In this document: piece by piece, positions 1 to 53,579 of the stretch | Layout: each line of letters opens with the position of its first letter | Numbering within the stretch: position 1 is the stretch's first letter | Source of the DNA: Planctomycetota bacterium | GTDB taxonomy: Bacteria > Planctomycetota > UBA1135 > UBA2386 | Assembly (NCBI GenBank): GCA_020849665.1 | Contig: JADLFX010000020.1 | Coordinates: 1 to 53,579, forward strand | Length of the DNA: 53,579 nucleotides | Direction: 5' to 3' | Position numbers and translations under genes: made by a program | Notes under the pieces: model-generated | Told to the model about the DNA's origin: nothing | Seen by the model: only the letters and a program-made list of their open reading frames with translations | The model's database searches: none

Positions 1-200
1 CGCTGACCACCTGGTAGTCGGGAGGCTGCCCGAGACCCAGTTGGCCGGGATCCGAGCGGCTCAGCACGCCGCCCGTGTCCGCGGGGAACCCCTCGCCGAG
101 ATTCCACAGGCCGTCGGGCTTGTTCAGGAGCGGCGTGAGCTTGCTTGCGGGCAGCGCACCCGCGCCGGAGATCTCCTCTGCGATGTGGCGATGGCCGCCC
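1..200 (-). CDS. Partial CDS running off the 5' edge of the window. Hypothetical protein, N-terminal region only. Candidate GTG start near 198-200; the start is uncertain and the frame also stays open through the upstream (AG)n tract.
   Basis: The minus-strand frame is open from about 240 to position 1. It has strong third-position G/C bias and a non-repetitive residue composition (...GGHRHIAEEISGAGALPASKLTPLLNKPDGLWNLGEGFPADTGGVLS...), unlike the Arg-rich plus-strand frames. The short stretch did not suggest a family. Confidence 0.3.
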
Positions 201-242
201 ACCTGCGCGCACGCGGCATCACTCAGCGCCGCGAGCGCGAGC

Positions 243-293
<51 letters not shown>

Positions 294-747
294 GAGAACC
301 CGCGCTTCCCTTCGTCCCGACCTCGATCGCGCAGCCCCCGCATGGTTCCTCCTGGGCGCAGAGACACTGGGCCCGGGTGTGCGAGGCACCCGAACCTCGC
401 GCAGGAGCATCCCGAGCCCGGGCCGGAAGCGTCAATCCCCGCGCCTAGGCACGGGGTCTCCGTGGGTCGCGGCGCCGGGCACGATTCCTGGTCGTGCGGC
501 ACCGGGCCGCCTGAGCAGCGAGCGCGGTGGCGTCGGGATCGACACCGAGGATGACAGATGCGGGGATCATCGTGAGGCGCGGGCCTCCGCTGCGGCCAAC
601 CCCGAGCCGCCCTTGCCGGGTCCCGCATCCGGCCGCTCCACTCCCCCGCACAGGCCCCCGATACGGCAACCGGGCGGCGGAGAGCGTCACGCCCCCCGCC
701 GCCCGGTCCCCGCCTCCCGGCCCGCGGGCCGGGACGGCCTCAACCCG

Positions 748-3312
748 TCATGGGTTGGTGTTGTTGGCGTTCAGCAGGAGCACGTACTGGCCGAGGGTGG
801 AGCCCGGCACGGTGAGCGCCAGGGGGGCGAACTGGCCGGAGACCAGGCTGAACCAGGCCCCGGTGTTCGTGGTGCTGATCGAGGTCGTGCCCGTGCACGT
901 CGCCCAGACGATGCCGTTCACCGGGGAGCCGATGAAGCGGATCGTGCCGTCCGAGATCGTCAGGGCGGCCGTGTCGACCGGGGTGATCTGGGTGACCGCA
1001 CCGCCACCCGTGCTCATCACGAAGAGGTCCTCGCGATTCGTCGCGCTGGAGCCGAGACGGCGGGCGAACGCCAGCATCGTGCCGTCGTCGGAGAGCGTGA
1101 GGTTGTTGATGCCCCGGGTCGCACCACTGGCGCCCGTGCCGGTGTAGCTGGTGAGCTGCACGGCGGCAGTGCCGGCCTCGGCGTCGAACTTGAACACGTT
1201 GGCGTCGTTGAACACCGTCGTGGTCGCGCCCGCACCATTCTCCGCCACGAAGAAGACGTCGTTGGTGGTCGGCGAGCGGCGCATCTGGAACTCGAGTGCG
1301 AACCACGGATCCGTGGTGTAGGAGCCGAGGTAGTTGATGCCGCGGCCGATGGCGGGCGCGGTCCCCGCGGCGAACTCGGCGCCGGTGATGTCGACCAGGG
1401 CCAGGGTCGCGGCTTGGATGCCGACGACGTTGTTGACGATGCCCGACGTGGTGGCGAGGCTGCGGATGAAGTAGCGGAAGTTGCCGTTCAGCGAACCGAA
1501 CGAGCCACGGTGCAGGATGTTGCCGGTGGTGCCGCCGGCCGTGAACGGCGCGACGGTCGAGCCGGTGGTGGTCTTGGTCAGCGGCGTGACCGTCGCGGTG
1601 CCCACGTCGTAGCCATAGGCGTCCAGGGTGGAGGTCGACGCGGTGCCGGCGAAGAAGACCAGCTTCGTGTTGCTCAGGAAGTTGACGTCCACGAAGTAGA
1701 TCACCTGCGGGTCGAACACGCCTGCGCCGTTCACCTTGACCGGCGCACCGGCCTGCGAGCCGTCGGTCTTCACGACGTAGACGCTGCCCGGAGTGGCAGC
1801 CGCGGGAACAGCACGCGTGCCGGCACAGAACGCCACCAGCGAGCCGTCCGGGGAGAGGCTGGCCTTGAGGCCGATCGAGGAGCCGTAGCTCGTGCTCGGC
1901 GTGTACGCCGAGAGACCGAACTCGCTGATCAGGGTCGCAGTCGTGAACCCGGTGACGTTCTTGACCGTGAACGTGCCGGTCTTGTCGATCCCCGTGATCG
2001 CCACGAGGTCGCAGTTGGTCAGGCTCGTGGCCGGCGGGACCACCGCGCCGATCGGGAACACCACGGTCTTGCGGTCCTTCGAGATCCGGCGCGAGGAGCT
2101 GAAGATCAGCCCGTTGGGCTGGCCGGTGCCCAGGTTCGGCAGCGCCAGGCTGGCCAGCTTGGCCGAGCCGTCGGTGGGCGCCCAGAACCAGCCGCCGTTG
2201 GTACCCGCGAACACGGTCTCGTTGGCGAAGAACAGCGCCCCATCGAAGAACTGGGTGGGCGCTCCAACGGCCGGGGTGATGTCCAGTGCCGGGCTCGTCG
2301 TCGAGGGCCAGTTGGAGCCGTCCGTGCGGATCAGGTAGCACTTGTCCGGCACGCCGGCGCCGGCGGAGTTGGTGGAGTCACGCGCGGTGACGGCCATGAG
2401 CTTGCCGTCGTCGCTGAATGCGGCCAACGGCTGGAAGATGCTGGTGCTCGTGGTGGACGGACAGGTCAGCGCCGAGTCGGTCACGGTCAGGAGGACCTTG
2501 GCGACGCCGGTGGCCTTCTCGAACGAGACCACGTGGTTGATGCGGCAGTCGTTGGGGTTCGCCGTGGTGGAGCGGCCGCGCAGGAACGCCACGTCGTAGC
2601 CGTTGGGCAGGGCGATGGTCTGGTGCAGGACGCTCTTGGTGTCGCGTGCCGGCAGGTTGCGCCGGAACAGGTTCAGGTCCGAGTTGAACGGCGTGGACGA
2701 GAAGGTCGGGGCGTAGCCCTCGACGAAGCCGTCCTGGCCGTAGTGCCGGATCACCTGCATGCTGACGAGGGGCAGCCCCTGCGTGGTCCCGCTGCCCATG
2801 TCGGAATTGGTGACGAGGCGGAAGTCGATGTCCTGGCCGCCCAGCGTGCCGGTGCCGCCGGCGAGCGCCAGCTCGGTCGTGCCGATGCCGTTGGTCACGA
2901 TCACGTTGGCATCGCGGTCCGCGAGGAAGATCGTGCCGAGGCCGACGTTGAGGTCCGCCGACTGGAAGTCGACGCCCTGGCCGACCAGCGACGGGGTGTT
3001 GGGGATCGGCACCGCCTGCGTCGTCGCGCCGCTCGCGCCCAGGACGCCGTAGTAGAACGGCGCGAAGTTCACGGGGTCGAGGAGCAGGTTGCCCTGCACG
3101 AAGGGCAGACCCAGGCTGGTGCTCTGGGTCGTGTTCGCCGACCAGAGCATCACGTAGGCGTTGCCGGACTCCGTGGTCGGGTGGAGGACCGTGACGTTCA
3201 CGCTGCGACCGATCACGGGCGCCGAAGTCAACACGACGCTGCGGCCGGTCTGCGCGCTGGCGGACACCGCGGCGAGCGCGGCGGTGGCCGCGATCATCGA
3301 GATACGAAGCAT
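748..3312 (-). CDS. Secreted beta-propeller protein, 854 aa, with TolB/PD40-like repeats. Function unknown.
   Basis: N-terminal signal peptide (MLRISMIAATAALAAVSASAQT). Repeated SPDGSLVAF / SDDGKLMAV / SDDGTMLAFA blocks typical of PD40/WD40-like propeller blades. Thr/Ser/Gly-rich. ATG at 3312, TGA at 748-750. Confidence 0.7.
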   Translation of the reverse strand: MLRISMIAATAALAAVSASAQTGRSVVLTSAPVIGRSVNVTVLHPTTESGNAYVMLWSANTTQSTSLGLPFVQGNLLLDPVNFAPFYYGVLGASGATTQAVPIPNTPSLVGQGVDFQSADLNVGLGTIFLADRDANVIVTNGIGTTELALAGGTGTLGGQDIDFRLVTNSDMGSGTTQGLPLVSMQVIRHYGQDGFVEGYAPTFSSTPFNSDLNLFRRNLPARDTKSVLHQTIALPNGYDVAFLRGRSTTANPNDCRINHVVSFEKATGVAKVLLTVTDSALTCPSTTSTSIFQPLAAFSDDGKLMAVTARDSTNSAGAGVPDKCYLIRTDGSNWPSTTSPALDITPAVGAPTQFFDGALFFANETVFAGTNGGWFWAPTDGSAKLASLALPNLGTGQPNGLIFSSSRRISKDRKTVVFPIGAVVPPATSLTNCDLVAITGIDKTGTFTVKNVTGFTTATLISEFGLSAYTPSTSYGSSIGLKASLSPDGSLVAFCAGTRAVPAAATPGSVYVVKTDGSQAGAPVKVNGAGVFDPQVIYFVDVNFLSNTKLVFFAGTASTSTLDAYGYDVGTATVTPLTKTTTGSTVAPFTAGGTTGNILHRGSFGSLNGNFRYFIRSLATTSGIVNNVVGIQAATLALVDITGAEFAAGTAPAIGRGINYLGSYTTDPWFALEFQMRRSPTTNDVFFVAENGAGATTTVFNDANVFKFDAEAGTAAVQLTSYTGTGASGATRGINNLTLSDDGTMLAFARRLGSSATNREDLFVMSTGGGAVTQITPVDTAALTISDGTIRFIGSPVNGIVWATCTGTTSISTTNTGAWFSLVSGQFAPLALTVPGSTLGQYVLLLNANNTNP

Positions 3313-3523
3313 GCTGTCTCCTGAGGGATGGGGTCCGGCACAGGCCGGAAGAGAGGAAACGATGTGTCTCCGCCGCGACGTCTCAGGCGGACCGAGGCTG
3401 CACGCGGCGAAGGGGCGGAACAGTGTGCCAGAAGTCTACGTCGCCGTGGAGGGCTGGACTCCCGGGCCGCGCACGCCCCTCGACCCGCACGCCGGTCCGT
3501 GTGTCCAGGATTCGCGCGCGCGC

Positions 3524-5491
3524 TCAGCGGCCCTTGTCGCCGAGACCTTCCGGCGCAGGATTGCGCCCAACAGAAAGGTAGTCCCAGATCGCCCCCTGCT
3601 GGCGACGCACGTCGCCGCCCGGCAGGTCGCTGCGCAGCCGCCCCTCGGGCCAAGGCGGCGGCATGCCGCTCTCGGGCAGCGTGCGCACGGGATCGTCCAG
3701 GTGACGGTGGAACCATGTGCGGCGGACGCGCACCGGCACGAGGTCGAGATCGATGCCGCGCTGGCCGCGCCCCCCCGCGCGCGGTGGCGCGCCGGCGAAG
3801 CCGTGGCAGAGAACGCAGTCGAGCCCGCGCGCTCCCACGAGAACGCGCCCCGCGTCCGCGACGCGCGGATCGGCGGCGCGCTGCACGGCCTCGGCGCGCG
3901 GCTCGCCGCAGAGCGCGGCCAGGCCCTCGCCAAGGGTCGCGGTGGCGTGCGATGCGAACACCGGCATGCGCAGCTCGAGCCACGGCCGCGCGCCGCGCGC
4001 GCCCGCGAACACGGCATCCAGCCACTCGACCTGCAGGCGCTCGCCCAGGTCGAAGAGGCGCGGCGGCCGCTCGGTGAAGCGCGCGCGCCCCGCATCGCCG
4101 TGGCACTCCTCGCAGCGGTGCATCGCGACCGCGGCCAGAACGTCGCGCGCGGGTGCCACTCCCTGCCAGGGCAGCGCCGGTCCCCTCAGGTACTCCGCCA
4201 GCGCGGCGCGCTGGCGCGGATCGAGGGCATCGCGGTGGCGCGCCGGCACGGTCTCGGCCACTTCGCCCTGCACCATGCAGCCGCTGGCGATCGGCCGCAG
4301 CGCCCCGGTCCGGGCGCCGGGCCGCAGCGCCGCCACCTCGTGGCACGCCGCGCAGTTGCGCACCTCCATCACCATGTGCGCCTCCGCGGCCACCTCGTCG
4401 TCGGTGAGGTGCAGGTCCGGCATGCGGAACGGGGCGCGCGCACGCGTGCTCTCGAACAGATACGCGGCCAGATCCTCGGCCTCCGCGCGGGTGAGACCCA
4501 TCCTGGGCATCGTGCCCGCCGGCAGGAGGCGCAGCGGGTCGAGCAGGAACCCGGCCAGATCCGCGCCACGCAGCCACTTCTGTGCGACGTGTTCCAGACC
4601 GACCTGCCCGGGCTCCACGCGCGCTCCCGGGACGGCATGGCAGGCCGTGCAGCCGATCGCCGTGAAGTGCTCGGCGCCGCGCGCCACGCTCTCCAGCGGC
4701 TGCGTCGGCACGGGAATCGGCGCCGGCGCACCCGCGAGGTGGCGCGCCACCGCGTAGCGCGCGCGCACGCCCATCGCATCGGCCGTGCCCAGGGCGGGCA
4801 TCTTCGCGCCAGGCATCACGCGCGCTGGCGCGAGCAACCACTCGAACACGTACTCGGGACGGACGCGGCCGCGCAGCGAGGCCAGTGGCTGTCCGCTGCC
4901 TGCGTTCTCGGGCTGCGGCATGCGGTGCGCCTGCGTCGGCTCGCCTGGCGGGAGATGGCACGCGATGCAGCGCAGGTCGCGGAACAGCCGCGCCCCCGCG
5001 GCGCGCAGCATGAAGCTCCGCTCGGCCTCCGGATCCCAGGGCCCGGGGACCGGCGCGCACTCGGCGCCGCGCACCGGCGTTGCGCGGCCGGACGCGTCGC
5101 GGGTCTGCACCTGCACCCGGGCCCCGGAACGACCCTCCACCTCCAGGACGAAGCGCGTGCCCGGCGCCACCGCGAGCGGATCGTCACCCACCTGCCGATC
5201 CGCCACGCGCAGCCGCGCTGGCACGTCGGCCTCGAGCGCCAGGCGCAGCGTGGCCGGGGGCCCGGAATGCGCCCACACCAGGGTGGCCGTGAACGCCCCG
5301 GGCGCCAGCGTCTCGTGCAGCGTGCGGCCCGGCTCCACCGCGAACGCGGGCCGCGGCAGGCGCAGCCACGCCACGCGCCCGGCTGCGTCCTGCACGCGGA
5401 CCGCGACCGGGAGTTCGCGCTCCTGGGCCGCGGCGGGCGCGGCGAGCGCGCTCAGGAGCAGGAGTCCACGCTGGATCCGCGCGGCGCCCAT
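3524..5491 (-). CDS. Periplasmic multi-heme c-type cytochrome with five CXXCH motifs, 655 aa.
   Basis: Signal peptide MGAARIQRGLLLLSALAAPAAAQE. Heme-binding motifs CIACH, CTACH, CAACH, CEECH and CVLCH are spread along the protein. Ends 8 nt after the next gene, so likely co-transcribed. Confidence 0.75.
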   Translation of the reverse strand: MGAARIQRGLLLLSALAAPAAAQERELPVAVRVQDAAGRVAWLRLPRPAFAVEPGRTLHETLAPGAFTATLVWAHSGPPATLRLALEADVPARLRVADRQVGDDPLAVAPGTRFVLEVEGRSGARVQVQTRDASGRATPVRGAECAPVPGPWDPEAERSFMLRAAGARLFRDLRCIACHLPPGEPTQAHRMPQPENAGSGQPLASLRGRVRPEYVFEWLLAPARVMPGAKMPALGTADAMGVRARYAVARHLAGAPAPIPVPTQPLESVARGAEHFTAIGCTACHAVPGARVEPGQVGLEHVAQKWLRGADLAGFLLDPLRLLPAGTMPRMGLTRAEAEDLAAYLFESTRARAPFRMPDLHLTDDEVAAEAHMVMEVRNCAACHEVAALRPGARTGALRPIASGCMVQGEVAETVPARHRDALDPRQRAALAEYLRGPALPWQGVAPARDVLAAVAMHRCEECHGDAGRARFTERPPRLFDLGERLQVEWLDAVFAGARGARPWLELRMPVFASHATATLGEGLAALCGEPRAEAVQRAADPRVADAGRVLVGARGLDCVLCHGFAGAPPRAGGRGQRGIDLDLVPVRVRRTWFHRHLDDPVRTLPESGMPPPWPEGRLRSDLPGGDVRRQQGAIWDYLSVGRNPAPEGLGDKGR

Positions 5492-5498
5492 CGTCGCG

Positions 5499-6809
5499 TC
5501 ACCGCTCGCGCACCCGCAGATTGCGGAACGCCACCACCTCGCCGGCGGCGTGGTTCTGCAGCCCGATGTGCCCCGTGCGGGACCGTTCGCCGGTGTACTC
5601 GCACACCTTCCTGCCGTTCACCCAGACCTCGTAGCGCTGGCCCTCGGCCACGATGCGCATCGCGTTCCACTCGCCGACCGGGCGGCGCACCAGCTCGCTG
5701 GCGTCCTGGAACGAGTAGATCGAGCCGGTGCGGGTCTTGGCGCCGCCGGCGTCGCAGATCTGCACCTCGTAGCCGTCGCGCACGGCGTCCCACGGATCCC
5801 GCGGCGGAGGGAAACGCACGAACACGCCGCTGTTGTCCTCGGCCTTGGCGAGGCGCCACTCCAGCTCCAGCTCGAAGTCGGCGAACGCCTTCTCGTGGAA
5901 CCAGAGCAGGCCCATTCCCCCGTCGCCCACCAGCGCGCCGTCCTGCACGGTGAAGCGTCCTGGCCCGCACTGCGTCCATCCGGCGAGGCTCGTGCCGTCG
6001 AAGAGCGTGCGCCACCCCTCGGGGCCCGCGGCCCAGTGCGGCCTCGCGCTCGCCCAGCACAGCGCGTTGGCGACCAGGCGCAGGAGATTCGGGTCCGCGA
6101 ACGCCTCCTTGCCGTGCCCCTGGATCGTGTAGAAGACGCGGCCCTCTCCGTACGCCTTGGTCCACGCCACCGGACGCATCTTCTTGTCGGCAGGCCCTTC
6201 GCCCACGAGCACCACCTGCTTGTCGTCGAGGCGGCACTCGTCGAGGTAGTAGAACTCGTCGGGGTAGGTGTGGTCCTCGATCCCGGCCAGCACCGGCGCG
6301 TCGCCGGCCAGGCGCCGCACGGTGATCGGGCCGAAGGGCGGGTGGCTCTTGAACTTCCCCCCCACCATCGCGACGAACTCGCGGTTCCACTTGAACGAGT
6401 CGGCGGCGCAGTGCAGCCCGACCCAGCCGCCGCCCCGGCGCACGAAGTGCAGGAGCGAGTCGCGCTCCTGCTGGTTCAACCCGAGCTTCTCGCCCTGGTG
6501 GTACGCGAGGACCACGTCGAAGCGCTGCGCCATGCCGGCGTCGAGGATCCGCGTCGGCCGCTCCTCGGGCCGCGCGGCCTCCGGCTCGCCGTCCTTCACG
6601 AGACGCAGATGCGTCACGTCGAGCTTCAGGTGTTGCGCGAGCCCGGCGAGGAGCAGCTTGGCATTGCCCTCGAAGTCGTGGTAGCCGCCGCCGGTCATCA
6701 GCAGGACGCGCAGCGGTCGGGCATCGGCCGGCGCGGGTGGATGCGGATCCTGCGCGACGGCCGGGACGGCGAGGAGCACGAACGGAAGGACGAAGTTGGC
6801 GATGGGCAT
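5499..6809 (-). CDS. Secreted ThuA-like (trehalose-utilisation type) domain fused to a DUF1080 (3-keto-disaccharide hydrolase-like, jelly-roll) domain.
   Basis: Start trimmed to MPIANFVLPFVLLAVPAVAQ (signal peptide); the upstream in-frame extension overlaps nadE and is Arg/Cys-rich junk. N-terminal half: LRVLLMTGGGYHDFEGN... (ThuA-like). C-terminal half: WRTLFDGTSLAGWTQ...GHIGLQNHAAGEVVAFRNLRV (DUF1080 signature). Confidence 0.75.
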   Translation of the reverse strand: MPIANFVLPFVLLAVPAVAQDPHPPAPADARPLRVLLMTGGGYHDFEGNAKLLLAGLAQHLKLDVTHLRLVKDGEPEAARPEERPTRILDAGMAQRFDVVLAYHQGEKLGLNQQERDSLLHFVRRGGGWVGLHCAADSFKWNREFVAMVGGKFKSHPPFGPITVRRLAGDAPVLAGIEDHTYPDEFYYLDECRLDDKQVVLVGEGPADKKMRPVAWTKAYGEGRVFYTIQGHGKEAFADPNLLRLVANALCWASARPHWAAGPEGWRTLFDGTSLAGWTQCGPGRFTVQDGALVGDGGMGLLWFHEKAFADFELELEWRLAKAEDNSGVFVRFPPPRDPWDAVRDGYEVQICDAGGAKTRTGSIYSFQDASELVRRPVGEWNAMRIVAEGQRYEVWVNGRKVCEYTGERSRTGHIGLQNHAAGEVVAFRNLRVRER

Positions 6810-6861
6810 GGCGGGCACGGGACGCACGGACCAGATGGTATGGCCGCGCCTGCGGGCCGGC

Positions 6862-8514
6862 TCAGCCTTCGACGAGGAAGCTGTGCGCCACCGGCACGCG
6901 CCGGCCGTCCCAGCAGCGCTCGGTGACCCGCAGGGTGGGCGCGTACTGGTAGCGCTTGAACTCGTTCTTCTGCATGCGCGCGAAGATCCCGGCCACCTCG
7001 CCCGGCGCCATCCCGGTGCGCCGCGCCACCTCCGACACCGGAACATCCTCCTCCACCAGGAGGCGCAGCACGGGATCGAGCACGTCATAGGGCGGCAGGC
7101 TGTCGGTGGTGAGCTGCCCCGGACGCAGCTCGGGCGAGGGCGGCTTGGCGAGGATGTGCGCGGGGATCCGCTCGCCTTCGCGGTTCAGCCAGCGCGCCAG
7201 CTCGTACACCTCGGTCTTCCACAGGTCGCCGAGCACCGCGAGGGCGCCGCACATGTCGCCGTAGAGGGTACAGAAGCCCATCGCCGCCTCGCTCTTGTTG
7301 CCGGTGGCGAGCAGGAGGTGGCCGAACTTGTTCGAGTAGGCCATCAGGAGCACGCCACGGATCCGCGCCTGCACGTTCTCCTCGGTGACGTCGAAGGGCC
7401 GGTCGCCGAAGAGCGGCTGCAGCGTGCCAGTGACCGCCTCGTAGGCGTCCTGGATCGGCAGCTGCTCCAGGCGGATGCCGAGGTTGCGGCACAGGGCCTC
7501 GGCGTCGGCGAGCGAATGCGGGGTCGAGAACGACGAGGGCAGCGCCAACCCCACCACGTTCCCGGGCCCGAGCGCGTCGACCGCCAGCGCGGCGGTGACC
7601 GCCGAGTCGATGCCGCCGGAGACACCCAGTACGGCGCGCGCGAAGCCGAACTTGGCGAAGTAGTCGCGCAGCCCGCGCACCAGCGCCCGCCAGCTCATCT
7701 CGACGCGTTCGGGGAACACGGGCTCGAGCTGCCACGGCGCGCCGGTGTCCACCACGAAGAGCCCCTCCTCGAAGAGCACCGGCGTGAACGCGAACCCCTC
7801 CGGCTTCACGGCCATCGAGCCGCCGTCGAAGAGCAGGCCGACGTTGCCGCCGACGAGGTTGCAGTACAGGAAGGGCACCCGGTGGCGGCGCGCGGCCGCG
7901 CGCAGCATGTCCGCACGCAACCGCTCCTTGCCGTGGTTCCACGGGCTGGCGGAGAGGTTCACGACCAGCTCGGCGCCGGCCTGCACCAGCCGCTCGACCG
8001 GATCGACCGGGTAGAGGCGCTGGCGGAAGAAGTGCGCGTCGTTCCAGCCGTCCTCGCACACCGCCAGACCGACCTTGCGCCCTGCGACCGTGAGCAGGTT
8101 CTCCTGCGGCCGGGTCCAGGGCTCGAAGTAGCGGCTCTCGTCGAAGATGTCGTACGTGGGCAGCAGGCACTTGCGTGCCACGACGCGTGCGAGCCCGTCC
8201 TCCACCAGCGCCACGGCGTTGCAGAGCGGCCGGCCGCCGATCTTGCGCCGTTCGTTGGCGGCGAGGCAGCCGACCAGCACGGGCAGGTCGGGGGGCAGGT
8301 CGCCGGTCAGTTCCTGCAGGGCGCGCTCGTGCGCGGCCAGGAAGCCCGGACGCAGCAGCAGGTCCTCGGGCGGATAGCCGCACAGCGCCAGCTCCGGGGT
8401 GACCACGAGGTCCGCGCCCTGCCGCCGGGCCTCGTGCGCCGCCTTGGCGATCGTGCGCCGGTTGCCGGCGAAGTCGCCGACGGTGGTGTCGATCTGGGCC
8501 AGCGCGATCCGCAC
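6862..8514 (-). CDS. nadE: Glutamine-dependent NAD+ synthetase.
   Basis: N-terminal CN-hydrolase (nitrilase) domain plus C-terminal NAD synthetase domain with the PP-loop SGGIDS. 550 aa. GTG start. Confidence 0.9.
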   Translation of the reverse strand: MRIALAQIDTTVGDFAGNRRTIAKAAHEARRQGADLVVTPELALCGYPPEDLLLRPGFLAAHERALQELTGDLPPDLPVLVGCLAANERRKIGGRPLCNAVALVEDGLARVVARKCLLPTYDIFDESRYFEPWTRPQENLLTVAGRKVGLAVCEDGWNDAHFFRQRLYPVDPVERLVQAGAELVVNLSASPWNHGKERLRADMLRAAARRHRVPFLYCNLVGGNVGLLFDGGSMAVKPEGFAFTPVLFEEGLFVVDTGAPWQLEPVFPERVEMSWRALVRGLRDYFAKFGFARAVLGVSGGIDSAVTAALAVDALGPGNVVGLALPSSFSTPHSLADAEALCRNLGIRLEQLPIQDAYEAVTGTLQPLFGDRPFDVTEENVQARIRGVLLMAYSNKFGHLLLATGNKSEAAMGFCTLYGDMCGALAVLGDLWKTEVYELARWLNREGERIPAHILAKPPSPELRPGQLTTDSLPPYDVLDPVLRLLVEEDVPVSEVARRTGMAPGEVAGIFARMQKNEFKRYQYAPTLRVTERCWDGRRVPVAHSFLVEG

Positions 8515-8567
8515 CCGCGCAACCTACGTGGCGTCCAGGGACGGTGCCAGGGCGGAGCCGCCGGCGC

Positions 8568-9488
8568 TCACCGTACCGCCGCCGGCAGGGAGAACTCGAC
8601 GGTCTCGACCCGCCCCTCGACCTCGCGTACCTCGCTGGCCCCCAGCTCGCGCAGCCGGTCCAGGACCCGGCGCACGCTCACCTCGGGCGTCGACGCGCCG
8701 GAAGTCACCCCCACCGCGCGCAGGCCACGGAACCAGTGTGCCTGCAGCTCCTCGGGGCCGAGCACCAGGTAGGCCGGCACCCCCGAGGCCGCGCCGATCT
8801 CGCGCAGGCGGTTGCTGTTCGAGCTCGAAGGGTCGCCGATCACCAGCCACAACTCGACCTCGCCGCGCAGGGCCTTCACCGCGTCCTGGCGGTTGGTGGT
8901 CGCGTAGCAGATGTCCTCCTTGCGCGGCGTGCGCAGCTTGGGGAAGCGGCGCTTGAGCACCGTGAGGGTGGCCATCGCCTCGTCCACGCTGAGCGTGGTC
9001 TGGGTCAGGACCGCCACGCGCTCGGGATCGGGCACCTGCACCGTCGCGGCCGCGGCCGGATCCTCGACCACGATCGTGCGCTCGGGCGCCTCGCCCACAA
9101 CACCCTCCACCTCGACGTGATCCTCGTGCCCGATGAGCAGGATCGTCAGGCCCTCGCGCGCGAAACGCCGCGACTCGACGTGCACCTTGGTCACCAGGGG
9201 GCAGGTGGCGTCGATCGCCTTCAGCCCGAGCCGCTCGGCCTCCGCGAACACCGCGGGCGCCACGCCGTGCGCCGAGAAGATCACGTGGGCGCCGCGCGGC
9301 ACGTCGCGCAGGTGGTCGACGAAGATCGCCCCCTTGTGCACCAGATCGTCCACGACCACGCGATTGTGGACGATCTCGTGGCGCACGTAGATCGGCTTGC
9401 CGTAGCGGGCCAGGGCGCGCTCGACGATCTCGATGGCGCGCTCGACGCCGGCGCAGAACCCGCGGGGACGGCAGAGGAGGACCTTCAT
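8568..9488 (-). CDS. ispH: 4-hydroxy-3-methylbut-2-enyl diphosphate reductase (IspH/LytB).
   Basis: Start trimmed to MKVLLCRPRGFCAGVERAIEIVE, the canonical IspH N-terminus with the first conserved Cys. About 306 aa, typical for IspH. Confidence 0.9.
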   Translation of the reverse strand: MKVLLCRPRGFCAGVERAIEIVERALARYGKPIYVRHEIVHNRVVVDDLVHKGAIFVDHLRDVPRGAHVIFSAHGVAPAVFAEAERLGLKAIDATCPLVTKVHVESRRFAREGLTILLIGHEDHVEVEGVVGEAPERTIVVEDPAAAATVQVPDPERVAVLTQTTLSVDEAMATLTVLKRRFPKLRTPRKEDICYATTNRQDAVKALRGEVELWLVIGDPSSSNSNRLREIGAASGVPAYLVLGPEELQAHWFRGLRAVGVTSGASTPEVSVRRVLDRLRELGASEVREVEGRVETVEFSLPAAVR

Positions 9489-9627
9489 GTCGGGCCGGAG
9501 AGTGTGGGCCATGGGCCGGCGGGGCTCAAGCCCGGCGCGCAGCGCGGCCGGTGGCGAGGCTCGCCGAGCGGCGCGAGCATCCCGCGGAACGACGTTGCCC
9601 GCTCCCCGCACGCCGCCCCGGCGACCC

Positions 9628-10689
9628 CTACGGAGCCGGCGCGGCGAACCAGTGGCGCGTGCGCTGGCACACCCGGCACACCGAGAGCATCACCGGGACC
9701 TCCACCAGCACGCCCACCACCGTGGCCAGGGCCGCACCGGAGGTGGGCCCGAAGAGCGCGATCGCCGTGGCCACCGCCAGCTCGAAGAAGTTGGAGGCGC
9801 CGATCAGGGCGCCAGGCGCGGCCACCGCGTGCGGCACCCGCAGCCACGCCATGAGCCCGTAGGCGAGGCCCGCGTTCAGGTAGACCTGGATCAGGATCGG
9901 CACGGCCAGGAGCAGCACGTGGGTCCAGTGGTGGCGCAGGTTGTCGGACTGGAACGCGAAGATCAGGACCAGTGTGGCCAGCAGCGCGGTGGTCGCCACC
10001 GGCTGGAAGCGGGGCAGCAGGACCTGCTCGAACCAGGCGCGGCCGCGCCCGCGCACCAGCAGCGTGCGCGTGGCGACGCCGGCGGCGAGCGGCACCACCA
10101 GGAATACCAGCACGCTCCACAGCAGCACGTCCCAGGGCACCGTCAGCGACGAGGCCCCGCTCACCAGCAGGCCGACGATCGGAGCGAACGCGACGAGCAT
10201 GATGAGGTCGTTCACGGCCACCTGCACCAGCGTGTAGGCAGGGTCGCCGTCGGTGAGGTACGACCAGACGAACACCATCGCCGTGCACGGGGCCGCGGCC
10301 AGGATCACCAGCCCGGCCACGTACTGGTCGGCGAGCTCGGCGCCGAACCACGCGCCGAAGAGCTGCCGGCAGAAGAGCCACGCCAGGAACGCCATCGACA
10401 GCGGCTTGACGAGCCAGTTCACCAGGAGCGTGACCGCGAGCCCGCGCGGGCGCCGGCCCACCGCGGCGAGGCTGCGGAAGTCGACCCGCAGCATCATCGG
10501 ATAGACCATCAGCCAGATCAGGACGGCGATGGTCAGGTTGATGCGGCTGCCGGGGGCGATCTCCAGGTCGCGCAGGGCCGCAACCGGGCCGGGCAGCAGC
10601 ACGCCGAGGCCCACCCCCACGGCCATGCAGAGCAGCACCCAGAGCGAGAGTCCGCGCTCGAACCATCCCAACCGCTTCTCGGCATCCAT
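9628..10689 (-). CDS. acr3: Arsenite efflux permease, ACR3 family.
   Basis: Start trimmed to MDAEKRLGWFERGLSLWVLLCMAVGVGLGVLL, an ACR3-type N-terminus. Polytopic membrane protein of about 353 aa. The upstream Arg/Gly-rich in-frame extension was rejected. Confidence 0.85.
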   Translation of the reverse strand: MDAEKRLGWFERGLSLWVLLCMAVGVGLGVLLPGPVAALRDLEIAPGSRINLTIAVLIWLMVYPMMLRVDFRSLAAVGRRPRGLAVTLLVNWLVKPLSMAFLAWLFCRQLFGAWFGAELADQYVAGLVILAAAPCTAMVFVWSYLTDGDPAYTLVQVAVNDLIMLVAFAPIVGLLVSGASSLTVPWDVLLWSVLVFLVVPLAAGVATRTLLVRGRGRAWFEQVLLPRFQPVATTALLATLVLIFAFQSDNLRHHWTHVLLLAVPILIQVYLNAGLAYGLMAWLRVPHAVAAPGALIGASNFFELAVATAIALFGPTSGAALATVVGVLVEVPVMLSVCRVCQRTRHWFAAPAP

Positions 10690-10790
10690 CGAAGGACTTC
10701 GATACAGCCAGGTGCCCGGGATGCAAGCGCGGCGCGCAGATGGCTCCGGGCGGGACGCGGCGGCCTGGCCGCCCTGGCGGGGCCGTCCGG

Positions 10791-11906
10791 CTAGCGCAGC
10801 TCCATCACCAGCCCCGCCCCGCGCAGCACCTGTCCGGTGGTGGCCATGACCGTGCCGAGGCTGTGGACGCGCGCCACGCCGAGCGGGCCGCACACGGTGG
10901 CGCGCAGGCCCAGGGAGGTCACGTAGAGCAGCGGGTTGGCGGAGATGTCCTGGGCCACGGCCTGGGCGCGCATCTCCTGGCCGACGATGCTGCGCGACGA
11001 CGGCAGATCGAAGCGCAACCGGCCGATGCCCTGGTCGTCGGCGGTGCCGATCACGATCGCGAGCATCTCGGTGTTCAGCCAGCAGTCGTGCCCGCCGATC
11101 ACCCCGAGGTCGAAGGGGATGCGGAAACCGTTCCAGGTGCCGTTGTCGGTGGCGCCGAGGAACACGCCGAACGGGGCCCGGTTGGGCAGCTCGGTCACGG
11201 TGAACGTGAGCGCCTCCCCGGCCTTCAGGGAGTCGTTCACCTCCAGCGCGATCGGCCGGCCGGCGCGGCTGCTCACGCAGCGCGGGCCAAGACGGCCGAA
11301 GCTGGTCCGCCCGCTGTCGCAGAGGAACGGGGTGTCCAGCCGGTACATGCCCGCGGGCTGGAGGTTCACCTGGATCTCCACCACCAGCCCGAGCGGGTCA
11401 CGCGGCGCCGGCGTGACCGGAGTGGTCGCGAACCACCACGGGGCGGCGAACGGCAGCAGCACGGTGGCCGGGCGCGGCCCCGACGCCATGGGCGGCTGTG
11501 CCGGCAGTGCGATGCGGGCGTCCGAGATCACCTTGGTCTGGTCCGGTCCATGGTTGTCCTGGAAGCGGGCCGACACGCCGTCCGAGCGCACGCGCGTGGA
11601 CGACAGGTACACGAAGGTGACCAGGTACTGCTTCAGGGGGTACTGGTCGTAGCCGGTCTGGGCCGACCAATCGGCGCGCAGGGCGATCCCGGTGAGCTGC
11701 GTGGGACCCTGGAACGGCAGGGTCTCGGGGTCGTAGAGGCACTGGTGGCGGATCGGCTGATCCACGCCGAAGGGCAGGAAGGTGCTGCTCGGCCCCTCGA
11801 TCCCCGCCAGCTGCTTCGGCACGAACCAGGATCCCTGCGCCAGACCTGGGGCGGCCAGGATCGGGAGCAGCGAGACAGGGAGGATCGGCCGCATGTCCGC
11901 TGGCAT
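10791..11906 (-). CDS. Secreted hypothetical protein, about 370 aa. A distant paralogue sits at the 3' end of the window.
   Basis: Signal peptide (MRPILPVSLLPILAAPGLAQG). Balanced composition and third-position GC bias. Weak similarity to the partial ORF at 52558 (EGPSSTFLPFG...IRHQCLYD versus EGATTSSFPFS...VRYQQVHAD). Confidence 0.6.
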   Translation of the reverse strand: MPADMRPILPVSLLPILAAPGLAQGSWFVPKQLAGIEGPSSTFLPFGVDQPIRHQCLYDPETLPFQGPTQLTGIALRADWSAQTGYDQYPLKQYLVTFVYLSSTRVRSDGVSARFQDNHGPDQTKVISDARIALPAQPPMASGPRPATVLLPFAAPWWFATTPVTPAPRDPLGLVVEIQVNLQPAGMYRLDTPFLCDSGRTSFGRLGPRCVSSRAGRPIALEVNDSLKAGEALTFTVTELPNRAPFGVFLGATDNGTWNGFRIPFDLGVIGGHDCWLNTEMLAIVIGTADDQGIGRLRFDLPSSRSIVGQEMRAQAVAQDISANPLLYVTSLGLRATVCGPLGVARVHSLGTVMATTGQVLRGAGLVMELR

Positions 11907-12087
11907 CGGCGCGTGCGCGGGCCCGGCTTGAGACCCCTACGCCGGCGGGCGTCGCGGACGCTCCAGGACCGGTCCCGTCGCGGGACGCGACACCTCAAGG
12001 GGAGTGATCAACACTCCGACAATGCGCGAGGAGCCCGCCTCGGGAGGCGAGGACGACTGTCGAGCCGAACACCACCCAGGACCGAAC

Positions 12088-13689
12088 ATGCAGATCGAGA
12101 ACCTGACCGCACCGATGCCCCAGTCGCCGCAGATGCGCTATGCCACGCTCCATCGCGCCCTGGAGAGCGGCATCGACACGGAGGGCACCTGGGCCGACAT
12201 GGTGAAGGTGTGCCTCGAGCTGGAGCTCCATGACGAGGCGGTGCGCGCCTACCAGAACGTCCAGACCCCGAGCGAGCGCCTGCATCTGCAGAACCTCCTG
12301 GTGCGCCATGGCGCGCTCACGGCGGGCGAGGCGAAGAAGCGCCTGGCCGAGGACCGGGCGCGCCACGTCGAGATCGCCACCAACTGGAAGGACGAGGTGA
12401 CCGCCGCCGGCCATCTGCTCTTCCAGGATCACATGCCGCTGACCGTGATCGCGTTCACGCTCACGTTCCCGGTGGTGGTGGGACTGGGCGGCGTGCTCAC
12501 GCACAGCATTCCTTCGCTCCTGCTGCAGATCGTGGCGCTCCTGCCCGGTCTCCTGGTCCTCGGGCTGGCCGGCGCCTACGGCCATCGCATCCTGACGGAG
12601 TCGCGCCGCGGCCTCGAGGACACGCCCGCGATCCCGCCCATGGTCACGTTCGTGCGCGAGGGCGCGCAGGCCGCGCTGGAGCTGCTGGTGTTCCTGCCGA
12701 TCTTCCTCGGCCCCGCCGCGCTGCTCCTGCACTTCGGCGCACACGTCGGCTCGGTCCTGGCCGCGATCCTGGCGGGCTGCCTGGCGCTGCCGATGGCGTT
12801 CCTGATGCGCAACGCGCGGCGCGACTGGCGCGCGATCCAGCCGCAGCACCTGCTGCCGATGCTGTTCCGCGGCGGCCTGCCGTACGCGCTGGCCGCACTC
12901 ACCATCTCCGCGCTCTTCGTGCCCGCCCTGCTGGCCGGGTTCGCCACGCTGGGTTCGAAGGCCTACCTCGTGATCTCGGTGGTCGGCCCGCTGGCGATCG
13001 CCCCGCTCTTCGTGGCGGCGCGGCTGCTCGGGCGCATGGCCCACCTGCACCGCGATCGCCTGAACCTGGATCCCACCGACGTGGTGGCCGCGCCGGCGCA
13101 GCCGGTCATGACGGTCAAGCAGGCGCTGGCGCGCAGCAAGGCGGCGAGCGGCCCGCGGCCCCGGGTGAACGGTCAGGCGCGCGGCACCCAGCCTGCGCCG
13201 CAGGCGCGGCCGCGCACCCCGCAGCCGGCTCCGCAGGCGCCCGAGGCACGCGAGCGCGTGGCGGCCGACGAGAGCCAGCCGCAGCGCGTGCGCGTCGCCA
13301 AGGCACAGTTCGACACGCGCCCCGTGCCCAACAAGCGCCCGCTGCCCACCCCGGTCGGCGCCCGGCAGACCGAGGCCGCCCGTCCTGCCCCGGCCGGCAA
13401 CCCTGCGAAGCCGAAGGCCGACGCCGCTCCGGCCGCGAGCCGCCCGGCCAGCGCCGGACGCGCCAAGGCCGCCGCGGGCGCGAGCAAGGCGCGCGCCAAG
13501 GCCCTGGACACGACGCCGGCGCCGCTGGGCCTGCGCCTCCGTGATCCTGCCCCGCAGCCGGAACCGGCAGCGAAGGTCGTCGACGAGCTGCCGCCCGAGC
13601 TGCGCAGTCTGCCGGGAATCAAGGTCGTCAGCGGCGACGCGCGCGACCACACGCCGGCCGCGGCGAAGAACCGCCGGCCTCTGCACTGA
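12088..13689 (+). CDS. Hypothetical multi-pass membrane protein with a long Pro/Ala/Gln-rich, low-complexity C-terminal tail.
   Basis: Start trimmed to MQIENLTAPMPQSPQMRYATLH. Soluble N-terminal domain, then about 6 hydrophobic segments, then a roughly 170-aa PAPQA-rich tail. Divergent from the gene at 10791-11906. Confidence 0.55.
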   Translation: MQIENLTAPMPQSPQMRYATLHRALESGIDTEGTWADMVKVCLELELHDEAVRAYQNVQTPSERLHLQNLLVRHGALTAGEAKKRLAEDRARHVEIATNWKDEVTAAGHLLFQDHMPLTVIAFTLTFPVVVGLGGVLTHSIPSLLLQIVALLPGLLVLGLAGAYGHRILTESRRGLEDTPAIPPMVTFVREGAQAALELLVFLPIFLGPAALLLHFGAHVGSVLAAILAGCLALPMAFLMRNARRDWRAIQPQHLLPMLFRGGLPYALAALTISALFVPALLAGFATLGSKAYLVISVVGPLAIAPLFVAARLLGRMAHLHRDRLNLDPTDVVAAPAQPVMTVKQALARSKAASGPRPRVNGQARGTQPAPQARPRTPQPAPQAPEARERVAADESQPQRVRVAKAQFDTRPVPNKRPLPTPVGARQTEAARPAPAGNPAKPKADAAPAASRPASAGRAKAAAGASKARAKALDTTPAPLGLRLRDPAPQPEPAAKVVDELPPELRSLPGIKVVSGDARDHTPAAAKNRRPLH

Positions 13690-13846
13690 GCGCGCCGGCG
13701 CCGCCTGCCGCGACCGGTGGCACGTACCCCGGCGCCCTTGCGCCGGGGCCCCGCCCGCCGTGCGTCGCGCCCGGCGCGCGGAGCCGGCCGCGGCGTCTGC
13801 GGAACCGGATCTGGAGCCCGCCTCGGGCGCGCCGTAGCCTGCGGGG

Positions 13847-15211
13847 ATGCGCGCACCCGTCCTGGTCGGCTACGGACAGGGGTTCTGGGGCGATTCGATC
13901 CTCGGCCCGATCCGCCTGGTCCGCGAAGGCCCGCTCCACTACCTCGTCCTCGACTACCTGGCCGAGGTGACGATGAGCATCCTGCAGAAGCAGAAGGGCC
14001 GCGACCCGCGGACCGGGTACGCGACCGACTTCGTGGCCATGCTCGACCGCCTCCTGCCCGAGCTGGTGGCCAAGAAGATCAAGGTGGTGGCCAACGCCGG
14101 GGGCGTGAATCCGGTTGCGTGCATGCAGGCGGTGCTCGAGCTCGCCCGCAAGAAGGGCATCCGCGGCCTGAAGGTCGGCATCGTCGAGGGCGACGACGTC
14201 CTGGCGCGCGTGCCCGAACTGGTCGCCGCCGGCGAGGAGCTGCGCAACATGGACACCGGCGCACCGATCGCCACGGTGCAGGACCGGCTCCTGAGCGCCA
14301 ACGTGTACCTCGGCGCGCTGCCGATCGCCGAGTGCCTGGCGCAGGGCGCCGACATCGTGATCGGCGGCCGGCTCACCGACCCGGCGCTGGTGGCCGGACC
14401 GCTGCTGCATGAGTTCGGCTGGAGCCCCACCGATCACACTCGACTGGCCCACGCCACGGTGGCGGGGCACATCGCCGAGTGCGGGGCCCAGTGCACCGGG
14501 GGCAACTTCACCGGCTGGCGCGAGGTCCGTGACTTCGTGCGCATCGGCTACCCCGTGATCGAGGCGCACCCCGACGGGACCTTCTTCGTCACCAAGCACG
14601 CCGGCACCGGCGGTCTGATCGACACGCGCACGGTCACCTCCCAGCTGCTCTACGAGATGGGCGATCCGCGCCGCTATCTCGGCCCCGACTGCGTCGCGGA
14701 CTTCACCTCGATCCGCCTCGAGCAGGCCGGACCGGATCGGGTGCGCGTGTCGGGCATCGCGGGCGCGGCGCCGACCGGCACATACAAGGTGTCGGCCAGC
14801 TACGCCAACGGCTTCAAGGCCGTCGGCGAGCTGACCATCAGCGGCCCCGAGGCCCTGGCCAAGGCGCGGCTCTGCGCCGAGATCGTGTTCGGCCGCCTGG
14901 CGCTGGACGGCGCCGTCTACGCCGAGCACGAGAAGCTCGTCGAGCTGGTGGGCAGCGGCGTCTGCCATGCCGGGATCGTGCCCGAGGCGGATCCACCGGA
15001 GATCGTGCTGCGACTGGGAGTGAAAGGGCCCGACCGGCGCAAGGTCGACCGGTTCGGCATGGAGCTGGTGCCGCTGGTGACCAGCGGTCCGCCGGGGGTC
15101 ACCGGCTTCGCGGGCGGGCGGCCGAAGGCCACGGAGATCGTCAGCTACTGGCCGGCGCTGCTCGGCAAGGACAAGGTGCGCACCGCGGTGCGCGTGGAGG
15201 CGGTGCAGTGA
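13847..15211 (+). CDS. AtuA-like protein (DUF1446, acyclic terpene utilisation family).
   Basis: 454 aa. [12 protein letters not shown]... N-terminus and overall composition typical of DUF1446. The stop overlaps the next start (ATGA). Confidence 0.8.
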
Positions 15212-15522
15212 AGAAGATCCGACTCGGCGACATCGCCTATGCCCGCTCGGGCGACAAGGGCGACGGCAGCAACGTCGGCGTGTTCGTCACGAGGCGCGAA
15301 CACTACGACCTGCTGCGCGAGCGGCTCACGCCGGAGGTCGTGCGGCGCCACTTCCACGCCATCTGCAAGGGCAAGGTCGTGCGCCACGAACTCGACAACC
15401 TGCTGGCCCTAAACTTCCTGCTCGGCGACAGCCTGGGCGGCGGCGGCAGCGAGAGCCTGAAGACCGACGCGCAGGGCAAGACCCACGGCCTCGCGCTGCT
15501 GCTGCTCGAGCTCGAGGTGTGA
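15208..15522 (+). CDS. DUF4387-like small protein, the usual partner of AtuA/DUF1446.
   Basis: 104 aa, [27 protein letters not shown]... Translationally coupled on both sides (ATGA upstream, GTGA downstream). Confidence 0.7.
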
Positions 15523-16436
15523 CGCACACGGACTTCCTCGCCGGCATCCACCTGCGCGCGCGCGCCCTGCAGCGCCGGGTCGTGCTGCCGGAGGTGCACG
15601 ACCCGCGGCTCGCGGCGGCGCGGGATGCGATCGAGCGCGCGGGGCTGGCGCGGGTGGTCTGGGTGGAGGATCCGGCGGGCGACCCGCGGCTGCCCGAGGT
15701 GGCGCGGCTCCTGCATGAGCGCCGGCGGGCCAAGGGCATGAGCGAGGCGGAGGCGACTGCCCTGGCACGGGACCCGCTCTTCTTCGCCGCCGGACTCGTG
15801 GCGCTCGGCCACGCCGACTGCAGCGTGGGCGGCGCCACGCGCCCGACCGCGGACGTGATCCGCGCCGGGCTCTTCCTGGTGGGCATGGCGCCGGGGATCC
15901 GCGTGGTCTCGTCGATGTTCGTGATGGTGCGCGGCCACGAGGTGCTGAGCTTCGCCGACTGCGGCGTGATCCCGGACCCCGATGCCAGTCAGCTCGCGGG
16001 CATCGCCGCGGCCACCGCGCACAACCACCGCCGCTTCACGGGGCAGGAGCCCCGCGTGGCGTTCCTCTCGTTCTCCACCAAGGGCAGCGCCGAGCACCCG
16101 CGCGTGGCCAAGGTGCGCGAGGCGCTGGCCGGATTCCGCGCGCTCTGCCCGGACGTCGCCGCCGACGGCGAGCTGCAGTTCGACGCCGCGTACGTGGCCG
16201 CGGTCGGCGCGCGCAAGGCCCCGGGCAGCCCGGTGGCGGGCCACGCCAACGTGCTGGTGTTCCCCGACCTCGACGCCGGCAACATCGCCTACAAGGTGGC
16301 CGAACGCCTGGGCGCGTTCCAGGCCTTCGGGCCGCTGCTGCAGGGGCTGGCGCGGCCGTGCATGGACCTCTCGCGCGGCTGCTCGGCCCAGGACATCGTC
16401 CACGTCACGGCACTCGCCGCGTTGATGAGCGAGTAG
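15519..16436 (+). CDS. Phosphate acetyl/butyryl-transferase (PTA_PTB family).
   Basis: 305 aa. The ...[30 protein letters not shown]... segment resembles the Pta/Ptb catalytic region. GTG start overlaps the upstream stop. Confidence 0.8.
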
Positions 16437-16473
16437 GCTCCGGGCGCTACGCTGCCCGCCACCTCGCTCCGCC

Positions 16474-17253
16474 ATGCGCAACCTGCTCTTCGGCCCGGTC
16501 CAACGCGGCGATCGTCACTTCCGCTGGCGCGGCCATGACGTCTCGCGCGTGGAAGGTTTCAGCGACGCGGTGTTCGCGTTCGCGCTCACGCTGCTCGTGG
16601 TGTCCTTGGAGGTGCCCAGGACCTTCGCCGACCTGCGCGCGATCATGCTGGCGTTCCCCGCGTTCGCGGCCTGCTTCGCGCTGCTCGTGCTGGTTTGGTA
16701 CGAGCACTACCTGTTCTTCCGCCGCTACGGGCTGCAGGACGGCGGCACCGTGGCGTGGAACGCGGTGCTGCTCTTCCTGGTGGTGTTCTACGTCTACCCG
16801 CTGAAGTTCCTGGCGCTGATCCTCCTGAACCTGGCGCAGGGCCGCGTCCCGCGTGTGACCGCGCCCGACAGGACGACGCTGCCCGCGGTCCAGCACGCAG
16901 ACATGAACGACCTGATGCTGATCTATGGCGCCGGGTACTTCGCCATCTACCTGGTGTTCTGGATCCAGACCCGCCGCGCGCTCGCGCGCGCCGCCGGTCT
17001 GGAGCTCGACGCCGTGGAGATCCAGCTCACGCGCGAGCACCTGCAGCGCGACCTGCTGCTATGCGCCATCGGCATCGTGTCGATGGCCGTGGCGCTCCTG
17101 CCCTTCGCGTACAGCGCGTTCTGGTCGGGTATGACCTACTGGCTGATCGGCCCGGTGCTCTGGCTGCACGGGTGGCGCGCGGAGCGCCGCCTGCGGCCGC
17201 TGGTCGCCCAGCGCGCCGCGGCGGCCACGGGACCGCACCCGCTGGCGGGATAG
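16474..17253 (+). CDS. DUF1211 / TMEM175-like membrane protein (putative K+ channel family).
   Basis: RVEGFSDAVFAFALTLLVVSLEV matches the DUF1211 signature (R-x-E-x-FSDGVFAIAITLLV). Several TM helices. 259 aa. Confidence 0.75.
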   Translation: MRNLLFGPVQRGDRHFRWRGHDVSRVEGFSDAVFAFALTLLVVSLEVPRTFADLRAIMLAFPAFAACFALLVLVWYEHYLFFRRYGLQDGGTVAWNAVLLFLVVFYVYPLKFLALILLNLAQGRVPRVTAPDRTTLPAVQHADMNDLMLIYGAGYFAIYLVFWIQTRRALARAAGLELDAVEIQLTREHLQRDLLLCAIGIVSMAVALLPFAYSAFWSGMTYWLIGPVLWLHGWRAERRLRPLVAQRAAAATGPHPLAG

Positions 17254-17796
17254 ACAGGGGTCGGGCGCGGCCGCAGGCCGCTTGACAATGGCGAAGTCGC
17301 CGCTACCCTGCGCCGCCTTCTCGAGGACCGCCATGATTCCATCACGCCCAGCGCCCAATCCATCGTGCCACACGCCCGGCGGTTCGCCGTACCGTGTGGG
17401 CCGGTCGGCGGACGCACGGGCGTCGGTGCCCGCGCGCGCGGGCACGCGCGTGCGGCGCCTGCCCGGCCGCGTGGCGCGCCTCCATTCCCCGCCCCTGGCG
17501 AGGCCGAAACGCTGAGGTGATCCTCGGTGACACGAAGCCTCGCCGGCCCTGCCGCGCGAGGCTTCTTCGTCTTGGGAGCCTCGTGCGGTCTCCGACATCG
17601 CCGGTCCACTGCCCCCCGCCACAGGCGCGCGGGCGTGGCCCGTCCCCAATCGCTTCGCAGGAGTTCCGCATGAGCCAACCAGAACCCCCGCATTCCATGC
17701 GCCATTCCGTCTGACGTCGTCCGGCGGCGCCCGCCAGCCAATCCTGGTTCCAGGCGTGCGTACCGCGACACGGGTTCTCCCGGCGTCCGACGGCTT

Positions 17797-17867
17797 TGTC
17801 GAATCGCTCAATGGTAGAGCACGAGACTGTGGATCTCGCGTTGCGGGTTCGAGTCCCGCTTCGACCT
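17797..17867 (+). tRNA. tRNA-His, anticodon GTG. Coordinates are approximate to about 1-2 nt, and the acceptor stem as read has a 1:72 mismatch.
   Basis: Cloverleaf read directly from the sequence. D-arm gctc-aatggta-gagc. Anticodon stem cgaga/tctcg with loop cTGTGga (U33 present, G37). T-arm gcggg-ttcgagt-cccgc. Acceptor gtcgaa pairs with ttcgac. No encoded CCA. Confidence 0.6.
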
Positions 17868-17870
17868 CTG

Positions 17871-17889
17871 CTCGGTCCCGGACCGAGGC
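17871..17889 (+). terminator. GC-rich perfect hairpin immediately 3' of the tRNA. Putative intrinsic terminator or processing structure.
   Basis: ctcggtcc-cg-ggaccgag palindrome read directly from the sequence. No U-tract follows. Confidence 0.4.
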
Positions 17890-18266
17890 TATTGACCCGA
17901 CAAAGCGTGTTCCCGCCGGCACCGACACGTGCGACGGTCTCGCCCCGGCCCGACCGGGCCAGGGCGGAACTGGCAAAGGCCTTGCAGCCGACCGCCTGAC
18001 CGCTCGGCCGCCACGGCAGTCCATCGCATCCTGCAGCCGACCCGACGCGAGTGCGCCGGATCCGCTGTGGGTGTGCCCTGGCCGGACGTGGCAGCCCGCG
18101 GCGCCGGCATCGGCTCCGCTCCGCGCCAGGACCTCAGCCGCGGCGGTGACCGGCGGGGCACCCCCTTCCTCACGAACCAAGGACCGCACTTCAGCCATTG
18201 CGCGACCGGGGCGCGCGCCATGGCGTTTCCGACCGCCCCTCCGACACCTCCACTACGGAGGTAGCC

Positions 18267-19388
18267 ATGTACTTCCGCACCCACATCCAGCAGAACCAGC
18301 TCGGACTCCTGTTCCGGCGCGGTGACTTCCGCCGCGTCCTCCCCCCGGGGACCTGGACCCTGCCGGGCCTCTGGCTCGGCATGGACCGGCTCCAGATCGT
18401 CGGCGTCGACGCCACGCGTTTCGTGCATCCGGACCTGGCCACCCTGGTGCGGCAGCCCGAGCTGCGCGAGCGGCTCGTCGTGCTCGACCTCGCCGAGGAC
18501 CAGCGGGCGCTCGTATGGCGCGATGGCAGGATCCTCGACCTGGTCGGTCCCGGCCTCTTCGCCTACTGGCGTGAGCCGCACACCGTGAGGGTGGAGACCT
18601 TCTCGGTGGCGGACCTGCGCTTCCAGCACGCTCAGCTCGACGCAGTGCTCGACCTGCCCAATGCCAGGACCTACCTGGTCGCGGTGGACGTCGAGGCGCA
18701 CGAGCGGCTGCTGGTCCGCCGGGGCGGCGAGCTGATGACGACGCTGGGCCCCGGGCGGCACGCGTTCTGGACCCGTGCGGGCTCGATCTCCTGGAAGGCG
18801 GTCGATCTGCGCGAGCAGATCGCCGACGTCCAGGGTCAGGAGATCATGACCGCCGACAAGGTCACGCTGCGGCTCAACCTAGTGGTCAGCTGGCGGGTCG
18901 TCGACCCGGTAGCGTCGGCCACGCAGGTCGAAAACGTGGCGACCGCCGTCTACCGCGAGGCGCAGCTCGCTCTGCGCGCGGCGGTGGGCGGCCGGGACCT
19001 GGACCGGATCCTGGCCGACAAGGACGCCGTGGCCGCCGAGGTCCGCGACGGGCTCGCCCGCCGCGTCGCCACGTTCGGTGCCGCGGTGGCCGGCGTCGGC
19101 GTGCGGGACATCGTCCTGCCCGGCGACATGAAGCTGATCTTCAACCAGGTCATCGAGGCCCAGAAGCGCGCGGAGGCGAACCTGATCCGGCGCCGCGAGG
19201 AAACCGCGGCGGCCCGGTCCCAGGCCAACACCGCGCGGCTGCTCGCCGAGAACCCCGTGCTCCTGCGGATGCAGGAGCTCGAGTCGCTCGGGGAGATCCT
19301 CAAGGGCGCGAAGGTCACCTTCGTACTGGGCCAGGGCGACCTGGGCCAGCAGCTCAAGAACCTCGTCGCCACGGCTGGCGACGAGTAG
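18267..19388 (+). CDS. SPFH / band-7 (slipin-like) domain protein.
   Basis: Start trimmed to MYFRTHIQQNQLGLLFRRGDF. The central region (...IMTADKVTLRLNLVVSWRVVDPVASATQVENVATAVYREAQLALR...) and the coiled-coil tail are typical of SPFH proteins. Confidence 0.8.
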   Translation: MYFRTHIQQNQLGLLFRRGDFRRVLPPGTWTLPGLWLGMDRLQIVGVDATRFVHPDLATLVRQPELRERLVVLDLAEDQRALVWRDGRILDLVGPGLFAYWREPHTVRVETFSVADLRFQHAQLDAVLDLPNARTYLVAVDVEAHERLLVRRGGELMTTLGPGRHAFWTRAGSISWKAVDLREQIADVQGQEIMTADKVTLRLNLVVSWRVVDPVASATQVENVATAVYREAQLALRAAVGGRDLDRILADKDAVAAEVRDGLARRVATFGAAVAGVGVRDIVLPGDMKLIFNQVIEAQKRAEANLIRRREETAAARSQANTARLLAENPVLLRMQELESLGEILKGAKVTFVLGQGDLGQQLKNLVATAGDE

Positions 19389-19454
19389 CGGCGCCGCCGG
19401 CACCCCCGTGCCGGCGGCACGCATCCCGGGTGGATCCACTCGGCAGTCGCCGCC

Positions 19455-20726
19455 TCAGAGGATCTTGCGCGACGGGACCACGAGGTTGGCCAGCAGCAGG
19501 CCTGCGACGAGCGAGGCTGCCACCATGACCATGCGGAACGCGGCCGGCACGCCCGCGAGCACGTCCTCGCGCAGCAGCGCCCCGATGCTGGTGAGTCCCA
19601 GGCTGCCGGGCACCAGCATCAGGATGGCCGGCACGCTGGTGACCTGCGCCGGGCGCTGCGAGACGCGCGCGTAGACGTTGCTGTAGAGGCCCACGCAGAA
19701 CGCGCCGAACGCCGCGCCGAACGCGAGGTCGACCCGGGGTCCGAGCAGCGTCCCGCCGAAGCGCGCGGCGAAGAACGCCACGAGGCAGGCGGGCACGATC
19801 CATGGGACGTCGCGGAGCCGCGCGCGGAACAGGATGGCGAAGCTCACCGGCGCGACCAGCGCCCCCGCCCACAGCACCTCCGCCGGCAGCGGCGGCAGCA
19901 CCGGCGCGGCGGGCGGCTGCAGTCCGGCGGCTGCGGCGGCGGCGGTGCCCAGGCCCACACCCACGCCCAGCAGGAGCAGGGTCATGATCGCGCCCATCAG
20001 CCGCGCGGTCCCCGCGGCGAGGTGCTGGACCGCGAGTTCGTGCATGGCGACGGTGAGGCGCAGGCCGGGAAGCAGCACGATCAGCCCCGCGAGCATGGTG
20101 CGCCAGGGATCGAGGCCGCCGAGGTACACCGCGAACGCGTGGGTGAGCAGCGCCGCGCAGAACGCGGCCACCGCCTCGGAGAGTCGGGCCATGCGCTGGC
20201 GCAGCCCCATCCAACCCTCCACCACGCCGACCACGAGCCCGATACCCGCGGTGGCGACCACCTCGCGCGCCGTGCCACCGAGGAACACGTTCGAGGCGGC
20301 GCAGGCGGCGGCCGTGGCGACCAGCATGACCGGGGCGGGATAGCGCTCGCCCCGCGCCAGGACGTCGTCGATCCGCGCGATCCCCTCGGTCGGAGTGAGG
20401 TCGGCGTCGTACACCTGGTTGGCGATGCGATCGAGGTCGACGAGTCGGCCCAGGTCCGCGCTGCCCGGCTCCAGGCGGATCAGGTGGGTCGTGGCGGGGC
20501 CCCGCACCTGCAGGGTGGCGAAGAGGGCCGTGGGGGTGCAGAAGAACTCGCCGTGCACGCCGAGCCGCCCGGCCAGGAGGCCGAGCCACTCCTCGATCCG
20601 GTCGGTGGGCGTGCCGTAGCGGTGCAGGGCCTTGCCCAGGCGCAGGATGAACATGGTCGCCCCCTGGCCGTCGTCGACCTCCGGGATAGGCGACCGCGGG
20701 GCGTCGCCGGCTGCACCTCTGGCCAT
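19455..20726 (-). CDS. Threonine/serine exporter family protein (ThrE, DUF1212 + DUF3815 fused). The start is uncertain (Met30 or Met54 of the ORF).
   Basis: LRLGKALHRYGTPTDRIEEWL motif of DUF1212, followed by about 10 TM helices. The Arg/Gly-rich N-terminal extension of the ORF was rejected. Confidence 0.75.
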   Translation of the reverse strand: MARGAAGDAPRSPIPEVDDGQGATMFILRLGKALHRYGTPTDRIEEWLGLLAGRLGVHGEFFCTPTALFATLQVRGPATTHLIRLEPGSADLGRLVDLDRIANQVYDADLTPTEGIARIDDVLARGERYPAPVMLVATAAACAASNVFLGGTAREVVATAGIGLVVGVVEGWMGLRQRMARLSEAVAAFCAALLTHAFAVYLGGLDPWRTMLAGLIVLLPGLRLTVAMHELAVQHLAAGTARLMGAIMTLLLLGVGVGLGTAAAAAAGLQPPAAPVLPPLPAEVLWAGALVAPVSFAILFRARLRDVPWIVPACLVAFFAARFGGTLLGPRVDLAFGAAFGAFCVGLYSNVYARVSQRPAQVTSVPAILMLVPGSLGLTSIGALLREDVLAGVPAAFRMVMVAASLVAGLLLANLVVPSRKIL

Positions 20727-20851
20727 GCCACGGCGATTGTGGAGACGCGGATCCCGCGCCGCCAGGACGGGATGCCTGTCGTACCCGCCGCATGCCCCGC
20801 GTCTTTGCGACACCCCGCGACCGCGCGGACCACCCCTACCCGAGGACTCGC

Positions 20852-22132
20852 ATGCGCACCGCCGCCCTGATCGCCCTGCTCGCCCTGCCGCCCGCCGCCC
20901 AGGAGCCCAGGCCGGCGCCCCCCGCGGACGTCCTGGCCGTGCACGAGTGGGGCACCTTCACGACGATGGTGGGCTCCGACGGCGTCGCGCTGTGCGGACT
21001 GCACCACGAGGAAGAGGCCCTGCCCGCCTTCGTGCACTGTCCCAAGCCCCTGCAGGAGGGCTACCACCGGGGCCTCATGGCCAAGGGCCTGAACGTGCCG
21101 CTCAGCCACGTGACGCTGAAGCTCGAGACTCCGGTGCTCTACGTGCACACCAGGTCGGCCCGCCAGCTGCGGATCGAGGTGGACTTCGCGCAGGGCCTGC
21201 TCACGCAGTGGTATCCACGCGCACGCGGCAGCGGACCGACCCTGCCCGAGTTCCAGGGCCGGCTCGATCTGCGCCGCATCCGACACTCGACGCTGGCCTG
21301 GGACGTCGACGTCCTGCCCGCCGGGCTGCCGGCGGGCACCGCCTACCCGGACGTCGCGATCGACGACCCCTGGGCCATTGCCCGCGAGGTCGAGGCCGCG
21401 CCGCTGCGCGCCCGCGGCCCGGGCGCCGTGGAGGCCGAGCACTACGTGTTCTACCGGGGCCTGGGCACCCATGCGCTCCCGTTCGCGGCGCTCGCCCATG
21501 GCAAGGGCCGCGGCTCGTTCCGCAACCGCCACGACCATCTGATCCCGTCGGCGCTCGTTCTGGAGGTGCGCGGCGACCAGGCCCGCCTGCTCACGACCGG
21601 CACGATCGACGCGCAGGGAGCGTGGGACTTCGATCTCGCACCGGTGGAGCTGCGCCCCAAGGAGACCGTGGCCGAACTGGCTCACGCCGCCGTGCGGCGC
21701 GCCCTGGTCGAGGCGGGACTCGCCGCCGACGAGGCACGCGCGTTCGTGCGCACGTGGTCGCGCTCCTGGTTCCTGCAGGACGGCCTGCGCATCCTCTACG
21801 TGGTCCCGCGCGACCTCGTCGACCGCATCCTGCCCCTGCGGATCACGCCGCAGCCGGACCAGTTGGTGCGCGTGCTCCTGGGCCGGATGGAGGTGATCCC
21901 GCCCGAGACCGAGCGCGCCGTGGCCGAGACGCTCCTGGCCCAGCACCGGGGCGACGACGCGCGGGCGAAGTCCTGGGAGACCCTGCTCGCCCTCGGCCGC
22001 TTCCTGGAGCCGCACCTGCGCCGCGCCGCGGCCTCGGCCGAGGATCCCCTGGCGCGCGCGACGGCCACCAGGCTCCTGGGCGAGCAGGACGTCTCGCAGG
22101 ACCAGTTGCTCAAGGACCTGCGCGGCAACTGA
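20852..22132 (+). CDS. Secreted hypothetical protein, about 426 aa.
   Basis: Start trimmed to MRTAALIALLALPPAAQEP (signal peptide). Diverse composition. Divergent from the ThrE gene. Confidence 0.55.
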   Translation: MRTAALIALLALPPAAQEPRPAPPADVLAVHEWGTFTTMVGSDGVALCGLHHEEEALPAFVHCPKPLQEGYHRGLMAKGLNVPLSHVTLKLETPVLYVHTRSARQLRIEVDFAQGLLTQWYPRARGSGPTLPEFQGRLDLRRIRHSTLAWDVDVLPAGLPAGTAYPDVAIDDPWAIAREVEAAPLRARGPGAVEAEHYVFYRGLGTHALPFAALAHGKGRGSFRNRHDHLIPSALVLEVRGDQARLLTTGTIDAQGAWDFDLAPVELRPKETVAELAHAAVRRALVEAGLAADEARAFVRTWSRSWFLQDGLRILYVVPRDLVDRILPLRITPQPDQLVRVLLGRMEVIPPETERAVAETLLAQHRGDDARAKSWETLLALGRFLEPHLRRAAASAEDPLARATATRLLGEQDVSQDQLLKDLRGN

Positions 22133-22177
22133 GCGGCCGGCCCGCGCCCGGCGACCACTCCGCCCGGCGGCGGTGGC

Positions 22178-23209
22178 TCACCCTCCCCCGTGCGCCGAGC
22201 CCACGCTCCGACCCTCGGGCCGAGCGCGCCGGCGCAGCTGGCCGCACGCGGCCTCGACGTCGCCGCCGGTGGAGTTGCGGATCGTGGCCAGGATGCCGCG
22301 ACGCTTGATCTCGCGCACCATCTGCACGGCGCGCTCCTGGCGCGGGCGCGCGAAGGGCAGGCCTGCGACGGGGTTCCACAGGATCAGGTTCACGTAGCCG
22401 CGGGTGCCGCCCAACAACGCGCAGAGCTGCGCCACGTCCTGGTCGGAGTCGTTCACGCCCTCGAGCAGGGTCCACTCCCACTGCACGGGGACGCCCATGC
22501 GGCGGCCGTAGGCGTCGGCCGCGGCGACCAGCTCGGGGAGCGGGTCGCGTCCGGCGTGGGGCAGCAGCTCGCGACGGCGTTCCTCGTCGGCGCAATGCAG
22601 GGAGAACGCCAGGCAGGGCCGCACCTCGGCCTCGGCCATGCGGGCGAACGCGCGCACCGAGCCCACGGTGGACAGCGTCTGGCGCGTCGGGCTGATCAGC
22701 GCCTCGTGCTTCAGCGCCGCGACGGCGGCCAGGACGTTCTCCAGGTTGTGGGTCGGCTCGCCCATGCCCATGAACACGACCCGGTCGATCCGCATCTCGC
22801 GCCGCGCGTGCACGACCTGCTCGAGGATCTCCTGCGCCTCCAGGTTGCGCTTCACCCCGTCCAGGCCGCTGGCGCAGAAGCGGCAGCGCACCGCGCAGCC
22901 GACCTGCGACGACACGCACACGGCTCCCACCGGCATGGCCACGCTCTCCACGCGCTCGCCGTCCGCGAGGCCCACCACCATGCGTACCGAGCCATCGCCC
23001 GACGCCACGCGTTCCAGCACGCGCGAGCCCATGCCCTCGGCCTGCCAGCGCACCAGGAACTCCGCCTCGCCCCGGGTGAGCGTGTGGCCACGCGCCGCGA
23101 ACTCCTCGGGCGCCAGGGCGAGGCCCTGGAACACGAAGCGCAGTGCCAGCCGCGCCTTGGCCGGCGGCAGGGTCGCGCGCAGTGCCTGGAAGGAAGCGGT
23201 GCCGGTCAT
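22178..23209 (-). CDS. rlmN: Radical SAM 23S rRNA/tRNA adenine-C2 methyltransferase (RlmN/Cfr family).
   Basis: CVSSQVGCAVRCRFCASG (CxxxCxxC radical-SAM cluster motif), GMGEP, and a C-terminal second Cys region. Start trimmed to MTGTASFQ. Confidence 0.8.
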   Translation of the reverse strand: MTGTASFQALRATLPPAKARLALRFVFQGLALAPEEFAARGHTLTRGEAEFLVRWQAEGMGSRVLERVASGDGSVRMVVGLADGERVESVAMPVGAVCVSSQVGCAVRCRFCASGLDGVKRNLEAQEILEQVVHARREMRIDRVVFMGMGEPTHNLENVLAAVAALKHEALISPTRQTLSTVGSVRAFARMAEAEVRPCLAFSLHCADEERRRELLPHAGRDPLPELVAAADAYGRRMGVPVQWEWTLLEGVNDSDQDVAQLCALLGGTRGYVNLILWNPVAGLPFARPRQERAVQMVREIKRRGILATIRNSTGGDVEAACGQLRRRARPEGRSVGSAHGGG

Positions 23210-23274
23210 CGGGGCAGGAAGGTTGCGGGAGGCGGTCCGCCCTGGCAAGGGGGCGCGGGGGCTAGGATGCCGCC

Positions 23275-23892
23275 GTGGACCGCGACCCTCCCATGGAGGC
23301 GCTCGACCTCACCCAGCGCCAGCTGCGCTCGGCGCAGGACGGCGACCGGAGCGCGCTGGAGGCGCTCTTCGCGCGCTACCTGCCAAGAGTGCGGGCGATG
23401 GTGGCCGCGCGGATGGGTCGCACGCTGCGCGGCCTCGCCGACCTCGACGACCTGGTGCAGGAGACGCTGCAGGACGCCCTGCTCGGCCTGCGCCAGATCG
23501 ACCAGCGCAACGAGGGGCTCTTCGCCCACTGGCTGGCACGCTGCGTCGAGAACAACCTGCGGGACCTCCTGCGTCGCGGCCAGGCGGCCAAGCGGGGCGG
23601 CGGCAAGGCGCACGCCTTCGCGGACCTGGAGCAGAGCCTGTCGGAGTCGCTCTTTCCCGGCCGCGAACTCTCGGTGAGCCAGGTGGTGCAGGGCCGCGAA
23701 CTCGAGGAGCGGGTCGAGGCCGGGATGCTGCGGCTCGGCGCGCGCTACCGCGAGGTGATCGTGCTGCGCGTGCATGGCGGCCTCGGCTTCCGCGAGATAG
23801 CGGAGGTGATGGGCCTGCCCAGCGAGAACACGGCGAACGTGCTCTTCCTGCGCGCCCGCCAGCGGCTGCGCGAGCTCCTGGAGCCCGGTTAG
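23275..23892 (+). CDS. ECF-type sigma-70 family RNA polymerase sigma factor.
   Basis: Region 2 (LDDLVQETLQDALLGLRQ) and region 4 HTH (YREVIVLRVHGGLGFREIAEVMGLPSENTANVLFLRARQRLRELL). 205 aa. Confidence 0.8.
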   Translation: MDRDPPMEALDLTQRQLRSAQDGDRSALEALFARYLPRVRAMVAARMGRTLRGLADLDDLVQETLQDALLGLRQIDQRNEGLFAHWLARCVENNLRDLLRRGQAAKRGGGKAHAFADLEQSLSESLFPGRELSVSQVVQGRELEERVEAGMLRLGARYREVIVLRVHGGLGFREIAEVMGLPSENTANVLFLRARQRLRELLEPG

Positions 23893-23935
23893 CGCGGCCG
23901 CTGGCGCGGGGTCGGCCCCGGCGGGCCGACCGCCC

Positions 23936-25807
23936 TCAGCTCCCGGCTCCGAGCGCGACCGCCTGCCGCGCCAGCTCCGCGGCTTCCGCCGCGGCACCGG
24001 CGACGTCGCGCAGGCGCTGCACGATCGCGCCCAGGGAGCTCGTGGTCGTGCGCGCCGGACCCGCGTCGGTCCAGGACGCCTCGAGACCGACCTTGACCAC
24101 CACGCCGGACTTGTCGAAGCCGACCTCGGGCTTGAGCGCCAGGGTGCGCTTGTCCTGCACGGTCACGGTCGCGGAGATGCCGGCCAGCGTGTCGCGCAGG
24201 GCCTCGCCGTCGCGCTCACTCAGGGCGATCAGCGTGGCGAGCCCCGCCTCTCCGAGCGCCGCCGCGTCGAACTCGATCGTGGTCTCGCGCGCGAACACGG
24301 GCAGCTTCCACTCGCGCTTGAGGATCAGGGTCGTGGCCCGGCGGGTCATGCTGCCGCTGCGTTCCTCGAACACGGTCTTGATCGCCCGCGTGGTGGTCAT
24401 CGCCACCTCGATTCCCCTGCCGAACCCGGCCTCGTTGGCCTGCTTGGCTCCGCCGACGTCGATCTCCTTCAGGCTGCCGAGCTTCACGCCGGCCGCGAAG
24501 CTGGCGCCCACCGCGTGGGACAGGGTCAGCTCGATCCGCTCCGCGGAGGCGCCGTAGGACTGGTAGGTGCGCACCGTGACCTGGTAGGCGCCGTTCACCT
24601 TGCCGCCCAGTTCGAAGCCGATCGCGTCGCTGAACGTCTTGCTGCCGACCTTGAGGCTCAGCTCGCCGGTCAGCGAGAAGCGCGCCTCGACGCCGTCGCC
24701 GCTCTCGCGCACGAACATGGCCTCCGTCACGAGCCGCACCGCGATGCGCTCGAGGGCGTCGCCGGCGCGCCGGGCGACGGCGAACGCCGCCTCGGCCGCC
24801 GTCAGGATCCGCTCCATGGCCAGCTCGGCAACGCGGCTGCCCAGCGCCGGCCGTGCCGCACGCAGGGCCTGCAGCGAAGCGCGCAGGCCGAGCACGGCGC
24901 GGCGGGCGTGCTGCAGGCGGGCGAGGTTCTCGGTGTTCAGGGCCGAGAACGCGTTGGGCAGCGCCTGCCGCAGGCCGATGCCGAGCAGGCCGCGCGCGAC
25001 CTCGCCGGGCGAGGCGAAGCGGTAGATCTCGTCGGCGCCCAGGCCGATTCCGGCCTCCACGCCCACGTCGTCGGTGGCCTTGACGCCGCAGAGCACCGCC
25101 ACGTCGCGTCCGATCGCGACCAGGTACTCGTCGGCCTCGCGGGTGATCTTCGCGCTGTAGCTCACCGAGCCGCCCAGGGAGAGCGGACCGAAGACGGGCA
25201 CCATCACCTTGCCGCTGAGCTTCGCGAGCAGGCCATCGCCGCTCGAGTTGAGCGCCGTGGTCAGCGCGCCGACCAGATCACGCTCGCGGACCTGTTCCCA
25301 CGCCTCGGCTCCGCGGCAGGGTCCGAGGTCGATGCGCAGGAACGAGAAGTCGGGGGCGGGAGCCGCCTCGGGTGCGGGCGTGCTCGGCGCGGCTTCGATC
25401 GAGATGCGCAGGCCGTTGCTCGCCCGCAGGGCGACCCTGCCGTCGAGCCCCTGCTCGAGCCCGAAGCCCTGGGCCACCAGGCTCCGGCCCGACCACGCGG
25501 CGAGGTCCACCGGGATGGCGAAGCGCCCCTCGGCATCGAAACGGCCGTGGGTGAGCGCGGGCATCGTGCCGGCGTCCGGGGCGACGGCGAGGCAGGCCCC
25601 GTGGCCGGCCTCTCCGCCGCGCACCTCCAGCGTGGCTGGGCTGGTGACCTCGTTCAGGCGGACTTCGAGCAGCTCGGAACGCAGCGCAGGGATGCTGGCG
25701 AAGCCGTGGTCCCGCACCGAGCTGACCTGCCACGGACCTTGGGCCAGCCCAGGGAGGGCCAGGCCAGCCAGGGCGAGAACCACCTTCAACGTCTTGTGTG
25801 CAAACAT
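23936..25807 (-). CDS. Large secreted hypothetical protein, Ala/Gly-rich, about 623 aa.
   Basis: Start trimmed to MFAHKTLKVVLALAGLALPGLAQG (signal peptide); the upstream Arg-rich extension was rejected. Convergent with the sigma factor gene, divergent from the kinase gene. Confidence 0.6.
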   Translation of the reverse strand: MFAHKTLKVVLALAGLALPGLAQGPWQVSSVRDHGFASIPALRSELLEVRLNEVTSPATLEVRGGEAGHGACLAVAPDAGTMPALTHGRFDAEGRFAIPVDLAAWSGRSLVAQGFGLEQGLDGRVALRASNGLRISIEAAPSTPAPEAAPAPDFSFLRIDLGPCRGAEAWEQVRERDLVGALTTALNSSGDGLLAKLSGKVMVPVFGPLSLGGSVSYSAKITREADEYLVAIGRDVAVLCGVKATDDVGVEAGIGLGADEIYRFASPGEVARGLLGIGLRQALPNAFSALNTENLARLQHARRAVLGLRASLQALRAARPALGSRVAELAMERILTAAEAAFAVARRAGDALERIAVRLVTEAMFVRESGDGVEARFSLTGELSLKVGSKTFSDAIGFELGGKVNGAYQVTVRTYQSYGASAERIELTLSHAVGASFAAGVKLGSLKEIDVGGAKQANEAGFGRGIEVAMTTTRAIKTVFEERSGSMTRRATTLILKREWKLPVFARETTIEFDAAALGEAGLATLIALSERDGEALRDTLAGISATVTVQDKRTLALKPEVGFDKSGVVVKVGLEASWTDAGPARTTTSSLGAIVQRLRDVAGAAAEAAELARQAVALGAGS

Positions 25808-25970
25808 GTTGGAACTCCTGTCTCTGGGTTCTGGCCGGACCATCCCGGCCTTCCCCCTGGCTGGCGCAGGCCGGCGGCGAACCTGACACCTCCCGCACGG
25901 GTTTTTCCTCGGGCCAGGCCGCCGGCCGTGGCCGGGATGCGGGTCGGGGCCGATCATCCGGCCCGGGAAC

Positions 25971-27647
25971 ATGGCCCCCGACCCGGCAGGCGAAGCGAGA
26001 ACCGCATTCCTCCAGCGCTACGCGGCGGACCTGGAGCGCGGGAGCGTCCAGGCCCTTGCCGCCTACCAGGCGCTCTTCCCCGGGTTCGAGCGCGAGGTGG
26101 CGGAGGAATATGCCTGCCTGGAGGACGAGGGGGCGCAGACCGCACCGGTCGCGGCTCCGCCCGCCGAGTCAGGCCGCCGCCACCTGGGCAAGTACCTGCT
26201 CGAACGCGAGCTGGGGCGCGGCGGGCAGGCGGTGGTCTACCTCGCCGAAGACGTCGCCCTGGGCCGGCCGGTGGCTCTGAAGGTCCTGCGTGCGGGCACG
26301 ATCGAGTTCGTGTCGCCCGACGACCTCCGGCGCTTCCGCCGCGAGGCCGAGGTCTCGGCGCGGCTCGAGCACCCGGCCATCTGCAGCGTGTACGAGGCCG
26401 GCGAGGCCGAGGGCGTGCCGTACATCGCGATGCGCTACGTACGCGGCACGACGCTGGCTCAGCACATCGCGGCGTGCCGGAGCAGCGGACTGGCCAGCCG
26501 CAGCGCGGCGCTGCCCGCCGGCACGCCGGCGACGGACACCACGAGCTCCTCGCGACGCGGCGAGTTCGACGCCTTGCTGCGGCTCTTCGAGCTCTGCGCG
26601 CGGGCCCTGCACTTCGCCCACGAGCACGGGCTCGTGCACCGCGACGTGAAGCCCGGCAACGTCATGGTGACCGAACAGGGCGAGCCCGTGCTGCTCGACT
26701 TCGGCCTGGCGCGCGTGGAGGCCGAGGAGCACTCGCTCACCGCCTCGGGGGTGGTGTTCGGCACGCCCTACTACATGGCCCCGGAGCAGGTGCGCGGCGA
26801 GGCGCGGGCCGTCGACCGGCGCACCGACGTCTACGGGCTCGGCGTGAGCCTCTACGAGACCCTGACCCTGCAGCGGCCATTCGAGGCGCCGTCGCGCGAG
26901 GCGCTCTACCGGCAGATCCTGCTGCACGAGCCGCGGCCGGTGCGTGCCGTCAACCCGCGCGTGCCGCGCGACCTGCAGATCGTGGTGGAGACCGCCATGG
27001 CCAAGGAACCCGCGCGGCGCTACCAGACCGCCCTGGACCTGGCCGAGGACCTGCGCCGCTTGCGGCAGCGCGAGCCGATCGTGGCGCGCGCCGCGGGACC
27101 GCTGCTGCGCGGGTGGCGCTTCGCCCAGCGCCGCCCCGCGGTGGCGGTCCTGCTCGTGGCGCTGGCGGCGAGCCTCGCGACCGGCGCCGCGCTCCTGGCC
27201 GCGAGCAACCGGCTCCTGAGCGCCAAGGTCGGCGAGTTCACGCGGCTCGCGGACCTGCGCCACGTGGGTCTGCTGGAGCAGGAACTCGACCGGCTCCCCG
27301 CGTACCTCCCCGCCCACGAACCAGCGCTGCGCCGCTGGCTCGAGGACGCACGGCGGGTGCACGGACGGCTGCCCCTGCACCGGCTCACCAGGGAGCGGCT
27401 CACCGCCGACACCGGCGAGGATCCGGTCGCGCGGCAGTGGCAGCTCGACGCCCTGGCGGAGCTGATCGCGCGGCTCGAGCGCTTCGCCGGCCACCGGATC
27501 GCGCTCGCCGAGCGGCGCCTCGAACACGTGCGCAGCGTGGCGCGCCGCACTCTGGAGGACGCATCCGTGGCATGGCGCGCGGCGATCGCCGCGATCGCGG
27601 ACCCGGTCCGCGCGCCGCGCTACCGAGGCCTCAGGATCGAGCCGTAG
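25971..27647 (+). CDS. Serine/threonine protein kinase with one TM segment and a C-terminal helical region. Ends at a TAG that is in frame with the downstream FGE ORF.
   Basis: Hanks-type motifs: LGRGGQAVVY (Gly loop), VALKVL, HRDVKPGNVMV (catalytic loop), DFGLAR, GTPYYMAPE. TM helix RRPAVAVLLVALAASLATGAALLA. Confidence 0.85.
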   Translation: MAPDPAGEARTAFLQRYAADLERGSVQALAAYQALFPGFEREVAEEYACLEDEGAQTAPVAAPPAESGRRHLGKYLLERELGRGGQAVVYLAEDVALGRPVALKVLRAGTIEFVSPDDLRRFRREAEVSARLEHPAICSVYEAGEAEGVPYIAMRYVRGTTLAQHIAACRSSGLASRSAALPAGTPATDTTSSSRRGEFDALLRLFELCARALHFAHEHGLVHRDVKPGNVMVTEQGEPVLLDFGLARVEAEEHSLTASGVVFGTPYYMAPEQVRGEARAVDRRTDVYGLGVSLYETLTLQRPFEAPSREALYRQILLHEPRPVRAVNPRVPRDLQIVVETAMAKEPARRYQTALDLAEDLRRLRQREPIVARAAGPLLRGWRFAQRRPAVAVLLVALAASLATGAALLAASNRLLSAKVGEFTRLADLRHVGLLEQELDRLPAYLPAHEPALRRWLEDARRVHGRLPLHRLTRERLTADTGEDPVARQWQLDALAELIARLERFAGHRIALAERRLEHVRSVARRTLEDASVAWRAAIAAIADPVRAPRYRGLRIEP

Positions 27648-27656
27648 ATCGGCCTC

Positions 27657-28571
27657 GTGCCTTTGGGTCCGGACCCCGACTCGGGCCTGCACGAGTTCGC
27701 GCACCTGGCCTCGGGGGAGGTCCCGCGCCGCAACCCGGACGGCCGGCTCGAGCGGAGCGCGCGCGGCGCGATCGTCCTGGTCCTCCTGCCGGGAGGCACG
27801 TTCACGATGGGCGCCACCCTTCCGGACGCCGCGCATCCCGCGGGCTCGCCCAACGTCGACCTCCAGTGCCTGCCGGCCGAGCGTCCGCCCCATCCGGTCA
27901 CCCTCGCCCCGTTCTTCATGGCGAAACACGAAGTGACGCAGGGGCAGTGGCTGCGCTGCAAGGGCGAGAACCCGAGCCAGCTGCGCCCCAATCACCCGCA
28001 GGGCGATCTGGAGTTCAGCGAGCTGCATCCGGTCGACACGGTCAGCCAGCGCTCGGCCCGCGAGCTCTTCGCCGTCCACGGCCTGATCGTGCCGACCGAG
28101 GCGCAGTGGGAGTACGCCGCCCGCGCCGGCACCACCTCCCCGTGGTGGACCGGGGACGCACCGCACGAGGTGGTGCGCGGCGGCAACGTGCTCGACAGCT
28201 CCGGCCTGCGCGCGGTACCCGAGCCGCTCCCCGCAGATGCGGTCGAACGGCGCGTCGACGACGGGTTCGTGCTCACCGCGCCCGTGGGCTCCTTCGCCGC
28301 CAATGCGTTCGGCCTGCACGACACGATCGGCAACGTCGGCGAGCTGGTGCTCTGCGAGCAGCTCCGCTACGAGAACCCGGTCCGGCCGGGAGACGGGTTG
28401 CGCCAGGACCCGGAGGCCAGGGTCCGCGATCCGCGCCGGGTGATCCTGCGCGGCGGCGGCGCGCTCTATCCGATCGGCGAGGCACGCAGCGCCGCGCGCC
28501 AGAGCGTGACCGAGGACACGACCGCGGCCGAGATCGGCGTGCGGGCCGCCCGAGCGCTCGACCCGAGGTGA
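27657..28571 (+). CDS. Formylglycine-generating-enzyme (FGE/SUMF1-type sulfatase-modifying) domain protein.
   Basis: FMAKHEVTQGQW..., HPVDTVSQRSARELFAVHGLIVPTEAQWEYAARAG, FGLHDTIGNVGELV and RVILRGGGA blocks typical of the FGE-sulfatase fold. Same reading frame as the kinase, 9 nt after its TAG. Confidence 0.8.
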   Translation: MPLGPDPDSGLHEFAHLASGEVPRRNPDGRLERSARGAIVLVLLPGGTFTMGATLPDAAHPAGSPNVDLQCLPAERPPHPVTLAPFFMAKHEVTQGQWLRCKGENPSQLRPNHPQGDLEFSELHPVDTVSQRSARELFAVHGLIVPTEAQWEYAARAGTTSPWWTGDAPHEVVRGGNVLDSSGLRAVPEPLPADAVERRVDDGFVLTAPVGSFAANAFGLHDTIGNVGELVLCEQLRYENPVRPGDGLRQDPEARVRDPRRVILRGGGALYPIGEARSAARQSVTEDTTAAEIGVRAARALDPR

Positions 28572-28586
28572 TCCGCGGCGGCCTCG

Positions 28587-29534
28587 CTACGAGGCCGCCC
28601 GCGCGGCGATCCCCCGGCCCGGCGCGAGGTACTCGCCCATCGGCAGCACGGTGAAGCGCGCCCGCAGCGCCGTCAGGGTGTCCTCCAGGATCGCCTCCTT
28701 GCGCGCCCAGGCGACATCCATCCCGGGGAAGAAGTCGAGGTCGCGGTGTTCGCCGTTGCCGACGAAGTCGAGCGAGTGCAGCAGGTAGCTCGGCGCCACG
28801 CCGCGCAGCCGGCAGAGGCCGAGGCCGAGGCGCAGGTAGAACGACGCCAGGCCGCGCGAGAAGCGCGACAGCCACACCACGTAGCTCGTGTGGAACGGCG
28901 TGCGCAGGAGCGGGATCGTGGTCACCGGCAGCGACCACAGCTCGGGGGCTCCGGGATAGCGGCTCGGCCGCAGGCTCTGGAACGCGTCCTTGATCCCGCC
29001 GTACATCGCCTTGCGTTGCTCCCGCTCCGCCTTGCTCATCTTCGAGTGGAAGAAGTAGTAGGCGCGGCACAGCGGGCCCAGGAAGGTCGGCAGCGGCGAG
29101 CCGTCGTAGTGGAATCCGCCCTCGCGCAGGATCGCGGGCAGCCGGGGCGACCACGCGAATCCCGGCGCGCGGAATCCCTTGGGTCGCACGCCGAGGCGTG
29201 CCTCGATCAAGTCCGCGGCGCGCAGCACCTCCTCGCGCATGCGCTCGGGCTGCAGCGCGGCGAAGGTCGGTTCGTGGTGCCAGGAGTGGCAGCCGATCTC
29301 GTGGCCGCGCTCCACGAAGGGCCGGATCGCGGCGACCCGGTCGGGATGCTCCAGGTCGGCGGCGATCACGAAGAGCGTGAGGCGCAGCCCGTGCCGGTCG
29401 AGCATCGCCAGCAACCGCGCGCACACCTCCGGGACGACGCTGCGCGTGGCCTCCCAGCCGGGCCGGCCGGCGGCGCGCATGTAGGTCCACGCGTCGTCGA
29501 GGTCGAGCGAGAGCGTGGCCGGCGGCAGGCTCAT
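28587..29534 (-). CDS. Polysaccharide deacetylase (NodB-homology, CE4-like).
   Basis: Start trimmed to MSLPPATLSLDLDDAWTYM. The LTLFVIAADLEHPD...GHEIGCHSWHHE segment contains the Asp and His motifs of NodB-type deacetylases. Overlaps the upstream gene by 4 nt. Confidence 0.75.
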   Translation of the reverse strand: MSLPPATLSLDLDDAWTYMRAAGRPGWEATRSVVPEVCARLLAMLDRHGLRLTLFVIAADLEHPDRVAAIRPFVERGHEIGCHSWHHEPTFAALQPERMREEVLRAADLIEARLGVRPKGFRAPGFAWSPRLPAILREGGFHYDGSPLPTFLGPLCRAYYFFHSKMSKAEREQRKAMYGGIKDAFQSLRPSRYPGAPELWSLPVTTIPLLRTPFHTSYVVWLSRFSRGLASFYLRLGLGLCRLRGVAPSYLLHSLDFVGNGEHRDLDFFPGMDVAWARKEAILEDTLTALRARFTVLPMGEYLAPGRGIAARAAS

Positions 29535-30868
29535 CTGGCCAGCACCTCGCGCCGGGTGTGCGGACCGCCCAACTGCCGGGCCAGGAAGCGTTCCGCCGCA
29601 CGGCGCGCCAGCCCCACGCAGTCGCTGTTGTTCAGGATGCAGGCCGAGAGCTGCGCGTTGTTGACCACGTACACCTTGCCGGGCACGACCTCGCGCGGCG
29701 GCCGGACCGGCGCCGCGCCCACGCGCGGGATCGGCTGGATGAAGCGCGCCCGCTGCACGCTCTGGTGCAGCAGCCAGTCGCCGCCCGCCGCCGGGCGGAT
29801 GCGGCGCAGGTCGCGCAGCGCCGCCTCGGCGATCGCCGCGTCGTCCTGGCGGTGGATCGGATCCCCCGTGGGCGCGTAGCGGGGCAGGTAGACCAGCGCG
29901 TGGCCGTTGGTCTCCGCGCTGGCGTCGACCACGTTCGTGGTCTCGATCACGCCGGTGAGGCAGGAGCGGTCGTCCACCACGTTGAGGATGTAGTTGGCCG
30001 AGAGCGGCCGGCGCCCCACGGCCACGGTGCAGGCCACGCCCAGGTAGGCGGTGTCCTGCAGGCGCAGGCGCTCGGCGTCGGGCAGCATCGGCAGCAGCTC
30101 GGCGACCATCGGGTTGTGCATCGTGAGGAACACCGTGTCGGCCGGGAACGTGCCCGCGGGCGTGTCCACCTCCACGCCGTCGCGCACCAGGCGCACCGAC
30201 TCGACCTTGGAGCCCTCCACCACGCGCACGCCGAGCGCGGCGAGGCGCTCCAGCATCCGCCCGAGGATCGTGCGATAGCCGCCGCGCACGTAGCCGAAGG
30301 TGTCGCCGGAACCTCCCGCCTTGCGGGCCGAGGCAAGGCGCCGGATGGTCGCGAAGATGAAGCGCGCCGACACCCATTCCGCGGCGCTGCCGAGCTTGGC
30401 ACGCAGCAGGTGGCGCCAGAAGTCCCGGTAGCCGGGTTCGCCGCACCACGCACGCAGCCATTCGGCGGAGGTCTGGCTGTCGAGCCTGTCGTCCTCGAAG
30501 GCCCGCGGGGCACGCAGCGCCATCCAGCCGATCCGGAGCTTGGCGGAGAGCGGCAGCGTGGGCAGCCGCAACAGGTCGAGCGCGGTGTTCAGCGGACAGA
30601 GTCGGTCGCCGATCCAGCAGCCCTGCTGCGTGCGCCGCCACACCAGCTCGCCACCCAGCCCCAGCTCCTCGAGGAGTTGCAGCAGCTCGCGGTCGGAGGG
30701 CAGGATGACGTGGTAGAAGCGGTCCCAGACGAAGTCGTGGAAGCGTTGGGACAAGGACAGGCCGCCCGCGCTCTGCGCGTCGAGCACCGTCACCTGCAGC
30801 CCGCCCTGCGCCAGCTGGTGGGCGAGGGCGAGTCCGGTCATCCCGGCTCCCGCGACGACGGCCCTCAT
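29531..30868 (-). CDS. FAD-dependent oxidoreductase (amine-oxidase / protoporphyrinogen-oxidase-like fold).
   Basis: Start trimmed to MRAVVAGAGMTGLALAHQLAQGGLQVTVLDAQ (Rossmann GxGxxG dinucleotide-binding motif). 445 aa. Confidence 0.7.
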   Translation of the reverse strand: MRAVVAGAGMTGLALAHQLAQGGLQVTVLDAQSAGGLSLSQRFHDFVWDRFYHVILPSDRELLQLLEELGLGGELVWRRTQQGCWIGDRLCPLNTALDLLRLPTLPLSAKLRIGWMALRAPRAFEDDRLDSQTSAEWLRAWCGEPGYRDFWRHLLRAKLGSAAEWVSARFIFATIRRLASARKAGGSGDTFGYVRGGYRTILGRMLERLAALGVRVVEGSKVESVRLVRDGVEVDTPAGTFPADTVFLTMHNPMVAELLPMLPDAERLRLQDTAYLGVACTVAVGRRPLSANYILNVVDDRSCLTGVIETTNVVDASAETNGHALVYLPRYAPTGDPIHRQDDAAIAEAALRDLRRIRPAAGGDWLLHQSVQRARFIQPIPRVGAAPVRPPREVVPGKVYVVNNAQLSACILNNSDCVGLARRAAERFLARQLGGPHTRREVLAR

Positions 30869-31491
30869 GGCGTTCGGTGCGGGAGCTCCACCACGCGGTG
30901 GCACTTCTCGCACGGGAACCGACCGCGCACCGGCAGCTCCGCATCGGCCCCCAGCTTGAGGACCGGGTGGCCGCAGCGGCAGACGAGGCCCCGCACGCGT
31001 GCCGGGTTGCCGATCGCCAGGCCGTGCGGCGGCACGTCCCTCGTGACCACGCTGCCCATGCCGATCATCGAGAACTCGCCCAGCGTCACGCCCGGTCCGA
31101 TCACCGCGCCGGCGCCGATCGTCGTGCCGCGCCGGACCGTGGTCGTGAGCGTCTCCTCGGTCGGATCCGAGGTCTGCAGATCCTGCAGGTCCGGGTCGGT
31201 CGAGCGCGGGAAGCGGTCGTTGGTGAACACGGTGTGCGCCGAGATCATCACGCCGTCCTCGATCGTGACGCCGGCGCAGATGTAGACGACGGCGTTGATC
31301 TTCACCAGATCGCCGATCACCACTTCGTAGGCGACGTAGGTCTTCTCGCCGATGATGCACTTGGCGCCGATGCGGGCGTTCTTGCGGATGTGGACGTTGT
31401 CCCACACGCTCGTGCCCGGCCCCAGCACCACGCCGTCCTCGACCAGTGCGGTCGGGTGCACGCGCGGCGGCGGCAGCTCCTGCGGCTTCAC
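30865..31491 (-). CDS. Left-handed beta-helix (hexapeptide-repeat) sugar N-acetyltransferase, WbpD/PglD-like.
   Basis: GTG start 2 nt after the upstream stop. Hexapeptide repeats (IGAKCIIGEKTYVAYEVVIGDLVKINAVVYICAGVTIEDGVMIS...). About 208 aa. Confidence 0.75.
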   Translation of the reverse strand: MKPQELPPPRVHPTALVEDGVVLGPGTSVWDNVHIRKNARIGAKCIIGEKTYVAYEVVIGDLVKINAVVYICAGVTIEDGVMISAHTVFTNDRFPRSTDPDLQDLQTSDPTEETLTTTVRRGTTIGAGAVIGPGVTLGEFSMIGMGSVVTRDVPPHGLAIGNPARVRGLVCRCGHPVLKLGADAELPVRGRFPCEKCHRVVELPHRTP

Positions 31492-31493
31492 GG

Positions 31494-32480
31494 TCACACC
31501 TCCTGCCACTGGCGCTCGCGCGCCGAGCGGTAGGCGGCCTCGATCACGCGCACCGAGAGGATCGCGTCCTCGGCGGTGATCACCGGCGCCTCGGCGCCGC
31601 GGATGTTGCGCGCGAAGTTGCGCAGCTGGTTGCGGAACGCCGCCTTCTTGTCGTAGCCGGAGCCGAACACGGTCCACTCGGCGTCGCCGTCGCGCTTGTA
31701 GCGCGACACCTTCCAGCCCACTTCGATCGTGCCCTTCGCACCGTACAGACGCACGAAGCTGGGCACCTCCTTGTGGACGCTCCACGAGAGGTCGATCGCG
31801 CCCACCGCGCCGGCCTCGGTCTCCAGGAGCAGGCGGCAGGTGTCCTCGACCTCGATCGGCTGCACGTTGCGGGCGAACTGCGCCTGCACCCAGGCGATCG
31901 GCCCACACAGGTAGCGGGCCACGTCGACCGAGTGGCTGCCATTGTCGATCAGCACGCCCCCGCCGGACACCTCGCGCCGGCTGTTCCAGCGCTTGGTCAT
32001 GTCCACGCGTGCGCAGAACACGTTCTCGAAGAGGAGCAGGTCGCCGATGGTGCCCTCGTTGAGCAGGGCCCTGGCCTTGGCCATGTCGTCGACGAAGCGG
32101 AACTTCGACCCCATCATCAGCGTGCGCCCCGTGGTCGCCGCGGCCGCGAGCATGCGCTCCGCGGCCCGCGCCGTGGTCGTGAGCGGCTTCTCGCACAGCA
32201 CGTGCTTGCCGGCGCGCAGCAGCTGCACCGCCAGCTCCTCGTGGGTCACGGGCGGGGTCAGCACTAGGGCCGCGTCGATGCCGCCCTCGTCGAGCATCGC
32301 GCCGAGCGTGGGAAACGGCGGCACGCCCGTCTGGCGTGCCACGGCGTCGCGGCGTGCGGCGTCGACGTCGACCACGCCGGCGAGCTGCAGCTCCGCCACC
32401 TCGCCGATGGCGCCCAGGTAGGACGCGGCGATGCCGCCGCAGCCCACCACGCCCACGCGGATCCTGGCCTGGCCGGTCAC
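31494..32480 (-). CDS. Gfo/Idh/MocA-family NAD(P)-dependent sugar oxidoreductase (WbpB/GnnA-like).
   Basis: GTG start overlapping the upstream TGA. N-terminal Rossmann IRVGVVGCGGIAASYLGAIG...GKHVLCEKPL. The Arg/Gly-rich 5' extension of the ORF (31494-34274) is a different-frame artefact. Confidence 0.8.
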   Translation of the reverse strand: MTGQARIRVGVVGCGGIAASYLGAIGEVAELQLAGVVDVDAARRDAVARQTGVPPFPTLGAMLDEGGIDAALVLTPPVTHEELAVQLLRAGKHVLCEKPLTTTARAAERMLAAAATTGRTLMMGSKFRFVDDMAKARALLNEGTIGDLLLFENVFCARVDMTKRWNSRREVSGGGVLIDNGSHSVDVARYLCGPIAWVQAQFARNVQPIEVEDTCRLLLETEAGAVGAIDLSWSVHKEVPSFVRLYGAKGTIEVGWKVSRYKRDGDAEWTVFGSGYDKKAAFRNQLRNFARNIRGAEAPVITAEDAILSVRVIEAAYRSARERQWQEV

Positions 32481-34834
32481 CGTACCACCGCCTTCGCGGG
32501 CGTCAGGCGCGCCGCTTCCTCCCGGATCACGCGGGTCACGAAGTCCACGTGCTCCTGGGTGTAGAGCTCGTTGATCGGCAGCACGATCACCCGGTCGAGG
32601 GCCTGGGTCGTGCCGGGGTAGTCCTTGCGCTGGAACACCGGCTGCGGCCGGATCCGACCGTCGGCGCCGCGCAGCGGCAGTGCCGAGACCGGCGACGCGT
32701 TCCAGTCGTGGAAGAGCTGGCACTCGAACGCCGGCTTCTGGATGTAGCGGGGCACGCAGAACACGCCGCGTTCCTTCATCTTCTTGCCGAGTTCCACCGC
32801 GCCGCCGGGCACGACCGCGGGGTCGACCATCAGCGCGTACTTCCACCACGAGTGCTTCACCCCGGCCGGCACCTGCGGCAGGGTCAGGCCCGGGACGCCC
32901 TGCAGGCCCGCGGTGATCGCGGCGGCCACGTCGCGGCGGCGCTGCACCACCCACTCGACCTTGTCGAGCTGCGCCAGCGCCACGGCGCCCTGCAGCTCGG
33001 TGAGCCGGTAGTTGAGCGCGGGGAAGTAGTGGTCGGGCTTGGGATCGCCGTAGCCCCAGGCCTTGTTCACGAACAGGAACACGTTGCGGGCCAGGGTGTC
33101 GTCGTTGGTGAGCACGATGCCGCCCTCGCCGGTGGTCATGTGCTTGCCCTGCTGCAGGGAGAACGAGGCGATCTCGCTCAGCGTGCCCACCCTGCCGATC
33201 CGGTCCTCGGCGTAGAACGCCTGGGCCACGTCCTCGATCACCGGGATGCCCTTGCTCCGCGCGAGAGCACGCACCGGCGCCATGTCGACCGGCAGGCCGA
33301 AGAGGTGGGTCACCACGATCGCCTTCGTGCGCTCGCCGATCCTGGCCGCGATCGTCTCGGCGGTGACGTTCAGGGTCCACGGGTCGACGTCTGCGAAGAT
33401 CGGCACGCAGCCCTCGTAGAGGATCGGCGTGAGCGCCCCCATGTCGGTGATCGGCGTGGTGATCACCTCGTCGCCGCCCTTCAGCTTCAGCGCCGCCAGC
33501 GCGCAGTGGAACGCGGCCGACCCCGACGCGCAGGCGATCGCGTGCTTCACGCCGTAGCGTTTGGCGAACTCCTTCTCGAAGCGGGCCACGAACGTGCCCT
33601 TCGTGGAGTTCAGCGTGCCGCTGCGGATCGCGCGGGCCGCCATGAGGATCTCGTGGTCGCCCATCTCGCGGCCGGTCCAGTCGCCGTCGGAGGGCAGAAG
33701 GACCGCGCCGGGCGCCGCGGCCGGCGCCGCGGGACGCTCGGCTTCCTGCCGGCGCCGCGGCCCCTTCGCGAGCACGGCGAGGATCCGGCTCGCGCTCGTT
33801 CCGTCGCCGTACGGGTGCTGCCAGGTGCGGGACCCGGCCAACACCTGGCCGATGCCACGCTCCGCGCCCTCGGGGCGCACGCCGGCCAGCAGGTTCGCGC
33901 CGCAGTCGATGGTCTCTGGGCGCTCGGTGCTGGTACGCAGCGTGACGCAGGGGGTGCCGAGGATGCACGCCTCCTCCTGCACTCCGCCCGAGTCGGTGAC
34001 GACCACGCGGGCCTGCTCCTGCAGCGCCAGGCTCTCGGCCAAGCCGACCGGTGCGACCGCCGAGAACGAGCCCGGCAGGCCGACTCCGTGCGCCTGCATC
34101 TGCCGCGCCGTCCGCGGGTGCACCGGGAAGAGCACGCGCAGGCCCTGGGCCGCCGCGGCGCGGTGCACGCCGTCCAGCAGGCCGCGCAAGAGCGCGGGGT
34201 CGTCGACGTTCTCCTCGCGGTGCAGGGTCAGGTAGACGAACTCCTTCCGGCGCAGCTCGAAGCGGCCCAGGCACTGGGCCGCGGCGGCGGCGGTGGGGCG
34301 CAGCCCCGCCACGACGTCGGCGATGGTGTTGCCGACCACGTGGCAGGCCTCCATCGGCAGGTTCTCGCGGCGCAGGAGGTCGCGCTGCAGCTCGGTCGGG
34401 CAGAACAGCGCCTCGGCGAGGTGGTCGACCTGGATGCGGTTCTTCTCCTCCTGCATGCGGCGGTCGAACGAGCGCAGGCCGGCCTCGACGTGCGCCACCG
34501 GGATGCCGAGCTTGTCGGCGGCGAGGGCGCCGGCCAGCGTGGAGTTGGTGTCGCCCTGCACGACCACCCAGTCGGGCCGCTCCGCCGCCAGGACCTCGCC
34601 CAGCCGCTCGATCATCCGCCCCACCTGCGCTGCGGGGGCGAGCGAGCCGATGCCGAGGTTGTGCTGCGGCTGGGCGAGCGCCAGCTCGGCGAAGAAGCGC
34701 GCGTCCATCTCCGGGCTGTAGTGCTGCCCGGTGTGGATCACGACCAGGGGAGTGCCCGCACCGGTGGCGGCGCGGATGAGGGGTGAGAGCTTGATGATCT
34801 CGGGGCGGGTGCCCAGGACGAAAGCGAGCTTCAT
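32477..34834 (-). CDS. Bifunctional fusion: UDP-N-acetylglucosamine 2-epimerase (WecB/WbpI-like) at the N-terminus, DegT/DnrJ/EryC1-family PLP sugar aminotransferase (WbpE/GnnB-like) at the C-terminus.
   Basis: Start trimmed to MKLAFVLGTRPEIIKLSPLI...HTGQHYSPEMD (WecB). After an approximately 25-aa Pro/Ala linker: MGDHEILMAARAIRSGTLNSTKGTFVARFEKEFAKRYGVKHAIACASGSAAFHCAL (DegT). Single uninterrupted ORF of about 785 aa. Confidence 0.75.
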   Translation of the reverse strand: MKLAFVLGTRPEIIKLSPLIRAATGAGTPLVVIHTGQHYSPEMDARFFAELALAQPQHNLGIGSLAPAAQVGRMIERLGEVLAAERPDWVVVQGDTNSTLAGALAADKLGIPVAHVEAGLRSFDRRMQEEKNRIQVDHLAEALFCPTELQRDLLRRENLPMEACHVVGNTIADVVAGLRPTAAAAAQCLGRFELRRKEFVYLTLHREENVDDPALLRGLLDGVHRAAAAQGLRVLFPVHPRTARQMQAHGVGLPGSFSAVAPVGLAESLALQEQARVVVTDSGGVQEEACILGTPCVTLRTSTERPETIDCGANLLAGVRPEGAERGIGQVLAGSRTWQHPYGDGTSASRILAVLAKGPRRRQEAERPAAPAAAPGAVLLPSDGDWTGREMGDHEILMAARAIRSGTLNSTKGTFVARFEKEFAKRYGVKHAIACASGSAAFHCALAALKLKGGDEVITTPITDMGALTPILYEGCVPIFADVDPWTLNVTAETIAARIGERTKAIVVTHLFGLPVDMAPVRALARSKGIPVIEDVAQAFYAEDRIGRVGTLSEIASFSLQQGKHMTTGEGGIVLTNDDTLARNVFLFVNKAWGYGDPKPDHYFPALNYRLTELQGAVALAQLDKVEWVVQRRRDVAAAITAGLQGVPGLTLPQVPAGVKHSWWKYALMVDPAVVPGGAVELGKKMKERGVFCVPRYIQKPAFECQLFHDWNASPVSALPLRGADGRIRPQPVFQRKDYPGTTQALDRVIVLPINELYTQEHVDFVTRVIREEAARLTPAKAVVR

Positions 34835-35171
34835 GGCTGTGTTGCTGCGTCGTGCTGCCGTGGTGCTGGATCGGTCGTGGACGGTTGCGCGACCGCTCCC
34901 CTTGGAGCGGTGATCTGGCGGGACCGGGAACCGGGTGGTGCGGTGGCTGCGGCGCGGCTCGTTCCGGCCTCCCTCCCCCCGCAGAACCCTAGCCGTTGCC
35001 TCGGCAGGAATCGTCTGCAACTTGGTAGCAGAGGCGTCGCGTGGCGCCGCGGTGCGCCGAAACGAGGCAGGCACAGGGATCTCGTGCCGGGATCGGCGGC
35101 GGCGCGCCTCTGGCGTCGCCGCGCTGGCATCGCCGCTGCCGCGGCGGCGGCCGCCGCTGGCGACCGGCGGC

Positions 35172-37151
35172 TCATGGCGCCTGTGCGCCGCCGAGGCGGC
35201 GGATCTCTTCCAGACATTCCGGGTTCCGGAGCGCCACCAGATTGCGCACCGGGCGGTGGTGCAGCGCGTCGCTCGCGGCGTTCTCGCTGCGCTTGCCGTT
35301 GTGGGTCTGCGGCAGGGCCTGCACCTGGGCGATCACCGCGGGTACGTGCACCGGCGAGGCCCTGGTCTGCAGCTCCTTCTTGATCCGCAGCATGAGCGGC
35401 CGATCCAGCACCCTGCCCGGCGCGAGCACCACCAGCAGGACGAGGCGGGTGCCGCCCGGCTCGTCCGGCGCGTGCTGCGCCAGTGCCATGGCGTCCACGA
35501 TGCCCTCCATCGCCAGCACCACGGAGTAGAGCTCCGCGGGTCCGATGCGCACGCCGCGGATCTTCAGCGTGCCGTCGGAACGCCCGAGGATGCGTGCCGA
35601 GCCGCGCTCGTGCAGGGTCAGGAAGTCGCCATGGGTCCAGGCGCCCTCGTGCTGGCTGTAGTAGGTCTGCCGGTAGCGGGTGCCGTCGGGGTCGGCCAGG
35701 AACCCGACCGGGCGCGACGGGAACGGGTTCATGCACACCAGCTCGCCGGTGCCCGTGCGTCGGGCAACGCCGTCGGCCGCGGCCCGCACGTCCATGGCCA
35801 GGCTCACGCACTGGCTCTCCCCGGCCCACACGGGCAGTCCCGGGTGGCCCAGCACGAAGCAGCCGAGGATGTCGGTTCCACCGGAGATCGATTGCACCGG
35901 GACCCTGGCCACGTGCTCGTGGAGCCAGTGGAAGAGCCAGTCGTAGAGCACCGACCCGGTGCTCTGGATCGCGCGCAGCCGCGGCAGCGGCACGTCGCGG
36001 GCCGGATCGAGGCCGGCCTCCTTGAGGTACTGGACGTAGGCCGGACTGGTGCCGAACACCGTCACCGCCTCGCGCTGCAGCATGCGCAGCAGAGCGTCGG
36101 GCTGCGGCCAGGTCGGCGAGCCGTCGTAGAGCACGATCCGCGTGCCGCAGGCCAGGGCCGACACCAGCCAGTTCCACATCATCCAGCCGGCGGTGGTGTG
36201 GAAGTAGAGCGTGTCCGACGGGCCGAACCCGCTGTGCAGCCGGTGCTCCTTCTGGTGCTCCAGCAGGGTGCCGCCATGCCCGTGCACGATGCACTTCGGC
36301 CGCCCGGTGGTGCCCGACGAGAAGAGCACGAAGAGCGGGTGGTCGAAGGGGAAGCGCGGCCACCACGTGCTCGCCGCCAGCTCGCTGGCGGCGCCGCGCC
36401 GGCGCAGGGCGTCGAGCGTGTGCAAGGCCACGCCCGGCGGCGGGTCGCCGGTGAAACCGTCGCCGTCCAGGACCACCACCGCGCGCACGCTGGGCAGCGC
36501 GGCCAGCACGGCGCGCACCCGGTCCTCGAGTCCCTTGCGCGCGCCCTGGTACGCGTGATCGAAGTGCGCGAAGAGCACCACCGGCTCGATCTGCTGGAAG
36601 CGCGCCAGCACCGCCTCGACGCCCAGGTCCGGCGCCACTGCGGACCACGCCGCGCCCAGCGCCGTGGCCGCGAGGCAGGCCAGCACGGTCTCGCCCGCGT
36701 GCCGTGCGTAGGCCACCACGCGATCCCCGGAGCGCACGCCGATGGCCTGCAGTCCCCCGGCCAGCGCACGCGCCTGCTCGCGCAGGGCCCCACGCGTCCA
36801 GGCGCGGCGGCCACCGTTCTCGTCCACGGCCACCATCGCCTCGGCCGCGGCGTCGCCGGGCGTCACCGTGCGCAGCAGGTTCTCGGTCCAGTTGAGGCGC
36901 AGGCGGGGGAAGAAGCGCGCCTCGGCCACGCCGTCGCCCAGGCAGACCGGCTCGTGATCGCCCTCGCACAGGGTTCCGGACCAGTCCAGGAAGAGCCGCC
37001 AGAACGTCCGGTACTCCGCGCAGGCGAAGTCCTGGAACTCGCCCCAGGTCGCGAGGCGGCGACCGGTCCGGCGCGCACATTCGGCCTGGAAGACCGCCAT
37101 CTCGCTGCGCGCGGCCGCGGCCGGATCGGGAGTCCAGAGCGGCTCGCTCAT
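35172..37151 (-). CDS. Acetoacetyl-CoA-synthetase-family AMP-forming ligase.
   Basis: N-terminus MSEPLWTPDP... and HGHGGTLLEHQKEHRLHSGF match the AACS subfamily. AMP-binding core SSGTTGRPKCIVHGHGG. 659 aa. The start overlaps the carrier-protein stop. Confidence 0.8.
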   Translation of the reverse strand: MSEPLWTPDPAAAARSEMAVFQAECARRTGRRLATWGEFQDFACAEYRTFWRLFLDWSGTLCEGDHEPVCLGDGVAEARFFPRLRLNWTENLLRTVTPGDAAAEAMVAVDENGGRRAWTRGALREQARALAGGLQAIGVRSGDRVVAYARHAGETVLACLAATALGAAWSAVAPDLGVEAVLARFQQIEPVVLFAHFDHAYQGARKGLEDRVRAVLAALPSVRAVVVLDGDGFTGDPPPGVALHTLDALRRRGAASELAASTWWPRFPFDHPLFVLFSSGTTGRPKCIVHGHGGTLLEHQKEHRLHSGFGPSDTLYFHTTAGWMMWNWLVSALACGTRIVLYDGSPTWPQPDALLRMLQREAVTVFGTSPAYVQYLKEAGLDPARDVPLPRLRAIQSTGSVLYDWLFHWLHEHVARVPVQSISGGTDILGCFVLGHPGLPVWAGESQCVSLAMDVRAAADGVARRTGTGELVCMNPFPSRPVGFLADPDGTRYRQTYYSQHEGAWTHGDFLTLHERGSARILGRSDGTLKIRGVRIGPAELYSVVLAMEGIVDAMALAQHAPDEPGGTRLVLLVVLAPGRVLDRPLMLRIKKELQTRASPVHVPAVIAQVQALPQTHNGKRSENAASDALHHRPVRNLVALRNPECLEEIRRLGGAQAP

Positions 37152-37438
37152 GGCCTCTTCCTGGCCGCGTAGCCAGGGTGCGCGCTGACGTAGCCGACGA
37201 TCTTCGCGAGCCCGTCGAAGTTGGCAGGCGTGAGGTCCTTGCGGTCGATCACGATGCCCAGGGTCTTCTCGAGGTGCAGGATCAGCTTCACGAACCCGAG
37301 GCTGTCCAGGATGCCGCTCTGCAGGAACGACCGGTCGTCGCTGCCGATCAGCTGCTCCGCCTCGCCGAAGTGGTAGTTGTCGTCGAGCCAGTCGATGACC
37401 AGCTTGCGCAGGGTGGGGTCGAGGGAGGCAGGCTGCAT
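37148..37438 (-). CDS. Small acyl/peptidyl carrier protein (DltC/ACP-like, phosphopantetheine attachment).
   Basis: 96 aa. LQSGILDSLGFVKLILHLE contains the DSL Ser motif for 4'-phosphopantetheine attachment. The Arg-rich 5' extension of the ORF (37148-38812) was rejected. Confidence 0.7.
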   Translation of the reverse strand: MQPASLDPTLRKLVIDWLDDNYHFGEAEQLIGSDDRSFLQSGILDSLGFVKLILHLEKTLGIVIDRKDLTPANFDGLAKIVGYVSAHPGYAARKRP

Positions 37439-37446
37439 GTCGGGAT

Positions 37447-38958
37447 TCAGAACTGGCGGTAGAGGAAGGTGCTCGCCCCCACTGGAACGACCACGGTCAG
37501 GGCGACGAGGGCCAGCCCCACCAGCACGCCCCGCACCGGCGCCGGCAGCTGGGTGATGCGCGTCCACAGCCCGCGGCAGGCGTCGAGTGCCACGAGGTGA
37601 TGGACGATCGGCAGGGCGAGGGCGAGCCCGAGGAACGTGGCCTGGGTCAGACCGTGCACCGGCACGCGCTGAGCGCCGGTACCGACGAAGCCGCCCAGGA
37701 ACGCGGCCGCGTCGCCGAGCGATGCCGCACGGAACGGGATCAGGGTCGACACGAAGAAGAGCTGGGTCAGGGCCCAGGCGGCGACCTGGTAGCCGCGACT
37801 CTTGCGGCGCTGGACCCAGACGCGGTCGCGACGGCAGAGGCCGCGGTACTGCTCGTCGAACGTGGCCTGCACGGTCATGCCCACGCCGTGCAGGAATCCC
37901 CAGAGCACGTAGCCGGTCATGGCCCCGGAGGCCGAGGCGTGCCACACCCCGGAGAGCACGAACACCAGGAGGAAGCCGGTGCGGATCCGGCCGCGCATCA
38001 GGCCGTGCCCGGCCGTGAGCGGCGTGAAGATGAAGTCGAAGAGCCAGCGGTTGAGCGTGATGTGCCAGCGGCGCCAGAACTCGGGCAGATTGCGGCTCAG
38101 GAACGGCACCGAGAAGTTCTCCGGCAGCTGGATGCCGAAGAGCCGGCCGGCGCCGATCGCCATCAGCGAGTAGCCGGCGAAGTCGGCGTAGATCTGCAGG
38201 GCGTTGGCGAACATGGCCAGGACGTGATCCGCCGGCGCGAACGTCCCTGGCGCGGCGAACACCGGATCCACCACCATGCGCCCGATGGTGTCGGCGGCGA
38301 ACGCCTTGAGCGCGAACCCGAGGAGCAGCTCGCCGGCACCGGTGCGGATGGCGGCGAAGTCGAGGCGCCGTGCCTGCGCGAGCTGCGGGAGCAGCTGGGC
38401 CGCACGCGAGATCGGCCCGGCGGTGAGCTGGGGGAAGAACGCCACGAAGAGCGCGAAGCGCAGCGGGTCGCGGCAGGCCGGCTCCCGGCCGTAGTACACG
38501 TCCACCGTGTAGCCGAGGCGCTGCAGCATCTGGAACGAGATGCCGAGCGGCAGGATCACGTGCAGCGGGCCGGTGGACGGCACGAAACCGAGCGTGCGCA
38601 GCAGGTCGGCGAACGGCTCCACGAAGAAACCCGCGTACTTGCAGAACGCGAGTCCGCCGATTCCCGCGCCCAGGGAGACCAGGAGCCAGGCGAGCCGGAC
38701 GCGCCGCGCGGCCCGCGCCTGCGGCGTCGTGTCCTCGGCCGCGGGGCGCGGCGTCGCCGCGAGGCGCAGGCCGACCCACCAGTCGAGCAGGGCGGTGACG
38801 AAGAGCAGCCACAGGAGGCGCGGATGCCAGCTGGCGTAGAACAGCGCGCTCGCCAGCAGCAGGAACCCGTTCTGCAGCCAGGCACGGCGCGGCAGGAGCC
38901 AGTGCAGGATCAGCACCAGCGGCAGGAAGAAGGCGAACTCGACCTCGACCAGGCTCAC
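37447..38958 (-). CDS. MBOAT-family membrane-bound O-acyltransferase (DltB/AlgI/PatA-like).
   Basis: 503 aa, polytopic. WHITLNRWLFDFIFTPL...GVWHASASGAMTGYVLWGFLHG carries the conserved MBOAT His region. Confidence 0.85.
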   Translation of the reverse strand: MSLVEVEFAFFLPLVLILHWLLPRRAWLQNGFLLLASALFYASWHPRLLWLLFVTALLDWWVGLRLAATPRPAAEDTTPQARAARRVRLAWLLVSLGAGIGGLAFCKYAGFFVEPFADLLRTLGFVPSTGPLHVILPLGISFQMLQRLGYTVDVYYGREPACRDPLRFALFVAFFPQLTAGPISRAAQLLPQLAQARRLDFAAIRTGAGELLLGFALKAFAADTIGRMVVDPVFAAPGTFAPADHVLAMFANALQIYADFAGYSLMAIGAGRLFGIQLPENFSVPFLSRNLPEFWRRWHITLNRWLFDFIFTPLTAGHGLMRGRIRTGFLLVFVLSGVWHASASGAMTGYVLWGFLHGVGMTVQATFDEQYRGLCRRDRVWVQRRKSRGYQVAAWALTQLFFVSTLIPFRAASLGDAAAFLGGFVGTGAQRVPVHGLTQATFLGLALALPIVHHLVALDACRGLWTRITQLPAPVRGVLVGLALVALTVVVPVGASTFLYRQF

Positions 38959-39013
38959 GGGGCCGCCTCCTCGGACGCGCCGGGAGAGCGTGCGGAGGAG
39001 ATCCTGGCGGGTC

Positions 39014-40057
39014 TCATCGCACCCGCTCCGAGGACGCGCCGTTGCGCAGGAACGCCAGCGGGCCCGCCAGTCCCAGGCGCGCGAACTTCGCGTCGCCTTC
39101 GGCCGTGAGATGGTCGCAGTCGGCGCCGAAGTCGGTGTCCAGGATCGGCGCCCACTGCGAGAGATCGACGAGCCGCGCGCCGTGTTCGGCGGCCACTCCG
39201 GCGGCGAGCGCGTGGAACCGCTCGAGCGTCGCCACGCCTGCCTGCGTGCGTTTGGCCGGCATCGTGGGGTAGAGCACGATGGTGACCTCCACGCCGCGGG
39301 CGCGCATGGTCGAGAGGATCGAGCGCCAGGCCCGCATCTGCTCCGCGTGCCCGAGGCCCCGGATCGACTCCTCCAGGAGCTGCGTCGACGCCTCGAGGCG
39401 AGCCGCCACCGCCTCGGGCCGGAGTTCCGGCCGGATCCGGCCGACCAGCGCGGCGCGCACCGAGTCGATCAAGGTGTGGAAGCCGCGATCCTGCACCAGC
39501 GCGAAGTCGTGGAAGAGGCGGCGCCAGCGCTTCTGCAGGTAGTTGCGGTTGAACTGGTTGATGCCGACCCGCGCGACGTCGGCCAGGAAATGATCGAGGG
39601 TCCAGCCCAGGGCCGGCAGGTTCGCGCCGGGGTCGCCCTCGCCGTAGGGCAGCGAGTCCCACCACTCGGTGACCAGCACGAAGTGCTGCAGGCGGGTGCG
39701 CTGGCGCCGCCCCGACGCGTCGGTCGCGTCCAGGACGGGCAGGATCCGGTTCTGGAGGATCCACTCGTAGACCGAGAGCTTGCCGTGCTCGACCGCCACC
39801 GCGGCCAGGTGCCGCTCGCCGCCGGTGAGGCGCGCGAGCTCGTCCTTCACGGCCCAGAACGCGCGGCCATAGCTGGAGCCGAGCACCAGCACGTGTGGAT
39901 CGCTGGCCTGCAGGTCGGCCATGCCCTCCTGCACCTCGGGAAGGTGCTGGGGCGGAGCGACCGGGCGTACGGCGAGGTCGACGCCCCAGAACACCAGGGC
40001 GGCGACCAGGACGACGACGGCGAGATCGCGTCCCGGCCTGGGCTCGGATGGCGACAT
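39014..40057 (-). CDS. N-terminally membrane-anchored SGNH/DltD/AlgJ-like acyltransferase partner protein.
   Basis: Start trimmed to MSPSEPRPGRDLAVVVLVAALVFWGV (TM anchor). C-terminal DCDHLTAEGDAKFA resembles SGNH block V (DxxH). Sits immediately upstream of the MBOAT. Confidence 0.55.
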   Translation of the reverse strand: MSPSEPRPGRDLAVVVLVAALVFWGVDLAVRPVAPPQHLPEVQEGMADLQASDPHVLVLGSSYGRAFWAVKDELARLTGGERHLAAVAVEHGKLSVYEWILQNRILPVLDATDASGRRQRTRLQHFVLVTEWWDSLPYGEGDPGANLPALGWTLDHFLADVARVGINQFNRNYLQKRWRRLFHDFALVQDRGFHTLIDSVRAALVGRIRPELRPEAVAARLEASTQLLEESIRGLGHAEQMRAWRSILSTMRARGVEVTIVLYPTMPAKRTQAGVATLERFHALAAGVAAEHGARLVDLSQWAPILDTDFGADCDHLTAEGDAKFARLGLAGPLAFLRNGASSERVR

Positions 40058-40428
40058 GGACCTGTGCGGGTACTCGGGATCGGCAGGAGGGGTGGCGAAA
40101 GATACCCCATCGGGGTCCGCGGGCACGTCGCTGCGGGCGCAACGGCGCACCCCGCCCCGCCATCGTGCACTCCACCGCTCCACGGGAGCGCCCGAACCGG
40201 TGCTCCGGTGGAGCAGGGTGCGGCGTGCGGTGCGCGGCCGCGCACGGTGCCGCGGGCGACATCCACCGCTGGCGCGCAAGGGCCGCGCGCTCCACCCGGA
40301 GCCGCCCCGGCTCCGATCCTGCCGCTTGCGCGACCTCCGCGCGACCCGGCGACGCGGAACCGCCCGCGCCTCGCAACGCAGGGGGTGCGCCGGGATCATG
40401 GGCGCGCTCATCCCGCCATCCGCCGCCC

Positions 40429-41328
40429 ATGATCCATCGCAAGCTGCTCAAGGTCCTGCGCGTCCCTCCCGGCTCCAAGGTCGATCTCGACGACTTCGAC
40501 CCCGGCCTCGACATCCACCCCGAACTCAGGGCGATCGACAAGGACGACCTCAAGGCGCTGGCCTCCGAGAAGCTGCGCGAGAACGTCGCGGAACTGGCCG
40601 AGGCCCAGGAGCTGCTCTACGCGAGCGACACGTACTCGCTGCTCATCGTCCTCCAGGCCATGGATGCCGCGGGCAAGGACGGGACGATCAAGCACGTCAT
40701 GTCGGGCGTGAACCCGCAGGCCTGCCAGGTGTTCGCGTTCAAGAAGCCATCGGACGAGGAGCTCGATCACAACTTCCTGTGGCGCTACATGCGGGCGCTG
40801 CCCGAGCGGGGACGGATCGGCATCTTCAACCGCTCCTACTACGAGGACGTGCTGGTGGTGAAGGTCCATCCCGAGCTCCTCGACCGCCAGAAGCTCCCGC
40901 CCGGCAAGCGCGACAAGGCGTTCTGGGAGAAGCGCTACGACGACATCAACCGGTTCGAGCGCCACCTGGTGCGCAACGGCACGGTGATCCTCAAGTTCTT
41001 CCTGAACGTGTCGAAGGGCGAGCAGAAGCGCCGCTTCCTCGAACGCCTGGAGAACCCGGAGAAGCACTGGAAGTTCTCGGCCGCCGACCTCGCGGAGCGC
41101 GACCATTGGGACCAGTACCGGCGTGCCTTCGAGGACTGCTTCACCGCCACCAGCACCAAGTGGGCGCCCTGGCACATCATCCCGGCGGACTACAAGTGGG
41201 CGGCCCGCGCGCTGGTCTCGGGCGTGATCTCGCGCGCGATCCAGGACCTCGACCTGCGCTTCCCCGAGCTCACCCCGGAACGCAAGAAGGCGTTGGCGCA
41301 GGCCAGGCGCAAGCTGGCGGCGGAGTAA
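40429..41328 (+). CDS. ppk2: Polyphosphate kinase 2 (PPK2 family, polyphosphate:nucleotide phosphotransferase).
   Basis: Start trimmed to MIHRKLLKVLRVPPGSKVDLDDFDP. QAMDAAGKDGTI (Walker A-like) and FNRSYYEDVLVVKVH (PPK2 lid motif). 299 aa. Confidence 0.85.
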   Translation: MIHRKLLKVLRVPPGSKVDLDDFDPGLDIHPELRAIDKDDLKALASEKLRENVAELAEAQELLYASDTYSLLIVLQAMDAAGKDGTIKHVMSGVNPQACQVFAFKKPSDEELDHNFLWRYMRALPERGRIGIFNRSYYEDVLVVKVHPELLDRQKLPPGKRDKAFWEKRYDDINRFERHLVRNGTVILKFFLNVSKGEQKRRFLERLENPEKHWKFSAADLAERDHWDQYRRAFEDCFTATSTKWAPWHIIPADYKWAARALVSGVISRAIQDLDLRFPELTPERKKALAQARRKLAAE

Positions 41329-41418
41329 CGCAGGCCTCGGCTCCGGCCGGGACCGGCGCGCCATGCGCGCATGGGCGCGGATGCCTGCCGGGGAGCGGAC
41401 GGCTCCCCGGGCCCGGCA

Positions 41419-43608
41419 TCAGTGGATGAAGAGCATCTCGCGGTACTTCGGCAGCGGCCACAGGTCGTCGTCGACCAGCAGCTCCAGCGCGTCGCACGCC
41501 TGCCGCACCTGGCTCATCGCCGGGATCACCTGATCCCGGTAGAACGTGGCGTGGTCCTTGTGCGAGCCATGGTGCGTCTCGGCCTTGTCCGAGGCGGCCT
41601 GCAACGCCTCGATGGCGGTCAGGAGCTGGTTCACCCGGCCCGAGAGCGTGGCCAGCAGCTTCTCCTGCGCGCGCAGGTCGCTCACGCCGGCCTGCCGGGC
41701 GGCCGAGACACTGCTCGCGAGCCGCTCCTGGTGGTTCAGGGCCACCGGCAGCACATGCGTGGCCGCCAGCCCGATCAGGCTCTGTGCTTCGATCGCGATG
41801 GCCTTCACGTAGCCCTCGAACGCGATGTGCCCGCGCGACTCGACCTCCTTGCGGGTCAGCACGCCGAAGCGCTCGAAGAGCACCACGTGCTTCTCGGTGG
41901 CGTAGTGCGCCAGCGCGTCGACGGTGTTGCGCAGGTTGGGCAGGCCACGCCGCTCGGCCTCGGCGTGCCATTCCGCTGAGTAGCCGTTGCCGTTGAAGAT
42001 CACCCGCGCGTGCTTCTTGAGCGCGGTCTGCACCACGGTCTGCACCGCGGCGTCCAGACTCATCGTGCGCGCATGCTTCTCGATCTCGTCCGCCAGCCAC
42101 GCGACCGAATCGGCCACGATGGTGTTGAGCGCGATGTTGGGGTTGGCGATCGACTGGCTCGCCCCGACGGCGCGGAACTCGAACTTGTTGCCGGTGAACG
42201 CGAACGGCGACGTGCGATTCCGGTCCGTGGCGTCGCGCGGCAGAGGTGGCAGGGTGTTGACGCCCAGCGTCATCGTGGTCTTGCGCGCTCCCTCGCCGCG
42301 CGGCGTGCCGCTGATCAGGTTCTCCACCACCTCGGTGAGCTGATCGCCGAGGTAGATCGACAGGATCGCCGGCGGAGCCTCGTTGGCGCCCAGGCGGTGG
42401 TCATTGCCCGCGAAGGCGATCGAGGTGCGCAGCAGCTCGGGGAAGGTGTCCACCGCGCGGATCACCGCGGTGAGGAACACCATGAAGCGCAGGTTCTCGC
42501 CCGGCGTGCGCCCCGGCTCCAGCAGGTTCTCGCCGGTGTCGGTGGCCATCGACCAGTTGTTGTGCTTGCCCGAGCCGTTCACGCCCGCGTACGGCTTCTC
42601 GTGCAGCAGGCACACGAAGCCGTGCTTCTGTGCGACCTGGCGCAGCACCTCCATGGTGAGCATGTTGTGGTCCATGGCCACGGTGGTGCGCTCGAACACC
42701 GGCGCGAGTTCGTACTGCGACGGGGCCACCTCGTTGTGCCGGGTCTTGGCCGGCACGCCGAGCTTCCACAGCTCGCGCTCGCAGTCCTGCATGAACGCGA
42801 TCACGCGCGGGCTGATGGCGCCGAAGTAGTGGTCCTCCAGCTCCTGGCCCTTGGGCGGCCGCGCGCCGAGCAGCGTGCGCCCGCACGCGATCAGGTCCGG
42901 ACGCAGCTGATAGAAGCCGCGGTCGACCAGGAAGTACTCCTGTTCGGCCCCGAGCGTGGTGAACACGGAGCGCACCTCCTTCTCGCCCAGGATGTGCAGC
43001 AGGCGCACCGCCTGCTTGGACAGGGCCTCCATGCTGCGCAGCAGGGGCGTGCGCTTGTCCAGCGCCTCGCCGGTCCACGAGCAGAACGCCGTGGGAATGC
43101 ACAGGGTGGCCCCGTTCTGGGTCTCGCGGATGAAGGCGGGCGAGGTCGGGTCCCAGGCCGTGTAGCCGCGCGCCTCGAAGGTGGCGCGCAGCCCACCGGA
43201 GGGGAACGACGACGCGTCCGGCTCGCCCTTGACCAACTGCTTCCCGGAGAACTCCAGGAGCATCCGGCCATCCGCCATGTTGAGGAACGAATCGTGCTTC
43301 TCGGCCGTGAGCCCGGTCATCGGCAGGAACCAGTGCGTGAAGTGGGTCGCGCCGCGGCCCACCGCCCACTCCTTCATCGCGGTCGCCACCTGGTCGGCCA
43401 GGGTCGGATCCAGCTCCGTGCCGTGCTCCATGCACGAGCGCAGCGCCTTGTATGCGGACTCGGGCAGGCGGGCGCGCATCTCGGAGTCGCCGAACACGTT
43501 CATGCCGAAGAGCTCGTGGATGCGCTCCTGCTCGTAGGACGTGGCGGAACGGACCGGCTTCTTGCTCAGGATGGACTGGACCGCAGCACGGCGCGCACTG
43601 GCGGACAT
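41419..43608 (-). CDS. glnN: Glutamine synthetase type III.
   Basis: 729 aa, the length class of GSIII. N-terminal domain, catalytic region (...HEKPYAGVNGSGKHNNWS...) and the C-terminal GSIII extension. Confidence 0.85.
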   Translation of the reverse strand: MSASARRAAVQSILSKKPVRSATSYEQERIHELFGMNVFGDSEMRARLPESAYKALRSCMEHGTELDPTLADQVATAMKEWAVGRGATHFTHWFLPMTGLTAEKHDSFLNMADGRMLLEFSGKQLVKGEPDASSFPSGGLRATFEARGYTAWDPTSPAFIRETQNGATLCIPTAFCSWTGEALDKRTPLLRSMEALSKQAVRLLHILGEKEVRSVFTTLGAEQEYFLVDRGFYQLRPDLIACGRTLLGARPPKGQELEDHYFGAISPRVIAFMQDCERELWKLGVPAKTRHNEVAPSQYELAPVFERTTVAMDHNMLTMEVLRQVAQKHGFVCLLHEKPYAGVNGSGKHNNWSMATDTGENLLEPGRTPGENLRFMVFLTAVIRAVDTFPELLRTSIAFAGNDHRLGANEAPPAILSIYLGDQLTEVVENLISGTPRGEGARKTTMTLGVNTLPPLPRDATDRNRTSPFAFTGNKFEFRAVGASQSIANPNIALNTIVADSVAWLADEIEKHARTMSLDAAVQTVVQTALKKHARVIFNGNGYSAEWHAEAERRGLPNLRNTVDALAHYATEKHVVLFERFGVLTRKEVESRGHIAFEGYVKAIAIEAQSLIGLAATHVLPVALNHQERLASSVSAARQAGVSDLRAQEKLLATLSGRVNQLLTAIEALQAASDKAETHHGSHKDHATFYRDQVIPAMSQVRQACDALELLVDDDLWPLPKYREMLFIH

Positions 43609-43856
43609 CGAGGGGCTCCGAAGGGGAAGAAGGGGGAAGGACGGCTGGACCCCGCCGTCGGGGCGGCTTCGGGGGCGCCGTCATAGGGACGCGGCGCCGC
43701 AGGCACAAGTGCGCCATGCGACCGGTGGCGTGGGCGCGGCCGGAAGTGCGCGGGCTCGGGCGGGTAAGGGCGCCGCCGCCTGCCGGGCAGCCGCCGCAGC
43801 GGCTCCCGGGCGCGGTTCCATCCGGTGGCGGGCGCCGCGCGGCGGCCGCCGGCAAC

Positions 43857-44942
43857 TCAGACCGGCACCCGCTCCGCGCCACCCGCGGCCACGCACACGA
43901 GGGCCGGGCCGCCCAGGCGGGCCAGGAATCCATCGGCCGCCTGGCGCGTCGTGAGCGCGATCGCGCAGCCGCCGAATCCCGCACCCACCAGGCGCGCGCC
44001 CAGCGCGCCGGCGGCCTTGGCGCGCGCCACGAGCGCGTCGAGCTCGGGACAGCTCACGTCGTAGAGGTCGCGCAGTCCGGCGTGGCTCCGATCGAGGAGC
44101 GCGCCGAGCGCCGCGAGATCGCCGCGTCGCAGCGCCGCCTCGGCCTCGTCCACGCGCGCCGCCTCGTCGAACACGAAGCTCGCGCGCCGGCGCAGGAGCG
44201 GATCGGCCAGCACTCCGGCACGCGCCCGCCGATCCGCGCCCGGCACGTCGGCGAGCAGGCCGCCCGCCGGCGCGCCCAGCGCCTGCGCCGCCGCGAGGCA
44301 CTCGCGCACCCGGGCGTTGTAGCCGTCCTGTGCGGCACCGCCCTTGGGCGCCGGCACGCCCGAGTCGAGCACCACCACCACGAGCTCCTCGGGCATCGCG
44401 ATCGGGCGGGCGCGCAGCGGGCGGAACTCGATCCGCACGCAGTGCCCGGGACGGCCCAGGAGCGCGATCGCCTGGTCCATGCCGCCCGACAGGGTTCCGA
44501 CGTAGCGCTCGGCCAGCCGCGCCTCCTCGGCCAGGGCGAGGCGATCCCCCGCTTCGCCGAGCGCCAGGAAGGTGGCCACGACCAGCGCCGACGACGACGA
44601 GAGTCCGGCCGCCACCGGCACGGTGCTCGAGACCAGCAGCTCGACGCCCCGGACCGGGGGCCGGCAGCGCGCGGCCGCGACCACGTAGTCCACCCAGGTG
44701 CGGCGCGGCGGCCGCGTCGCCAGGGCTGCCAGGGGGATCTCCTCGGCGGGGAAGCGCCCGGGGTCGGCGTTGCACACGCGCAGCACGGGCGCGGCGAGCG
44801 GCGTCGCGCGTACCTCGGTGCGGCGGTCGATCGCCATGGGCAGCACCGCGAAGCCGTTGTAGTCGACGTGTTCGCCGATCAGATTGACGCGGCCCGGCGC
44901 GCGGCCGATCACCGCACGGAGCGGATGCGGGTTCAGGACCAA
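43857..44942 (-). CDS. galK: Galactokinase (GHMP kinase family).
   Basis: GRVNLIGEHVDYNGF galactokinase signature and the GHMP ATP motif (PVAAGLSSSSALVVA). Confidence 0.85.
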   Translation of the reverse strand: MVLNPHPLRAVIGRAPGRVNLIGEHVDYNGFAVLPMAIDRRTEVRATPLAAPVLRVCNADPGRFPAEEIPLAALATRPPRRTWVDYVVAAARCRPPVRGVELLVSSTVPVAAGLSSSSALVVATFLALGEAGDRLALAEEARLAERYVGTLSGGMDQAIALLGRPGHCVRIEFRPLRARPIAMPEELVVVVLDSGVPAPKGGAAQDGYNARVRECLAAAQALGAPAGGLLADVPGADRRARAGVLADPLLRRRASFVFDEAARVDEAEAALRRGDLAALGALLDRSHAGLRDLYDVSCPELDALVARAKAAGALGARLVGAGFGGCAIALTTRQAADGFLARLGGPALVCVAAGGAERVPV

Positions 44943-44954
44943 GCGCCGGCGATC

Positions 44955-45872
44955 CTAGCGCCCGACCGCCACGCCGGCGTCGCTGAGCACGATCTCGCGC
45001 AGCGCCACGACCAGCTCCTGCAGGCGCCGCCCCGCGGCGCCGGGGGCGGCGCTGCCGGCCACGGGCTGGGCGGCCATCACCACGTACACGGTGGCCGTGC
45101 CGTCGCGCTCGTACCAGCCCGCCACGACCCGCGTGATCGGATCGCTGTCGAGCGAGCCGCCCTTGGCGAAGTGCGCGCCGCGCACCGCGTCGTCCTCGAC
45201 CCGCAGCACGGCGCGCAGCGCCTGGACCGTGTCGTCGTCCACGCCCGGCAGCGCGCCGCGCGCGATCCGCCCGAGCACGGCGGCCAGGGACGCGGCGCTG
45301 GCCACGTTGTCGCCTTCCGCGCGTGGCGCCAGCATGGCGCGGCGCACGACGATCCCGGCGAAGCCGGGGTCGCGAGCGTGGATCGCCTGCGTCATCCCCG
45401 CCGGCCCGCCGAAGCGCTCCAGCACCGCGTTGGCAGCGGCATTGTAGGTGAGGTTGTCGACGCCCCTGGCCCGCACCATCCACACGCCGAGGGTGCGCAC
45501 CGAGGCCGCCGCGAGGCGCCTGCCCAGTGCGGCCAACCGCTCGGCGCCCAGCTGCGCGGCGAAGTGGCGGTTCCACTCGTTGGTGAGCGTCCCCGGCGCG
45601 AACGCGGGCTGATCCAGCCGCCCCGCGTGCGCGGCGAAGAGCTCCACCAGGAACGCGGTCTTGATCGCGCTGGCGGCGGACAGGGACTCGTTCGCGCGGC
45701 GGGCCACGCGGGCCCTGCCCTCGGCGTCGCCGATCCACATCGCCACGCGCACGGGCTCGCCGTGCGCGGCGATCCGCGCCTCCACCCGCGGGTCGGGCGC
45801 GGTGTCGGGCGCGGCCGCGCAACCGCCCAACACCGCGCACAGGAGCGGGATGCGCCAGGTCGAGCGGCTCAC
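44955..45872 (-). CDS. Lipoprotein with a class-A beta-lactamase-like serine hydrolase fold.
   Basis: GTG start overlapping the upstream TGA. Lipobox LLCAVLGGC. SAASAIKT (SxxK active-site motif). About 305 aa. The Arg-rich 5' extension of the ORF (44955-46988) was rejected. Confidence 0.6.
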   Translation of the reverse strand: MSRSTWRIPLLCAVLGGCAAAPDTAPDPRVEARIAAHGEPVRVAMWIGDAEGRARVARRANESLSAASAIKTAFLVELFAAHAGRLDQPAFAPGTLTNEWNRHFAAQLGAERLAALGRRLAAASVRTLGVWMVRARGVDNLTYNAAANAVLERFGGPAGMTQAIHARDPGFAGIVVRRAMLAPRAEGDNVASAASLAAVLGRIARGALPGVDDDTVQALRAVLRVEDDAVRGAHFAKGGSLDSDPITRVVAGWYERDGTATVYVVMAAQPVAGSAAPGAAGRRLQELVVALREIVLSDAGVAVGR

Positions 45873-47032
45873 GGCTGCACCGCCCAAGGCTGCGCCCCGG
45901 CCGCCAGCGCGTCGAGCTCGGCCAGCGTGAACCGCACGCTCACGACGTACGGCGCCTCGCCCGCGCGCCAGTGCCCGTAGCTGGTGGCCACCAGGGTCCC
46001 GTCCCCCAGCACCTCGACGCCCGGATAGCCGCAGTCCGTGCCGTGCAGATTGTCCATGAGCCGGACCCGGTACCGGCCCGCGCGACCCGCCACTAGGTCG
46101 TCGTAGGTCCCCACCCACGCCACCCAGTCCCCGCGCGTGGGCGAGCCCGGCGCCATGTCGCGGAAGCTCACCACCAGCCGGCCGTCCGGGGCATGGGCCG
46201 CCACGTGGCGGTCGCCTGCGAGCGCATGCGGCAGCGGCGTCGGCCCCCACCAGCTCCGGCCCTCGTCGTCGCTGCGCAGGAGCTGCGCCGCGCCACGCCG
46301 CGTGTTCTCGCGCAGCAGCATGGCGAGCTGGCGGCCGTCGGGCGAGCGCACCACGCCGGGCTCGCAGAGGTGCAGGTCGGCGCGCTGCAGGATCGGCTCG
46401 GGCGCCCCCCACGTCCGGCCGCCGTCGCGCGAGCGCGTCTGCAGGAGCGTGAACGCCGGCGGCCGGCGCCGCGCCGCGCGCGAGTACAGGAAGCGTCCAT
46501 CGTCGTGGAAGAACGCGAGGTAGTGTCCCGGCTCGCCCCGCACCGGGACGAGCGACGCCATCACCACGATGCCGCCCCACGTCCCTGCGGGGGCCAGCTC
46601 GCTCCACGTGCGGCCGTCGTCCTCGGAGAGGGCGTAGCGCGCCGGGTGCAGTCCCGACCAGAGCAGCAGGCGGCGCCGGCCGTGGGCGTCGACCACGCGG
46701 TGGATCGTGGGCGTCTCCAGGGAGGTCGCGAAGCTTGTGGGCAGCGGCAGGCGCTCGCTCCACGTGCGGCCGCCATCGGCGCTGCGCTTCATGACGATCG
46801 CGCCGCGCCCGTGCCCCTTGGGATACACGCACAGGAGCGTGCGTCCGTCCTCCAGCAGGACCGTGGTGGGATGGCCGAGGTACTGTCCAGATTCCCGGTC
46901 CACCACGGTCTGCCGGTGCGTGTGCGCCGCGAGATCGAGGGCCAGGAGCGGCGCGGCGCCGCCGGGCGTGCGAGGCGGGGCCGCGCATGCCGCCAGGAGA
47001 GCGGCCACCACGATCGGGGACCTGTGGGCCAT
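45869..47032 (-). CDS. BNR/Asp-box repeat exo-sialidase-like glycoside hydrolase; a lipoprotein.
   Basis: Signal/lipobox MAHRSPIVVAALLAACAAP. Four Asp-boxes: SADGGRTWS, SEDDGRTWS, SRDGGRTWG, SDDEGRSWW. Confidence 0.75.
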   Translation of the reverse strand: MAHRSPIVVAALLAACAAPPRTPGGAAPLLALDLAAHTHRQTVVDRESGQYLGHPTTVLLEDGRTLLCVYPKGHGRGAIVMKRSADGGRTWSERLPLPTSFATSLETPTIHRVVDAHGRRRLLLWSGLHPARYALSEDDGRTWSELAPAGTWGGIVVMASLVPVRGEPGHYLAFFHDDGRFLYSRAARRRPPAFTLLQTRSRDGGRTWGAPEPILQRADLHLCEPGVVRSPDGRQLAMLLRENTRRGAAQLLRSDDEGRSWWGPTPLPHALAGDRHVAAHAPDGRLVVSFRDMAPGSPTRGDWVAWVGTYDDLVAGRAGRYRVRLMDNLHGTDCGYPGVEVLGDGTLVATSYGHWRAGEAPYVVSVRFTLAELDALAAGAQPWAVQP

Positions 47033-47104
47033 CGCCCTAGCCTAGGACGCGAGCCGCGGGTTCCCGAGGCTCGAGGCGCTACACTCCCGCCCCCTCCGCC
47101 CGCG

Positions 47105-48289
47105 ATGTCCTCCCGCAGCTTCGACGTGGTCGTGATCGGCGCCGGCATCGTCGGCTGCGCGGTCGCCTGCTGGTGCGCCCGGGCCGGGCTCCGCGTGCTG
47201 GTGCTGGAGCGCGACGGCGTGGCGACCGGGACCAGCGGCGCATGCATGGGCCACATCATGGTCAACCCCGAGCCGGAGCCGCTCTACCGGCTGACCCGGC
47301 GCAGCGTCACGCTCTGGCAGGAGCTGCGCGACCGGCACCCCGAGCTGCACTACCTGGCCTGCGGCGCGCTGTGGCTGGCCGAGAGCGATGCAGACCTGCC
47401 CCTCCTGCAGGGGCTCGACCGGGCGATCGCAGGCCATGGCGACCGGGCCTGGTTGCTCGACGCCAGGGAGCTCCACCGCCGCGAGCCGGCGCTGGCCCCG
47501 GATCTGCCCGGCGCGTGGTTCTATCCCGACGACGCCGTGGTCCTGCCCATGCAGGCATGCGGCGTGCTGCTGGGCGAGGCCGTGCGCCTCGGCGCCACAG
47601 TGTGCACGCACACGCCCGCCACCGGGGTGCGCCTGGGTCCCGGGTCGCGGATCGAGGCGGTGCGCACGCCCGAGGGCGAGGTGGCCACGGCGCACGTCGT
47701 GGTCGCCGCCGGCGTGTGGACTCCCGCCGTGCATCGCCAGCTCGGGCTGCCGCCCGTCCCGATCTTCCCGCGCCGCGGCGACCTCGCGATCACCGCGCCC
47801 TTCGCCACCCCCGTCCACACCCAGCTCCTGGAGGTCGCCTACCTGCGCACCGCCACCGGCAAGACCATCGACCCCGAGGGCAGCGAACCCGACCCCGGCG
47901 CCAACGCGATGAACGTGCAGCCGCAGACGCACGGCACCTGCCTGATCGGGATGACGCGCCAGTTCGGCGGCCTGGACCGCACGCTGCACCCGGAACTGCT
48001 GCAGCGCTCGTTGGCGCGCGCCGCGCGCTTCGTGCCGGCGCTGCTCGACGCCCCGGTGGTGCGCACCTGGGCGGGGCTGCGGCCGTACACCAAGGACAAG
48101 CTGCCCTTCGTGGGGCCGGTGCCCGAGATCCCCGGGCTGCACCTCGCAGCCGGCCACGAGGGACTCGGCATCACGCTCGCGCCGGTGACCGGCGAGCTGG
48201 TCGCCCAGGCGATCACCGGGCAGGCACCGTCCCTGCCGATGGCGCCGTTGGGGCTGGCGCGTGGCGCCGCGGGAGCCCGCCATGGCTGA
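47105..48289 (+). CDS. FAD-dependent oxidoreductase of the DAO family (HcnC / opine-oxidase subunit B / sarcosine-oxidase beta-like).
   Basis: Start trimmed to MSSRSFDVVVIGAGIVGCAVA (GxGxxG). 394 aa. The stop overlaps the next start. Confidence 0.8.
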   Translation: MSSRSFDVVVIGAGIVGCAVACWCARAGLRVLVLERDGVATGTSGACMGHIMVNPEPEPLYRLTRRSVTLWQELRDRHPELHYLACGALWLAESDADLPLLQGLDRAIAGHGDRAWLLDARELHRREPALAPDLPGAWFYPDDAVVLPMQACGVLLGEAVRLGATVCTHTPATGVRLGPGSRIEAVRTPEGEVATAHVVVAAGVWTPAVHRQLGLPPVPIFPRRGDLAITAPFATPVHTQLLEVAYLRTATGKTIDPEGSEPDPGANAMNVQPQTHGTCLIGMTRQFGGLDRTLHPELLQRSLARAARFVPALLDAPVVRTWAGLRPYTKDKLPFVGPVPEIPGLHLAAGHEGLGITLAPVTGELVAQAITGQAPSLPMAPLGLARGAAGARHG

Positions 48290-48593
48290 GGCCCCCGGTC
48301 CACGACTGCGTCCGGAGTCCGCGCGCGGCCCGCGCGTCCGCCTCACCTGCGACGGCGTGCCCGTCGAGGCACACCCGGGCGAGACCGTCGCGATGGCCCT
48401 GTGGGCGGCGGACCGGCGCACCCTGCGGCGCTCGACCCGTCTGGGGGCACCGCGCGGCGTGTTCTGCAACATGGGGATCTGCTTCGAGTGCCTCGTGCGC
48501 ATCGACGGCCACGCTACGCGTGCGTGCCTCGCGGAGGTCCGCGACGGCATGCGCGTCGAGACCATCGGGCCCGCTCCGGAGGCGGGCGCATGA
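48261..48593 (+). CDS. Small [2Fe-2S]-binding protein (HcnA / opine-oxidase small-subunit-like). The start may be Met8 at 48282.
   Basis: Cys cluster CNMGICFEC...C typical of the HcnA-type 2Fe-2S domain. About 103-110 aa. Confidence 0.7.
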   Translation: MAPREPAMAEAPGPRLRPESARGPRVRLTCDGVPVEAHPGETVAMALWAADRRTLRRSTRLGAPRGVFCNMGICFECLVRIDGHATRACLAEVRDGMRVETIGPAPEAGA

Positions 48594-49993
48594 CCCGCAC
48601 GCACGCAGCCGACGTGGCCGTGATCGGTGCCGGGCCCGCGGGTCTGGCCGCGGCGCTGGCGGCCCGGCAGGCGGGCGCCGTGGTGACGATCCTGGACGAG
48701 GGGGCCCGGCCCGGCGGGCAGATCTTCCGCCAGCTCCCCGCGGCGTTCGGCACCATCGGCCAGCCCGCGGCGGACGCGCCGTCGCATGCCCTGGGCCACG
48801 CGCTCCTGCACGACGTGGAAGCCAGCGGCGTGCCGGTGCTGGCGCGCGTCACCGTGTTCGAGGCCCGGCCGGGCGCGCTCGCGTACGAACGGGACGGCGA
48901 GGTCGGCGTGGTGCGGGCCAAGGCGATCGTGCTGGCCACGGGCGCGTATGACCGCTCGGTGCCCTTCCCCGGCTGGACGCTGCCGGGCGTGGTGACCGCG
49001 GGCGCGGCCCAGGTGATGGTGCGCGGCCAGATGCTGCGGCCCGGCACGCGCGCGGTGGTGGCGGGCACCGGCCCGCTCCTGCTGCCCACGCTCACCGCGT
49101 TGCAGGCCGCGGGCGTGCGCGTCGTCGCGGCCCTGGAGGCGGCGCCGCGCACGGCACTCCTGCGCGGCGTGGGCGCGCTCCTGCGCAGCCGCGCCAAGCG
49201 GCGCGAGGCCTGGCACTACGCGAGGGCGTTCTTGCGTTCCGGCCTGCGCCTGCGGCACGGTTGGACCGTGTTCGCCGCCCACGGCGCCGACCGGGTGGCG
49301 GCGGTGACCATCGGCCGCGTCGATCGCACCGGGCGGCCACGGCGCGACCACGAGCAGCGCCTGGAGGCCGACCTCGTGTGCGTGGGCTTCGGCCTCGAGC
49401 CCTCCAACGAGCTGGCACGGCGCCTGCGTTGCACGATGCTGCGCGGTCCCGACGGCTCCTGGGTACCCCAGGTCGACGCGCGCATGGCCACCAGCGTGGC
49501 CGGGGTGTTCGCCGCGGGCGAGGTGGTGGGCATCGGCGGCGTCGACACGGCCCGCGCCGAAGGTCATCTCGCCGGGCTTGCCGCGGCGGCACACGCCGGC
49601 TGGACCGTGGCGCCCGAGCGCTTCGCGCAGGCCGAGGCGGAGCGCGTCCGCGAACGCGCGGTGAGCCGCACGCTCCTGGCCGCGTTCCCCGTGCTGCCCG
49701 GGCTCTACGAGCTGGCCGCGCCGGACACCCTCGTGTGCCGCTGCGAGGACGTGCGCCTGCGCGAGGTGCGGGAGGCTGCGGCGCTCTTCGGCCCCGAGCT
49801 GCGCACCCTGAAGATGGCCACGCGCGCGGGCATGGGGCCCTGCCAGGGGCGGATCTGCGCCAGCATCCTGGAGGGAGTCCTGGCCTCCCGGCTCGGCGTG
49901 GATCCACACCGCCATGCCTGTCCGGCCGCGCAAGTCCCGGTGAAACCGGTGGCTGCGCGCTGCCTCCTCGAGGCGCTCCGCGAGCTCGGCTGA
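48590..49993 (+). CDS. FAD/NAD(P)-binding oxidoreductase with a BFD-like [2Fe-2S] domain (HcnB / opine-oxidase subunit A-like).
   Basis: Start trimmed to MTRTHAADVAVIGAGPAGLAAALAA (ATGA overlap). Second dinucleotide site VVAGTGPLL. CRCEDV...GMGPCQGRIC is a BFD-like Cys motif. Confidence 0.8.
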   Translation: MTRTHAADVAVIGAGPAGLAAALAARQAGAVVTILDEGARPGGQIFRQLPAAFGTIGQPAADAPSHALGHALLHDVEASGVPVLARVTVFEARPGALAYERDGEVGVVRAKAIVLATGAYDRSVPFPGWTLPGVVTAGAAQVMVRGQMLRPGTRAVVAGTGPLLLPTLTALQAAGVRVVAALEAAPRTALLRGVGALLRSRAKRREAWHYARAFLRSGLRLRHGWTVFAAHGADRVAAVTIGRVDRTGRPRRDHEQRLEADLVCVGFGLEPSNELARRLRCTMLRGPDGSWVPQVDARMATSVAGVFAAGEVVGIGGVDTARAEGHLAGLAAAAHAGWTVAPERFAQAEAERVRERAVSRTLLAAFPVLPGLYELAAPDTLVCRCEDVRLREVREAAALFGPELRTLKMATRAGMGPCQGRICASILEGVLASRLGVDPHRHACPAAQVPVKPVAARCLLEALRELG

Positions 49994-50092
49994 GCCCAGC
50001 CTCGAGTCGCGCCTCGGGTCGTGCGCCCGGCGTGTCACGCGGCCCCATCCCGGACCATGCAGCGGGAGACCCGTAACTCGCGGAGGTCCACC

Positions 50093-50962
50093 ATGCGCCG
50101 TCCACTCGTGTCGTTCGCCGCTCTCCTCGCCGCCTGCCTCGCCACGGTCCCGCTTCCCGGGCAGGACGAGGCCAAGGCCGCGCCCCCGCCCCTGCCTGCG
50201 CAGCTCGGGGTGTTCCCCAAGGCGATGTACGCGGCGCGGGCCGACCTGGACGCGGAGCTGAAGCTCACGGCCGAGCAGCGCGAAGCGGTGGCGCGGGCAG
50301 CCGAGGCCGAGCTGCGCGCCCTGGCCGAGGCCGAGGCCGCGGGCGAGGCCGCGGGCGCCGGCGACGCGGAGGCCGCCGCCGCACTGGCGCAGGCACGCAC
50401 GCGCGCCGCCGCGGCGATCCGCGACGCCCTCGCCCCGCTCCTCGACCCGGCGCAGCGCGCCACCGTGGTGCGGATCGCGGAGGTGCATCGCCACGCCCTC
50501 GCCCAGGTCACCCTGGAGCTGGCGCGCCGCCGCGGCCGCCCGCAGGACGCACAGGATCCGGTGTTCCAGGCGCGGGTGGCGAGCCTGGTCGAGAAGGACC
50601 CACGACCCCTCGTGCCGGCGTGCCGCGCGCTGTTGGCGGAGCTGGAGAGCGACGCCGAGCTGGAGCGCGAGCTGGGTCGGCTGAGCGCGGACCAGGCGTC
50701 GGGACGAGACGCGCCCAAGGAGGGCGCGGCCCAGGCGGGCACGTCCCGCCCGCAGCCGCCGGCGAAGGGCGACTCGTTCCTGGACGGCGTCCTGCGCGCC
50801 GCCGCCGAGCCGCTGGCCCAGGCGGCGGCCGAGAAAGCCGCCAAGGCCGCGGCCCGGAAGGGCCGCAAGGACGACGCGCGCGGCGCGCTCGCCCGCGAGA
50901 CCACCGAGGCGGCCACCCGCGCGCTCCTGGAAGAGCTCCTGCGCGGCGCGCGCGGCCGGTAG
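50093..50962 (+). CDS. Secreted Ala/Glu/Arg-rich periplasmic protein, possibly CpxP/Spy-like (LTxEQ motif).
   Basis: Start trimmed to MRRPLVSFAALLAACLATVP (signal peptide). LTAEQREAVARAAEAEL repeats. Low complexity, so confidence is moderate. Confidence 0.5.
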   Translation: MRRPLVSFAALLAACLATVPLPGQDEAKAAPPPLPAQLGVFPKAMYAARADLDAELKLTAEQREAVARAAEAELRALAEAEAAGEAAGAGDAEAAAALAQARTRAAAAIRDALAPLLDPAQRATVVRIAEVHRHALAQVTLELARRRGRPQDAQDPVFQARVASLVEKDPRPLVPACRALLAELESDAELERELGRLSADQASGRDAPKEGAAQAGTSRPQPPAKGDSFLDGVLRAAAEPLAQAAAEKAAKAAARKGRKDDARGALARETTEAATRALLEELLRGARGR

Positions 50963-51075
50963 CGCGCCGCCGGTAGCTCGCGCCCGGGCGCGCACGCCAG
51001 GCGTGGCCCGGCGCGCGCGCGCGCCGTGCAGGGCACCCCGGCCGCGGGTATGACTGCGCGTTCCGGAGTCCTCTC

Positions 51076-52365
51076 ATGCGCATCCCGTTCGCCTGGTTCC
51101 TGGTCGCGTGCGCGGCGCTCCCCGCGCAGGAAGACAAGCCCAATACCCTCACCAAGGAGGAACAGGAGCAGGGCTTCCGCCTGCTCTTCGACGGCACCTC
51201 CCCGCGCGGCTGGCGCGGCTTCCGCAAGGCCGCCTTCCCCGAGAAGGGCTGGGTCGTGGAGGACGGTGCGCTCAAGGTGCAGGCCAGAGGTGGCGGCGGC
51301 GACCTGGTCCACACCGACGGCTACAGCCACTTCGACCTCCGCCTGCAGTGGAAGGTGAGCGCGGGCGCCAACAGCGGGGTCATGTACCGCGTGTCCGAGC
51401 GCGAGAACGCGCCGTGGCGCACCGGGCCCGAGTACCAGATCCTCGACGACGGTGGTCACCCCGACGGCAAGGACCCGCGCACTGCCGCGGGCTCGCTCTA
51501 CGCCCTGGTCGCCGGCAAGGACAAGACGCTCAAGCCGGTGGGCGAGTGGAACGACGCCCGCATCGTGGTCGACGGCCGGCGCGTCGAGCACTGGCTGAAC
51601 GGCCGCCAGCTCCTCGCCATCGACCTCGGCGGCGACGAGTGGAAGCGGCTGGTCGCGGCCAGCAAGTTCAAGGACATGCCCGGCTTCGGGCGCGAGCCCA
51701 GCGGCCTGATCTGCCTGCAGGATCACGGCGACGAGGTGTGGTTCCGCAGCATCCGGATCCGCGAGATCCCCGCACGCGAACGCGCCGCCGAGCCGATCGT
51801 GCTCTTCAACGGCAAGGACCTCAGCGGCTGGACGGCGCACCTGCCGGACGGCGCGCCGATGGCGGACGTGTGGTCGGTGAGCCGGGACGGAGAGCTGGTG
51901 TGCAAGGGCAGGCCGGCCGGCTACATCCGCACCGAGAAGGACTACACCAGCTTCATCCTGGAGCTGGAGTGGCGTTGGCCCGGCGAGCCCGGCAACAGCG
52001 GCGTGCTCTTCCGCATGCAGGGCCAGGACAAGGTGTGGCCCAAGAGCATCGAGGCGCAGCTGCAGTCCGGGAACGCAGGGGACTTCTGGAACATCGACGA
52101 CTTCGCCATGAAGGCCGCGCCCGAGCGGACCAAGGGGCGCAACACCAAGAAGACCCACGCCAGCGAGAAGCCCCCCGGCGAGTGGAACCGCTACCGCATC
52201 ACCGTCGACGGCCCGCGCGTGGTCCTGGAGGTGAACGGACAGGTCGTGAACGAGGCCAACGAGTGCGCGGTCCTGCCCGGCAAGGTCTGCCTGCAGTCGG
52301 AGGGCGCCGAGATCCACTTCCGCAACATCCGCCTCACGCCGCTGGAAGCATCCGCCGGGAAGTAG
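51076..52365 (+). CDS. Secreted protein with two tandem DUF1080 (3-keto-disaccharide hydrolase-like) domains.
   Basis: Signal peptide MRIPFAWFLVACAALPAQE. The GFRLLFDGTSPRGWRGF...LICLQDHGDEVWFRSIRIREI block appears twice (second copy IVLFNGKDLSGWTAH...VCLQSEGAEIHFRNIRLTPL). Confidence 0.8.
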   Translation: MRIPFAWFLVACAALPAQEDKPNTLTKEEQEQGFRLLFDGTSPRGWRGFRKAAFPEKGWVVEDGALKVQARGGGGDLVHTDGYSHFDLRLQWKVSAGANSGVMYRVSERENAPWRTGPEYQILDDGGHPDGKDPRTAAGSLYALVAGKDKTLKPVGEWNDARIVVDGRRVEHWLNGRQLLAIDLGGDEWKRLVAASKFKDMPGFGREPSGLICLQDHGDEVWFRSIRIREIPARERAAEPIVLFNGKDLSGWTAHLPDGAPMADVWSVSRDGELVCKGRPAGYIRTEKDYTSFILELEWRWPGEPGNSGVLFRMQGQDKVWPKSIEAQLQSGNAGDFWNIDDFAMKAAPERTKGRNTKKTHASEKPPGEWNRYRITVDGPRVVLEVNGQVVNEANECAVLPGKVCLQSEGAEIHFRNIRLTPLEASAGK

Positions 52366-52399
52366 ACGGGGCGGCGCCGCATGCGGCGCGACGTAGTCT

Positions 52400-52500
52400 G
52401 CGTGGCGCGCGTCGTCCGCGCGGCCCGGGTGGCGCGCGTCGCCCGCGCGGCCCGGGTGGCGCGCGCAGCCTGCGTAGCCCGCGCGGCCTGGCGCCGGGGG
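52400..52500. repeat. Intergenic GC-rich tandem repeat of about 27 bp, roughly 3 degenerate copies.
   Basis: gtggcgcgcgtcgtccgcgcggcccgg / gtggcgcgcgtcgcccgcgcggcccgg / gtggcgcgcgcagcctgcgtagcccgcgcggcctgg read directly. Overlapping artefact ORFs translate as RAARATRAARATRATRAA. Confidence 0.7.
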
Positions 52501-52557
52501 GCCGGGTCGGCTCCGGCCCTCCCCAAGCGACGGGCCATGGGGTGTGATGGCGGAACC

Positions 52558-53579
52558 ATGCGCGCATCCTCGACCCTCGGGACGATCCCCGCCGCCCTCC
52601 TCCTGGCCGTGGCCGGCACGGCCCAGAATCCAGCCGTCTCCCCCGCCCACTACGCGACCGAAGAAGGCGCGACCACCAGCTCGTTCCCGTTCTCCAACCC
52701 GGTCCGCTACCAGCAGGTGCACGCCGATCTGCGGGGCCCGGCGCGGATCGTGCTGGCGCTCTCGTTCCGCCGCGACGGCATGCTCGGACCGCGCGTGAAC
52801 TTCGCGCCGCGCACGCTGCAACTCGAGGTCCGGATGAGCGAGAGCGACCTGCCGACGATGTCGGCGACGTTCGCCAACAACTATGCGACGCCGGCCAGCG
52901 TGGTGCTGCCCGCGACCTCGCTGACCACGCCGGACTTCGTGGACCAGCCGCGCACCGTGCCGGGGCCGTTCGCGTTCCGCATCCCGCTGCAGGTGCCGTT
53001 CGCCTACACGGGCACCAGGGATCTGCTGTGGGAGGTCGCGGTGACCAGCGCCACGGGAACCGGCACGGCCGTGCCCCTCGACGCGCCGATCTCGGGGTTC
53101 AACCTGGTGACGCCGGGCGCCTACACGATGAACGGGCTCGGGTGCATGGTGCAGGGACTCGAGACCATGCTGCGTGCCAACCACAGCGTGCAGTCCCTGC
53201 CCAACGGCTCGTTCGCGATCTTCGACTTCACCGCCAGCTTCCTGCCGCCGAGCGCCGCGTGCGCGTTCCTGTTCGGCTCCGGCGCGGTGAACCTGCCGGT
53301 GCCCGGCGTGTGCACCAACCTGTACGTGCTGCCGCTCGTCACGCTGAATGGCACCGCCGACGCCACCGGCACGTTCAAGCCGTTCACCGGCGTCCTGCCG
53401 CGGCTGCCGTTCTCGAACGCGATCGTCGGACAGAGCTTCGACGCCCAGGTAGCCGGACTCGACCCAGGCATGACGCCGGTCCCGGTGCGCGTGACCAACG
53501 GCGTCACCGCGCGCATCCCCGCCACTCCGCCGACGCTCACCGGCGTGTTCGGCCGCGTCTACGAGCCCAACAATCCGAA
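52558..53579 (+). CDS. Partial (3'-truncated by the window edge) secreted hypothetical protein, a distant paralogue of 10791-11906.
   Basis: ATG followed by signal peptide MRASSTLGTIPAALLLAVAGTAQ. The frame stays open to the last base. Absent from the ORF track because no stop codon is reached. Confidence 0.55.
   Translation, partial: MRASSTLGTIPAALLLAVAGTAQNPAVSPAHYATEEGATTSSFPFSNPVRYQQVHADLRGPARIVLALSFRRDGMLGPRVNFAPRTLQLEVRMSESDLPTMSATFANNYATPASVVLPATSLTTPDFVDQPRTVPGPFAFRIPLQVPFAYTGTRDLLWEVAVTSATGTGTAVPLDAPISGFNLVTPGAYTMNGLGCMVQGLETMLRANHSVQSLPNGSFAIFDFTASFLPPSAACAFLFGSGAVNLPVPGVCTNLYVLPLVTLNGTADATGTFKPFTGVLPRLPFSNAIVGQSFDAQVAGLDPGMTPVPVRVTNGVTARIPATPPTLTGVFGRVYEPNNP

Follow-up and report, generated by a model that had tools for sequence, protein, structure and literature searches.

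The window analysed here is the complete 53,579-nt contig JADLFX010000020.1 of a Planctomycetota bacterium, in which three consecutive minus-strand genes have been found at positions 748-6809. In the direction of transcription, they encode a ThuA-DUF1080 fusion (5499-6809, 436 aa), a five-haem c-type cytochrome (3524-5491, 655 aa) and a Thr/Ser/Gly-rich all-beta protein (748-3312, 854 aa). An earlier, sequence-only reading had ascribed signal peptides to all three products, and this has been borne out by the open reading frames and by the Sec-type leaders read from the sequence: MPIANFVLPFVLLAVPAVAQ/DP for the fusion (aa 1-20, positions 6809-6750), MGAARIQRGLLLLSALAAPAAAQ/ER for the cytochrome (aa 1-23) and MLRISMIAATAALAAVSASAQ/TG for the 854-aa protein. 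An exported or periplasmic location of the three proteins is plausible. The GC3 is high (0.89-0.95) across all three frames, and the surrounding genes are of housekeeping type (ispH, nadE).

The product of 5499-6809 is an exported two-domain protein of widespread architecture. Both predicted domains have scored above their Pfam cutoffs, namely ThuA at about aa 30-253 (6722-6051; PF06283, 110.6 bits against a cutoff of 33.4, E = 1.6e-31) and DUF1080, or 3keto-disac_hyd, at aa 265-434 (6017-5508; PF06439, 155.8 bits against 26.8, E = 1.7e-45). The AlphaFold2 model (mean pLDDT 92.7) agrees with this assignment, as Foldseek has matched its ThuA part to the ThuA-like structures 4E5V and 1T0B, and its DUF1080 part to 3OSD/8TDA (BT2157), 8V31 and 8RR2. 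The length of 436 aa is counted from the ATG that is supported by homologues of 58-63% identity, because these cover the protein up to its full length. The fusion had been regarded as notable, but it is common, occurring in at least 598 stretches of GTDB genomes. The same applies to the presence of three DUF1080 domains in one window, since this domain is over-represented in Planctomycetes (PMC5673643), with 17 copies in Limnoglobus (PMC7397252). The two further domains do exist in a secreted protein encoded on the plus strand at 51076-52365 (PF06439, 305.6 bits, 1.9e-91, in two stretches), which carries a signal peptide followed by DUF1080 domains at about 51172-51762 and 51799-52350. The first of them keeps the N, E-x-Q, Y and Q-x-H residues, and in the second Q-S-E replaces Q-x-H. 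This gene is 44 kb away from the fusion gene and, as we infer, stands outside the unit discussed here.

The cytochrome contains exactly five CxxCH motifs at residues 175, 281, 380, 460 and 559 (minus strand, nt 4969-4955, 4651-4637, 4354-4340, 4114-4100 and 3817-3803) in class-I-like haem domains (Pfam Cytochrom_C / Cytochrome_CBB3), as had been proposed. Among 37 family members, each of the five shows little or no variation, and four of them are followed by family-conserved Met-Pro motifs (M231, M328, M509, M610). The N-terminus has been recognised as a diverged PA14-like domain (about aa 25-160), and PA14 is present in 6 of the 14 relatives whose N-termini align with it. The protein is an exported short-form member, devoid of the C-terminal DUF6797-containing extension, of a large five-haem family whose members come mainly from PVC-group bacteria (1704 representatives at E <= 1e-10). 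Members of this family carry PA14 and ConA-like domains, and in 64 of 80 family loci, about 70 of which are informative, a DUF7133/TIGR02604 propeller gene lies directly downstream or is fused; one such partner is itself fused to Gfo/Idh/MocA. A tie of the family to putative sugar-active beta-propellers is therewith supported, and beta-galactosidase activity has been reported for the TIGR02604-HEAT-cytochrome c protein Lac161_ORF7 (10.1101/047167). The cytochrome shares with these pairs (e.g., L002, L006, L093-L172) the five CxxCH, the Met-Pro ligand motifs and the PA14-like N-terminus, but it lacks both the propeller partner and the DUF6797-type extension, and has ThuA-DUF1080 upstream instead.

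The 854-aa protein had been described as a beta-propeller, of which the all-beta nature has been retained while the propeller fold is weakly supported. A beta-sandwich at about aa 25-138 precedes recurrent four-strand units that could be propeller blades; however, the model is of low confidence (pLDDT 56), the sole Pfam match, PD40, stays below the cutoff (E = 0.0055), and the Foldseek matches to propellers of DPP-IV and prolyl-oligopeptidase (E near 1e-10) reach a TM of only 0.28-0.30. The protein has not been found to resemble the DUF7133 or GSDH propellers. A distance of 211 nt separates its gene from the cytochrome gene upstream; the gene has an AGGAG ribosome-binding site of its own, and the region in front of it is partly conserved. 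Only 6 homologues have been found; three directly follow ThuA-DUF1080 in the closest relatives (L007, L008, L009), and more distant ones occur in unrelated contexts (L011, L012). The linkage to ThuA-DUF1080 is confined to close relatives and therefore reflects shared ancestry, so that the protein, formerly counted as part of the module, is probably a neighbour outside the functional unit.

The fusion gene and the cytochrome gene are separated by 7 nt only (5492-5498), between the TGA at 5501-5499 and the ATG at 5491. The tight spacing claimed earlier is thereby retained, but the gap is 7 rather than 8 nt, and it is the start of the cytochrome that borders it and not the end. Same-strand spacing of 7 nt is typical of operons, and within 500-7300 no terminator-like site has been detected on the minus strand. 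Based on the close spacing, the two genes are probably co-transcribed as a pair. This juxtaposition is, at the level of gene order, specific to the lineage. In the three closest relatives, the homologue of the 854-aa protein follows ThuA-DUF1080 with no cytochrome in between, merely an intergenic spacer occupying its place. The cytochrome is equally missing at the corresponding position in L010, L084 and L175, and the adjacency recurs in 0 of 5 other planctomycete loci that encode ThuA-DUF1080. Conversely, none of the 80 cytochrome family loci contains a ThuA gene, DUF1080 is found near the cytochrome in two of them, which is about chance level, and the complete three-gene row has been found nowhere else. 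The two genes form a loose, recently established association and not the conserved, dedicated module that had been suggested.

We tentatively favour, at slightly less than even probability, a lineage-specific pair of ThuA-DUF1080 and cytochrome that would act, loosely and recently associated, in periplasmic 3-keto-glycoside processing. A serious competitor, which we rate as possible though rather unlikely, is that both genes are unrelated neighbours, a general periplasmic electron carrier having come to lie behind an exported glycan-active gene through insertion or rearrangement, with any co-transcription being functionally meaningless. The missing cytochrome in L007, L008, L009, L010, L084 and L175 and the ThuA-free cytochrome loci fit this explanation, as do the housekeeping surroundings; a 192-199-aa membrane-protein gene of the relatives has also been lost at the cytochrome position, and the spot has therefore been rearranged. 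Moreover, six short-form cytochromes without partner (L098, L108, L115, L150, L152, L153) are found amid genes for a ZIP transporter, menaquinone, AcrB, NDK, ABC, thymidylate kinase, Dus and GcvT, a setting that would suit general electron carriers. Against it speak the operon-like spacing and the export of both products, and each of the two families has its own connection with sGDH-like propellers and sugar-binding domains, so that mere coincidence becomes a less likely cause of the pairing.

A further question concerns the chemistry of the DUF1080 domain. Its relatives had been introduced as 3-keto-glycoside hydrolases; the characterised BT2157 of Bacteroides thetaiotaomicron now counts as a 3-keto-glucoside lyase/hydratase and, together with Alistipes AL2, as a 3-keto-alpha-glucoside 1,2-lyase / 3-keto-2-hydroxyglucal hydratase (PDB 3OSD, 8TDA, 8V31; also 8RR2, 9FBE). 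The domain studied here is likewise exported, belongs to the same Pfam family and shares the jelly-roll fold (Foldseek E about 1e-13, 24-25% identity). Of the eight BT2157 residues for which conservation has been reported, six have been mapped (N134, E164, Q166, Y190, Q273 and H275 to N326, E348, Q350, Y365, Q418 and H420, respectively), and these are invariant or nearly so among 42 fusion proteins; for E103 and K245, no counterparts were mappable in this domain. In contrast to BT2157, it comprises about 170 instead of about 255 aa, with most finger insertions missing (TM 0.55-0.57), is fused to ThuA, and has no adjacent Gfo/Idh/MocA or TIM-barrel gene. This short jelly roll is closer in size to CBM66 lectins and uncharacterised short DUF1080 proteins (TM 0.69-0.77), and it might accordingly be a CBM66-type lectin-like module or a conventional endo-glucanase/xanthanase, with another role for ThuA and no part in 3-keto chemistry. 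The overlap of the DUF1080 and CBM66 definitions, the planctomycete DUF1080 protein THTE_1561, cited as an endo-xanthanase/lichenase, and the up-regulation of DUF1080 genes on xanthan point in this direction. We nevertheless consider it unlikely, as the N, E-x-Q, Y and Q-x-H residues that line the BT2157 active site are strictly conserved across the fusion family, and the orthologous Streptomyces module is accompanied by Gfo/Idh/MocA and TIM-barrel lyase-type genes. Very improbable is the self-contained route of the sequence-only reading, in which the 854-aa propeller or ThuA oxidises C3, the electrons pass to the cytochrome and DUF1080 performs the cleavage: three consecutive exported proteins, the propeller partners of the cytochrome family and the propeller-like model would suit it, but the peptidase-type matches at low TM, the sub-cutoff PD40, the lack of DUF7133/GSDH similarity, the separate ribosome-binding site behind 211 nt and a partly conserved upstream region, the scattered distant homologues and the uniqueness of the row all speak against it.

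The comparison with other systems places the fusion in a wider context. In actinomycete versions it is equipped with ricin-B and CBM6 sugar-binding domains, and in Streptomycetaceae the same module (35-42% identity over 325-430 residues), standing alone here, forms the C-terminal end of a GSDH-PKD-CBM6-ThuA-DUF1080 protein of about 1240 aa with an sGDH-like propeller and sugar-binding domains. In 71 of 80 loci it is preceded by Gfo/Idh/MocA and xylose-isomerase-like TIM-barrel genes, and these together with DUF1080 make up the enzymes of the BT2156-2159 3-keto pathway. By analogy, these loci support a general connection between ThuA-DUF1080 and the oxidative (3-keto) breakdown of glycosides; this part of the earlier proposal has held, unlike the cytochrome-wired module. 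Cytochromes are absent from the Streptomycetaceae loci, unlike here, because the hosts are Gram-positive. The ThuAB system of Sinorhizobium meliloti and Agrobacterium, which serves 3-keto-disaccharide formation, shares the ThuA domain (PF06283) and fold (4E5V/1T0B), but here no ThuB (Gfo/Idh/MocA) partner adjoins and ThuA forms one exported polypeptide with DUF1080. ThuAB, which comes after an ABC uptake system, presumably resides in the cytoplasm. The glycoside 3-dehydrogenase cluster LacABC of Caulobacter crescentus includes the DUF1080 protein CCNA_01705, and likewise encodes a periplasmic DUF1080 near a cytochrome-c-dependent electron-transfer component (PMC9007349; PMC8121099); here, however, no GMC flavoprotein (LacA) is present, and the cytochrome is a 655-aa five-haem PVC-type protein and not a dehydrogenase subunit. 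A periplasmic sugar dehydrogenase feeding the cytochrome, as had been envisaged, is not encoded in the window: no signal-peptide-bearing dehydrogenase, GMC enzyme, DUF7133/GSDH propeller or TIM-barrel lyase has been found in the 53.6-kb contig, and its only Gfo/Idh/MocA gene (31494-32474) lacks a signal peptide and belongs to a nucleotide-sugar cluster 25 kb away.

In weighing the pair, we have counted against it the missing exported dehydrogenase, the adjacency of 0/5 and 0/80, the housekeeping-type short forms, the jelly roll nearer to CBM66 than to BT2157, the unmapped E103/K245 and the endo-xanthanase/lichenase in DUF1080. For it, we have counted the domains and model, the six BT2157 residues, the 7-nt gap, the Streptomycetaceae loci, ricin-B/CBM6, the LacY/nucleoside-type MFS transporter gene located 10 nt downstream of ThuA-DUF1080 in the planctomycete L010, the propeller partners (64/80) and PA14/ConA-like domains of the cytochrome family, and the Lac161_ORF7-type beta-galactosidase. 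For the lineage-specific pair, a function in sugar oxidation is plausible. The 3-keto substrate would come from a dehydrogenase whose gene lies elsewhere in the genome, and the DUF1080 domain may, like BT2157, act by beta-elimination and hydration on such oxidised glycosides in the periplasm, with ThuA as a putative accessory domain as in the ThuAB 3-keto-disaccharide system. The five-haem cytochrome would relay electrons from periplasmic sugar oxidation towards the respiratory chain, as its relatives appear to do for the DUF7133 propeller enzymes.

The window constitutes one complete MAG contig of 53,579 bp with a GC content of 72.8%, on which the genes for the ThuA-DUF1080 fusion (5499-6809, 436 aa), the five-haem cytochrome (3524-5491, 655 aa) and an 854-aa protein (748-3312) follow one another on the minus strand, with ispH/lytB (8568-9611) and nadE (6862-8514) lying upstream of the row, the latter between ispH/lytB and ThuA-DUF1080. 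All three genes show the high GC3 of real genes, and each product opens with a Sec-type signal peptide ending in A-x-A/Q, as read off the translations, which agrees with the sequence-only reading of three consecutive exported proteins. The close spacing described in that reading has also been found, but the gap measures 7 nt instead of 8, and it is the start of the cytochrome and not its end that is located there, its ATG being placed 7 nt past the TGA of ThuA-DUF1080. Between the cytochrome and the 854-aa gene lie 211 nt, and a ribosome-binding site (AGGAG) of its own is present ahead of the latter; a promoter and terminator scan over 500-7300 has returned nothing usable. Downstream of the 854-aa gene, an (AG)25 microsatellite has been observed at 246-297 in this contig of 73% GC. 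We tentatively read the locus as harboring a lineage-specific, probably co-transcribed pair, in which the exported ThuA-DUF1080 enzyme would act on oxidised glycosides and the five-haem cytochrome would relay electrons from periplasmic sugar oxidation, with the dehydrogenase making the oxidised sugar presumably encoded elsewhere.

Both domain assignments of the fusion protein have been upheld by Pfam, with PF06439 (3keto-disac_hyd / DUF1080) reaching 155.8 bits against a gathering score of 26.8 (E 1.7e-45) and PF06283 (ThuA) 110.6 bits against 33.4 (E 1.6e-31, profile positions 49-209); NCBIfam has provided no family for ThuA-DUF1080, for the protein with two DUF1080 domains encoded at 51076-52365 (2xDUF1080) or for the 854-aa protein. 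An AlphaFold2 model of the fusion built from 42 homologues has a pLDDT of 92.7 and a pTM of 0.85. In Foldseek, its ThuA domain displays the GATase1-like fold, matching the ThuA-like structures 4E5V (TM 0.69, rmsd 2.6) and 1T0B (TM 0.71), and its DUF1080 jelly roll retrieves BT2157 from Bacteroides thetaiotaomicron (3OSD, 8TDA), the Alistipes counterpart AL2 (8V31) and entries described as '3-keto-glycoside eliminase/hydratase' (8RR2, 9FBE), with E about 1e-13 and 24-25% identity to the BT2157-type structures. The assignment of DUF1080 as a 3-keto-glycoside hydrolase needs correction as to the reaction, as BT2157, initially published as a 3-keto-trehalose hydrolase (PMC8121099), has later been reassigned as a 3-keto-alpha-glucoside 1,2-lyase and 3-keto-2-hydroxyglucal hydratase (bioRxiv 10.1101/2024.03.25.586180).

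The conserved residues of BT2157 are E103, N134, E164, Q166, Y190, K245, Q273 and H275 (10.1101/2024.03.25.586180), and they have been mapped via a HMMER alignment to 3NMB with a constant offset of +30 to the BT2 numbering, 3NMB being taken as a close BT2157 relative because of its same PDB match range and its fold matches with similar TM. In the window protein, six of them have counterparts in N326, E348, Q350, Y365, Q418 and H420, each of which is invariant or nearly so in 42 fusion proteins, and the E103 and K245 positions fall inside unaligned segments. Most 'finger' insertions seen in BT2157 are missing from the window domain, a short form of about 170 aa, and the full set of five that forms the catalytic channel in BT2157 is not found in it. 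The target-normalised TM is 0.55-0.57 to 3OSD/8TDA/8RR2 versus 0.69-0.72 to the short 3U1X/3IMM/3S5Q, which places the domain structurally nearer to uncharacterised short DUF1080 proteins and CBM66 than to BT2157. Because of this shortness and structural proximity, catalytic equivalence with BT2157 is regarded as plausible rather than established.

Neither the fusion nor the presence of three DUF1080 copies, both singled out as notable before, has turned out to be unusual. A word-indexed protein search has yielded 672 relatives of ThuA-DUF1080, and among the matches listed nearly all combine the two domains. Their hosts are Planctomycetota and numerous actinomycetes, the actinomycete versions adding ricin-B and CBM6, and a scan in which each GTDB species was represented by a single genome has returned at least 600 stretches, at least 598 of them confirmed. 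The literature calls DUF1080 'highly overrepresented among all Planctomycetes' (PMC5673643); Thermogutta carries nine copies and Limnoglobus 17 (PMC7397252). The two further DUF1080 domains have been confirmed in the product of the 2xDUF1080 gene (51076-52365, PF06439 305.6 bits, 1.9e-91), where they follow a signal peptide; 44 kb and unrelated genes separate it from the fusion gene. Domain 1 keeps all motifs, and in domain 2 (51799-52350) Q-S-E replaces Q-x-H and the conserved Tyr is absent, so that this second domain is probably non-catalytic and perhaps a binding module. Just upstream, the region 43857-49993 encodes a galactokinase, a sialidase-like BNR protein and a DAO flavoprotein with a Pyr_redox_2/BFD [2Fe-2S] partner (HcnB/HcnC-like or opine-oxidase-like), all of which are regarded as neighbours only. 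The stretch separating 2xDUF1080 from the ORF behind it contains a 27-nt tandem repeat (52402-52465, 2.4 copies at 97% matches). That ORF directly follows on the plus strand (52555-53577), runs off the contig end and encodes a secreted Thr/Ser-rich protein with no Pfam match. A repeated pairing of a DUF1080 gene with a secreted beta protein has been considered and dropped, since the 854-aa and 52555-53577 products compare with E = 0.37 only.

The three-gene row is not conserved. Planctomycete contexts of ThuA-DUF1080 have been drawn from single look-ups at five independent loci, because 79 of the 80 loci kept in the scan belong to Streptomycetaceae. The closest relatives, at 58-61% identity, are found in locus L007 (NCBI MAG) and in L008/L009 (Logan assemblies). 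L007 has the same backbone as the window, with a homologue of the 10791-11936 ORF, lytB, nadE, a 192-aa membrane-protein gene and ThuA-DUF1080, and on the shorter L008/L009 contigs a 199-aa homologue of the membrane protein is encoded directly upstream of the fusion. In all three, the next gene, 93-195 nt after ThuA-DUF1080, encodes the 854-aa homologue (40-44% identity), with no cytochrome gene in between. From the window to L008, the sequence ahead of the 854-aa gene can still be aligned in part, which fits an insertion of the cytochrome between the ThuA-DUF1080 stop and a pre-existing intergenic region. The five-haem cytochrome is likewise absent from the further planctomycete loci L010, L084 and L175; in L010, a LacY/nucleoside-type MFS transporter gene lies 10 nt downstream of the fusion, and an unrelated PSCyt/DUF1501 pair is located upstream on the opposite strand. 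The multi-pass membrane-protein gene of 192-199 aa (L007 5788-6366; L008 2846-3445) is missing from the window; it overlaps the ThuA-DUF1080 start in L007 and is 20 nt off in L008, and its product bears HTLxGPDHYLPL and GPCEWLLP motifs that recall a metal transporter, and it has no Pfam match.

For the 854-aa protein, the proposed beta-propeller has been retained only as a predicted, weakly supported all-beta, propeller-like fold. PD40 scores 17.1 bits, below the Pfam cutoff of 20.9, a faint precomputed Tricorn_N match exists in one homologue, and the AlphaFold2 model, based on a 6-sequence alignment, is all-beta with low confidence (pLDDT 56, pTM 0.56), with a sandwich at its N-terminus and four-strand units that recur. 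Foldseek has linked the model to the propellers of DPP-IV, prolyl-oligopeptidase and OphP with E about 1e-10 but a TM of 0.28-0.30. As no similarity to DUF7133 or GSDH propellers has been detected and the low-TM fold matches are of peptidase type, the protein has been rejected as a propeller partner of the cytochrome. Its homologues number six among 5.8 billion sequences, and the distant ones (37-38% identity) are set in unrelated gene contexts, which attributes its linkage to ThuA-DUF1080 to recent common ancestry and not to function. We have thus treated it as secreted, propeller-like and outside the putative functional unit.

For the cytochrome, Pfam assigns class-I cytochrome c domains, and CxxCH occurs five times in it (residues 175, 281, 380, 460 and 559). 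Across 37 sequences, C175, C281, C380, C460 and C559 as well as M231, M328, M509 and M610 occupy invariant or nearly invariant columns, and the four conserved Met-Pro motifs come after haems 1, 2, 4 and 5, leaving haem 3 as the only one not followed by such a motif. A lone cysteine 21 residues past the third CxxCH, C405 (nt about 4279-4277), is invariant in 37 members of the family alignment A2 and, together with the missing Met-Pro motif, suggests a predicted His/Cys-ligated, low-potential haem 3 of the SoxA/TsdA type. The family, one of PVC-group bacteria, is large: an exhaustive HMMER search counts 2794 representatives with E ≤ 1e-3, a number that falls to 1704 for E ≤ 1e-10. The best non-self matches reach 1e-52 to 1e-43, relatives are at most about 41% identical except for a near-copy (99% identity) recovered from another sample, and the named members belong to Pirellulales, Tepidisphaeraceae, other Planctomycetota and Chthoniobacteraceae. 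A PA14 domain at the N-terminus occurs in many relatives, and residues 25-160 of the window cytochrome align with it (PA14 is called by Pfam in 6 of the 14 relatives with alignable N-termini). Long forms extend C-terminally by about 230 aa with DUF6797, and giant fusions also contain ConA-like Laminin_G_3 and DUF7133 domains. The window cytochrome is without a DUF6797-type extension, its last conserved column being L650 of 655, and the short-form members P0012 and P0013 likewise end just past the conserved fifth haem domain region.

Gene contexts of the cytochrome have been collected by a metagenome scan with a 6-sequence alignment (80 loci). A DUF7133/TIGR02604-type beta-propeller gene lies immediately downstream on the same strand in 64 of them, typically after 30-40 nt and in four loci fused with the cytochrome in one ORF; because ten of the 16 other loci end within 1.3 kb, about 64 of 70 informative loci are paired. 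One partner is a DUF7133-Gfo/Idh/MocA fusion, and P0013 has its propeller gene upstream, with stop and start codons overlapping. This two-gene unit, seen among loci L093-L172, L002, L006 and L173, appears to be uncharacterised. No DUF7133 homologue has been detected in the whole window (tblastn, E ≤ 0.01), and short-form cytochromes without a propeller partner are set among housekeeping genes. None of the 80 cytochrome loci contains a ThuA gene, and the two that contain a DUF1080 gene are about what chance predicts, as the host genomes are DUF1080-rich. The earlier idea of a dedicated cytochrome has consequently been given up, given its absence beside ThuA-DUF1080 in L007-L010, L084 and L175. 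The main rival to our reading, that a general electron carrier merely landed behind ThuA-DUF1080, draws on the same contexts, and the 7-nt spacing together with the sugar-oxidation links of related systems speaks for a functional pair; we consider this rival somewhat doubtful, though a serious contender.

In the search for a dehydrogenase, every plausible contig ORF has been compared with Pfam, and the window has been queried by tblastn with the DUF7133 partner proteins and the Streptomyces Gfo/Idh/MocA, TIM-barrel and GSDH proteins. Neither approach has identified an AP_endonuc_2 TIM barrel or a GSDH or DUF7133 propeller in the window. Likewise, no scanned window ORF matches a GMC flavoprotein (the LacABC/G3DH-type subunit) in Pfam, beside the cytochrome or otherwise, and a ThuB-type Gfo/Idh/MocA adjoining ThuA-DUF1080 is absent, its neighbours being nadE and the cytochrome. 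From a BT2156-BT2160-type set of exported Gfo/Idh/MocA, TIM-barrel lyase and DUF1080, only DUF1080 occurs in the window. The single Gfo/Idh/MocA gene (31494-32474, minus strand) begins directly with the Rossmann fold and neighbours a UDP-GlcNAc 2-epimerase/DegT fusion, a hexapeptide transferase and a polysaccharide deacetylase; lacking a signal peptide and set among nucleotide-sugar genes, it has been rejected as the missing enzyme and is assigned, as judged from sequence, to a cytoplasmic nucleotide-sugar pathway and not to periplasmic glycoside 3-dehydrogenation. The surrounding nucleotide-sugar/polysaccharide cluster (28587-35332) also holds an amine-oxidase-type flavoprotein and recalls the WbpB-type route to 2,3-diacetamido sugars. 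A self-contained three-gene module for sugar oxidation, as proposed by the sequence-only reading, retains its domains, export and close spacing but has lost row conservation, the dedicated cytochrome and a nearby dehydrogenase, which makes it very unlikely.

Indirectly, a connection to sugar oxidation is supported by evidence from outside the window. In Streptomycetaceae, ThuA-DUF1080 forms the C-terminal end of a secreted protein of ~1240 aa with the order GSDH (sGDH-like propeller)-PKD-CBM6-ThuA-DUF1080, GSDH being present in 78 of 80 ThuA-DUF1080 loci (79 of the 80 from Streptomycetaceae, hence one lineage and few independent events). Gfo/Idh/MocA and xylose-isomerase-like TIM-barrel genes precede the fused gene in 71 of the 80 loci, most others being truncated, and with DUF1080 they make up the enzyme set of BT2156-BT2159. 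The literature search has found no paper on this cluster (L013-L092, e.g., L013 2820-9107). Taken together, the Streptomyces and PVC patterns tie ThuA-DUF1080 to an sGDH-like propeller and DUF7133 propellers to the five-haem cytochrome family. In profile-profile comparison, the DUF7133 partners align collinearly with the Streptomyces GSDH domain over 318 columns (E = 0.0014) with a probability of only 17%, and homology is not claimed. Beta-galactosidase activity has been reported for a TIGR02604-HEAT-cytochrome c protein able to complement a Lac- strain (10.1101/047167; PMC7397252), LacABC and ThuAB have been classed as cytochrome-c-dependent dehydrogenases (Liu et al.), and a preprint of the Withers group has noted that cytochromes might re-oxidise Gfo-type enzymes (10.1101/2024.03.25.586180). 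These links render a functional pairing of ThuA-DUF1080 and cytochrome in the window believable, not shown.

The ThuA domain itself has an invariant set of His44/His133/His156/His232 and Asp184/Glu185 in the homologue alignment. Apart from Liu et al. 2021, the literature search has yielded no paper on its biochemical role or on ThuA with PQQ/GSDH. It is a highly improbable proposal that these residues form a metal site and that ThuA is the missing redox enzyme, delivering electrons from the sugar C3-OH to the five-haem cytochrome. This would also explain the fusion of ThuA to sGDH-like propellers in Streptomyces, and ThuA-DUF1080 and the cytochrome would then constitute a periplasmic oxidative glycosidase reduced to two proteins and independent of NAD.

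If the tentatively preferred pairing with a dehydrogenase encoded elsewhere is functional, the locus would provide a genetic example, from a planctomycete, of a multi-haem cytochrome serving oxidative 3-keto, non-Koshland glycoside cleavage, and it would hint at a role of the uncharacterised ThuA domain. The window contributes one non-conserved arrangement, and the comparative patterns outside it are of wider interest than the window itself: the cytochrome-DUF7133 pairing, the Streptomyces GSDH-ThuA-DUF1080 protein and the protein reported as a beta-galactosidase point to widespread, uncharacterised exported sugar-oxidising systems.

Follow-up and report, generated by a model that had tools for sequence, protein, structure and literature searches.

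Planctomycetes encode single-pass Ser/Thr kinases in which a protein kinase domain, one transmembrane (TM) segment and an outside SUMF1/FGE-sulfatase domain follow each other in one polypeptide. NCBI names these proteins 'bifunctional serine/threonine-protein kinase/formylglycine-generating enzyme family protein'. PMC11032199 reports this periplasmic SUMF1 domain in single-pass kinases and ranks it third in frequency among the domains that accompany planctomycetal kinases. The same Pfam family, with detectable similarity to the domain discussed here, includes the formylglycine-generating enzymes (FGEs) such as human SUMF1 and the FGEs of T. curvata and S. coelicolor (PDB 6s07, 2q17, 1y1e), of which the T. 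curvata enzyme carries its catalytic, copper-binding cysteine pair in the C-terminal segment C-H-E-S-Y-C. A further group of related systems are the ECF43 pairs PknS-EcfK from X. citri and PknT-EcfP from V. parahaemolyticus, which combine a transmembrane Hanks-type kinase having an extracytoplasmic domain with a nearby encoded ECF sigma factor, a linkage that is conserved. ECF43 sigma factors are regulated through phosphorylation by a Ser/Thr kinase. In place of the sigma-2.2 motif DxxDxxQE they have uncharged residues, among them a conserved Thr as phospho-acceptor (consensus QTTA) (PMC13147305).

The DNA analysed here, called the window, is a stretch of 53,579 nucleotides from a contig of a planctomycete metagenome-assembled genome (MAG). 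It contains a gene of the planctomycetal kinase type which is interrupted by one amber codon (Table 1). After this codon the triplets ATC GGC CTC (I G L) follow in frame, and GTG 27657, 9 nt past the stop, opens a second ORF of 304 codons which terminates at TGA 28569-28571. Read in a single frame, positions 25971-28571 comprise 866 sense codons and one internal stop, and both Pfam domains are complete and lie in the same frame with this one stop between them. With Q at the stop position the fused translation reads ...GLRIEP-Q-IGLVPLGPDPDSGLHEFAHLASGEVPR. These coordinates had been given in an earlier note on this DNA and agree with the ORF calls and the translation. No paralogue of the receptor kinase gene and no frameshift-like frame switches elsewhere were seen in the window. 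Two other runs of in-frame ORFs separated by stops (46097-50962 and 50977-53577) were considered as further interrupted genes and rejected; each of their segments has its own start and, where one is expected, its own signal peptide.

Table 1. Positions of the parts of the interrupted receptor kinase gene and of its upstream neighbours in the window.
Feature	Position	Strand	Description and basis
ECF sigma factor	23275..23892	+	PF07638, ends in TAG; Pfam, synteny in L002 and L004
Conserved secreted protein, function unassigned	23936..25807	-	623 aa; N-terminal signal-peptide-like segment, no Pfam match
Receptor kinase gene, 5' part	25971..27647	+	558-codon ORF from ATG 25971 (ORF listing and translation); annotated 558-aa Ser/Thr kinase MCC6670287.1 (= P0001, identical); N-terminal helical region, Hanks-type kinase domain, TM helix, periplasmic helical stalk, amber end
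Hanks-type protein kinase domain	26199..27026	+	residues 77-352; Pfam PF00069, E 4.3e-38
TM segment, the sole one	27132..27206	+	about residues 388-412; Kyte-Doolittle scan, AF2 model
Amber TAG, codon 559	27645..27647	+	from CAG (Gln) via C>T transition at 27645
Receptor kinase gene, 3' part	27648..28571	+	hairpin motif GLVPLGPDP..EF, then non-catalytic FGE-sulfatase-like domain
3' part as annotated	from GTG 27657		separate 304-aa ORF, MCC6670288.1 (P0121), FGE family protein
FGE-sulfatase domain PF03781	27777-28553	+	residues 44-302 of the 3' segment; Pfam
Codon 631	27861..27863	+	CTC (Leu) in the TAG lineage, CCC (Pro) in both CAG strains

The close homologues are single polypeptides of 820-920 aa. 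Aligned over its full length (99-100% coverage), the fused translation is 54-56% identical to single proteins of 852-865 aa (P0002-P0004). Almost all of the best 120 homologues carry both domains in one protein; the exceptions are the 558-aa kinase of the window itself and one kinase of 963 aa without FGE domain, and none is split at the TAG site. The fused arrangement is therefore not due to chance. The column of the stop is occupied by Gln in 56 of 68 homologues (82%), it is a gap in none, and all 68 have a sense codon there. The amber codon falls within a conserved motif, Y-x-G-L-x-[LI]-x-P-Q-L-G-L-[VI]-P-L-G-x-D-P, and not in a linker. A search of GTDB genomes for loci related to the intact protein gave solely generic kinase-domain proteins of at most 47% identity with patterns dominated by PYYMAPEQ, which are uninformative for the junction. 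An exact 30-nt junction pattern with N at the variable base had no match in JGI metagenome contigs or in GTDB representative genomes, an exact-sequence look-up of the 558-aa kinase gave no record, and a literature search with the run and protein accessions found nothing.

By its sequence the 5' part can be assigned to the Hanks-type Ser/Thr protein kinases. All catalytic motifs are there (G-loop GRGGQA, K104, E125, HRDVKPGN, DFG, APE), and K104, E125, H223-R224-D225, K227, N230, D243-F244-G245 and P271-E272 are invariant columns common to 67 homologues (alignments A1 and A2). Kyte-Doolittle windows of 19 residues exceed 2.0 solely at starts 389-394, and the AF2 model has an unbroken helix at 389-441 and helices spanning 389-543. 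Because the stretch RFAQRR lies on the N-terminal side of the TM segment, the FGE-like domain and all downstream of the segment are predicted to be extracytoplasmic. In the 3' part AF2 places strands at 562-567 and 574-578 (pLDDT about 98), and the amber codon sits three residues ahead of the first strand of this globular C-terminal module. The FGE-sulfatase match is full-length (profile 5-255 of 255, E 3.5e-33), and FGE structures from PDB are matched with a best E of 6.5e-12 (6s07). In the alignment with 6s07 the FGE segment KGGSFLCHESYCNRYR stands opposite RGGGALYP---IGEAR of the window, where both catalytic cysteines of the CxxxxC segment are replaced (Tyr and Ile) and three residues are deleted. 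By this alignment the domain lacks the paired copper-binding Cys of a catalytic FGE, and it is most likely a ligand-binding sensor rather than an enzyme, as in PvdO and PorK/GldK-type relatives.

The species occurs in roughly 15 runs. Four independent assemblies of it, this MAG included, cover the site with 99.2-99.96% nucleotide identity and no indels. SRR21694149 (L001) and SRR27422803 (L087) have C at position 27645 and thus CAG and an uninterrupted gene, while the window and ERR15459716 (L085), which are 4 SNPs apart in about 14 kb, have T and thus TAG. Over 4443 bp the SRR21694149 contig matches the window at 99.53% identity, with 21 SNPs and without indels. It encodes an intact 866-aa protein, P0122, whose only deviations from the fused window translation are Gln in place of the stop and L631P. 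The SRR27422803 contig contains an open partial ORF of 645 aa. Since the differences between the window and SRR21694149 are mostly synonymous third-position changes, they represent real divergence. The ERR15459716 contig (99.963% identity), assembled separately from another run that may share site or project with the MAG, has the same TAG, and the gene caller there likewise splits the gene. At the 9 linked SNP sites it agrees with the window haplotype throughout, and it differs at 2 other sites, with 2 SNPs in each of two contigs. Because 15 conspecific contigs show no indel differences to the window in more than 60 kb of pairwise comparison, the window can be taken as a clean assembly.

As CAG is found in two and TAG in two of the conspecific assemblies, the nonsense allele is derived by a C>T change, is inherited and is polymorphic within the species. 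The two conspecific strains with CAG, together with the predominance of Gln in the homologues, indicate CAG as the ancestral codon. A second non-synonymous C>T change, that to Leu at codon 631, is linked to the stop and departs from the family consensus 'VDP'. The branch leading to TAG has 1 missense and 3 synonymous changes and is no different from the intact SRR27422803 branch with 3 non-synonymous and 7 synonymous ones, counts which are too small for a dN/dS-type reading. With no further decay of the frame past the stop either, a loss of constraint does not show in these data. The core of the earlier note, a kinase-FGE fusion of about 866 aa with one nonsense codon, is supported by the intact conspecific protein, and of the three origins it offered, the recent pseudogenising mutation is supported by the recurrence of the TAG in an independent assembly. 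We therefore regard it as highly probable that this is the gene of a single-pass receptor kinase in which the codon for Gln559 was changed from CAG to TAG in one lineage. What is left would be a pseudogene of recent origin, or else an allele without sensor, in a member of a kinase family that is large and redundant. The SRR21694149 and SRR27422803 alleles are ordinary members of the planctomycetal kinases described above; in contrast, the window allele is a disrupted one whose single polypeptide is cut at residue 559.

Instead, translation in the TAG lineage could give two functional products, a membrane kinase without sensor and an FGE-like protein started by termination-reinitiation at GTG 27657. 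The NCBI annotation has two genes, the second start lies close behind the stop, and the TAG allele occurs in two samples. Downstream of the TAG the frame shows no further stops or indels and a coding-type GC3 of 0.93, i.e. no added decay. As no gene here has a strong Shine-Dalgarno motif, the absence of one at 27657 is not diagnostic. However, a comparison with related loci, which the earlier note had proposed as a way to recognise two genes, revealed one gene in the orthologues as well as in the sister strains, and no split at this site among the best 120 homologues. Neither a hydrophobic N-terminus nor a signal or TM segment was found in the 304-aa ORF, whereas the parent protein has this domain outside the cytoplasm (PMC11032199), and the ORF starts inside the confidently modelled strand 562-567. 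Together with the position of the stop in a conserved motif this makes two functional genes improbable.

Decoding of the UAG by a suppressor tRNA, by pyrrolysine insertion or by programmed leakiness, with the full-length kinase as the main or a regulated product, is very improbable. The frame past the stop is open and conserved, and the UAG is followed by A, a comparatively suppressible context in E. coli; a near-cognate tRNA-Gln would moreover put back the ancestral residue. But TAG terminates at least seven other coding-type ORFs in the window, among them the ECF sigma factor gene, where it lies 7 residues past the Pfam domain, and a DUF1080-type gene, behind which another gene begins that encodes a signal peptide of its own. 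With a sense codon in both CAG sister strains and in all 68 aligned homologues the stop is not conserved, and the TAG is not a conserved recoding site. Folding of the RNA downstream of the TAG is no better than that of shuffled sequences (z = +0.46), and an Rfam search gave no match. A suppressor tRNA, another point raised in the earlier note, was looked for in the window, where tRNA-His is the only tRNA encoded. The read-through which that note had offered thus gains no positive evidence here, though some low basal leakage through the UAG may occur.

The organism might truly have CAG, with the T arising from faulty sequencing (an origin also offered in the earlier note), faulty assembly or an artefact of the consensus. 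This is conceivable for a single-base difference in a MAG contig, where the site is followed by GATC; methylation is common at this motif and can mislead certain base-callers, so that a platform-specific systematic miscall might result. The same T in the separately assembled ERR15459716 contig, the absence of indels among the conspecific contigs and the mostly synonymous divergence from SRR21694149 nevertheless make it very improbable.

In the preferred reading of a nonsense allele, the parent protein has its kinase in the cytoplasm, and the TM helix and a helical stalk in the periplasm connect it to an FGE-like sensor without catalytic function. Gln559 became amber in one lineage of the species through the C>T transition at position 27645, and ribosomes stopping at the UAG would release a 558-aa kinase which is still membrane-anchored and devoid of its extracytoplasmic sensor. 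If the 304-codon ORF is re-initiated at GTG 27657 at all, its product, lacking a signal peptide, would remain cytoplasmic. It would probably also be non-functional, because the residues that open the first strand of the modelled fold, and those right ahead of it, would be missing. Near-cognate decoding of UAG by tRNA-Gln would yield wild-type protein at a low level. A precedent for the effect of such a sensor loss is PknS, which without its periplasmic domain autophosphorylates unstimulated and fails to complement the deletion (PMC13147305). With its persistence in two samples or more, the amber allele may be one that the cells tolerate or even profit from. That it is kept as a 'tuned' receptor, mostly a sensor-less, constitutively autophosphorylating kinase with a little wild-type receptor from leaky decoding of UAG-A by tRNA-Gln, is very improbable; if it were true, the signalling set-point would differ between strains via a single suppressible codon.

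Because sister strains of the same species keep the intact gene, the allele is a real but ordinary strain-level nonsense mutation, a routine loss of the sensor. As in other bacterial nonsense pseudogenes and strain-level loss-of-function polymorphisms, a C>T stop is present in some strains only and affects a member of a large paralogous family. Nothing about it is unusual in comparison to these; all that stands out is that to annotation pipelines each half looks like a normal gene of its own.

The conserved neighbours of the kinase gene are the upstream ECF sigma factor and the secreted protein and not the glycan genes. The earlier note had placed the kinase pair directly upstream of a glycan-modification cluster, which is correct for the position, but this adjacency is not conserved in the orthologous loci. 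The gene of the secreted protein lies between those of the sigma factor and the kinase, divergent from the latter, and is found in the same place and orientation in the related loci L002 (624 aa) and L004 (671 aa). In the window as well as in L002 and L004 the sigma factor is encoded two genes upstream of the kinase, and the positional-orthologue kinases in these two loci are intact. In L003 a sigma factor adjoins a second kinase. The genomic linkage of an ECF sigma factor and a Hanks-type kinase is a feature shared with ECF43. Membership in that group was nevertheless rejected: the sigma factor keeps an acidic sigma-2.2 motif, DLDDLVQE in the window, DVDDLVQE in L004 and ELEDLVQE in L002, in place of the uncharged Thr-containing motif. 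In contrast to the ECF43 pairs, the gene of the secreted protein separates sigma factor and kinase.

For the annotation this means that MCC6670287.1 and MCC6670288.1 belong together as the two parts of a single receptor kinase gene, which calls for a flag as a disrupted gene. As this case shows, public run-level assemblies can distinguish a genuine nonsense polymorphism of a MAG from an assembly error even if the reads are not at hand. The more interesting lead on signalling by the common planctomycetal FGE-domain kinases is the trio of sigma factor, secreted protein and kinase.

The kinase ORF and the FGE ORF that follows it in the same frame are one gene. In GenBank they are separate entries of this 53,579-bp NCBI MAG contig (labelled Planctomycetes/Planctomycetota bacterium), namely MCC6670287.1 (serine/threonine protein kinase) and MCC6670288.1 (formylglycine-generating enzyme family protein). 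According to Pfam the Pkinase domain comprises residues 77-352 of the first ORF and the second covers the FGE-sulfatase domain in full (profile positions 5-255 of 255); between TAG and GTG lie the in-frame codons ATC GGC CTC (I G L). The coordinates, frame and spacing reported for both ORFs in an earlier note match the ORF calls, the translation and the Pfam assignments. Its reading as a single kinase-FGE polypeptide with one nonsense codon is borne out by full-length fused homologues, a conserved motif at the stop site and an intact conspecific protein.

The fused translation as query revealed more than 7,000 relatives. The best 120 were inspected and carry both Pfam domains on a single polypeptide, except for the kinase half of the window itself and one 963-aa kinase without FGE domain. 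The closest proteins, P0002, P0003 and P0004 (858, 852 and 865 aa), share 54-56% identity over 99-100% of the fused query. In an alignment of 68 sequences the stop column contains Gln (56), Ile (6), Val (3), Arg (2) or Trp (1) and no gap. It belongs to a motif under strong conservation, Y-x-G-L-x-[LI]-x-P-Q-L-G-L-[VI]-P-L-G-x-D-P-x-S-G-L-x-E-F, and not to a variable linker. For the intact conspecific protein AlphaFold2 (mean pLDDT 89) predicts the kinase domain, a long helix (389-441) including the only hydrophobic segment (around 388-412), a helical stalk to residue 543 and a globular C-terminal module. As the first strands of this module are placed at 562-567 and 574-578 (pLDDT about 98), stop codon 559 precedes the first strand by three residues and the annotated FGE ORF, starting at V563, opens inside it. 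Residues 1-70 (window 25971-26180), which have no Pfam match, form a conserved N-terminal extension of three helices before the kinase domain (FLxxYxADxxxGxxRxLxxYQxLFPGxE; pLDDT 80-96 in the model) that is common to most family members.

Features of the locus and assemblies spanning the junction (window positions unless stated)
Feature	Position	Strand	Remarks
Kinase ORF	ATG 25971 to TAG 27645-27647	+	558 codons, in-frame translation
FGE ORF	GTG 27657 to TGA 28569-28571	+	304 codons, same frame as kinase ORF
Upstream trio	23275-25807, kinase at 25971; L002 3444-8598; L004 3144-8559		synteny
Conserved ORF	20792-22132	+	446 aa, coding-type GC3; no Pfam family at E<=0.001
Secreted trio protein, conserved	23936-25807	-	623 aa, coding-type GC3; no Pfam family at E<=0.001
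Window (NCBI MAG)	whole window		reference for identity and SNPs; codon 559 TAG
L085, run ERR15459716	26772-32208		99.963% identity, 2 SNPs / 0 indels; TAG; two ORFs also by its gene caller
L001, run SRR21694149	25254-29696		99.53% identity, 21 SNPs / 0 indels; CAG (Gln), intact 866 aa
L087, run SRR27422803	26633-30727		99.24% identity, 31 SNPs / 0 indels; CAG, uninterrupted 645-aa partial ORF

At 90% identity the two halves cluster with a third protein, P0122, which is uninterrupted, 866 aa long and comes from the Logan assembly of run SRR21694149. Further conspecific contigs were recovered by exact look-up of neighbouring window proteins, and four assemblies, including the window, span the junction. 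Of the three options in the earlier note, a nonsense mutation (CAG>TAG) that is real and specific to one lineage is favoured, as the conspecific strains L001 and L087 have CAG where the window and L085 have TAG. Within the gene, five states common to the window and L085 set them apart from L001 and L087, namely the stop itself, three synonymous changes and P631L, which is likewise a C>T change and departs from the family consensus 'VDP'. Several further runs gave contigs that end short of the junction and carry L001-type linked SNPs; this linkage suggests that the TAG haplotype is a minority lineage. In L085 kinase codon 294 (position 79; window 26850), Leu in at least 90% of 68 homologues, is changed to Ile; seen once, this does not suffice as evidence that constraint on the kinase half has relaxed. 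Logan assemblies of at least 14 public runs (SRR, ERR, DRR) contain the same species within window positions 17936-32210, as loci L001 and L085-L099 (99.1-100% nucleotide identity, no indels), and the 28-30 kb region resolves into at least three haplotype groups. The organism thus appears to be widespread and suited to population-level analysis.

Genome-wide or programmed recoding of TAG, the read-through option, is unlikely because TAG ends other genes, the stop is missing in sister strains and in all homologues, no RNA structure was found and the window holds no tRNA apart from tRNA-His. TAG closes at least seven further coding-type ORFs of the window, among them the ECF sigma factor, seven residues past its Pfam domain, and a two-DUF1080-type gene, after which a new gene begins that encodes a signal peptide of its own. 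In the 120 nt 3' of the stop, folding does not exceed that of shuffled sequence (z +0.46); there is no Rfam match. A suppressor tRNA encoded outside the window is possible, as is basal near-cognate leakage at UAG, by which the ancestral Gln would be inserted. A random error, whether in sequencing or in assembly, is very unlikely, because the independent assembly of run ERR15459716 has the same T and the same haplotype. The contigs L085 and L089 of that run each differ from the window by two SNPs (L089 over 8.7 kb) and therefore represent a near-identical, not identical, genome. The window is a clean assembly, with no indels against 15 conspecific contigs and no frameshift-like switches in the GC3 frame plot.

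With the nonsense mutation, the 558-aa product would retain all kinase motifs, the TM helix and the greater part of the periplasmic stalk, and lose the sensor module. Judged from its sequence, the FGE-like domain is not an enzyme, because it has other residues in place of the two catalytic cysteines of true FGEs and lacks three residues between them. Its most likely function is ligand or partner binding on the outer side of the cytoplasmic membrane, and the SUMF1 domain of planctomycetal kinases is described on the periplasmic side (PMC11032199). Translation from GTG 27657 would give a fragment that lacks a signal peptide and therefore sits on the wrong side of the membrane. An experimental precedent for such a sensor-less kinase is X. 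citri PknS, which without its periplasmic domain was autophosphorylated without stimulus, yet did not complement a pknS deletion (PMC13147305). No decay is visible yet 3' of the stop and the SNPs in the gene are too few for a selection test; we therefore infer that the mutation is young or the allele tolerated.

The orthologous loci L002 and L004 retain the upstream trio of ECF sigma factor (PF07638), secreted protein (roughly 620-670 aa, opposite strand, no Pfam hit) and Pkinase-TM-FGE kinase, which resembles kinase-linked ECF systems (PMC7826278). Membership of the sigma factor in ECF43 is unsupported, as it keeps the acidic DLDDLVQE sigma-2.2 motif in contrast to the phospho-Thr motif of that group. 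The periplasmic FGE-like domain may have its ligand or partner in this secreted protein. The downstream convergent glycan cluster, which the earlier note placed next to the kinase gene, is real in the window (polysaccharide deacetylase, amine oxidase, hexapeptide transferase and epimerase-aminotransferase fusion by Pfam), but is not adjacent to the kinase orthologues. Its 865-aa ORF (32477-35074, minus strand) combines UDP-GlcNAc 2-epimerase (110-435) and DegT/DnrJ aminotransferase (473-791) domains and looks like a fused sugar-nucleotide modification enzyme.

The main use of these results is the correction of the annotation, and they give an example of how a suspicious stop in a MAG can be settled by public run-level assemblies. 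Apart from the stop, the affected gene is an ordinary representative of a well-known family of planctomycetal receptor kinases.

Follow-up and report, generated by a model that had tools for sequence, protein, structure and literature searches.

A fused 2-epimerase and DegT-family aminotransferase gene at the head of a putative amino-sugar cassette in a Planctomycetota contig

Genes of the locus

The window analysed here (the whole stretch of 53,579 nucleotides from contig JADLFX010000020.1 of a Planctomycetota bacterium) carries a five-gene operon whose order is fusion gene, Gfo/Idh/MocA (GFO) dehydrogenase, WlbB-like 3-N-acetyltransferase (LbH), FAD protein and polysaccharide deacetylase (Table 1). 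Its junctions are all overlaps of 4 nt (GTGA, GTGA, ATGA and ATGA, respectively); in the first of them the stop of the fusion gene shares bases with the GTG start of the GFO gene at position 32480, just as an earlier note made from the sequence had described it. The LbH start is placed at the GTG at 31497, which gives the GTGA overlap with the GFO stop; an alternative GTG at 31491 lies just past that stop. The gap in front of the fusion gene is the probable promoter region of the five-gene cassette. Beyond it lies a Dlt-like acylation module, whose gene calls were taken from the near-identical contig L010 and which is not conserved beside the cassette in relatives.

Table 1. Positions of the fusion gene, its parts and the neighbouring genes in the window
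Feature	Coordinates	Strand	Basis or remarks
Polysaccharide deacetylase (NodB-fold), last cassette gene	28587..29534	minus	Pfam PF01522; ATGA overlap
FAD-dependent amine-oxidase-fold protein, PRK07233 family (uncharacterised)	29531..30868	minus	Pfam; ATGA overlap
LbH N-acetyltransferase, WlbB/QdtC-like (3-amino-sugar class)	30865..31497	minus	Domains; 3mqg/3mqh, 4mzu, QdtC
Gfo/Idh/MocA NAD-dependent sugar dehydrogenase, predicted 3-dehydrogenase	31494..32480	minus	Domains; solved relatives 3q2k, 3q2i
Fusion ORF	32477..34834	minus	785 aa: epimerase domain, linker, aminotransferase domain
DegT-family PLP sugar aminotransferase domain, C-terminal	32477..33700	minus	aa 379-785; PF01041, 277 bits
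Interdomain linker, Pro/Ala-rich, flexible	33701..33766	minus	aa ~357-378; pLDDT, in-frame variation, LPSDGD boundary
Non-hydrolysing UDP-GlcNAc 2-epimerase domain (predicted), N-terminal	33767..34834	minus	aa 1-356; TIGR00236, 4neq, residues
Intergenic gap upstream of fusion ATG	34835..35171	minus	337 nt; putative promoter region
Dlt-like acylation module, same strand, upstream	35172..40057	minus	Domain searches; context only
Acetoacetate-CoA-ligase-family adenylating enzyme	35172-37151	minus	Dlt-like module
Carrier protein	37148-37438	minus	Dlt-like module
MBOAT	37447-38958	minus	Dlt-like module
GDSL/SGNH-like protein	39014-40057	minus	Dlt-like module

The best solved relatives of the GFO protein are 3q2k (117 bits) and 3q2i (98 bits), which we take to be WlbA 3-dehydrogenases, and across phyla its gene directly follows that of DegT. 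The best solved relative of the LbH protein is WlbB (3mqg/3mqh, 97.7 bits), followed by 4mzu and QdtC (the identities of 3MQH, 4MZU and QdtC are from a preprint); all of the solved proteins closest to it N-acetylate 3-amino sugars, and its C-terminal tail has the form CxC..CxxC. These two genes next to the fusion bear out the Wbp/Wlb-like pathway context that had been proposed for it. The FAD protein matches NF005560 at 343 bits (cutoff 252), and the structure search found no close solved relative of it; the NCBIfam matches of the deacetylase are all under cutoff. Both the FAD and the deacetylase genes hold conserved positions in the cassette.

A single reading frame

The fusion ORF runs from the ATG at 34834 to a TGA stop ending at 32477 and has no internal stops; the onset of high GC3 favours this ATG over an upstream GTG at 35074. 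Pfam Epimerase_2 matches aa 30-355 of its product with 328 bits (cutoff 30.6) and DegT_DnrJ_EryC1 matches aa 393-711 (cutoff 19.8), and the earlier reading, in which one polypeptide contains complete versions of a WecB-type epimerase and a DegT protein, stands. Automatic names, by comparison, describe one half only ("UDP-N-acetylglucosamine 2-epimerase" or "DegT family aminotransferase"). An AlphaFold2 model has two confident domains, with pLDDT mostly above 90 in the epimerase domain and below 56 at residues 362-388. The linker (AKGPRRRQEAERPAAPAAAPGA.., about 22 aa) was bounded on its C-terminal side before LPSDGD, because members of this DegT subfamily, unfused ones included, natively start with the LPSDGD..GR motif that follows it.

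At 72% GC long open frames can occur by chance, and one alternative frame of the fusion gene is likewise free of stops, so it might be asked if a collapsed stop or a frameshift in the GC-rich linker has merged two genes through an assembly or sequencing error. However, GC3 is 0.88-1.00 in every 40-codon block of the ORF and 0.93-0.95 in the linker stretch, which indicates that one reading frame is coding from end to end, and homopolymers in the linker DNA reach 4 nt at most. The same 2358-nt gene is present in three independent Logan assemblies, built from different runs, with seven substitutions relative to the window (four synonymous, three conservative) and no indels. In addition, the linkers of dozens of diverged homologues differ in length and sequence and always keep the frame. 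Such an artefact is thus almost inconceivable, and the earlier claim of a single ORF without a stop in the linker is upheld by the frame, its GC3, the three further assemblies and more than 100 protein clusters.

The epimerase domain

The N-terminal domain (aa 1-355) matches TIGR00236, the wecB equivalog of the non-hydrolysing enzymes, over positions 1-362 of its 366 with 314.4 bits (cutoff 210.15). Its best solved relative is 4neq, the UDP-GlcNAc enzyme of M. jannaschii, which matches over the full domain length (322 bits), and its best solved relatives are all non-hydrolysing. The earlier note had entertained a hydrolysing NeuC-type epimerase, which would set free a ManNAc-type sugar. Only the common fold speaks for this reading; the model of such enzymes, TIGR03568, gives a weak, partial match (aa 2-207) of 46.3 bits, far from its cutoff of 235.9, while the wecB model is well above its own. 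We consider the NeuC-type alternative highly improbable.

PMC10622841 lists 14 conserved positions with catalytic, UDP-binding or allosteric roles; the window protein keeps all of them, as do all 13 class A relatives. The key residues are Arg10, Lys15, Asp95, Glu117, Glu129, His205, Arg206, Ser282, Glu288, Arg300 and Glu304; the catalytic residues of the E. coli reference enzyme are Lys15, Asp95, Glu117, Glu131 and His213 (PMC10622841). The residues by which the UDP-GlcNAc3NAcA epimerase of T. thermophilus can be told from UDP-GlcNAc epimerases come from one structural study of a single structure: Ala18, Tyr96 and Trp307 fit the 3-acetamido and carboxylate groups, and in the UDP-GlcNAc enzymes an arginine hydrogen-bonds the C3'-OH (PMC10622841). 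The window epimerase has Leu16, Gln93 and Arg305 at these positions, the UDP-GlcNAc type, as does every fused or cassette-linked epimerase examined, and by these discriminators an equation with WbpI is not sustained. By its sequence the domain is predicted to be a catalytically competent, non-hydrolysing enzyme that interconverts UDP-GlcNAc and UDP-ManNAc.

The aminotransferase domain

The DegT half has its Schiff-base lysine at Lys564 (codon at 33143-33145) and the cofactor-binding aspartate at Asp535. In the alignment with perosamine synthase 3bn1, Lys564 falls on the lysine whose place is taken by alanine in chain 3dr4, which we take to be a Lys-to-Ala mutant; K564, D535 and Q538 do not vary among 30 homologues. 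With these residues present, and all 14 in the epimerase, neither half is a degenerate remnant. It is very probable that the fusion is real and that its two domains are intact, and the ORF would encode a genuine two-domain enzyme that is probably bifunctional.

Against solved structures the DegT half scores 173 bits with perosamine synthase, 130 with QdtB and 115 with WbpE (3nu7); by these bit scores, from which regiochemistry is not readable, it is no nearer WbpE than other DegT enzymes. Its best solved relative, perosamine synthase, is a C4 aminotransferase. The identity of the partner enzymes, on which this assignment is based, suggests that the DegT half acts at C3'.

Relatives and the origin of the fusion

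A search for this fusion in relatives showed that 98 of the 120 best database homologues contain the two domains and have them in this order, and the epimerase-DegT architecture is common to more than 100 protein clusters. That the two enzymes are normally separate, as had been stated, is true of characterised systems; in uncultured Planctomycetota the fused form is common and not a one-off. No biochemically or structurally described epimerase-aminotransferase fusion was present in the literature searched, and the fusion is an uncharacterised variant of known enzymes.

The order DegT-GFO-LbH-FAD-deacetylase is kept in Planctomycetota, Cyanobacteria, Acidobacteriota, Myxococcota, Verrucomicrobiota, Rokubacteria and Proteobacteria, and in many phyla the cassette has a separate DegT gene. 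A separate epimerase gene is adjacent or within about 2 kb in about one-fifth of the loci examined, and in four of the multi-phylum cassette loci it is adjacent and in the same frame. With the epimerase, the pathway set would comprise six genes (epimerase, DegT, GFO, WlbB-like acetyltransferase, PRK07233 FAD protein and deacetylase). The locus of one close relative (P0005) is not beside GFO and LbH genes.

Most of the fused epimerase domains are not intact. Among the 112 N-domains that remain when homologues with truncated N-termini are set aside from the best 120, 96 are degenerate: they lack the catalytic Asp, Lys, Glu and His and keep a TD..Q..A..PC UDP-binding scaffold, and the degenerate module has new conserved residues of its own (Cys12, Trp37, Arg118, Arg137 and Glu208 in T. 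thermophilus numbering). Most Planctomycetota relatives have such a fused epimerase domain without catalytic residues, whereas the window copy is intact, and some relatives of the same clade have no epimerase domain altogether. The cassette is kept with a dead domain in most, and since it persists where the domain is dead or lost, epimerase activity is not essential to it.

The retention of so many degenerate domains, and the survival of the cassette with them, would also fit a domain that is chiefly non-catalytic even here, a UDP-sugar-binding, allosteric or oligomerisation scaffold whose catalytic residues have just not yet been lost. We regard this as unlikely: the 14 functional residues are strictly kept in 13 proteins of the window clade that are about 58% identical in the epimerase domain, which argues for purifying selection on catalysis, and the score of the domain exceeds the cutoff of the curated equivalog.

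In neighbour-joining trees (without support values) the epimerases joined to this DegT subfamily fall into two lineages, which implies at least two independent fusions and therefore selection for linkage. If true, repeated independent fusions would point to a required physical epimerase-aminotransferase complex. Tentatively, the window protein may preserve the active form of an old fusion of the Planctomycetota whose epimerase became a conserved non-catalytic module in most descendants, and it may be a unit within an apparently undescribed six-gene pathway of many phyla that makes a 2,3-diamino-sugar derivative. The relatives form an enzyme-to-pseudoenzyme series (active domain, degenerate domain, lost domain) in which the partner is constant.

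A possible pathway

We favour, with moderate confidence, an explanation in which a genuine and intact fusion works in a 3-amino-sugar cassette and its epimerase probably acts first. An epimerase gene would have been fused to DegT, with which this widely conserved amino-sugar cassette begins. The epimerase domain would interconvert UDP-GlcNAc and UDP-ManNAc, the translationally coupled GFO enzyme would oxidise C3', the DegT domain would transaminate the 3-keto sugar, and LbH would N-acetylate the new amine to give a UDP-2,3-diacetamido-2,3-dideoxy-hexose, probably manno-configured, which the FAD protein and the deacetylase may modify further. The part of the cassette in a 3-amino-sugar pathway is itself somewhat probable. 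The placing of the epimerase is about evenly balanced when taken by itself; it is the most likely first enzyme because the same three specificity residues, known from one structural study, occur in enzymes that bind a free C3'-OH.

The alternative order is that of WbpI, in which GFO, DegT and LbH would take UDP-GlcNAc (or UDP-GlcNAcA) to UDP-GlcNAc3NAc(A) and the fused epimerase would act last to give the manno form, so that the two fused activities would be steps 2 and 4. In its favour, the set of genes matches wlbA-D and wbpB, E, D and I, and the epimerase domain branches with the T. thermophilus UDP-GlcNAc3NAcA epimerase (273 bits, versus 144 for E. coli WecB). On the other hand, Leu/Gln/Arg replace Ala18/Tyr96/Trp307 in this protein and in all the fused or cassette-linked epimerases, among solved proteins the nearest is the UDP-GlcNAc enzyme of M. 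jannaschii, and no UDP-sugar 6-dehydrogenase (WbpA/WecC) is among the genes called in the window (it may lie elsewhere in the genome). This order is doubtful but deserves more weight than any other alternative considered here. Against the favoured explanation stand the gluco-configured uronic acid substrates of known WbpB and WlbA enzymes, together with the same absence of a 6-dehydrogenase among the genes called in the window.

In the epimerase-first order, epimerisation and 3-oxidation would both be thermodynamically unfavourable, and transamination would pull both forward. Activities 1 and 3 would be tethered, with step 2 coupled through the GTGA overlap, an arrangement expected to give fixed stoichiometry and co-localisation and not simple channelling. 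Channelling between the aminotransferase and the epimerase, as first suggested, is doubtful, since the fused activities are non-consecutive in either pathway order. A protein that joins non-consecutive steps offers a test of fusion for stoichiometry and complex assembly versus simple channelling in nucleotide-sugar pathways, and the intact window protein is a directly expressible example. The analysis also flags a cassette present in many phyla, including its uncharacterised FAD protein.

Comparison with known systems

The cluster families of the UDP-ManNAc3NAcA pathway (WbpA, B, E, D and I of P. aeruginosa, WlbA-D of Bordetella and the T. thermophilus homologues) that are shared with the window are the GFO 3-dehydrogenase, DegT, the LbH 3-N-acetyltransferase and the non-hydrolysing 2-epimerase, and by their solved relatives a WlbB/WbpD-type acetyltransferase and a WlbA/WbpB-type dehydrogenase both adjoin the fusion. 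The window differs in having epimerase and aminotransferase in one polypeptide, epimerase residues of the UDP-GlcNAc and not the UDP-GlcNAc3NAcA type, no WbpA-type 6-dehydrogenase nearby, and a DegT protein that by its bit scores is not specifically WbpE-like; its cassette adds the PRK07233 FAD protein and the polysaccharide deacetylase, both of them conserved.

GnnA and GnnB (UDP-GlcNAc 3-dehydrogenase and transaminase, which make UDP-GlcNAc3N for lipid A) and the archaeal UDP-GlcNAc 3-dehydrogenase resemble the window in the pairing of GFO and DegT on C3' of a non-uronic UDP-HexNAc. However, no lpx genes are adjacent in the window, the acyltransferase there is a small WlbB-like acetyltransferase, and the GFO protein scores 116 bits with the archaeal model, far under the family cutoff of 450.

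Known non-hydrolysing epimerases are stand-alone proteins of about 360-390 aa. They have in common with the window domain the wecB model, the catalytic, UDP-binding and allosteric residues and the match to 4neq, and the window protein adds an aminotransferase at its C-terminus. The bifunctional UDP-GlcNAc 2-epimerase/ManNAc kinase of animals, GNE, appears among the search matches and, like the window protein, combines an N-terminal Epimerase_2 domain with an enzyme that acts further down the same sugar pathway. In GNE, however, the epimerase is hydrolysing and the partner is a kinase that acts on its immediate product; the two fusions are unrelated.

Reality of the fused gene

The epimerase-aminotransferase fusion is real. 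Its ORF lies on the minus strand and runs without an internal stop from an ATG at 34834 to a TGA ending at 32477 (785 aa), and Pfam places Epimerase_2 at aa 30–355 (328 bits) and DegT_DnrJ_EryC1 at aa 393–711 (277 bits). The window has a GC content of about 72%, so open frames by themselves prove little, and one alternative frame of the fusion gene is likewise stop-free. GC3 is nevertheless 0.88–1.00 in all 40-codon blocks of the ORF, linker included, which indicates that a single frame is coding from end to end, and its onset favours the ATG at 34834 over an upstream GTG at 35074 as the start. As the nearest equivalent to mapping reads across the linker, we compared the gene with independent assemblies: the same 2358-nt gene is present in three assemblies from three sequencing runs, which show seven substitutions relative to the window gene (four synonymous and three conservative) and no indels. 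The longest homopolymer in the linker DNA is 4 nt. The order epimerase then DegT was found by a simple search in 98 of the 120 best database homologues, and the other 22 also carry an N-terminal extension; their linkers, which vary in sequence, are in frame in every case and are 20–30 aa long in close relatives and 45–60 aa in another group. An assembly or sequencing artefact, such as a stop or frameshift collapsed in the linker, is thus ruled out by the independent assemblies, the continuous GC3 and the in-frame homologues, and the earlier note's reading of both enzymes in one ORF is borne out.

An AlphaFold2 model of the protein, built on a 30-sequence alignment (mean pLDDT 88), has two confident domains, with pLDDT below 56 at residues 362–388. 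Proteins of this DegT subfamily natively start with the motif LPSD(G/Q)D..SGR, which places the window protein's linker at about aa 357–378.

The two catalytic halves

Catalytic residues are in place in both halves, so neither has the look of the degenerate remnant that the earlier note had considered. In the DegT half the Schiff-base Lys564 aligns with the perosamine synthase lysine (alanine in chain 3dr4), Asp535 is present, and both are invariant in 30 homologues. Perosamine synthase is the best solved relative (173 bits, against 115 bits for WbpE); the sequence by itself does not specify the regiochemistry.

At 314 bits the epimerase half exceeds the cutoff of the curated wecB model for non-hydrolysing enzymes (210), and at 46 bits it falls below that of the NeuC model (236); the suggestion of a hydrolysing, NeuC-type enzyme is rejected. 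Among solved structures the epimerase half is closest to the M. jannaschii UDP-GlcNAc 2-epimerase 4neq (322 bits), followed by the T. thermophilus UDP-GlcNAc3NAcA 2-epimerase (273 bits), with E. coli WecB at 144 bits. A study of the T. thermophilus enzyme sets out which catalytic, UDP-binding and allosteric residues are conserved, and identifies Ala18, Tyr96 and Trp307 as marks of its bulkier substrate; at these three sites UDP-GlcNAc enzymes have Leu or Met, His or Gln, and an Arg forming a hydrogen bond with the C3'-OH (PMC10622841). All 14 conserved residues are kept in the window protein, which has Leu16, Gln93 and Arg305 at the discriminating sites, so its epimerase half looks like an active UDP-GlcNAc epimerase rather than a WbpI-type enzyme. 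This bears on the main rival to the pathway order that we propose below, namely a WbpI-like order in which the dehydrogenase, aminotransferase and acetyltransferase would act first and the fused epimerase domain last; the specificity residues, as defined by a single structural study, oppose it. When the epimerase half was used alone as the query, its relatives were about 50% identical and all unfused (haloarchaea, methanogens, Myxococcota, Gemmataceae and Pirellulales), together with one 63% match on a short contig, and a recent donor of the domain could not be identified from this search.

The operon and its surroundings

The fusion is the first gene of a five-gene cassette that also encodes a Gfo/Idh/MocA (GFO) dehydrogenase, an LbH acetyltransferase, an FAD protein and a polysaccharide deacetylase.

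Coordinates of the fusion gene and other features in the window
Feature	Position	Strand	Remark
Epimerase-DegT fusion	32477-34834	-	785 aa
Gfo/Idh/MocA dehydrogenase	31494-32480	-	directly downstream of fusion
LbH acetyltransferase	30865-31497	-	cassette gene
FAD amine-oxidase-fold protein	29531-30868	-	cassette gene
Polysaccharide deacetylase	28587-29534	-	cassette gene
Dlt-like acylation module	35172-40057	-	directly upstream of fusion
ThuA + 3-keto-disaccharide-hydrolase (DUF1080) fusion	5499-6905	-	
Protein with two DUF1080 stretches	50995-52365	+	
Multi-haem cytochrome c	3524-5539	-	
PF07638-type ECF sigma factor	23266-23892	+	

At each of the four junctions of the cassette (28587-34834) a start and a stop codon can be taken to overlap by 4 nt: GTGA at 32480-32477, where, as first noticed, the fusion stop shares nucleotides with the GTG that starts the next gene, GTGA at 31497-31494, and ATGA at 30868-30865 and 29534-29531. 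Overlaps at all four junctions imply translational coupling over the whole operon; an alternative LbH start, a GTG at 31491, lies just past the GFO stop. A gap of 337 nt precedes the fusion gene. The closest solved relatives of the GFO protein are 3q2k and 3q2i, which we take to be WlbA 3-dehydrogenases. Those of the LbH protein are WlbB (3MQH), 4MZU and QdtC, described in a preprint as 3-amino-sugar N-acetyltransferases. The FAD protein is a member of NCBIfam family PRK07233 (343 bits, cutoff 252), which is uncharacterised, and no solved structure is close to it. The genes called across the window include no WbpA/WecC-type 6-dehydrogenase. The LbH protein ends in a Cys-rich tail, CRCGHPV...CEKCHRVV (30865-31000, minus strand), similar to a small zinc ribbon; the tail is covered to its end by the tblastn alignments of relatives and may be conserved.

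The Dlt-like module encodes an adenylating enzyme of the acetoacetate-CoA-ligase family, which scores above the NCBIfam cutoff, together with a small carrier protein, an MBOAT protein whose 153 bits against the DltB model fall short of the cutoff, and a GDSL/SGNH-like protein. Its role might be O- or N-acylation of the glycan that the cassette makes; no such module was found beside the cassette in the loci compared, so we leave it out of the mechanism. The DUF1080, multi-haem cytochrome and PF07638-type genes elsewhere in the window are typical of Planctomycetota, which fits the taxonomy of the closest homologues.

The cassette in other genomes

Neighbourhoods of the fusion's relatives have the fusion followed by GFO, with an overlapping start, then LbH and often the FAD protein. 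Species-representative genomes were scanned and then searched by tblastn with the cassette proteins of the window, which recovered the order DegT-GFO-LbH-FAD-deacetylase in Pirellulales, Gemmatales, Planctomycetales, Cyanobacteria, Acidobacteriota, Myxococcota, Verrucomicrobiota, Rokubacteria and Proteobacteria, and in all of these recurring cassettes (loci L040–L092, many phyla) DegT is unfused. About ten surveyed loci have a separate epimerase gene some 2 kb upstream, and in four (Holophagae, Polyangiaceae, Methylococcales and HyVt-539) such a gene is directly upstream, in the same frame and with a gap of tens of nt. These adjacent pairs (L019, L020, L039 and L072) are poised for fusion: removal of a single stop codon would yield a fusion of class B type (below). 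The cassette is not intact around every fusion: that of P0005, a homologue 68% identical to the window protein, has no GFO or LbH gene nearby. It is a class A fusion (loci L001/L002) lying between a flippase-like gene and glycosyltransferases.

Classes and evolution of the fusion

Open upstream frames are unreliable as evidence of fusion at such GC, so fusion status was decided with an N-domain HMM. By this measure about 21 of 80 species-representative loci have the fused form, all in unclassified Planctomycetota-type MAGs. The N-domains fall into three classes: A (the window protein and 12 relatives) is canonical, on the archaeal/T. thermophilus-like branch; B (three proteins) is canonical and E. 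coli WecB-like; and C (96 proteins; P0014–P0120, loci L005, L007, L009, L013–L018 and others) is degenerate, with Pfam scores of 35–100 bits and the catalytic Asp, Lys, Glu and His replaced. In neighbour-joining trees a single DegT clade holds A and C, class B is nested among the unfused multi-phylum cassettes, and class B epimerases cluster with the separate epimerases of those cassettes; there have thus been at least two fusions, involving different lineages of epimerase.

The epimerase domain has decayed repeatedly within the A+C clade. Class C N-domains are only 33% identical in pairwise comparisons whereas the attached DegT halves are 70% identical. They keep the fold scaffold and a TD..Q..A..PC motif (a retained UDP-binding scaffold) and have newly conserved Cys12, Trp37, Arg118, Arg137 and Glu208 (T. 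thermophilus numbering), and so look like a pseudoenzyme or repurposed domain and not like random decay. The N-terminal domain is entirely missing in two loci, L035 and L038, whose DegT lies inside the fused clade and which have no epimerase-like ORF anywhere, an apparent secondary loss of the fused domain. Class A strictly keeps every functional residue at about 58% domain identity, which speaks for catalysis having been kept in the window protein.

Proposed pathway

A single chain carries the intact epimerase and the intact aminotransferase with a flexible linker between them, and its gene belongs to a tightly coupled operon that also encodes a GFO dehydrogenase and a 3-N-acetyltransferase-like enzyme. 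We propose that the epimerase domain would convert UDP-GlcNAc to UDP-ManNAc, the GFO enzyme would oxidize C3', the DegT domain would aminate it, and the LbH enzyme would acetylate the product to UDP-2,3-diacetamido-2,3-dideoxy-hexose, with the FAD protein and deacetylase acting afterwards in some unspecified role. Both early steps are unfavourable and are drawn forward by transamination, as with WecB and WbpB/WbpE-type pairs. The fused activities are consecutive neither here nor in the WbpI-like order, so the channelling between them suggested in the earlier note is doubtful, and fixed stoichiometry or complex assembly is the more likely benefit of fusion.

Comparison with known systems

No description of an epimerase/aminotransferase fusion was found in the searched literature, nor of the product of the DegT-GFO-LbH-PRK07233-deacetylase cassette; a search for GnnA/GnnB returned lipid A papers only, without a link to the cassette. 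Public metagenome data contain many copies of the fused architecture, and their automatic annotation mostly gives a name for one half only (a JGI entry has the names of both). The two enzyme families are already known, as is the general logic of the pathway; what rises above the routine is the recurrent fusion, the series from enzyme to pseudoenzyme, and the conserved, uncharacterised cassette.

Follow-up and report, generated by a model that had tools for sequence, protein, structure and literature searches.

Recent mechanistic work divides the MBOAT/SGNH pathways of bacteria into two types: Dlt, which relies on a carrier protein together with DltX as a separate microprotein, and all the others, which draw on an acyl-CoA donor, carry the shuttle motif as part of the MBOAT itself and operate without a carrier (PMC12148441). 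In the Dlt system of Gram-positive bacteria (DltA/DltC/DltB/DltD/DltX), a dedicated adenylating ligase works with a small carrier, which has a DSL-type serine, to supply D-Ala to the MBOAT DltB and to a membrane-anchored SGNH protein. A ligase also loads a small carrier for envelope modification in AlmEFG of the Gram-negative Vibrio cholerae, which attaches glycine to lipid A; AlmE is DltA-like, and AlmG is an LpxL-type acyltransferase of the cytoplasmic face. The donor is acetyl-CoA, and carrier and ligase are absent, in PatA/PatB, AlgI/AlgJ(X,F) and WssH/WssI, in which an MBOAT with extra C-terminal length ending in FxYxxF works with a separate SGNH transferase in a genomic context of polysaccharide biosynthesis. 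FxYxxF is an acyl-shuttle motif, and the role of its tyrosine has been described in PatA and DltX (PMC12148441).

The window, a 53,579-nucleotide stretch of DNA from a Planctomycetota bacterium, carries a cassette of four genes that shares features with each of these systems. Like Dlt, it pairs an adenylating ligase of its own with a small carrier that bears a DSL-type serine, and adds an MBOAT whose core is DltB-like and an SGNH protein anchored in the membrane, here called X; among solved structures, the carrier and the MBOAT come closest to Dlt proteins, and X is DltD-like in fold. Unlike Dlt, its ligase falls within the AACS/ACS branch and not among the DltA/NRPS adenylation enzymes, a short keto or hydroxy acid is predicted as the acyl group in place of D-Ala, DltX is missing and FxYxxF is instead fused to the MBOAT at its C-terminal end, and the gene order is X-MBOAT-carrier-ligase. 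To our knowledge, the hosts of the cassette (Planctomycetota, Myxococcota, Gemmatimonadota and Acidobacteriota) have no teichoic acids, unlike those of Dlt. The elongated MBOAT, the separate SGNH protein and the polysaccharide-biosynthesis context are shared with the Pat, Alg and Wss systems, whereas a conserved carrier and ligase are found only in the cassette. It resembles AlmEFG in being a Gram-negative system with a ligase predicted to load a carrier, but differs in the ligase branch and in its MBOAT/SGNH pair. In the literature searched, we found no description of such a system, with an AACS or other ligase and a carrier, an MBOAT or acylated polysaccharides, nor of the Dlt/Pat hybrid that the cassette represents.

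Architecture and conservation of the cassette

The cassette has the following features in the window, and the public record of this Planctomycetota MAG gives identical gene calls (MCC6670294-97).

39014..40057, minus strand: SGNH-fold protein X (347 aa), predicted extracytoplasmic acyl transferase analogous to DltD, PatB and AlgJ
37447..38958, minus strand: MBOAT-family membrane acyltransferase with a DltB-like core (503 aa; Pfam MBOAT, 60 bits)
37450..37467, minus strand: C-terminal hexapeptide FLYRQF of the MBOAT, an FxYxxF motif read from the sequence, with Tyr500 at 37459-37461
37148..37438, minus strand: DltC-like carrier protein (96 aa; ATG 37438-37436, TGA 37150-37148)
37301-37303, minus strand: predicted phosphopantetheine-attachment Ser46 of the carrier, within GILDSLGF
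37148..37151, minus strand: ATGA in which the carrier stop and the ligase start overlap (translational coupling), read from the sequence
3-11 nt upstream of the ligase ATG: Shine-Dalgarno-like stretch AGGAAGAGG, its last G 3 nt before the ATG
35172..37151, minus strand: AACS-family adenylate-forming ligase (659 aa; ATG 37151-37149), predicted to load the carrier

The carrier ORF has a coding-type composition (GC3 0.95, GC2 0.37) and matches Pfam PP-binding at 26.1 bits, above the cut-off of 20.8. The absence of a modifiable serine from this small ORF would have counted against its reading as a carrier, as the initial annotation recognized; Ser46 is in place and is invariant among the carrier homologues. 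Relatives of the carrier form 895 clusters. Among solved structures, its profile matched D-alanyl carrier proteins best (6BUG_A, E 3.9e-10, and 8JF2_F), with ordinary ACPs ranking lower, and two DltC equivalog models gave 29 bits (cut-off 68) and 20.9 bits (cut-off 52.35). On these profile comparisons, we identify the carrier as a homologue, not an orthologue, of DltC. The tight spacing of the genes described in the initial annotation was borne out on reading the sequence: the carrier stop and the ligase ATG overlap by 4 nt, and 8 nt (37439-37446) separate the MBOAT stop (37449-37447) from the carrier ATG. The carrier-ligase arrangement is not due to chance, because at least 51 of the 61 carrier-ligase pairs that adjoin on other contigs share a 4-nt start/stop overlap ([AGT]TGA).

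Against the DltB model TIGR04091, the MBOAT scored 153.5 bits, below the cut-off of 375, and its sole solved relatives are the DltB structures 6BUG and 8JEM (E 8.6e-27), with His340 (GVWH) aligned to the histidine in GFWH of DltB. In each of the eight cassette MBOATs examined, F[IL]YxQF are the last residues before the stop codon. X is annotated by NCBI as an SGNH/GDSL hydrolase; its match to Pfam Lipase_GDSL_2 is weak (E 1.1e-5, below cut-off), and its profile found no significant match among PDB sequences or in NCBIfam. GSS (block I) and DxxH (block V) are invariant across its homologues. The AF2 model of X (pLDDT 83) has an N-terminal membrane-anchor helix at residues 8-30, and Foldseek matched this model to SGNH hydrolases, the top query TM-score of 0.44 being to DltD (6O93, 3BMA and 7DXM; probability 1.0). 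Of these comparisons, only that of the fold was informative about the identity of X. At the level of fold, the predicted structure identifies X as a DltD-type membrane-anchored SGNH protein. Neither X, which makes the carrier-ligase pair one half of a module of four genes, nor the FxYxxF ending of the MBOAT had been noticed in the initial annotation.

The order X-MBOAT-carrier-ligase was found in all four phyla and surrounds six of six sampled ligase homologues, the genes further out being otherwise different. A search started independently from the carrier placed the ligase directly downstream in 50 of the 61 loci that had room for it and the MBOAT directly upstream in 57 of 72; X adjoins the MBOAT in 27 of the 35 loci with enough room. 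Carrier-ligase pairs with no MBOAT within reach also occur (L006, L089, L116, L128 and L147). A 743-aa ORF in L116 was considered as a carrier-ligase fusion and rejected, its translation being that of an out-of-frame high-GC ORF.

Downstream of the ligase in the window lie genes that were assigned by Pfam:

32477-34834, minus strand: fusion of a UDP-GlcNAc 2-epimerase and a DegT aminotransferase
31494 to ~32490, minus strand: GFO/IDH/MocA oxidoreductase
30865-31470, minus strand: hexapeptide acyltransferase
29531 to ~30775, minus strand: amine-oxidase-like flavoprotein
28587 to ~29540, minus strand: polysaccharide deacetylase

These minus-strand genes (28587..34834) probably make or edit the acceptor sugar and may form one functional unit with the cassette. 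A scan for a promoter or terminator in the 337-nt gap downstream of the ligase found none, and an Rfam scan of 34700-40700 gave no match. A 2-epimerase is found near the cassette in 9 of 88 cassette loci, against 0 of 71 control AACS loci, and six loci have it inserted inside the cassette. Glycan genes are found on the flanks of the cassette in the window as well as in L002, L007, L087 and L128; they are absent near many other cassette loci. In L001 and L089, the cassette adjoins an AtoE-like short-chain fatty-acid transporter. On the plus strand, the gene at 40560-41328 looks by eye like a PPK2.

Family and residue patterns of the ligase

The ligase exceeds the curated cut-offs of two acetoacetate-CoA ligase models, NF002937 (668.9 bits; cut-off 639) and TIGR01217 (631.1 bits; cut-off 520.9), and its best solved match is 4WD1, the acetoacetate-CoA ligase AacS of S. 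lividans, with which it shares full-length homology (E 1e-131) including the N-terminal extension. The core motifs of ANL enzymes are intact (P-loop SSGTTGRPK at 278-286, A8 arginine R535 and A10 Lys620), and the P-loop and A10 lysine are common to AacS. The block VHGHGGTLLEHQKEH, which the initial annotation took as a mark of AACS, is indeed present; it is family-wide, with ordinary AACS members having VHgaGGTLLQHlKEh, and the window ligase and AacS have HG.GGTLL.H.KEH in common. No DltA model was among the best 25 of 79 NCBIfam matches of the ligase, and we found no hallmarks of an amino-acid adenylation domain in it. Because the ligase passes the NCBI equivalog cut-off for acetoacetate-CoA ligase, ligation to CoA is conceivable from its sequence taken by itself.

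Phylogeny separates the ligase from stand-alone AACS. Phylogenetic placement had been proposed as a check, and the cassette ligases together with ligases fused to carrier and thioesterase domains were split from 71 stand-alone AACS in 200 of 200 bootstraps, which puts the window ligase in a different clade from AacS; the cassette clade alone was recovered in 84 of 200. Members of the sister group are physically fused to a PP-binding domain (48 bits) and a Thioesterase domain (83 bits), and the ligases of L008-L013 and L015 are genuine C-terminal T-TE fusions; such A-T-TE proteins occur, for example, in Paraburkholderia and Geodermatophilus. Unlike AacS, ligases of this group were never stand-alone in the sampled loci: they are paired with a carrier or, in the sister clade, fused to one.

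We compared 71 ordinary AACS, 125 cassette ligases and 7 fusions at the residue level, mapping the CoA site by homology to Acs, since no AACS-CoA complex exists, and taking the roles of Acs residues from published work (PMC10455477). The position aligned with Acs R194 is K or R in all ordinary AACS (71/71), against 4/125 among the cassette ligases and 0/7 among the fusions; it is K208 in 4WD1 and A204 in the window ligase. Acs R584 contacts the 3'-phosphate of CoA (PMC10455477), and the aligned position, Q595 in the window ligase, is basic (K or R) in 68/71 ordinary AACS but in only 20/125 cassette ligases (16%) and 2/7 fusions. The equivalent of Acs R191 is tyrosine even among ordinary AACS. 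The lysine (K208) and arginine residues of AacS that align with contacts to CoA phosphates in Acs are missing from the window ligase. Relative to ordinary AACS, cassette ligases have lost seven conserved basic positions and gained eleven, nine conserved N-domain positions are switched, and the A8 motif is remodelled from NPGGVRIGTAE to an NRPS-like (N/K)IRGVRIGPAE. The split between the clades, the loss of basic residues at predicted CoA contacts and the near-constant coupling to a carrier support the suggestion, made in the initial annotation, that an AACS scaffold was recruited for carrier acylation.

The mapped acyl-pocket residues, by contrast, are those of ordinary AACS. The pocket of Acs is experimentally defined, and four of its positions could be mapped onto the ligase. 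The equivalents of Acs V310/T311/V386/W414 are M/M/T/G in the ordinary, cassette and fusion groups and in 4WD1 (M324/M325/T398/G424 in the window ligase), an apparent invariance that is partly an ascertainment effect, because GWMMWNW and SISGGTD also served as patterns for fetching genome loci, with T398 and 4WD1 unaffected. Beside the pocket, position 401 is P in ordinary AACS and I or V in cassette ligases. The four residues make it probable that the substrate is a beta-keto or short-chain acid, as had been proposed, and not D-Ala or Gly; the ligase probably acts on acetoacetate or a close relative. The initial annotation had offered a recruited scaffold and a short-acid substrate as alternatives, and we find the two readings to be complementary.

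Proposed pathway and alternative explanations

We consider it likely that the AACS-derived ligase and the carrier form the cytoplasmic half of a four-gene, carrier-dependent MBOAT/SGNH pathway that acylates an extracytoplasmic glycan. Its chemical steps, its acyl group and its acceptor are what we infer from the observations: how the genes are arranged and conserved, the families and folds to which their products were assigned, the patterns of residues and the split in the phylogeny. In such a pathway, the ligase would adenylate a short-chain acid, most likely acetoacetate or a beta-oxo or beta-hydroxy acid close to it (C3-C5), and would transfer the acyl group as a thioester to the phosphopantetheine arm on carrier Ser46 instead of to CoA. 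The acyl-carrier would dock at the cytoplasmic face of the MBOAT, and H340 would pass the acyl group to Tyr500 in the MBOAT's own C-terminal FLYRQF at the outer face of the membrane. The membrane-anchored X would then take the acyl group onto its serine and hand it to a surface polysaccharide, possibly one for which the adjacent genes supply ManNAc-type amino-uronic sugars.

The ligase might instead be a genuine acetoacetyl-CoA synthetase that feeds the MBOAT directly, much as PatA is fed with acetyl-CoA, or serves general metabolism, the carrier being loaded otherwise or having a different role. We regard this as improbable: although the enzyme exceeds the curated AACS cut-offs and has the pocket residues of ordinary AACS, it lacks the conserved basic residues that align with contacts to the CoA phosphates, it lies apart from stand-alone AACS and sister to carrier-fused enzymes, its 4-nt coupling to the carrier is near-universal, and the cassette encodes no other enzyme that could do the loading. 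It is also true that the characterized MBOATs with a fused FxYxxF take acyl-CoA (PMC12148441).

If the ligase does load the carrier, the acid may be one other than acetoacetate. It could be acetate, with an acetyl-carrier as the donor for ordinary O-acetylation; other candidates are 3-hydroxybutyrate, some further small acid or, as in Dlt and Alm, an amino acid. Loading of a different acid strikes us as rather unlikely, yet it deserves more weight than a genuine synthetase. Both 3-hydroxybutanoyl and acetyl groups are known substituents of glycans. Just four pocket positions could be mapped, the change from P401 to I/V lies beside them, the nine N-domain positions have switched, and the AtoE-like transporter is compatible with any short acid. 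Against it, M324/M325/T398/G424 are invariant and the same as in ordinary AACS, the glycine at the Acs W414 position implies a pocket bigger than acetate requires, and features of amino-acid adenylation were not found. A lipid, protein or small molecule as the target of the cassette, instead of a polysaccharide, would sit well with the many loci that have no nearby glycan genes and with the carrier-ligase pairs that have no MBOAT. We nevertheless give it little credence, since all characterized bacterial MBOAT and SGNH pairs acylate envelope polymers (PMC12148441), glycan genes stand beside the cassette in the window and four further loci, and a 2-epimerase lies within it in six. The reading that we prefer remains a carrier-dependent pathway acting on a surface glycan.

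Implications for envelope acylation and the AACS family

The cassette suggests that carrier-protein donors extend beyond the D-alanylation of teichoic acids in Firmicutes, and it leads to the prediction that surface glycans in abundant, little-studied environmental phyla bear a new acyl substituent. It is possible, though we hold it only tentatively, that the cassette is a widespread third class of envelope-polymer acylation, in which a PatA-type MBOAT/SGNH pair works with a DltC-like carrier and an AACS-derived ligase and through which surface glycans in the four phyla receive an acetoacetyl (beta-keto) ester. We know of no report of an acetoacetyl ester as a surface-glycan substituent. Such an ester, if present, would be chemically reactive and might, for example, undergo condensation with free amines that the co-encoded deacetylase releases. 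The distinct AACS-family clade, whether free-standing or T-TE-fused, is probably carrier-loading, and pipelines label at least its free-standing members as acetoacetate-CoA ligases; if the third-class reading is true, about 1000 proteins labelled 'acetoacetate--CoA ligase' would be carrier-protein ligases. The ligase-carrier pair would offer a tractable case of an acyl-CoA synthetase that has exchanged CoA for a carrier protein as its thiol acceptor, with positions 204, 595 and 601 and the A8 motif of the ligase as candidate switch residues.

Gene order and conservation of the cassette

The ligase belongs to a run of four genes on the minus strand, named acetoacetate--CoA ligase, acyl carrier protein, MBOAT family protein and SGNH/GDSL hydrolase in the public record:

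35172-37151, minus strand: ligase, 659 aa
37148-37438, minus strand: carrier (small ORF), 96 aa, Pfam PP-binding above cut-off
37447-38958, minus strand: MBOAT, 503 aa
39014-40057, minus strand: X, the fourth gene, 347 aa

The initial annotation had proposed that an acetoacetyl-CoA synthetase (AACS)-type ligase is coupled to a carrier ORF through an ATGA overlap, and the coordinates and the NCBIfam and Pfam scores bear this out: the carrier TGA (37150-37148) overlaps the ligase ATG (37151-37149), and the ligase scores above the curated cut-offs of two NCBIfam acetoacetate-CoA ligase models. Its placement of the carrier gene directly after the MBOAT also agrees with the sequence, in which 8 nt separate the MBOAT stop from the carrier ATG. 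A AGGAAGAGG stretch lies upstream of the ligase ATG. The carrier ORF resembles the adjoining genes in composition (GC3 0.95, GC2 0.37) and has Ser46 within GILDSLGF. Neither a sigma-70-like promoter nor an intrinsic terminator was found in the 337-nt GC-rich gap between the ligase stop and the next gene (34835-35171), and an Rfam scan of window positions 34700-40700 returned no RNA family. Elsewhere, 25971-28571 (plus strand) and 41419-44942 (minus strand) hold a Ser/Thr protein kinase then an FGE-sulfatase-domain protein, a type III glutamine synthetase and a galactokinase-like GHMP kinase, and a plus-strand ORF ending at 41328 looks by eye like polyphosphate kinase 2.

The carrier-ligase pair makes up two of the four genes of a conserved cassette. 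Identity between the window ligase and its closest homologues is 52-62%, and all six that we looked up lie behind a ~350-aa protein, a ~490-aa MBOAT and a ~90-aa ORF whose stop overlaps the ligase start, in settings where the flanking genes differ from locus to locus and are unrelated. Starting independently from the carrier, we scanned metagenome contigs and obtained 80 loci. An AACS-type ligase was directly downstream of the carrier in 50 of the 61 loci with room, an MBOAT directly upstream in 57 of 72 and X present in 27 of the 35 with room; a 4-nt [AGT]TGA overlap joined at least 51 of 61 adjacent carrier-ligase pairs. The carrier family comprises 895 clusters at 90% identity (E ≤ 1e-10), with named members from Planctomycetota, Myxococcota, Gemmatimonadota and Vicinamibacteria.

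Variants of the arrangement were also found. Six loci (L112, L113, L119, L123, L125 and L127) have a UDP-GlcNAc 2-epimerase gene between carrier and ligase, and the carrier motif of this sub-family reads GILSSLGF rather than GILDSLGF; in one Gemmatimonadales genome, X is downstream of the ligase. At five further loci (L006, L089, L116, L128 and L147) carrier and ligase occur as a pair and the 3-6 kb available contains neither an MBOAT nor an SGNH gene; near the L128 pair lie a 2-epimerase, a deacetylase-GT2 fusion and DegT. The carrier in such pairs may feed another transferase, possibly with an acceptor other than a glycan.

Relation to Dlt and PatA/AlgI systems

Among solved structures, the carrier profile is closest to D-alanyl carrier proteins (6BUG_A, E 3.9e-10), far ahead of fatty-acid ACPs, and the MBOAT has only DltB structures as relatives (E 8.6e-27), with the conserved His aligned. 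The MBOAT is ~80 aa longer than DltB and ends in FLYRQF, and F[IL]YxQF stands at this end in all eight cassette MBOATs examined. This is the FxYxxF 'acyl shuttle' motif, whose Tyr is acetylated in PatA and which is carried in the Dlt pathway by a separate microprotein, DltX (PMC12148441). X has a hydrophobic N-terminal helix, its GSS and DxxH motifs are invariant, and its AF2 model (pLDDT 83) matches SGNH hydrolases, with the best coverage from DltD.

Because carrier, ligase and FxYxxF-fused MBOAT occur in one cassette, the system combines a Dlt-like carrier and ligase with a PatA/AlgI-type MBOAT. Its cytoplasmic side would work as in Dlt and its outer side as in PatAB/AlgIJ, with the shuttle motif fused to the MBOAT as in PatA and AlgI. 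It is not a Dlt system, as it has neither DltA nor DltX and scores under the equivalog cut-offs, nor does it belong with the carrier-free MBOAT/SGNH systems, which comprise the MBOAT/SGNH pathways besides Dlt (PMC12148441). We found no description of it in the literature searched.

Thiol acceptor of the ligase

Scanning species-representative genomes with the ligase alignment gave 80 loci in three groups. In the first, the carrier adjoins the ligase, within a full cassette (L007) or as carrier and ligase only (L006). The second (n = 7; L008-L013 and L015) consists of ~1000-aa proteins that join an AACS-like domain to PP-binding and thioesterase domains (A-T-TE; for example, L008, 2561-5590), encoded in Caballeronia, Paraburkholderia (two copies), Geodermatophilus, Solirubrobacterales and Steroidobacteraceae in mutually unrelated neighbourhoods. 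The third comprises 71 stand-alone enzymes of ~650 aa with no cassette. In a neighbour-joining tree of 203 sequences, cassette and fusion ligases split from all 71 stand-alone enzymes in 200/200 bootstraps (fusion clade alone, 153/200; cassette clade alone, 84/200), which places the window ligase outside stand-alone AACS and suggests that fusion and cassette ligases are sister clades. Cassette ligases share on average 56% identity with one another, 51% with the fusion ligases and 41% with the stand-alone ones.

Residues were mapped through alignments to S. enterica acetyl-CoA synthetase (Acs) and to S. lividans AacS (4WD1), the nearest structure to the ligase (E 1e-131). The Acs acyl-pocket positions V310, T311, V386 and W414, which were defined by experiment, correspond to M324, M325, T398 and G424. 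These are the same in all three groups and 4WD1, an invariance to be read knowing that the genome scan itself used two of these motifs as its patterns. At acceptor-site residues, the window ligase departs from canonical AACS. The Acs R194 position (K208 in 4WD1; A204 in the window) is K or R in 71/71 stand-alone, 4/125 cassette and 0/7 fusion enzymes, and the R584 position (Q595 in the window) in 68/71, 20/125 and 2/7, respectively. In Acs, R584 makes contact with the 3'-phosphate of CoA, and enzymes in which it is replaced no longer discriminate against dephospho-CoA (PMC10455477). Overall, seven conserved basic positions are lost and eleven gained, and the A8 motif reads (N/K)IRGVRIGPAE instead of NPGGVRIGTAE, resembling that of NRPS adenylation domains.

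Because the pocket is unchanged while the acceptor surface is remodelled, and because the sister clade is fused to a carrier and coupling to the carrier gene is near-obligatory, these comparisons point to a ligase that has switched its thiol acceptor and kept its acyl specificity. The ligase could instead be a true AACS that supplies acetoacetyl-CoA to the MBOAT, consistent with its family score and with the use of acyl-CoA by PatA-type MBOATs, but this fits poorly with the lost residues, the tree and the coupling to a carrier, and we consider it highly likely that the ligase loads the carrier. That the acyl group is specifically acetoacetyl is a more tentative proposal, somewhat short of an even chance. 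The carrier may instead be loaded with a different acid (acetate or 3-hydroxybutyrate, for example) or with an amino acid, given that the pocket comparison covers four mapped positions and that position 401, beside the pocket, changes from P to I/V.

Glycan genes and proposed pathway

A row of sugar-modifying genes follows the cassette on the same strand of the window:

32477-34834, minus strand: UDP-GlcNAc 2-epimerase and DegT-type aminotransferase, single fused ORF
next in the row, minus strand: GFO/IDH/MocA oxidoreductase, hexapeptide acyltransferase, amine-oxidase-like flavoprotein and polysaccharide deacetylase

The row resembles the gene set of the WbpI/E/B/D route, which leads to 2,3-diacetamido-mannuronic acid. 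Other cassettes lie near glycosyltransferases (L002), glycosyltransferases, Wzy and a deacetylase (L087) or a flippase (L007), and a 2-epimerase occurs at 9 of 88 cassette loci versus none of the 71 control AACS loci. A divergent AtoE-like short-chain fatty-acid transporter gene adjoins the cassette at two unrelated loci (L001:113-1489 and L089:1878-3239, both minus strand; the latter matches Pfam SCFA_trans at 358 bits) and is absent from the 71 control loci; its position hints, if weakly, that the short acid used as substrate is imported. A large membrane protein is often encoded beside the cassette (L001:6769-8202; L002:8504-9994, minus strand; L089:218-1777, minus strand; L129:6105-7787); the first three have weak-to-moderate matches to PMT_2 (GT-C-type glycosyltransferase), and the L129 protein was inspected by eye only.

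By analogy with Dlt and PatAB, from which all chemical steps are drawn, the ligase would adenylate a short acid, most likely acetoacetate or a close relative, and load the acyl group onto the phosphopantetheine of carrier Ser46. The acyl-carrier would then dock on the MBOAT, whose His340 would pass the acyl group on to Tyr500 in the FLYRQF at its C-terminus, and the serine of X would take it up and esterify a surface glycan. We regard this carrier-dependent glycan acylation, taken as a whole, as probable. The cassette is widespread in environmental phyla, and its ligase is likely to be systematically mis-annotated as acetoacetate--CoA ligase.
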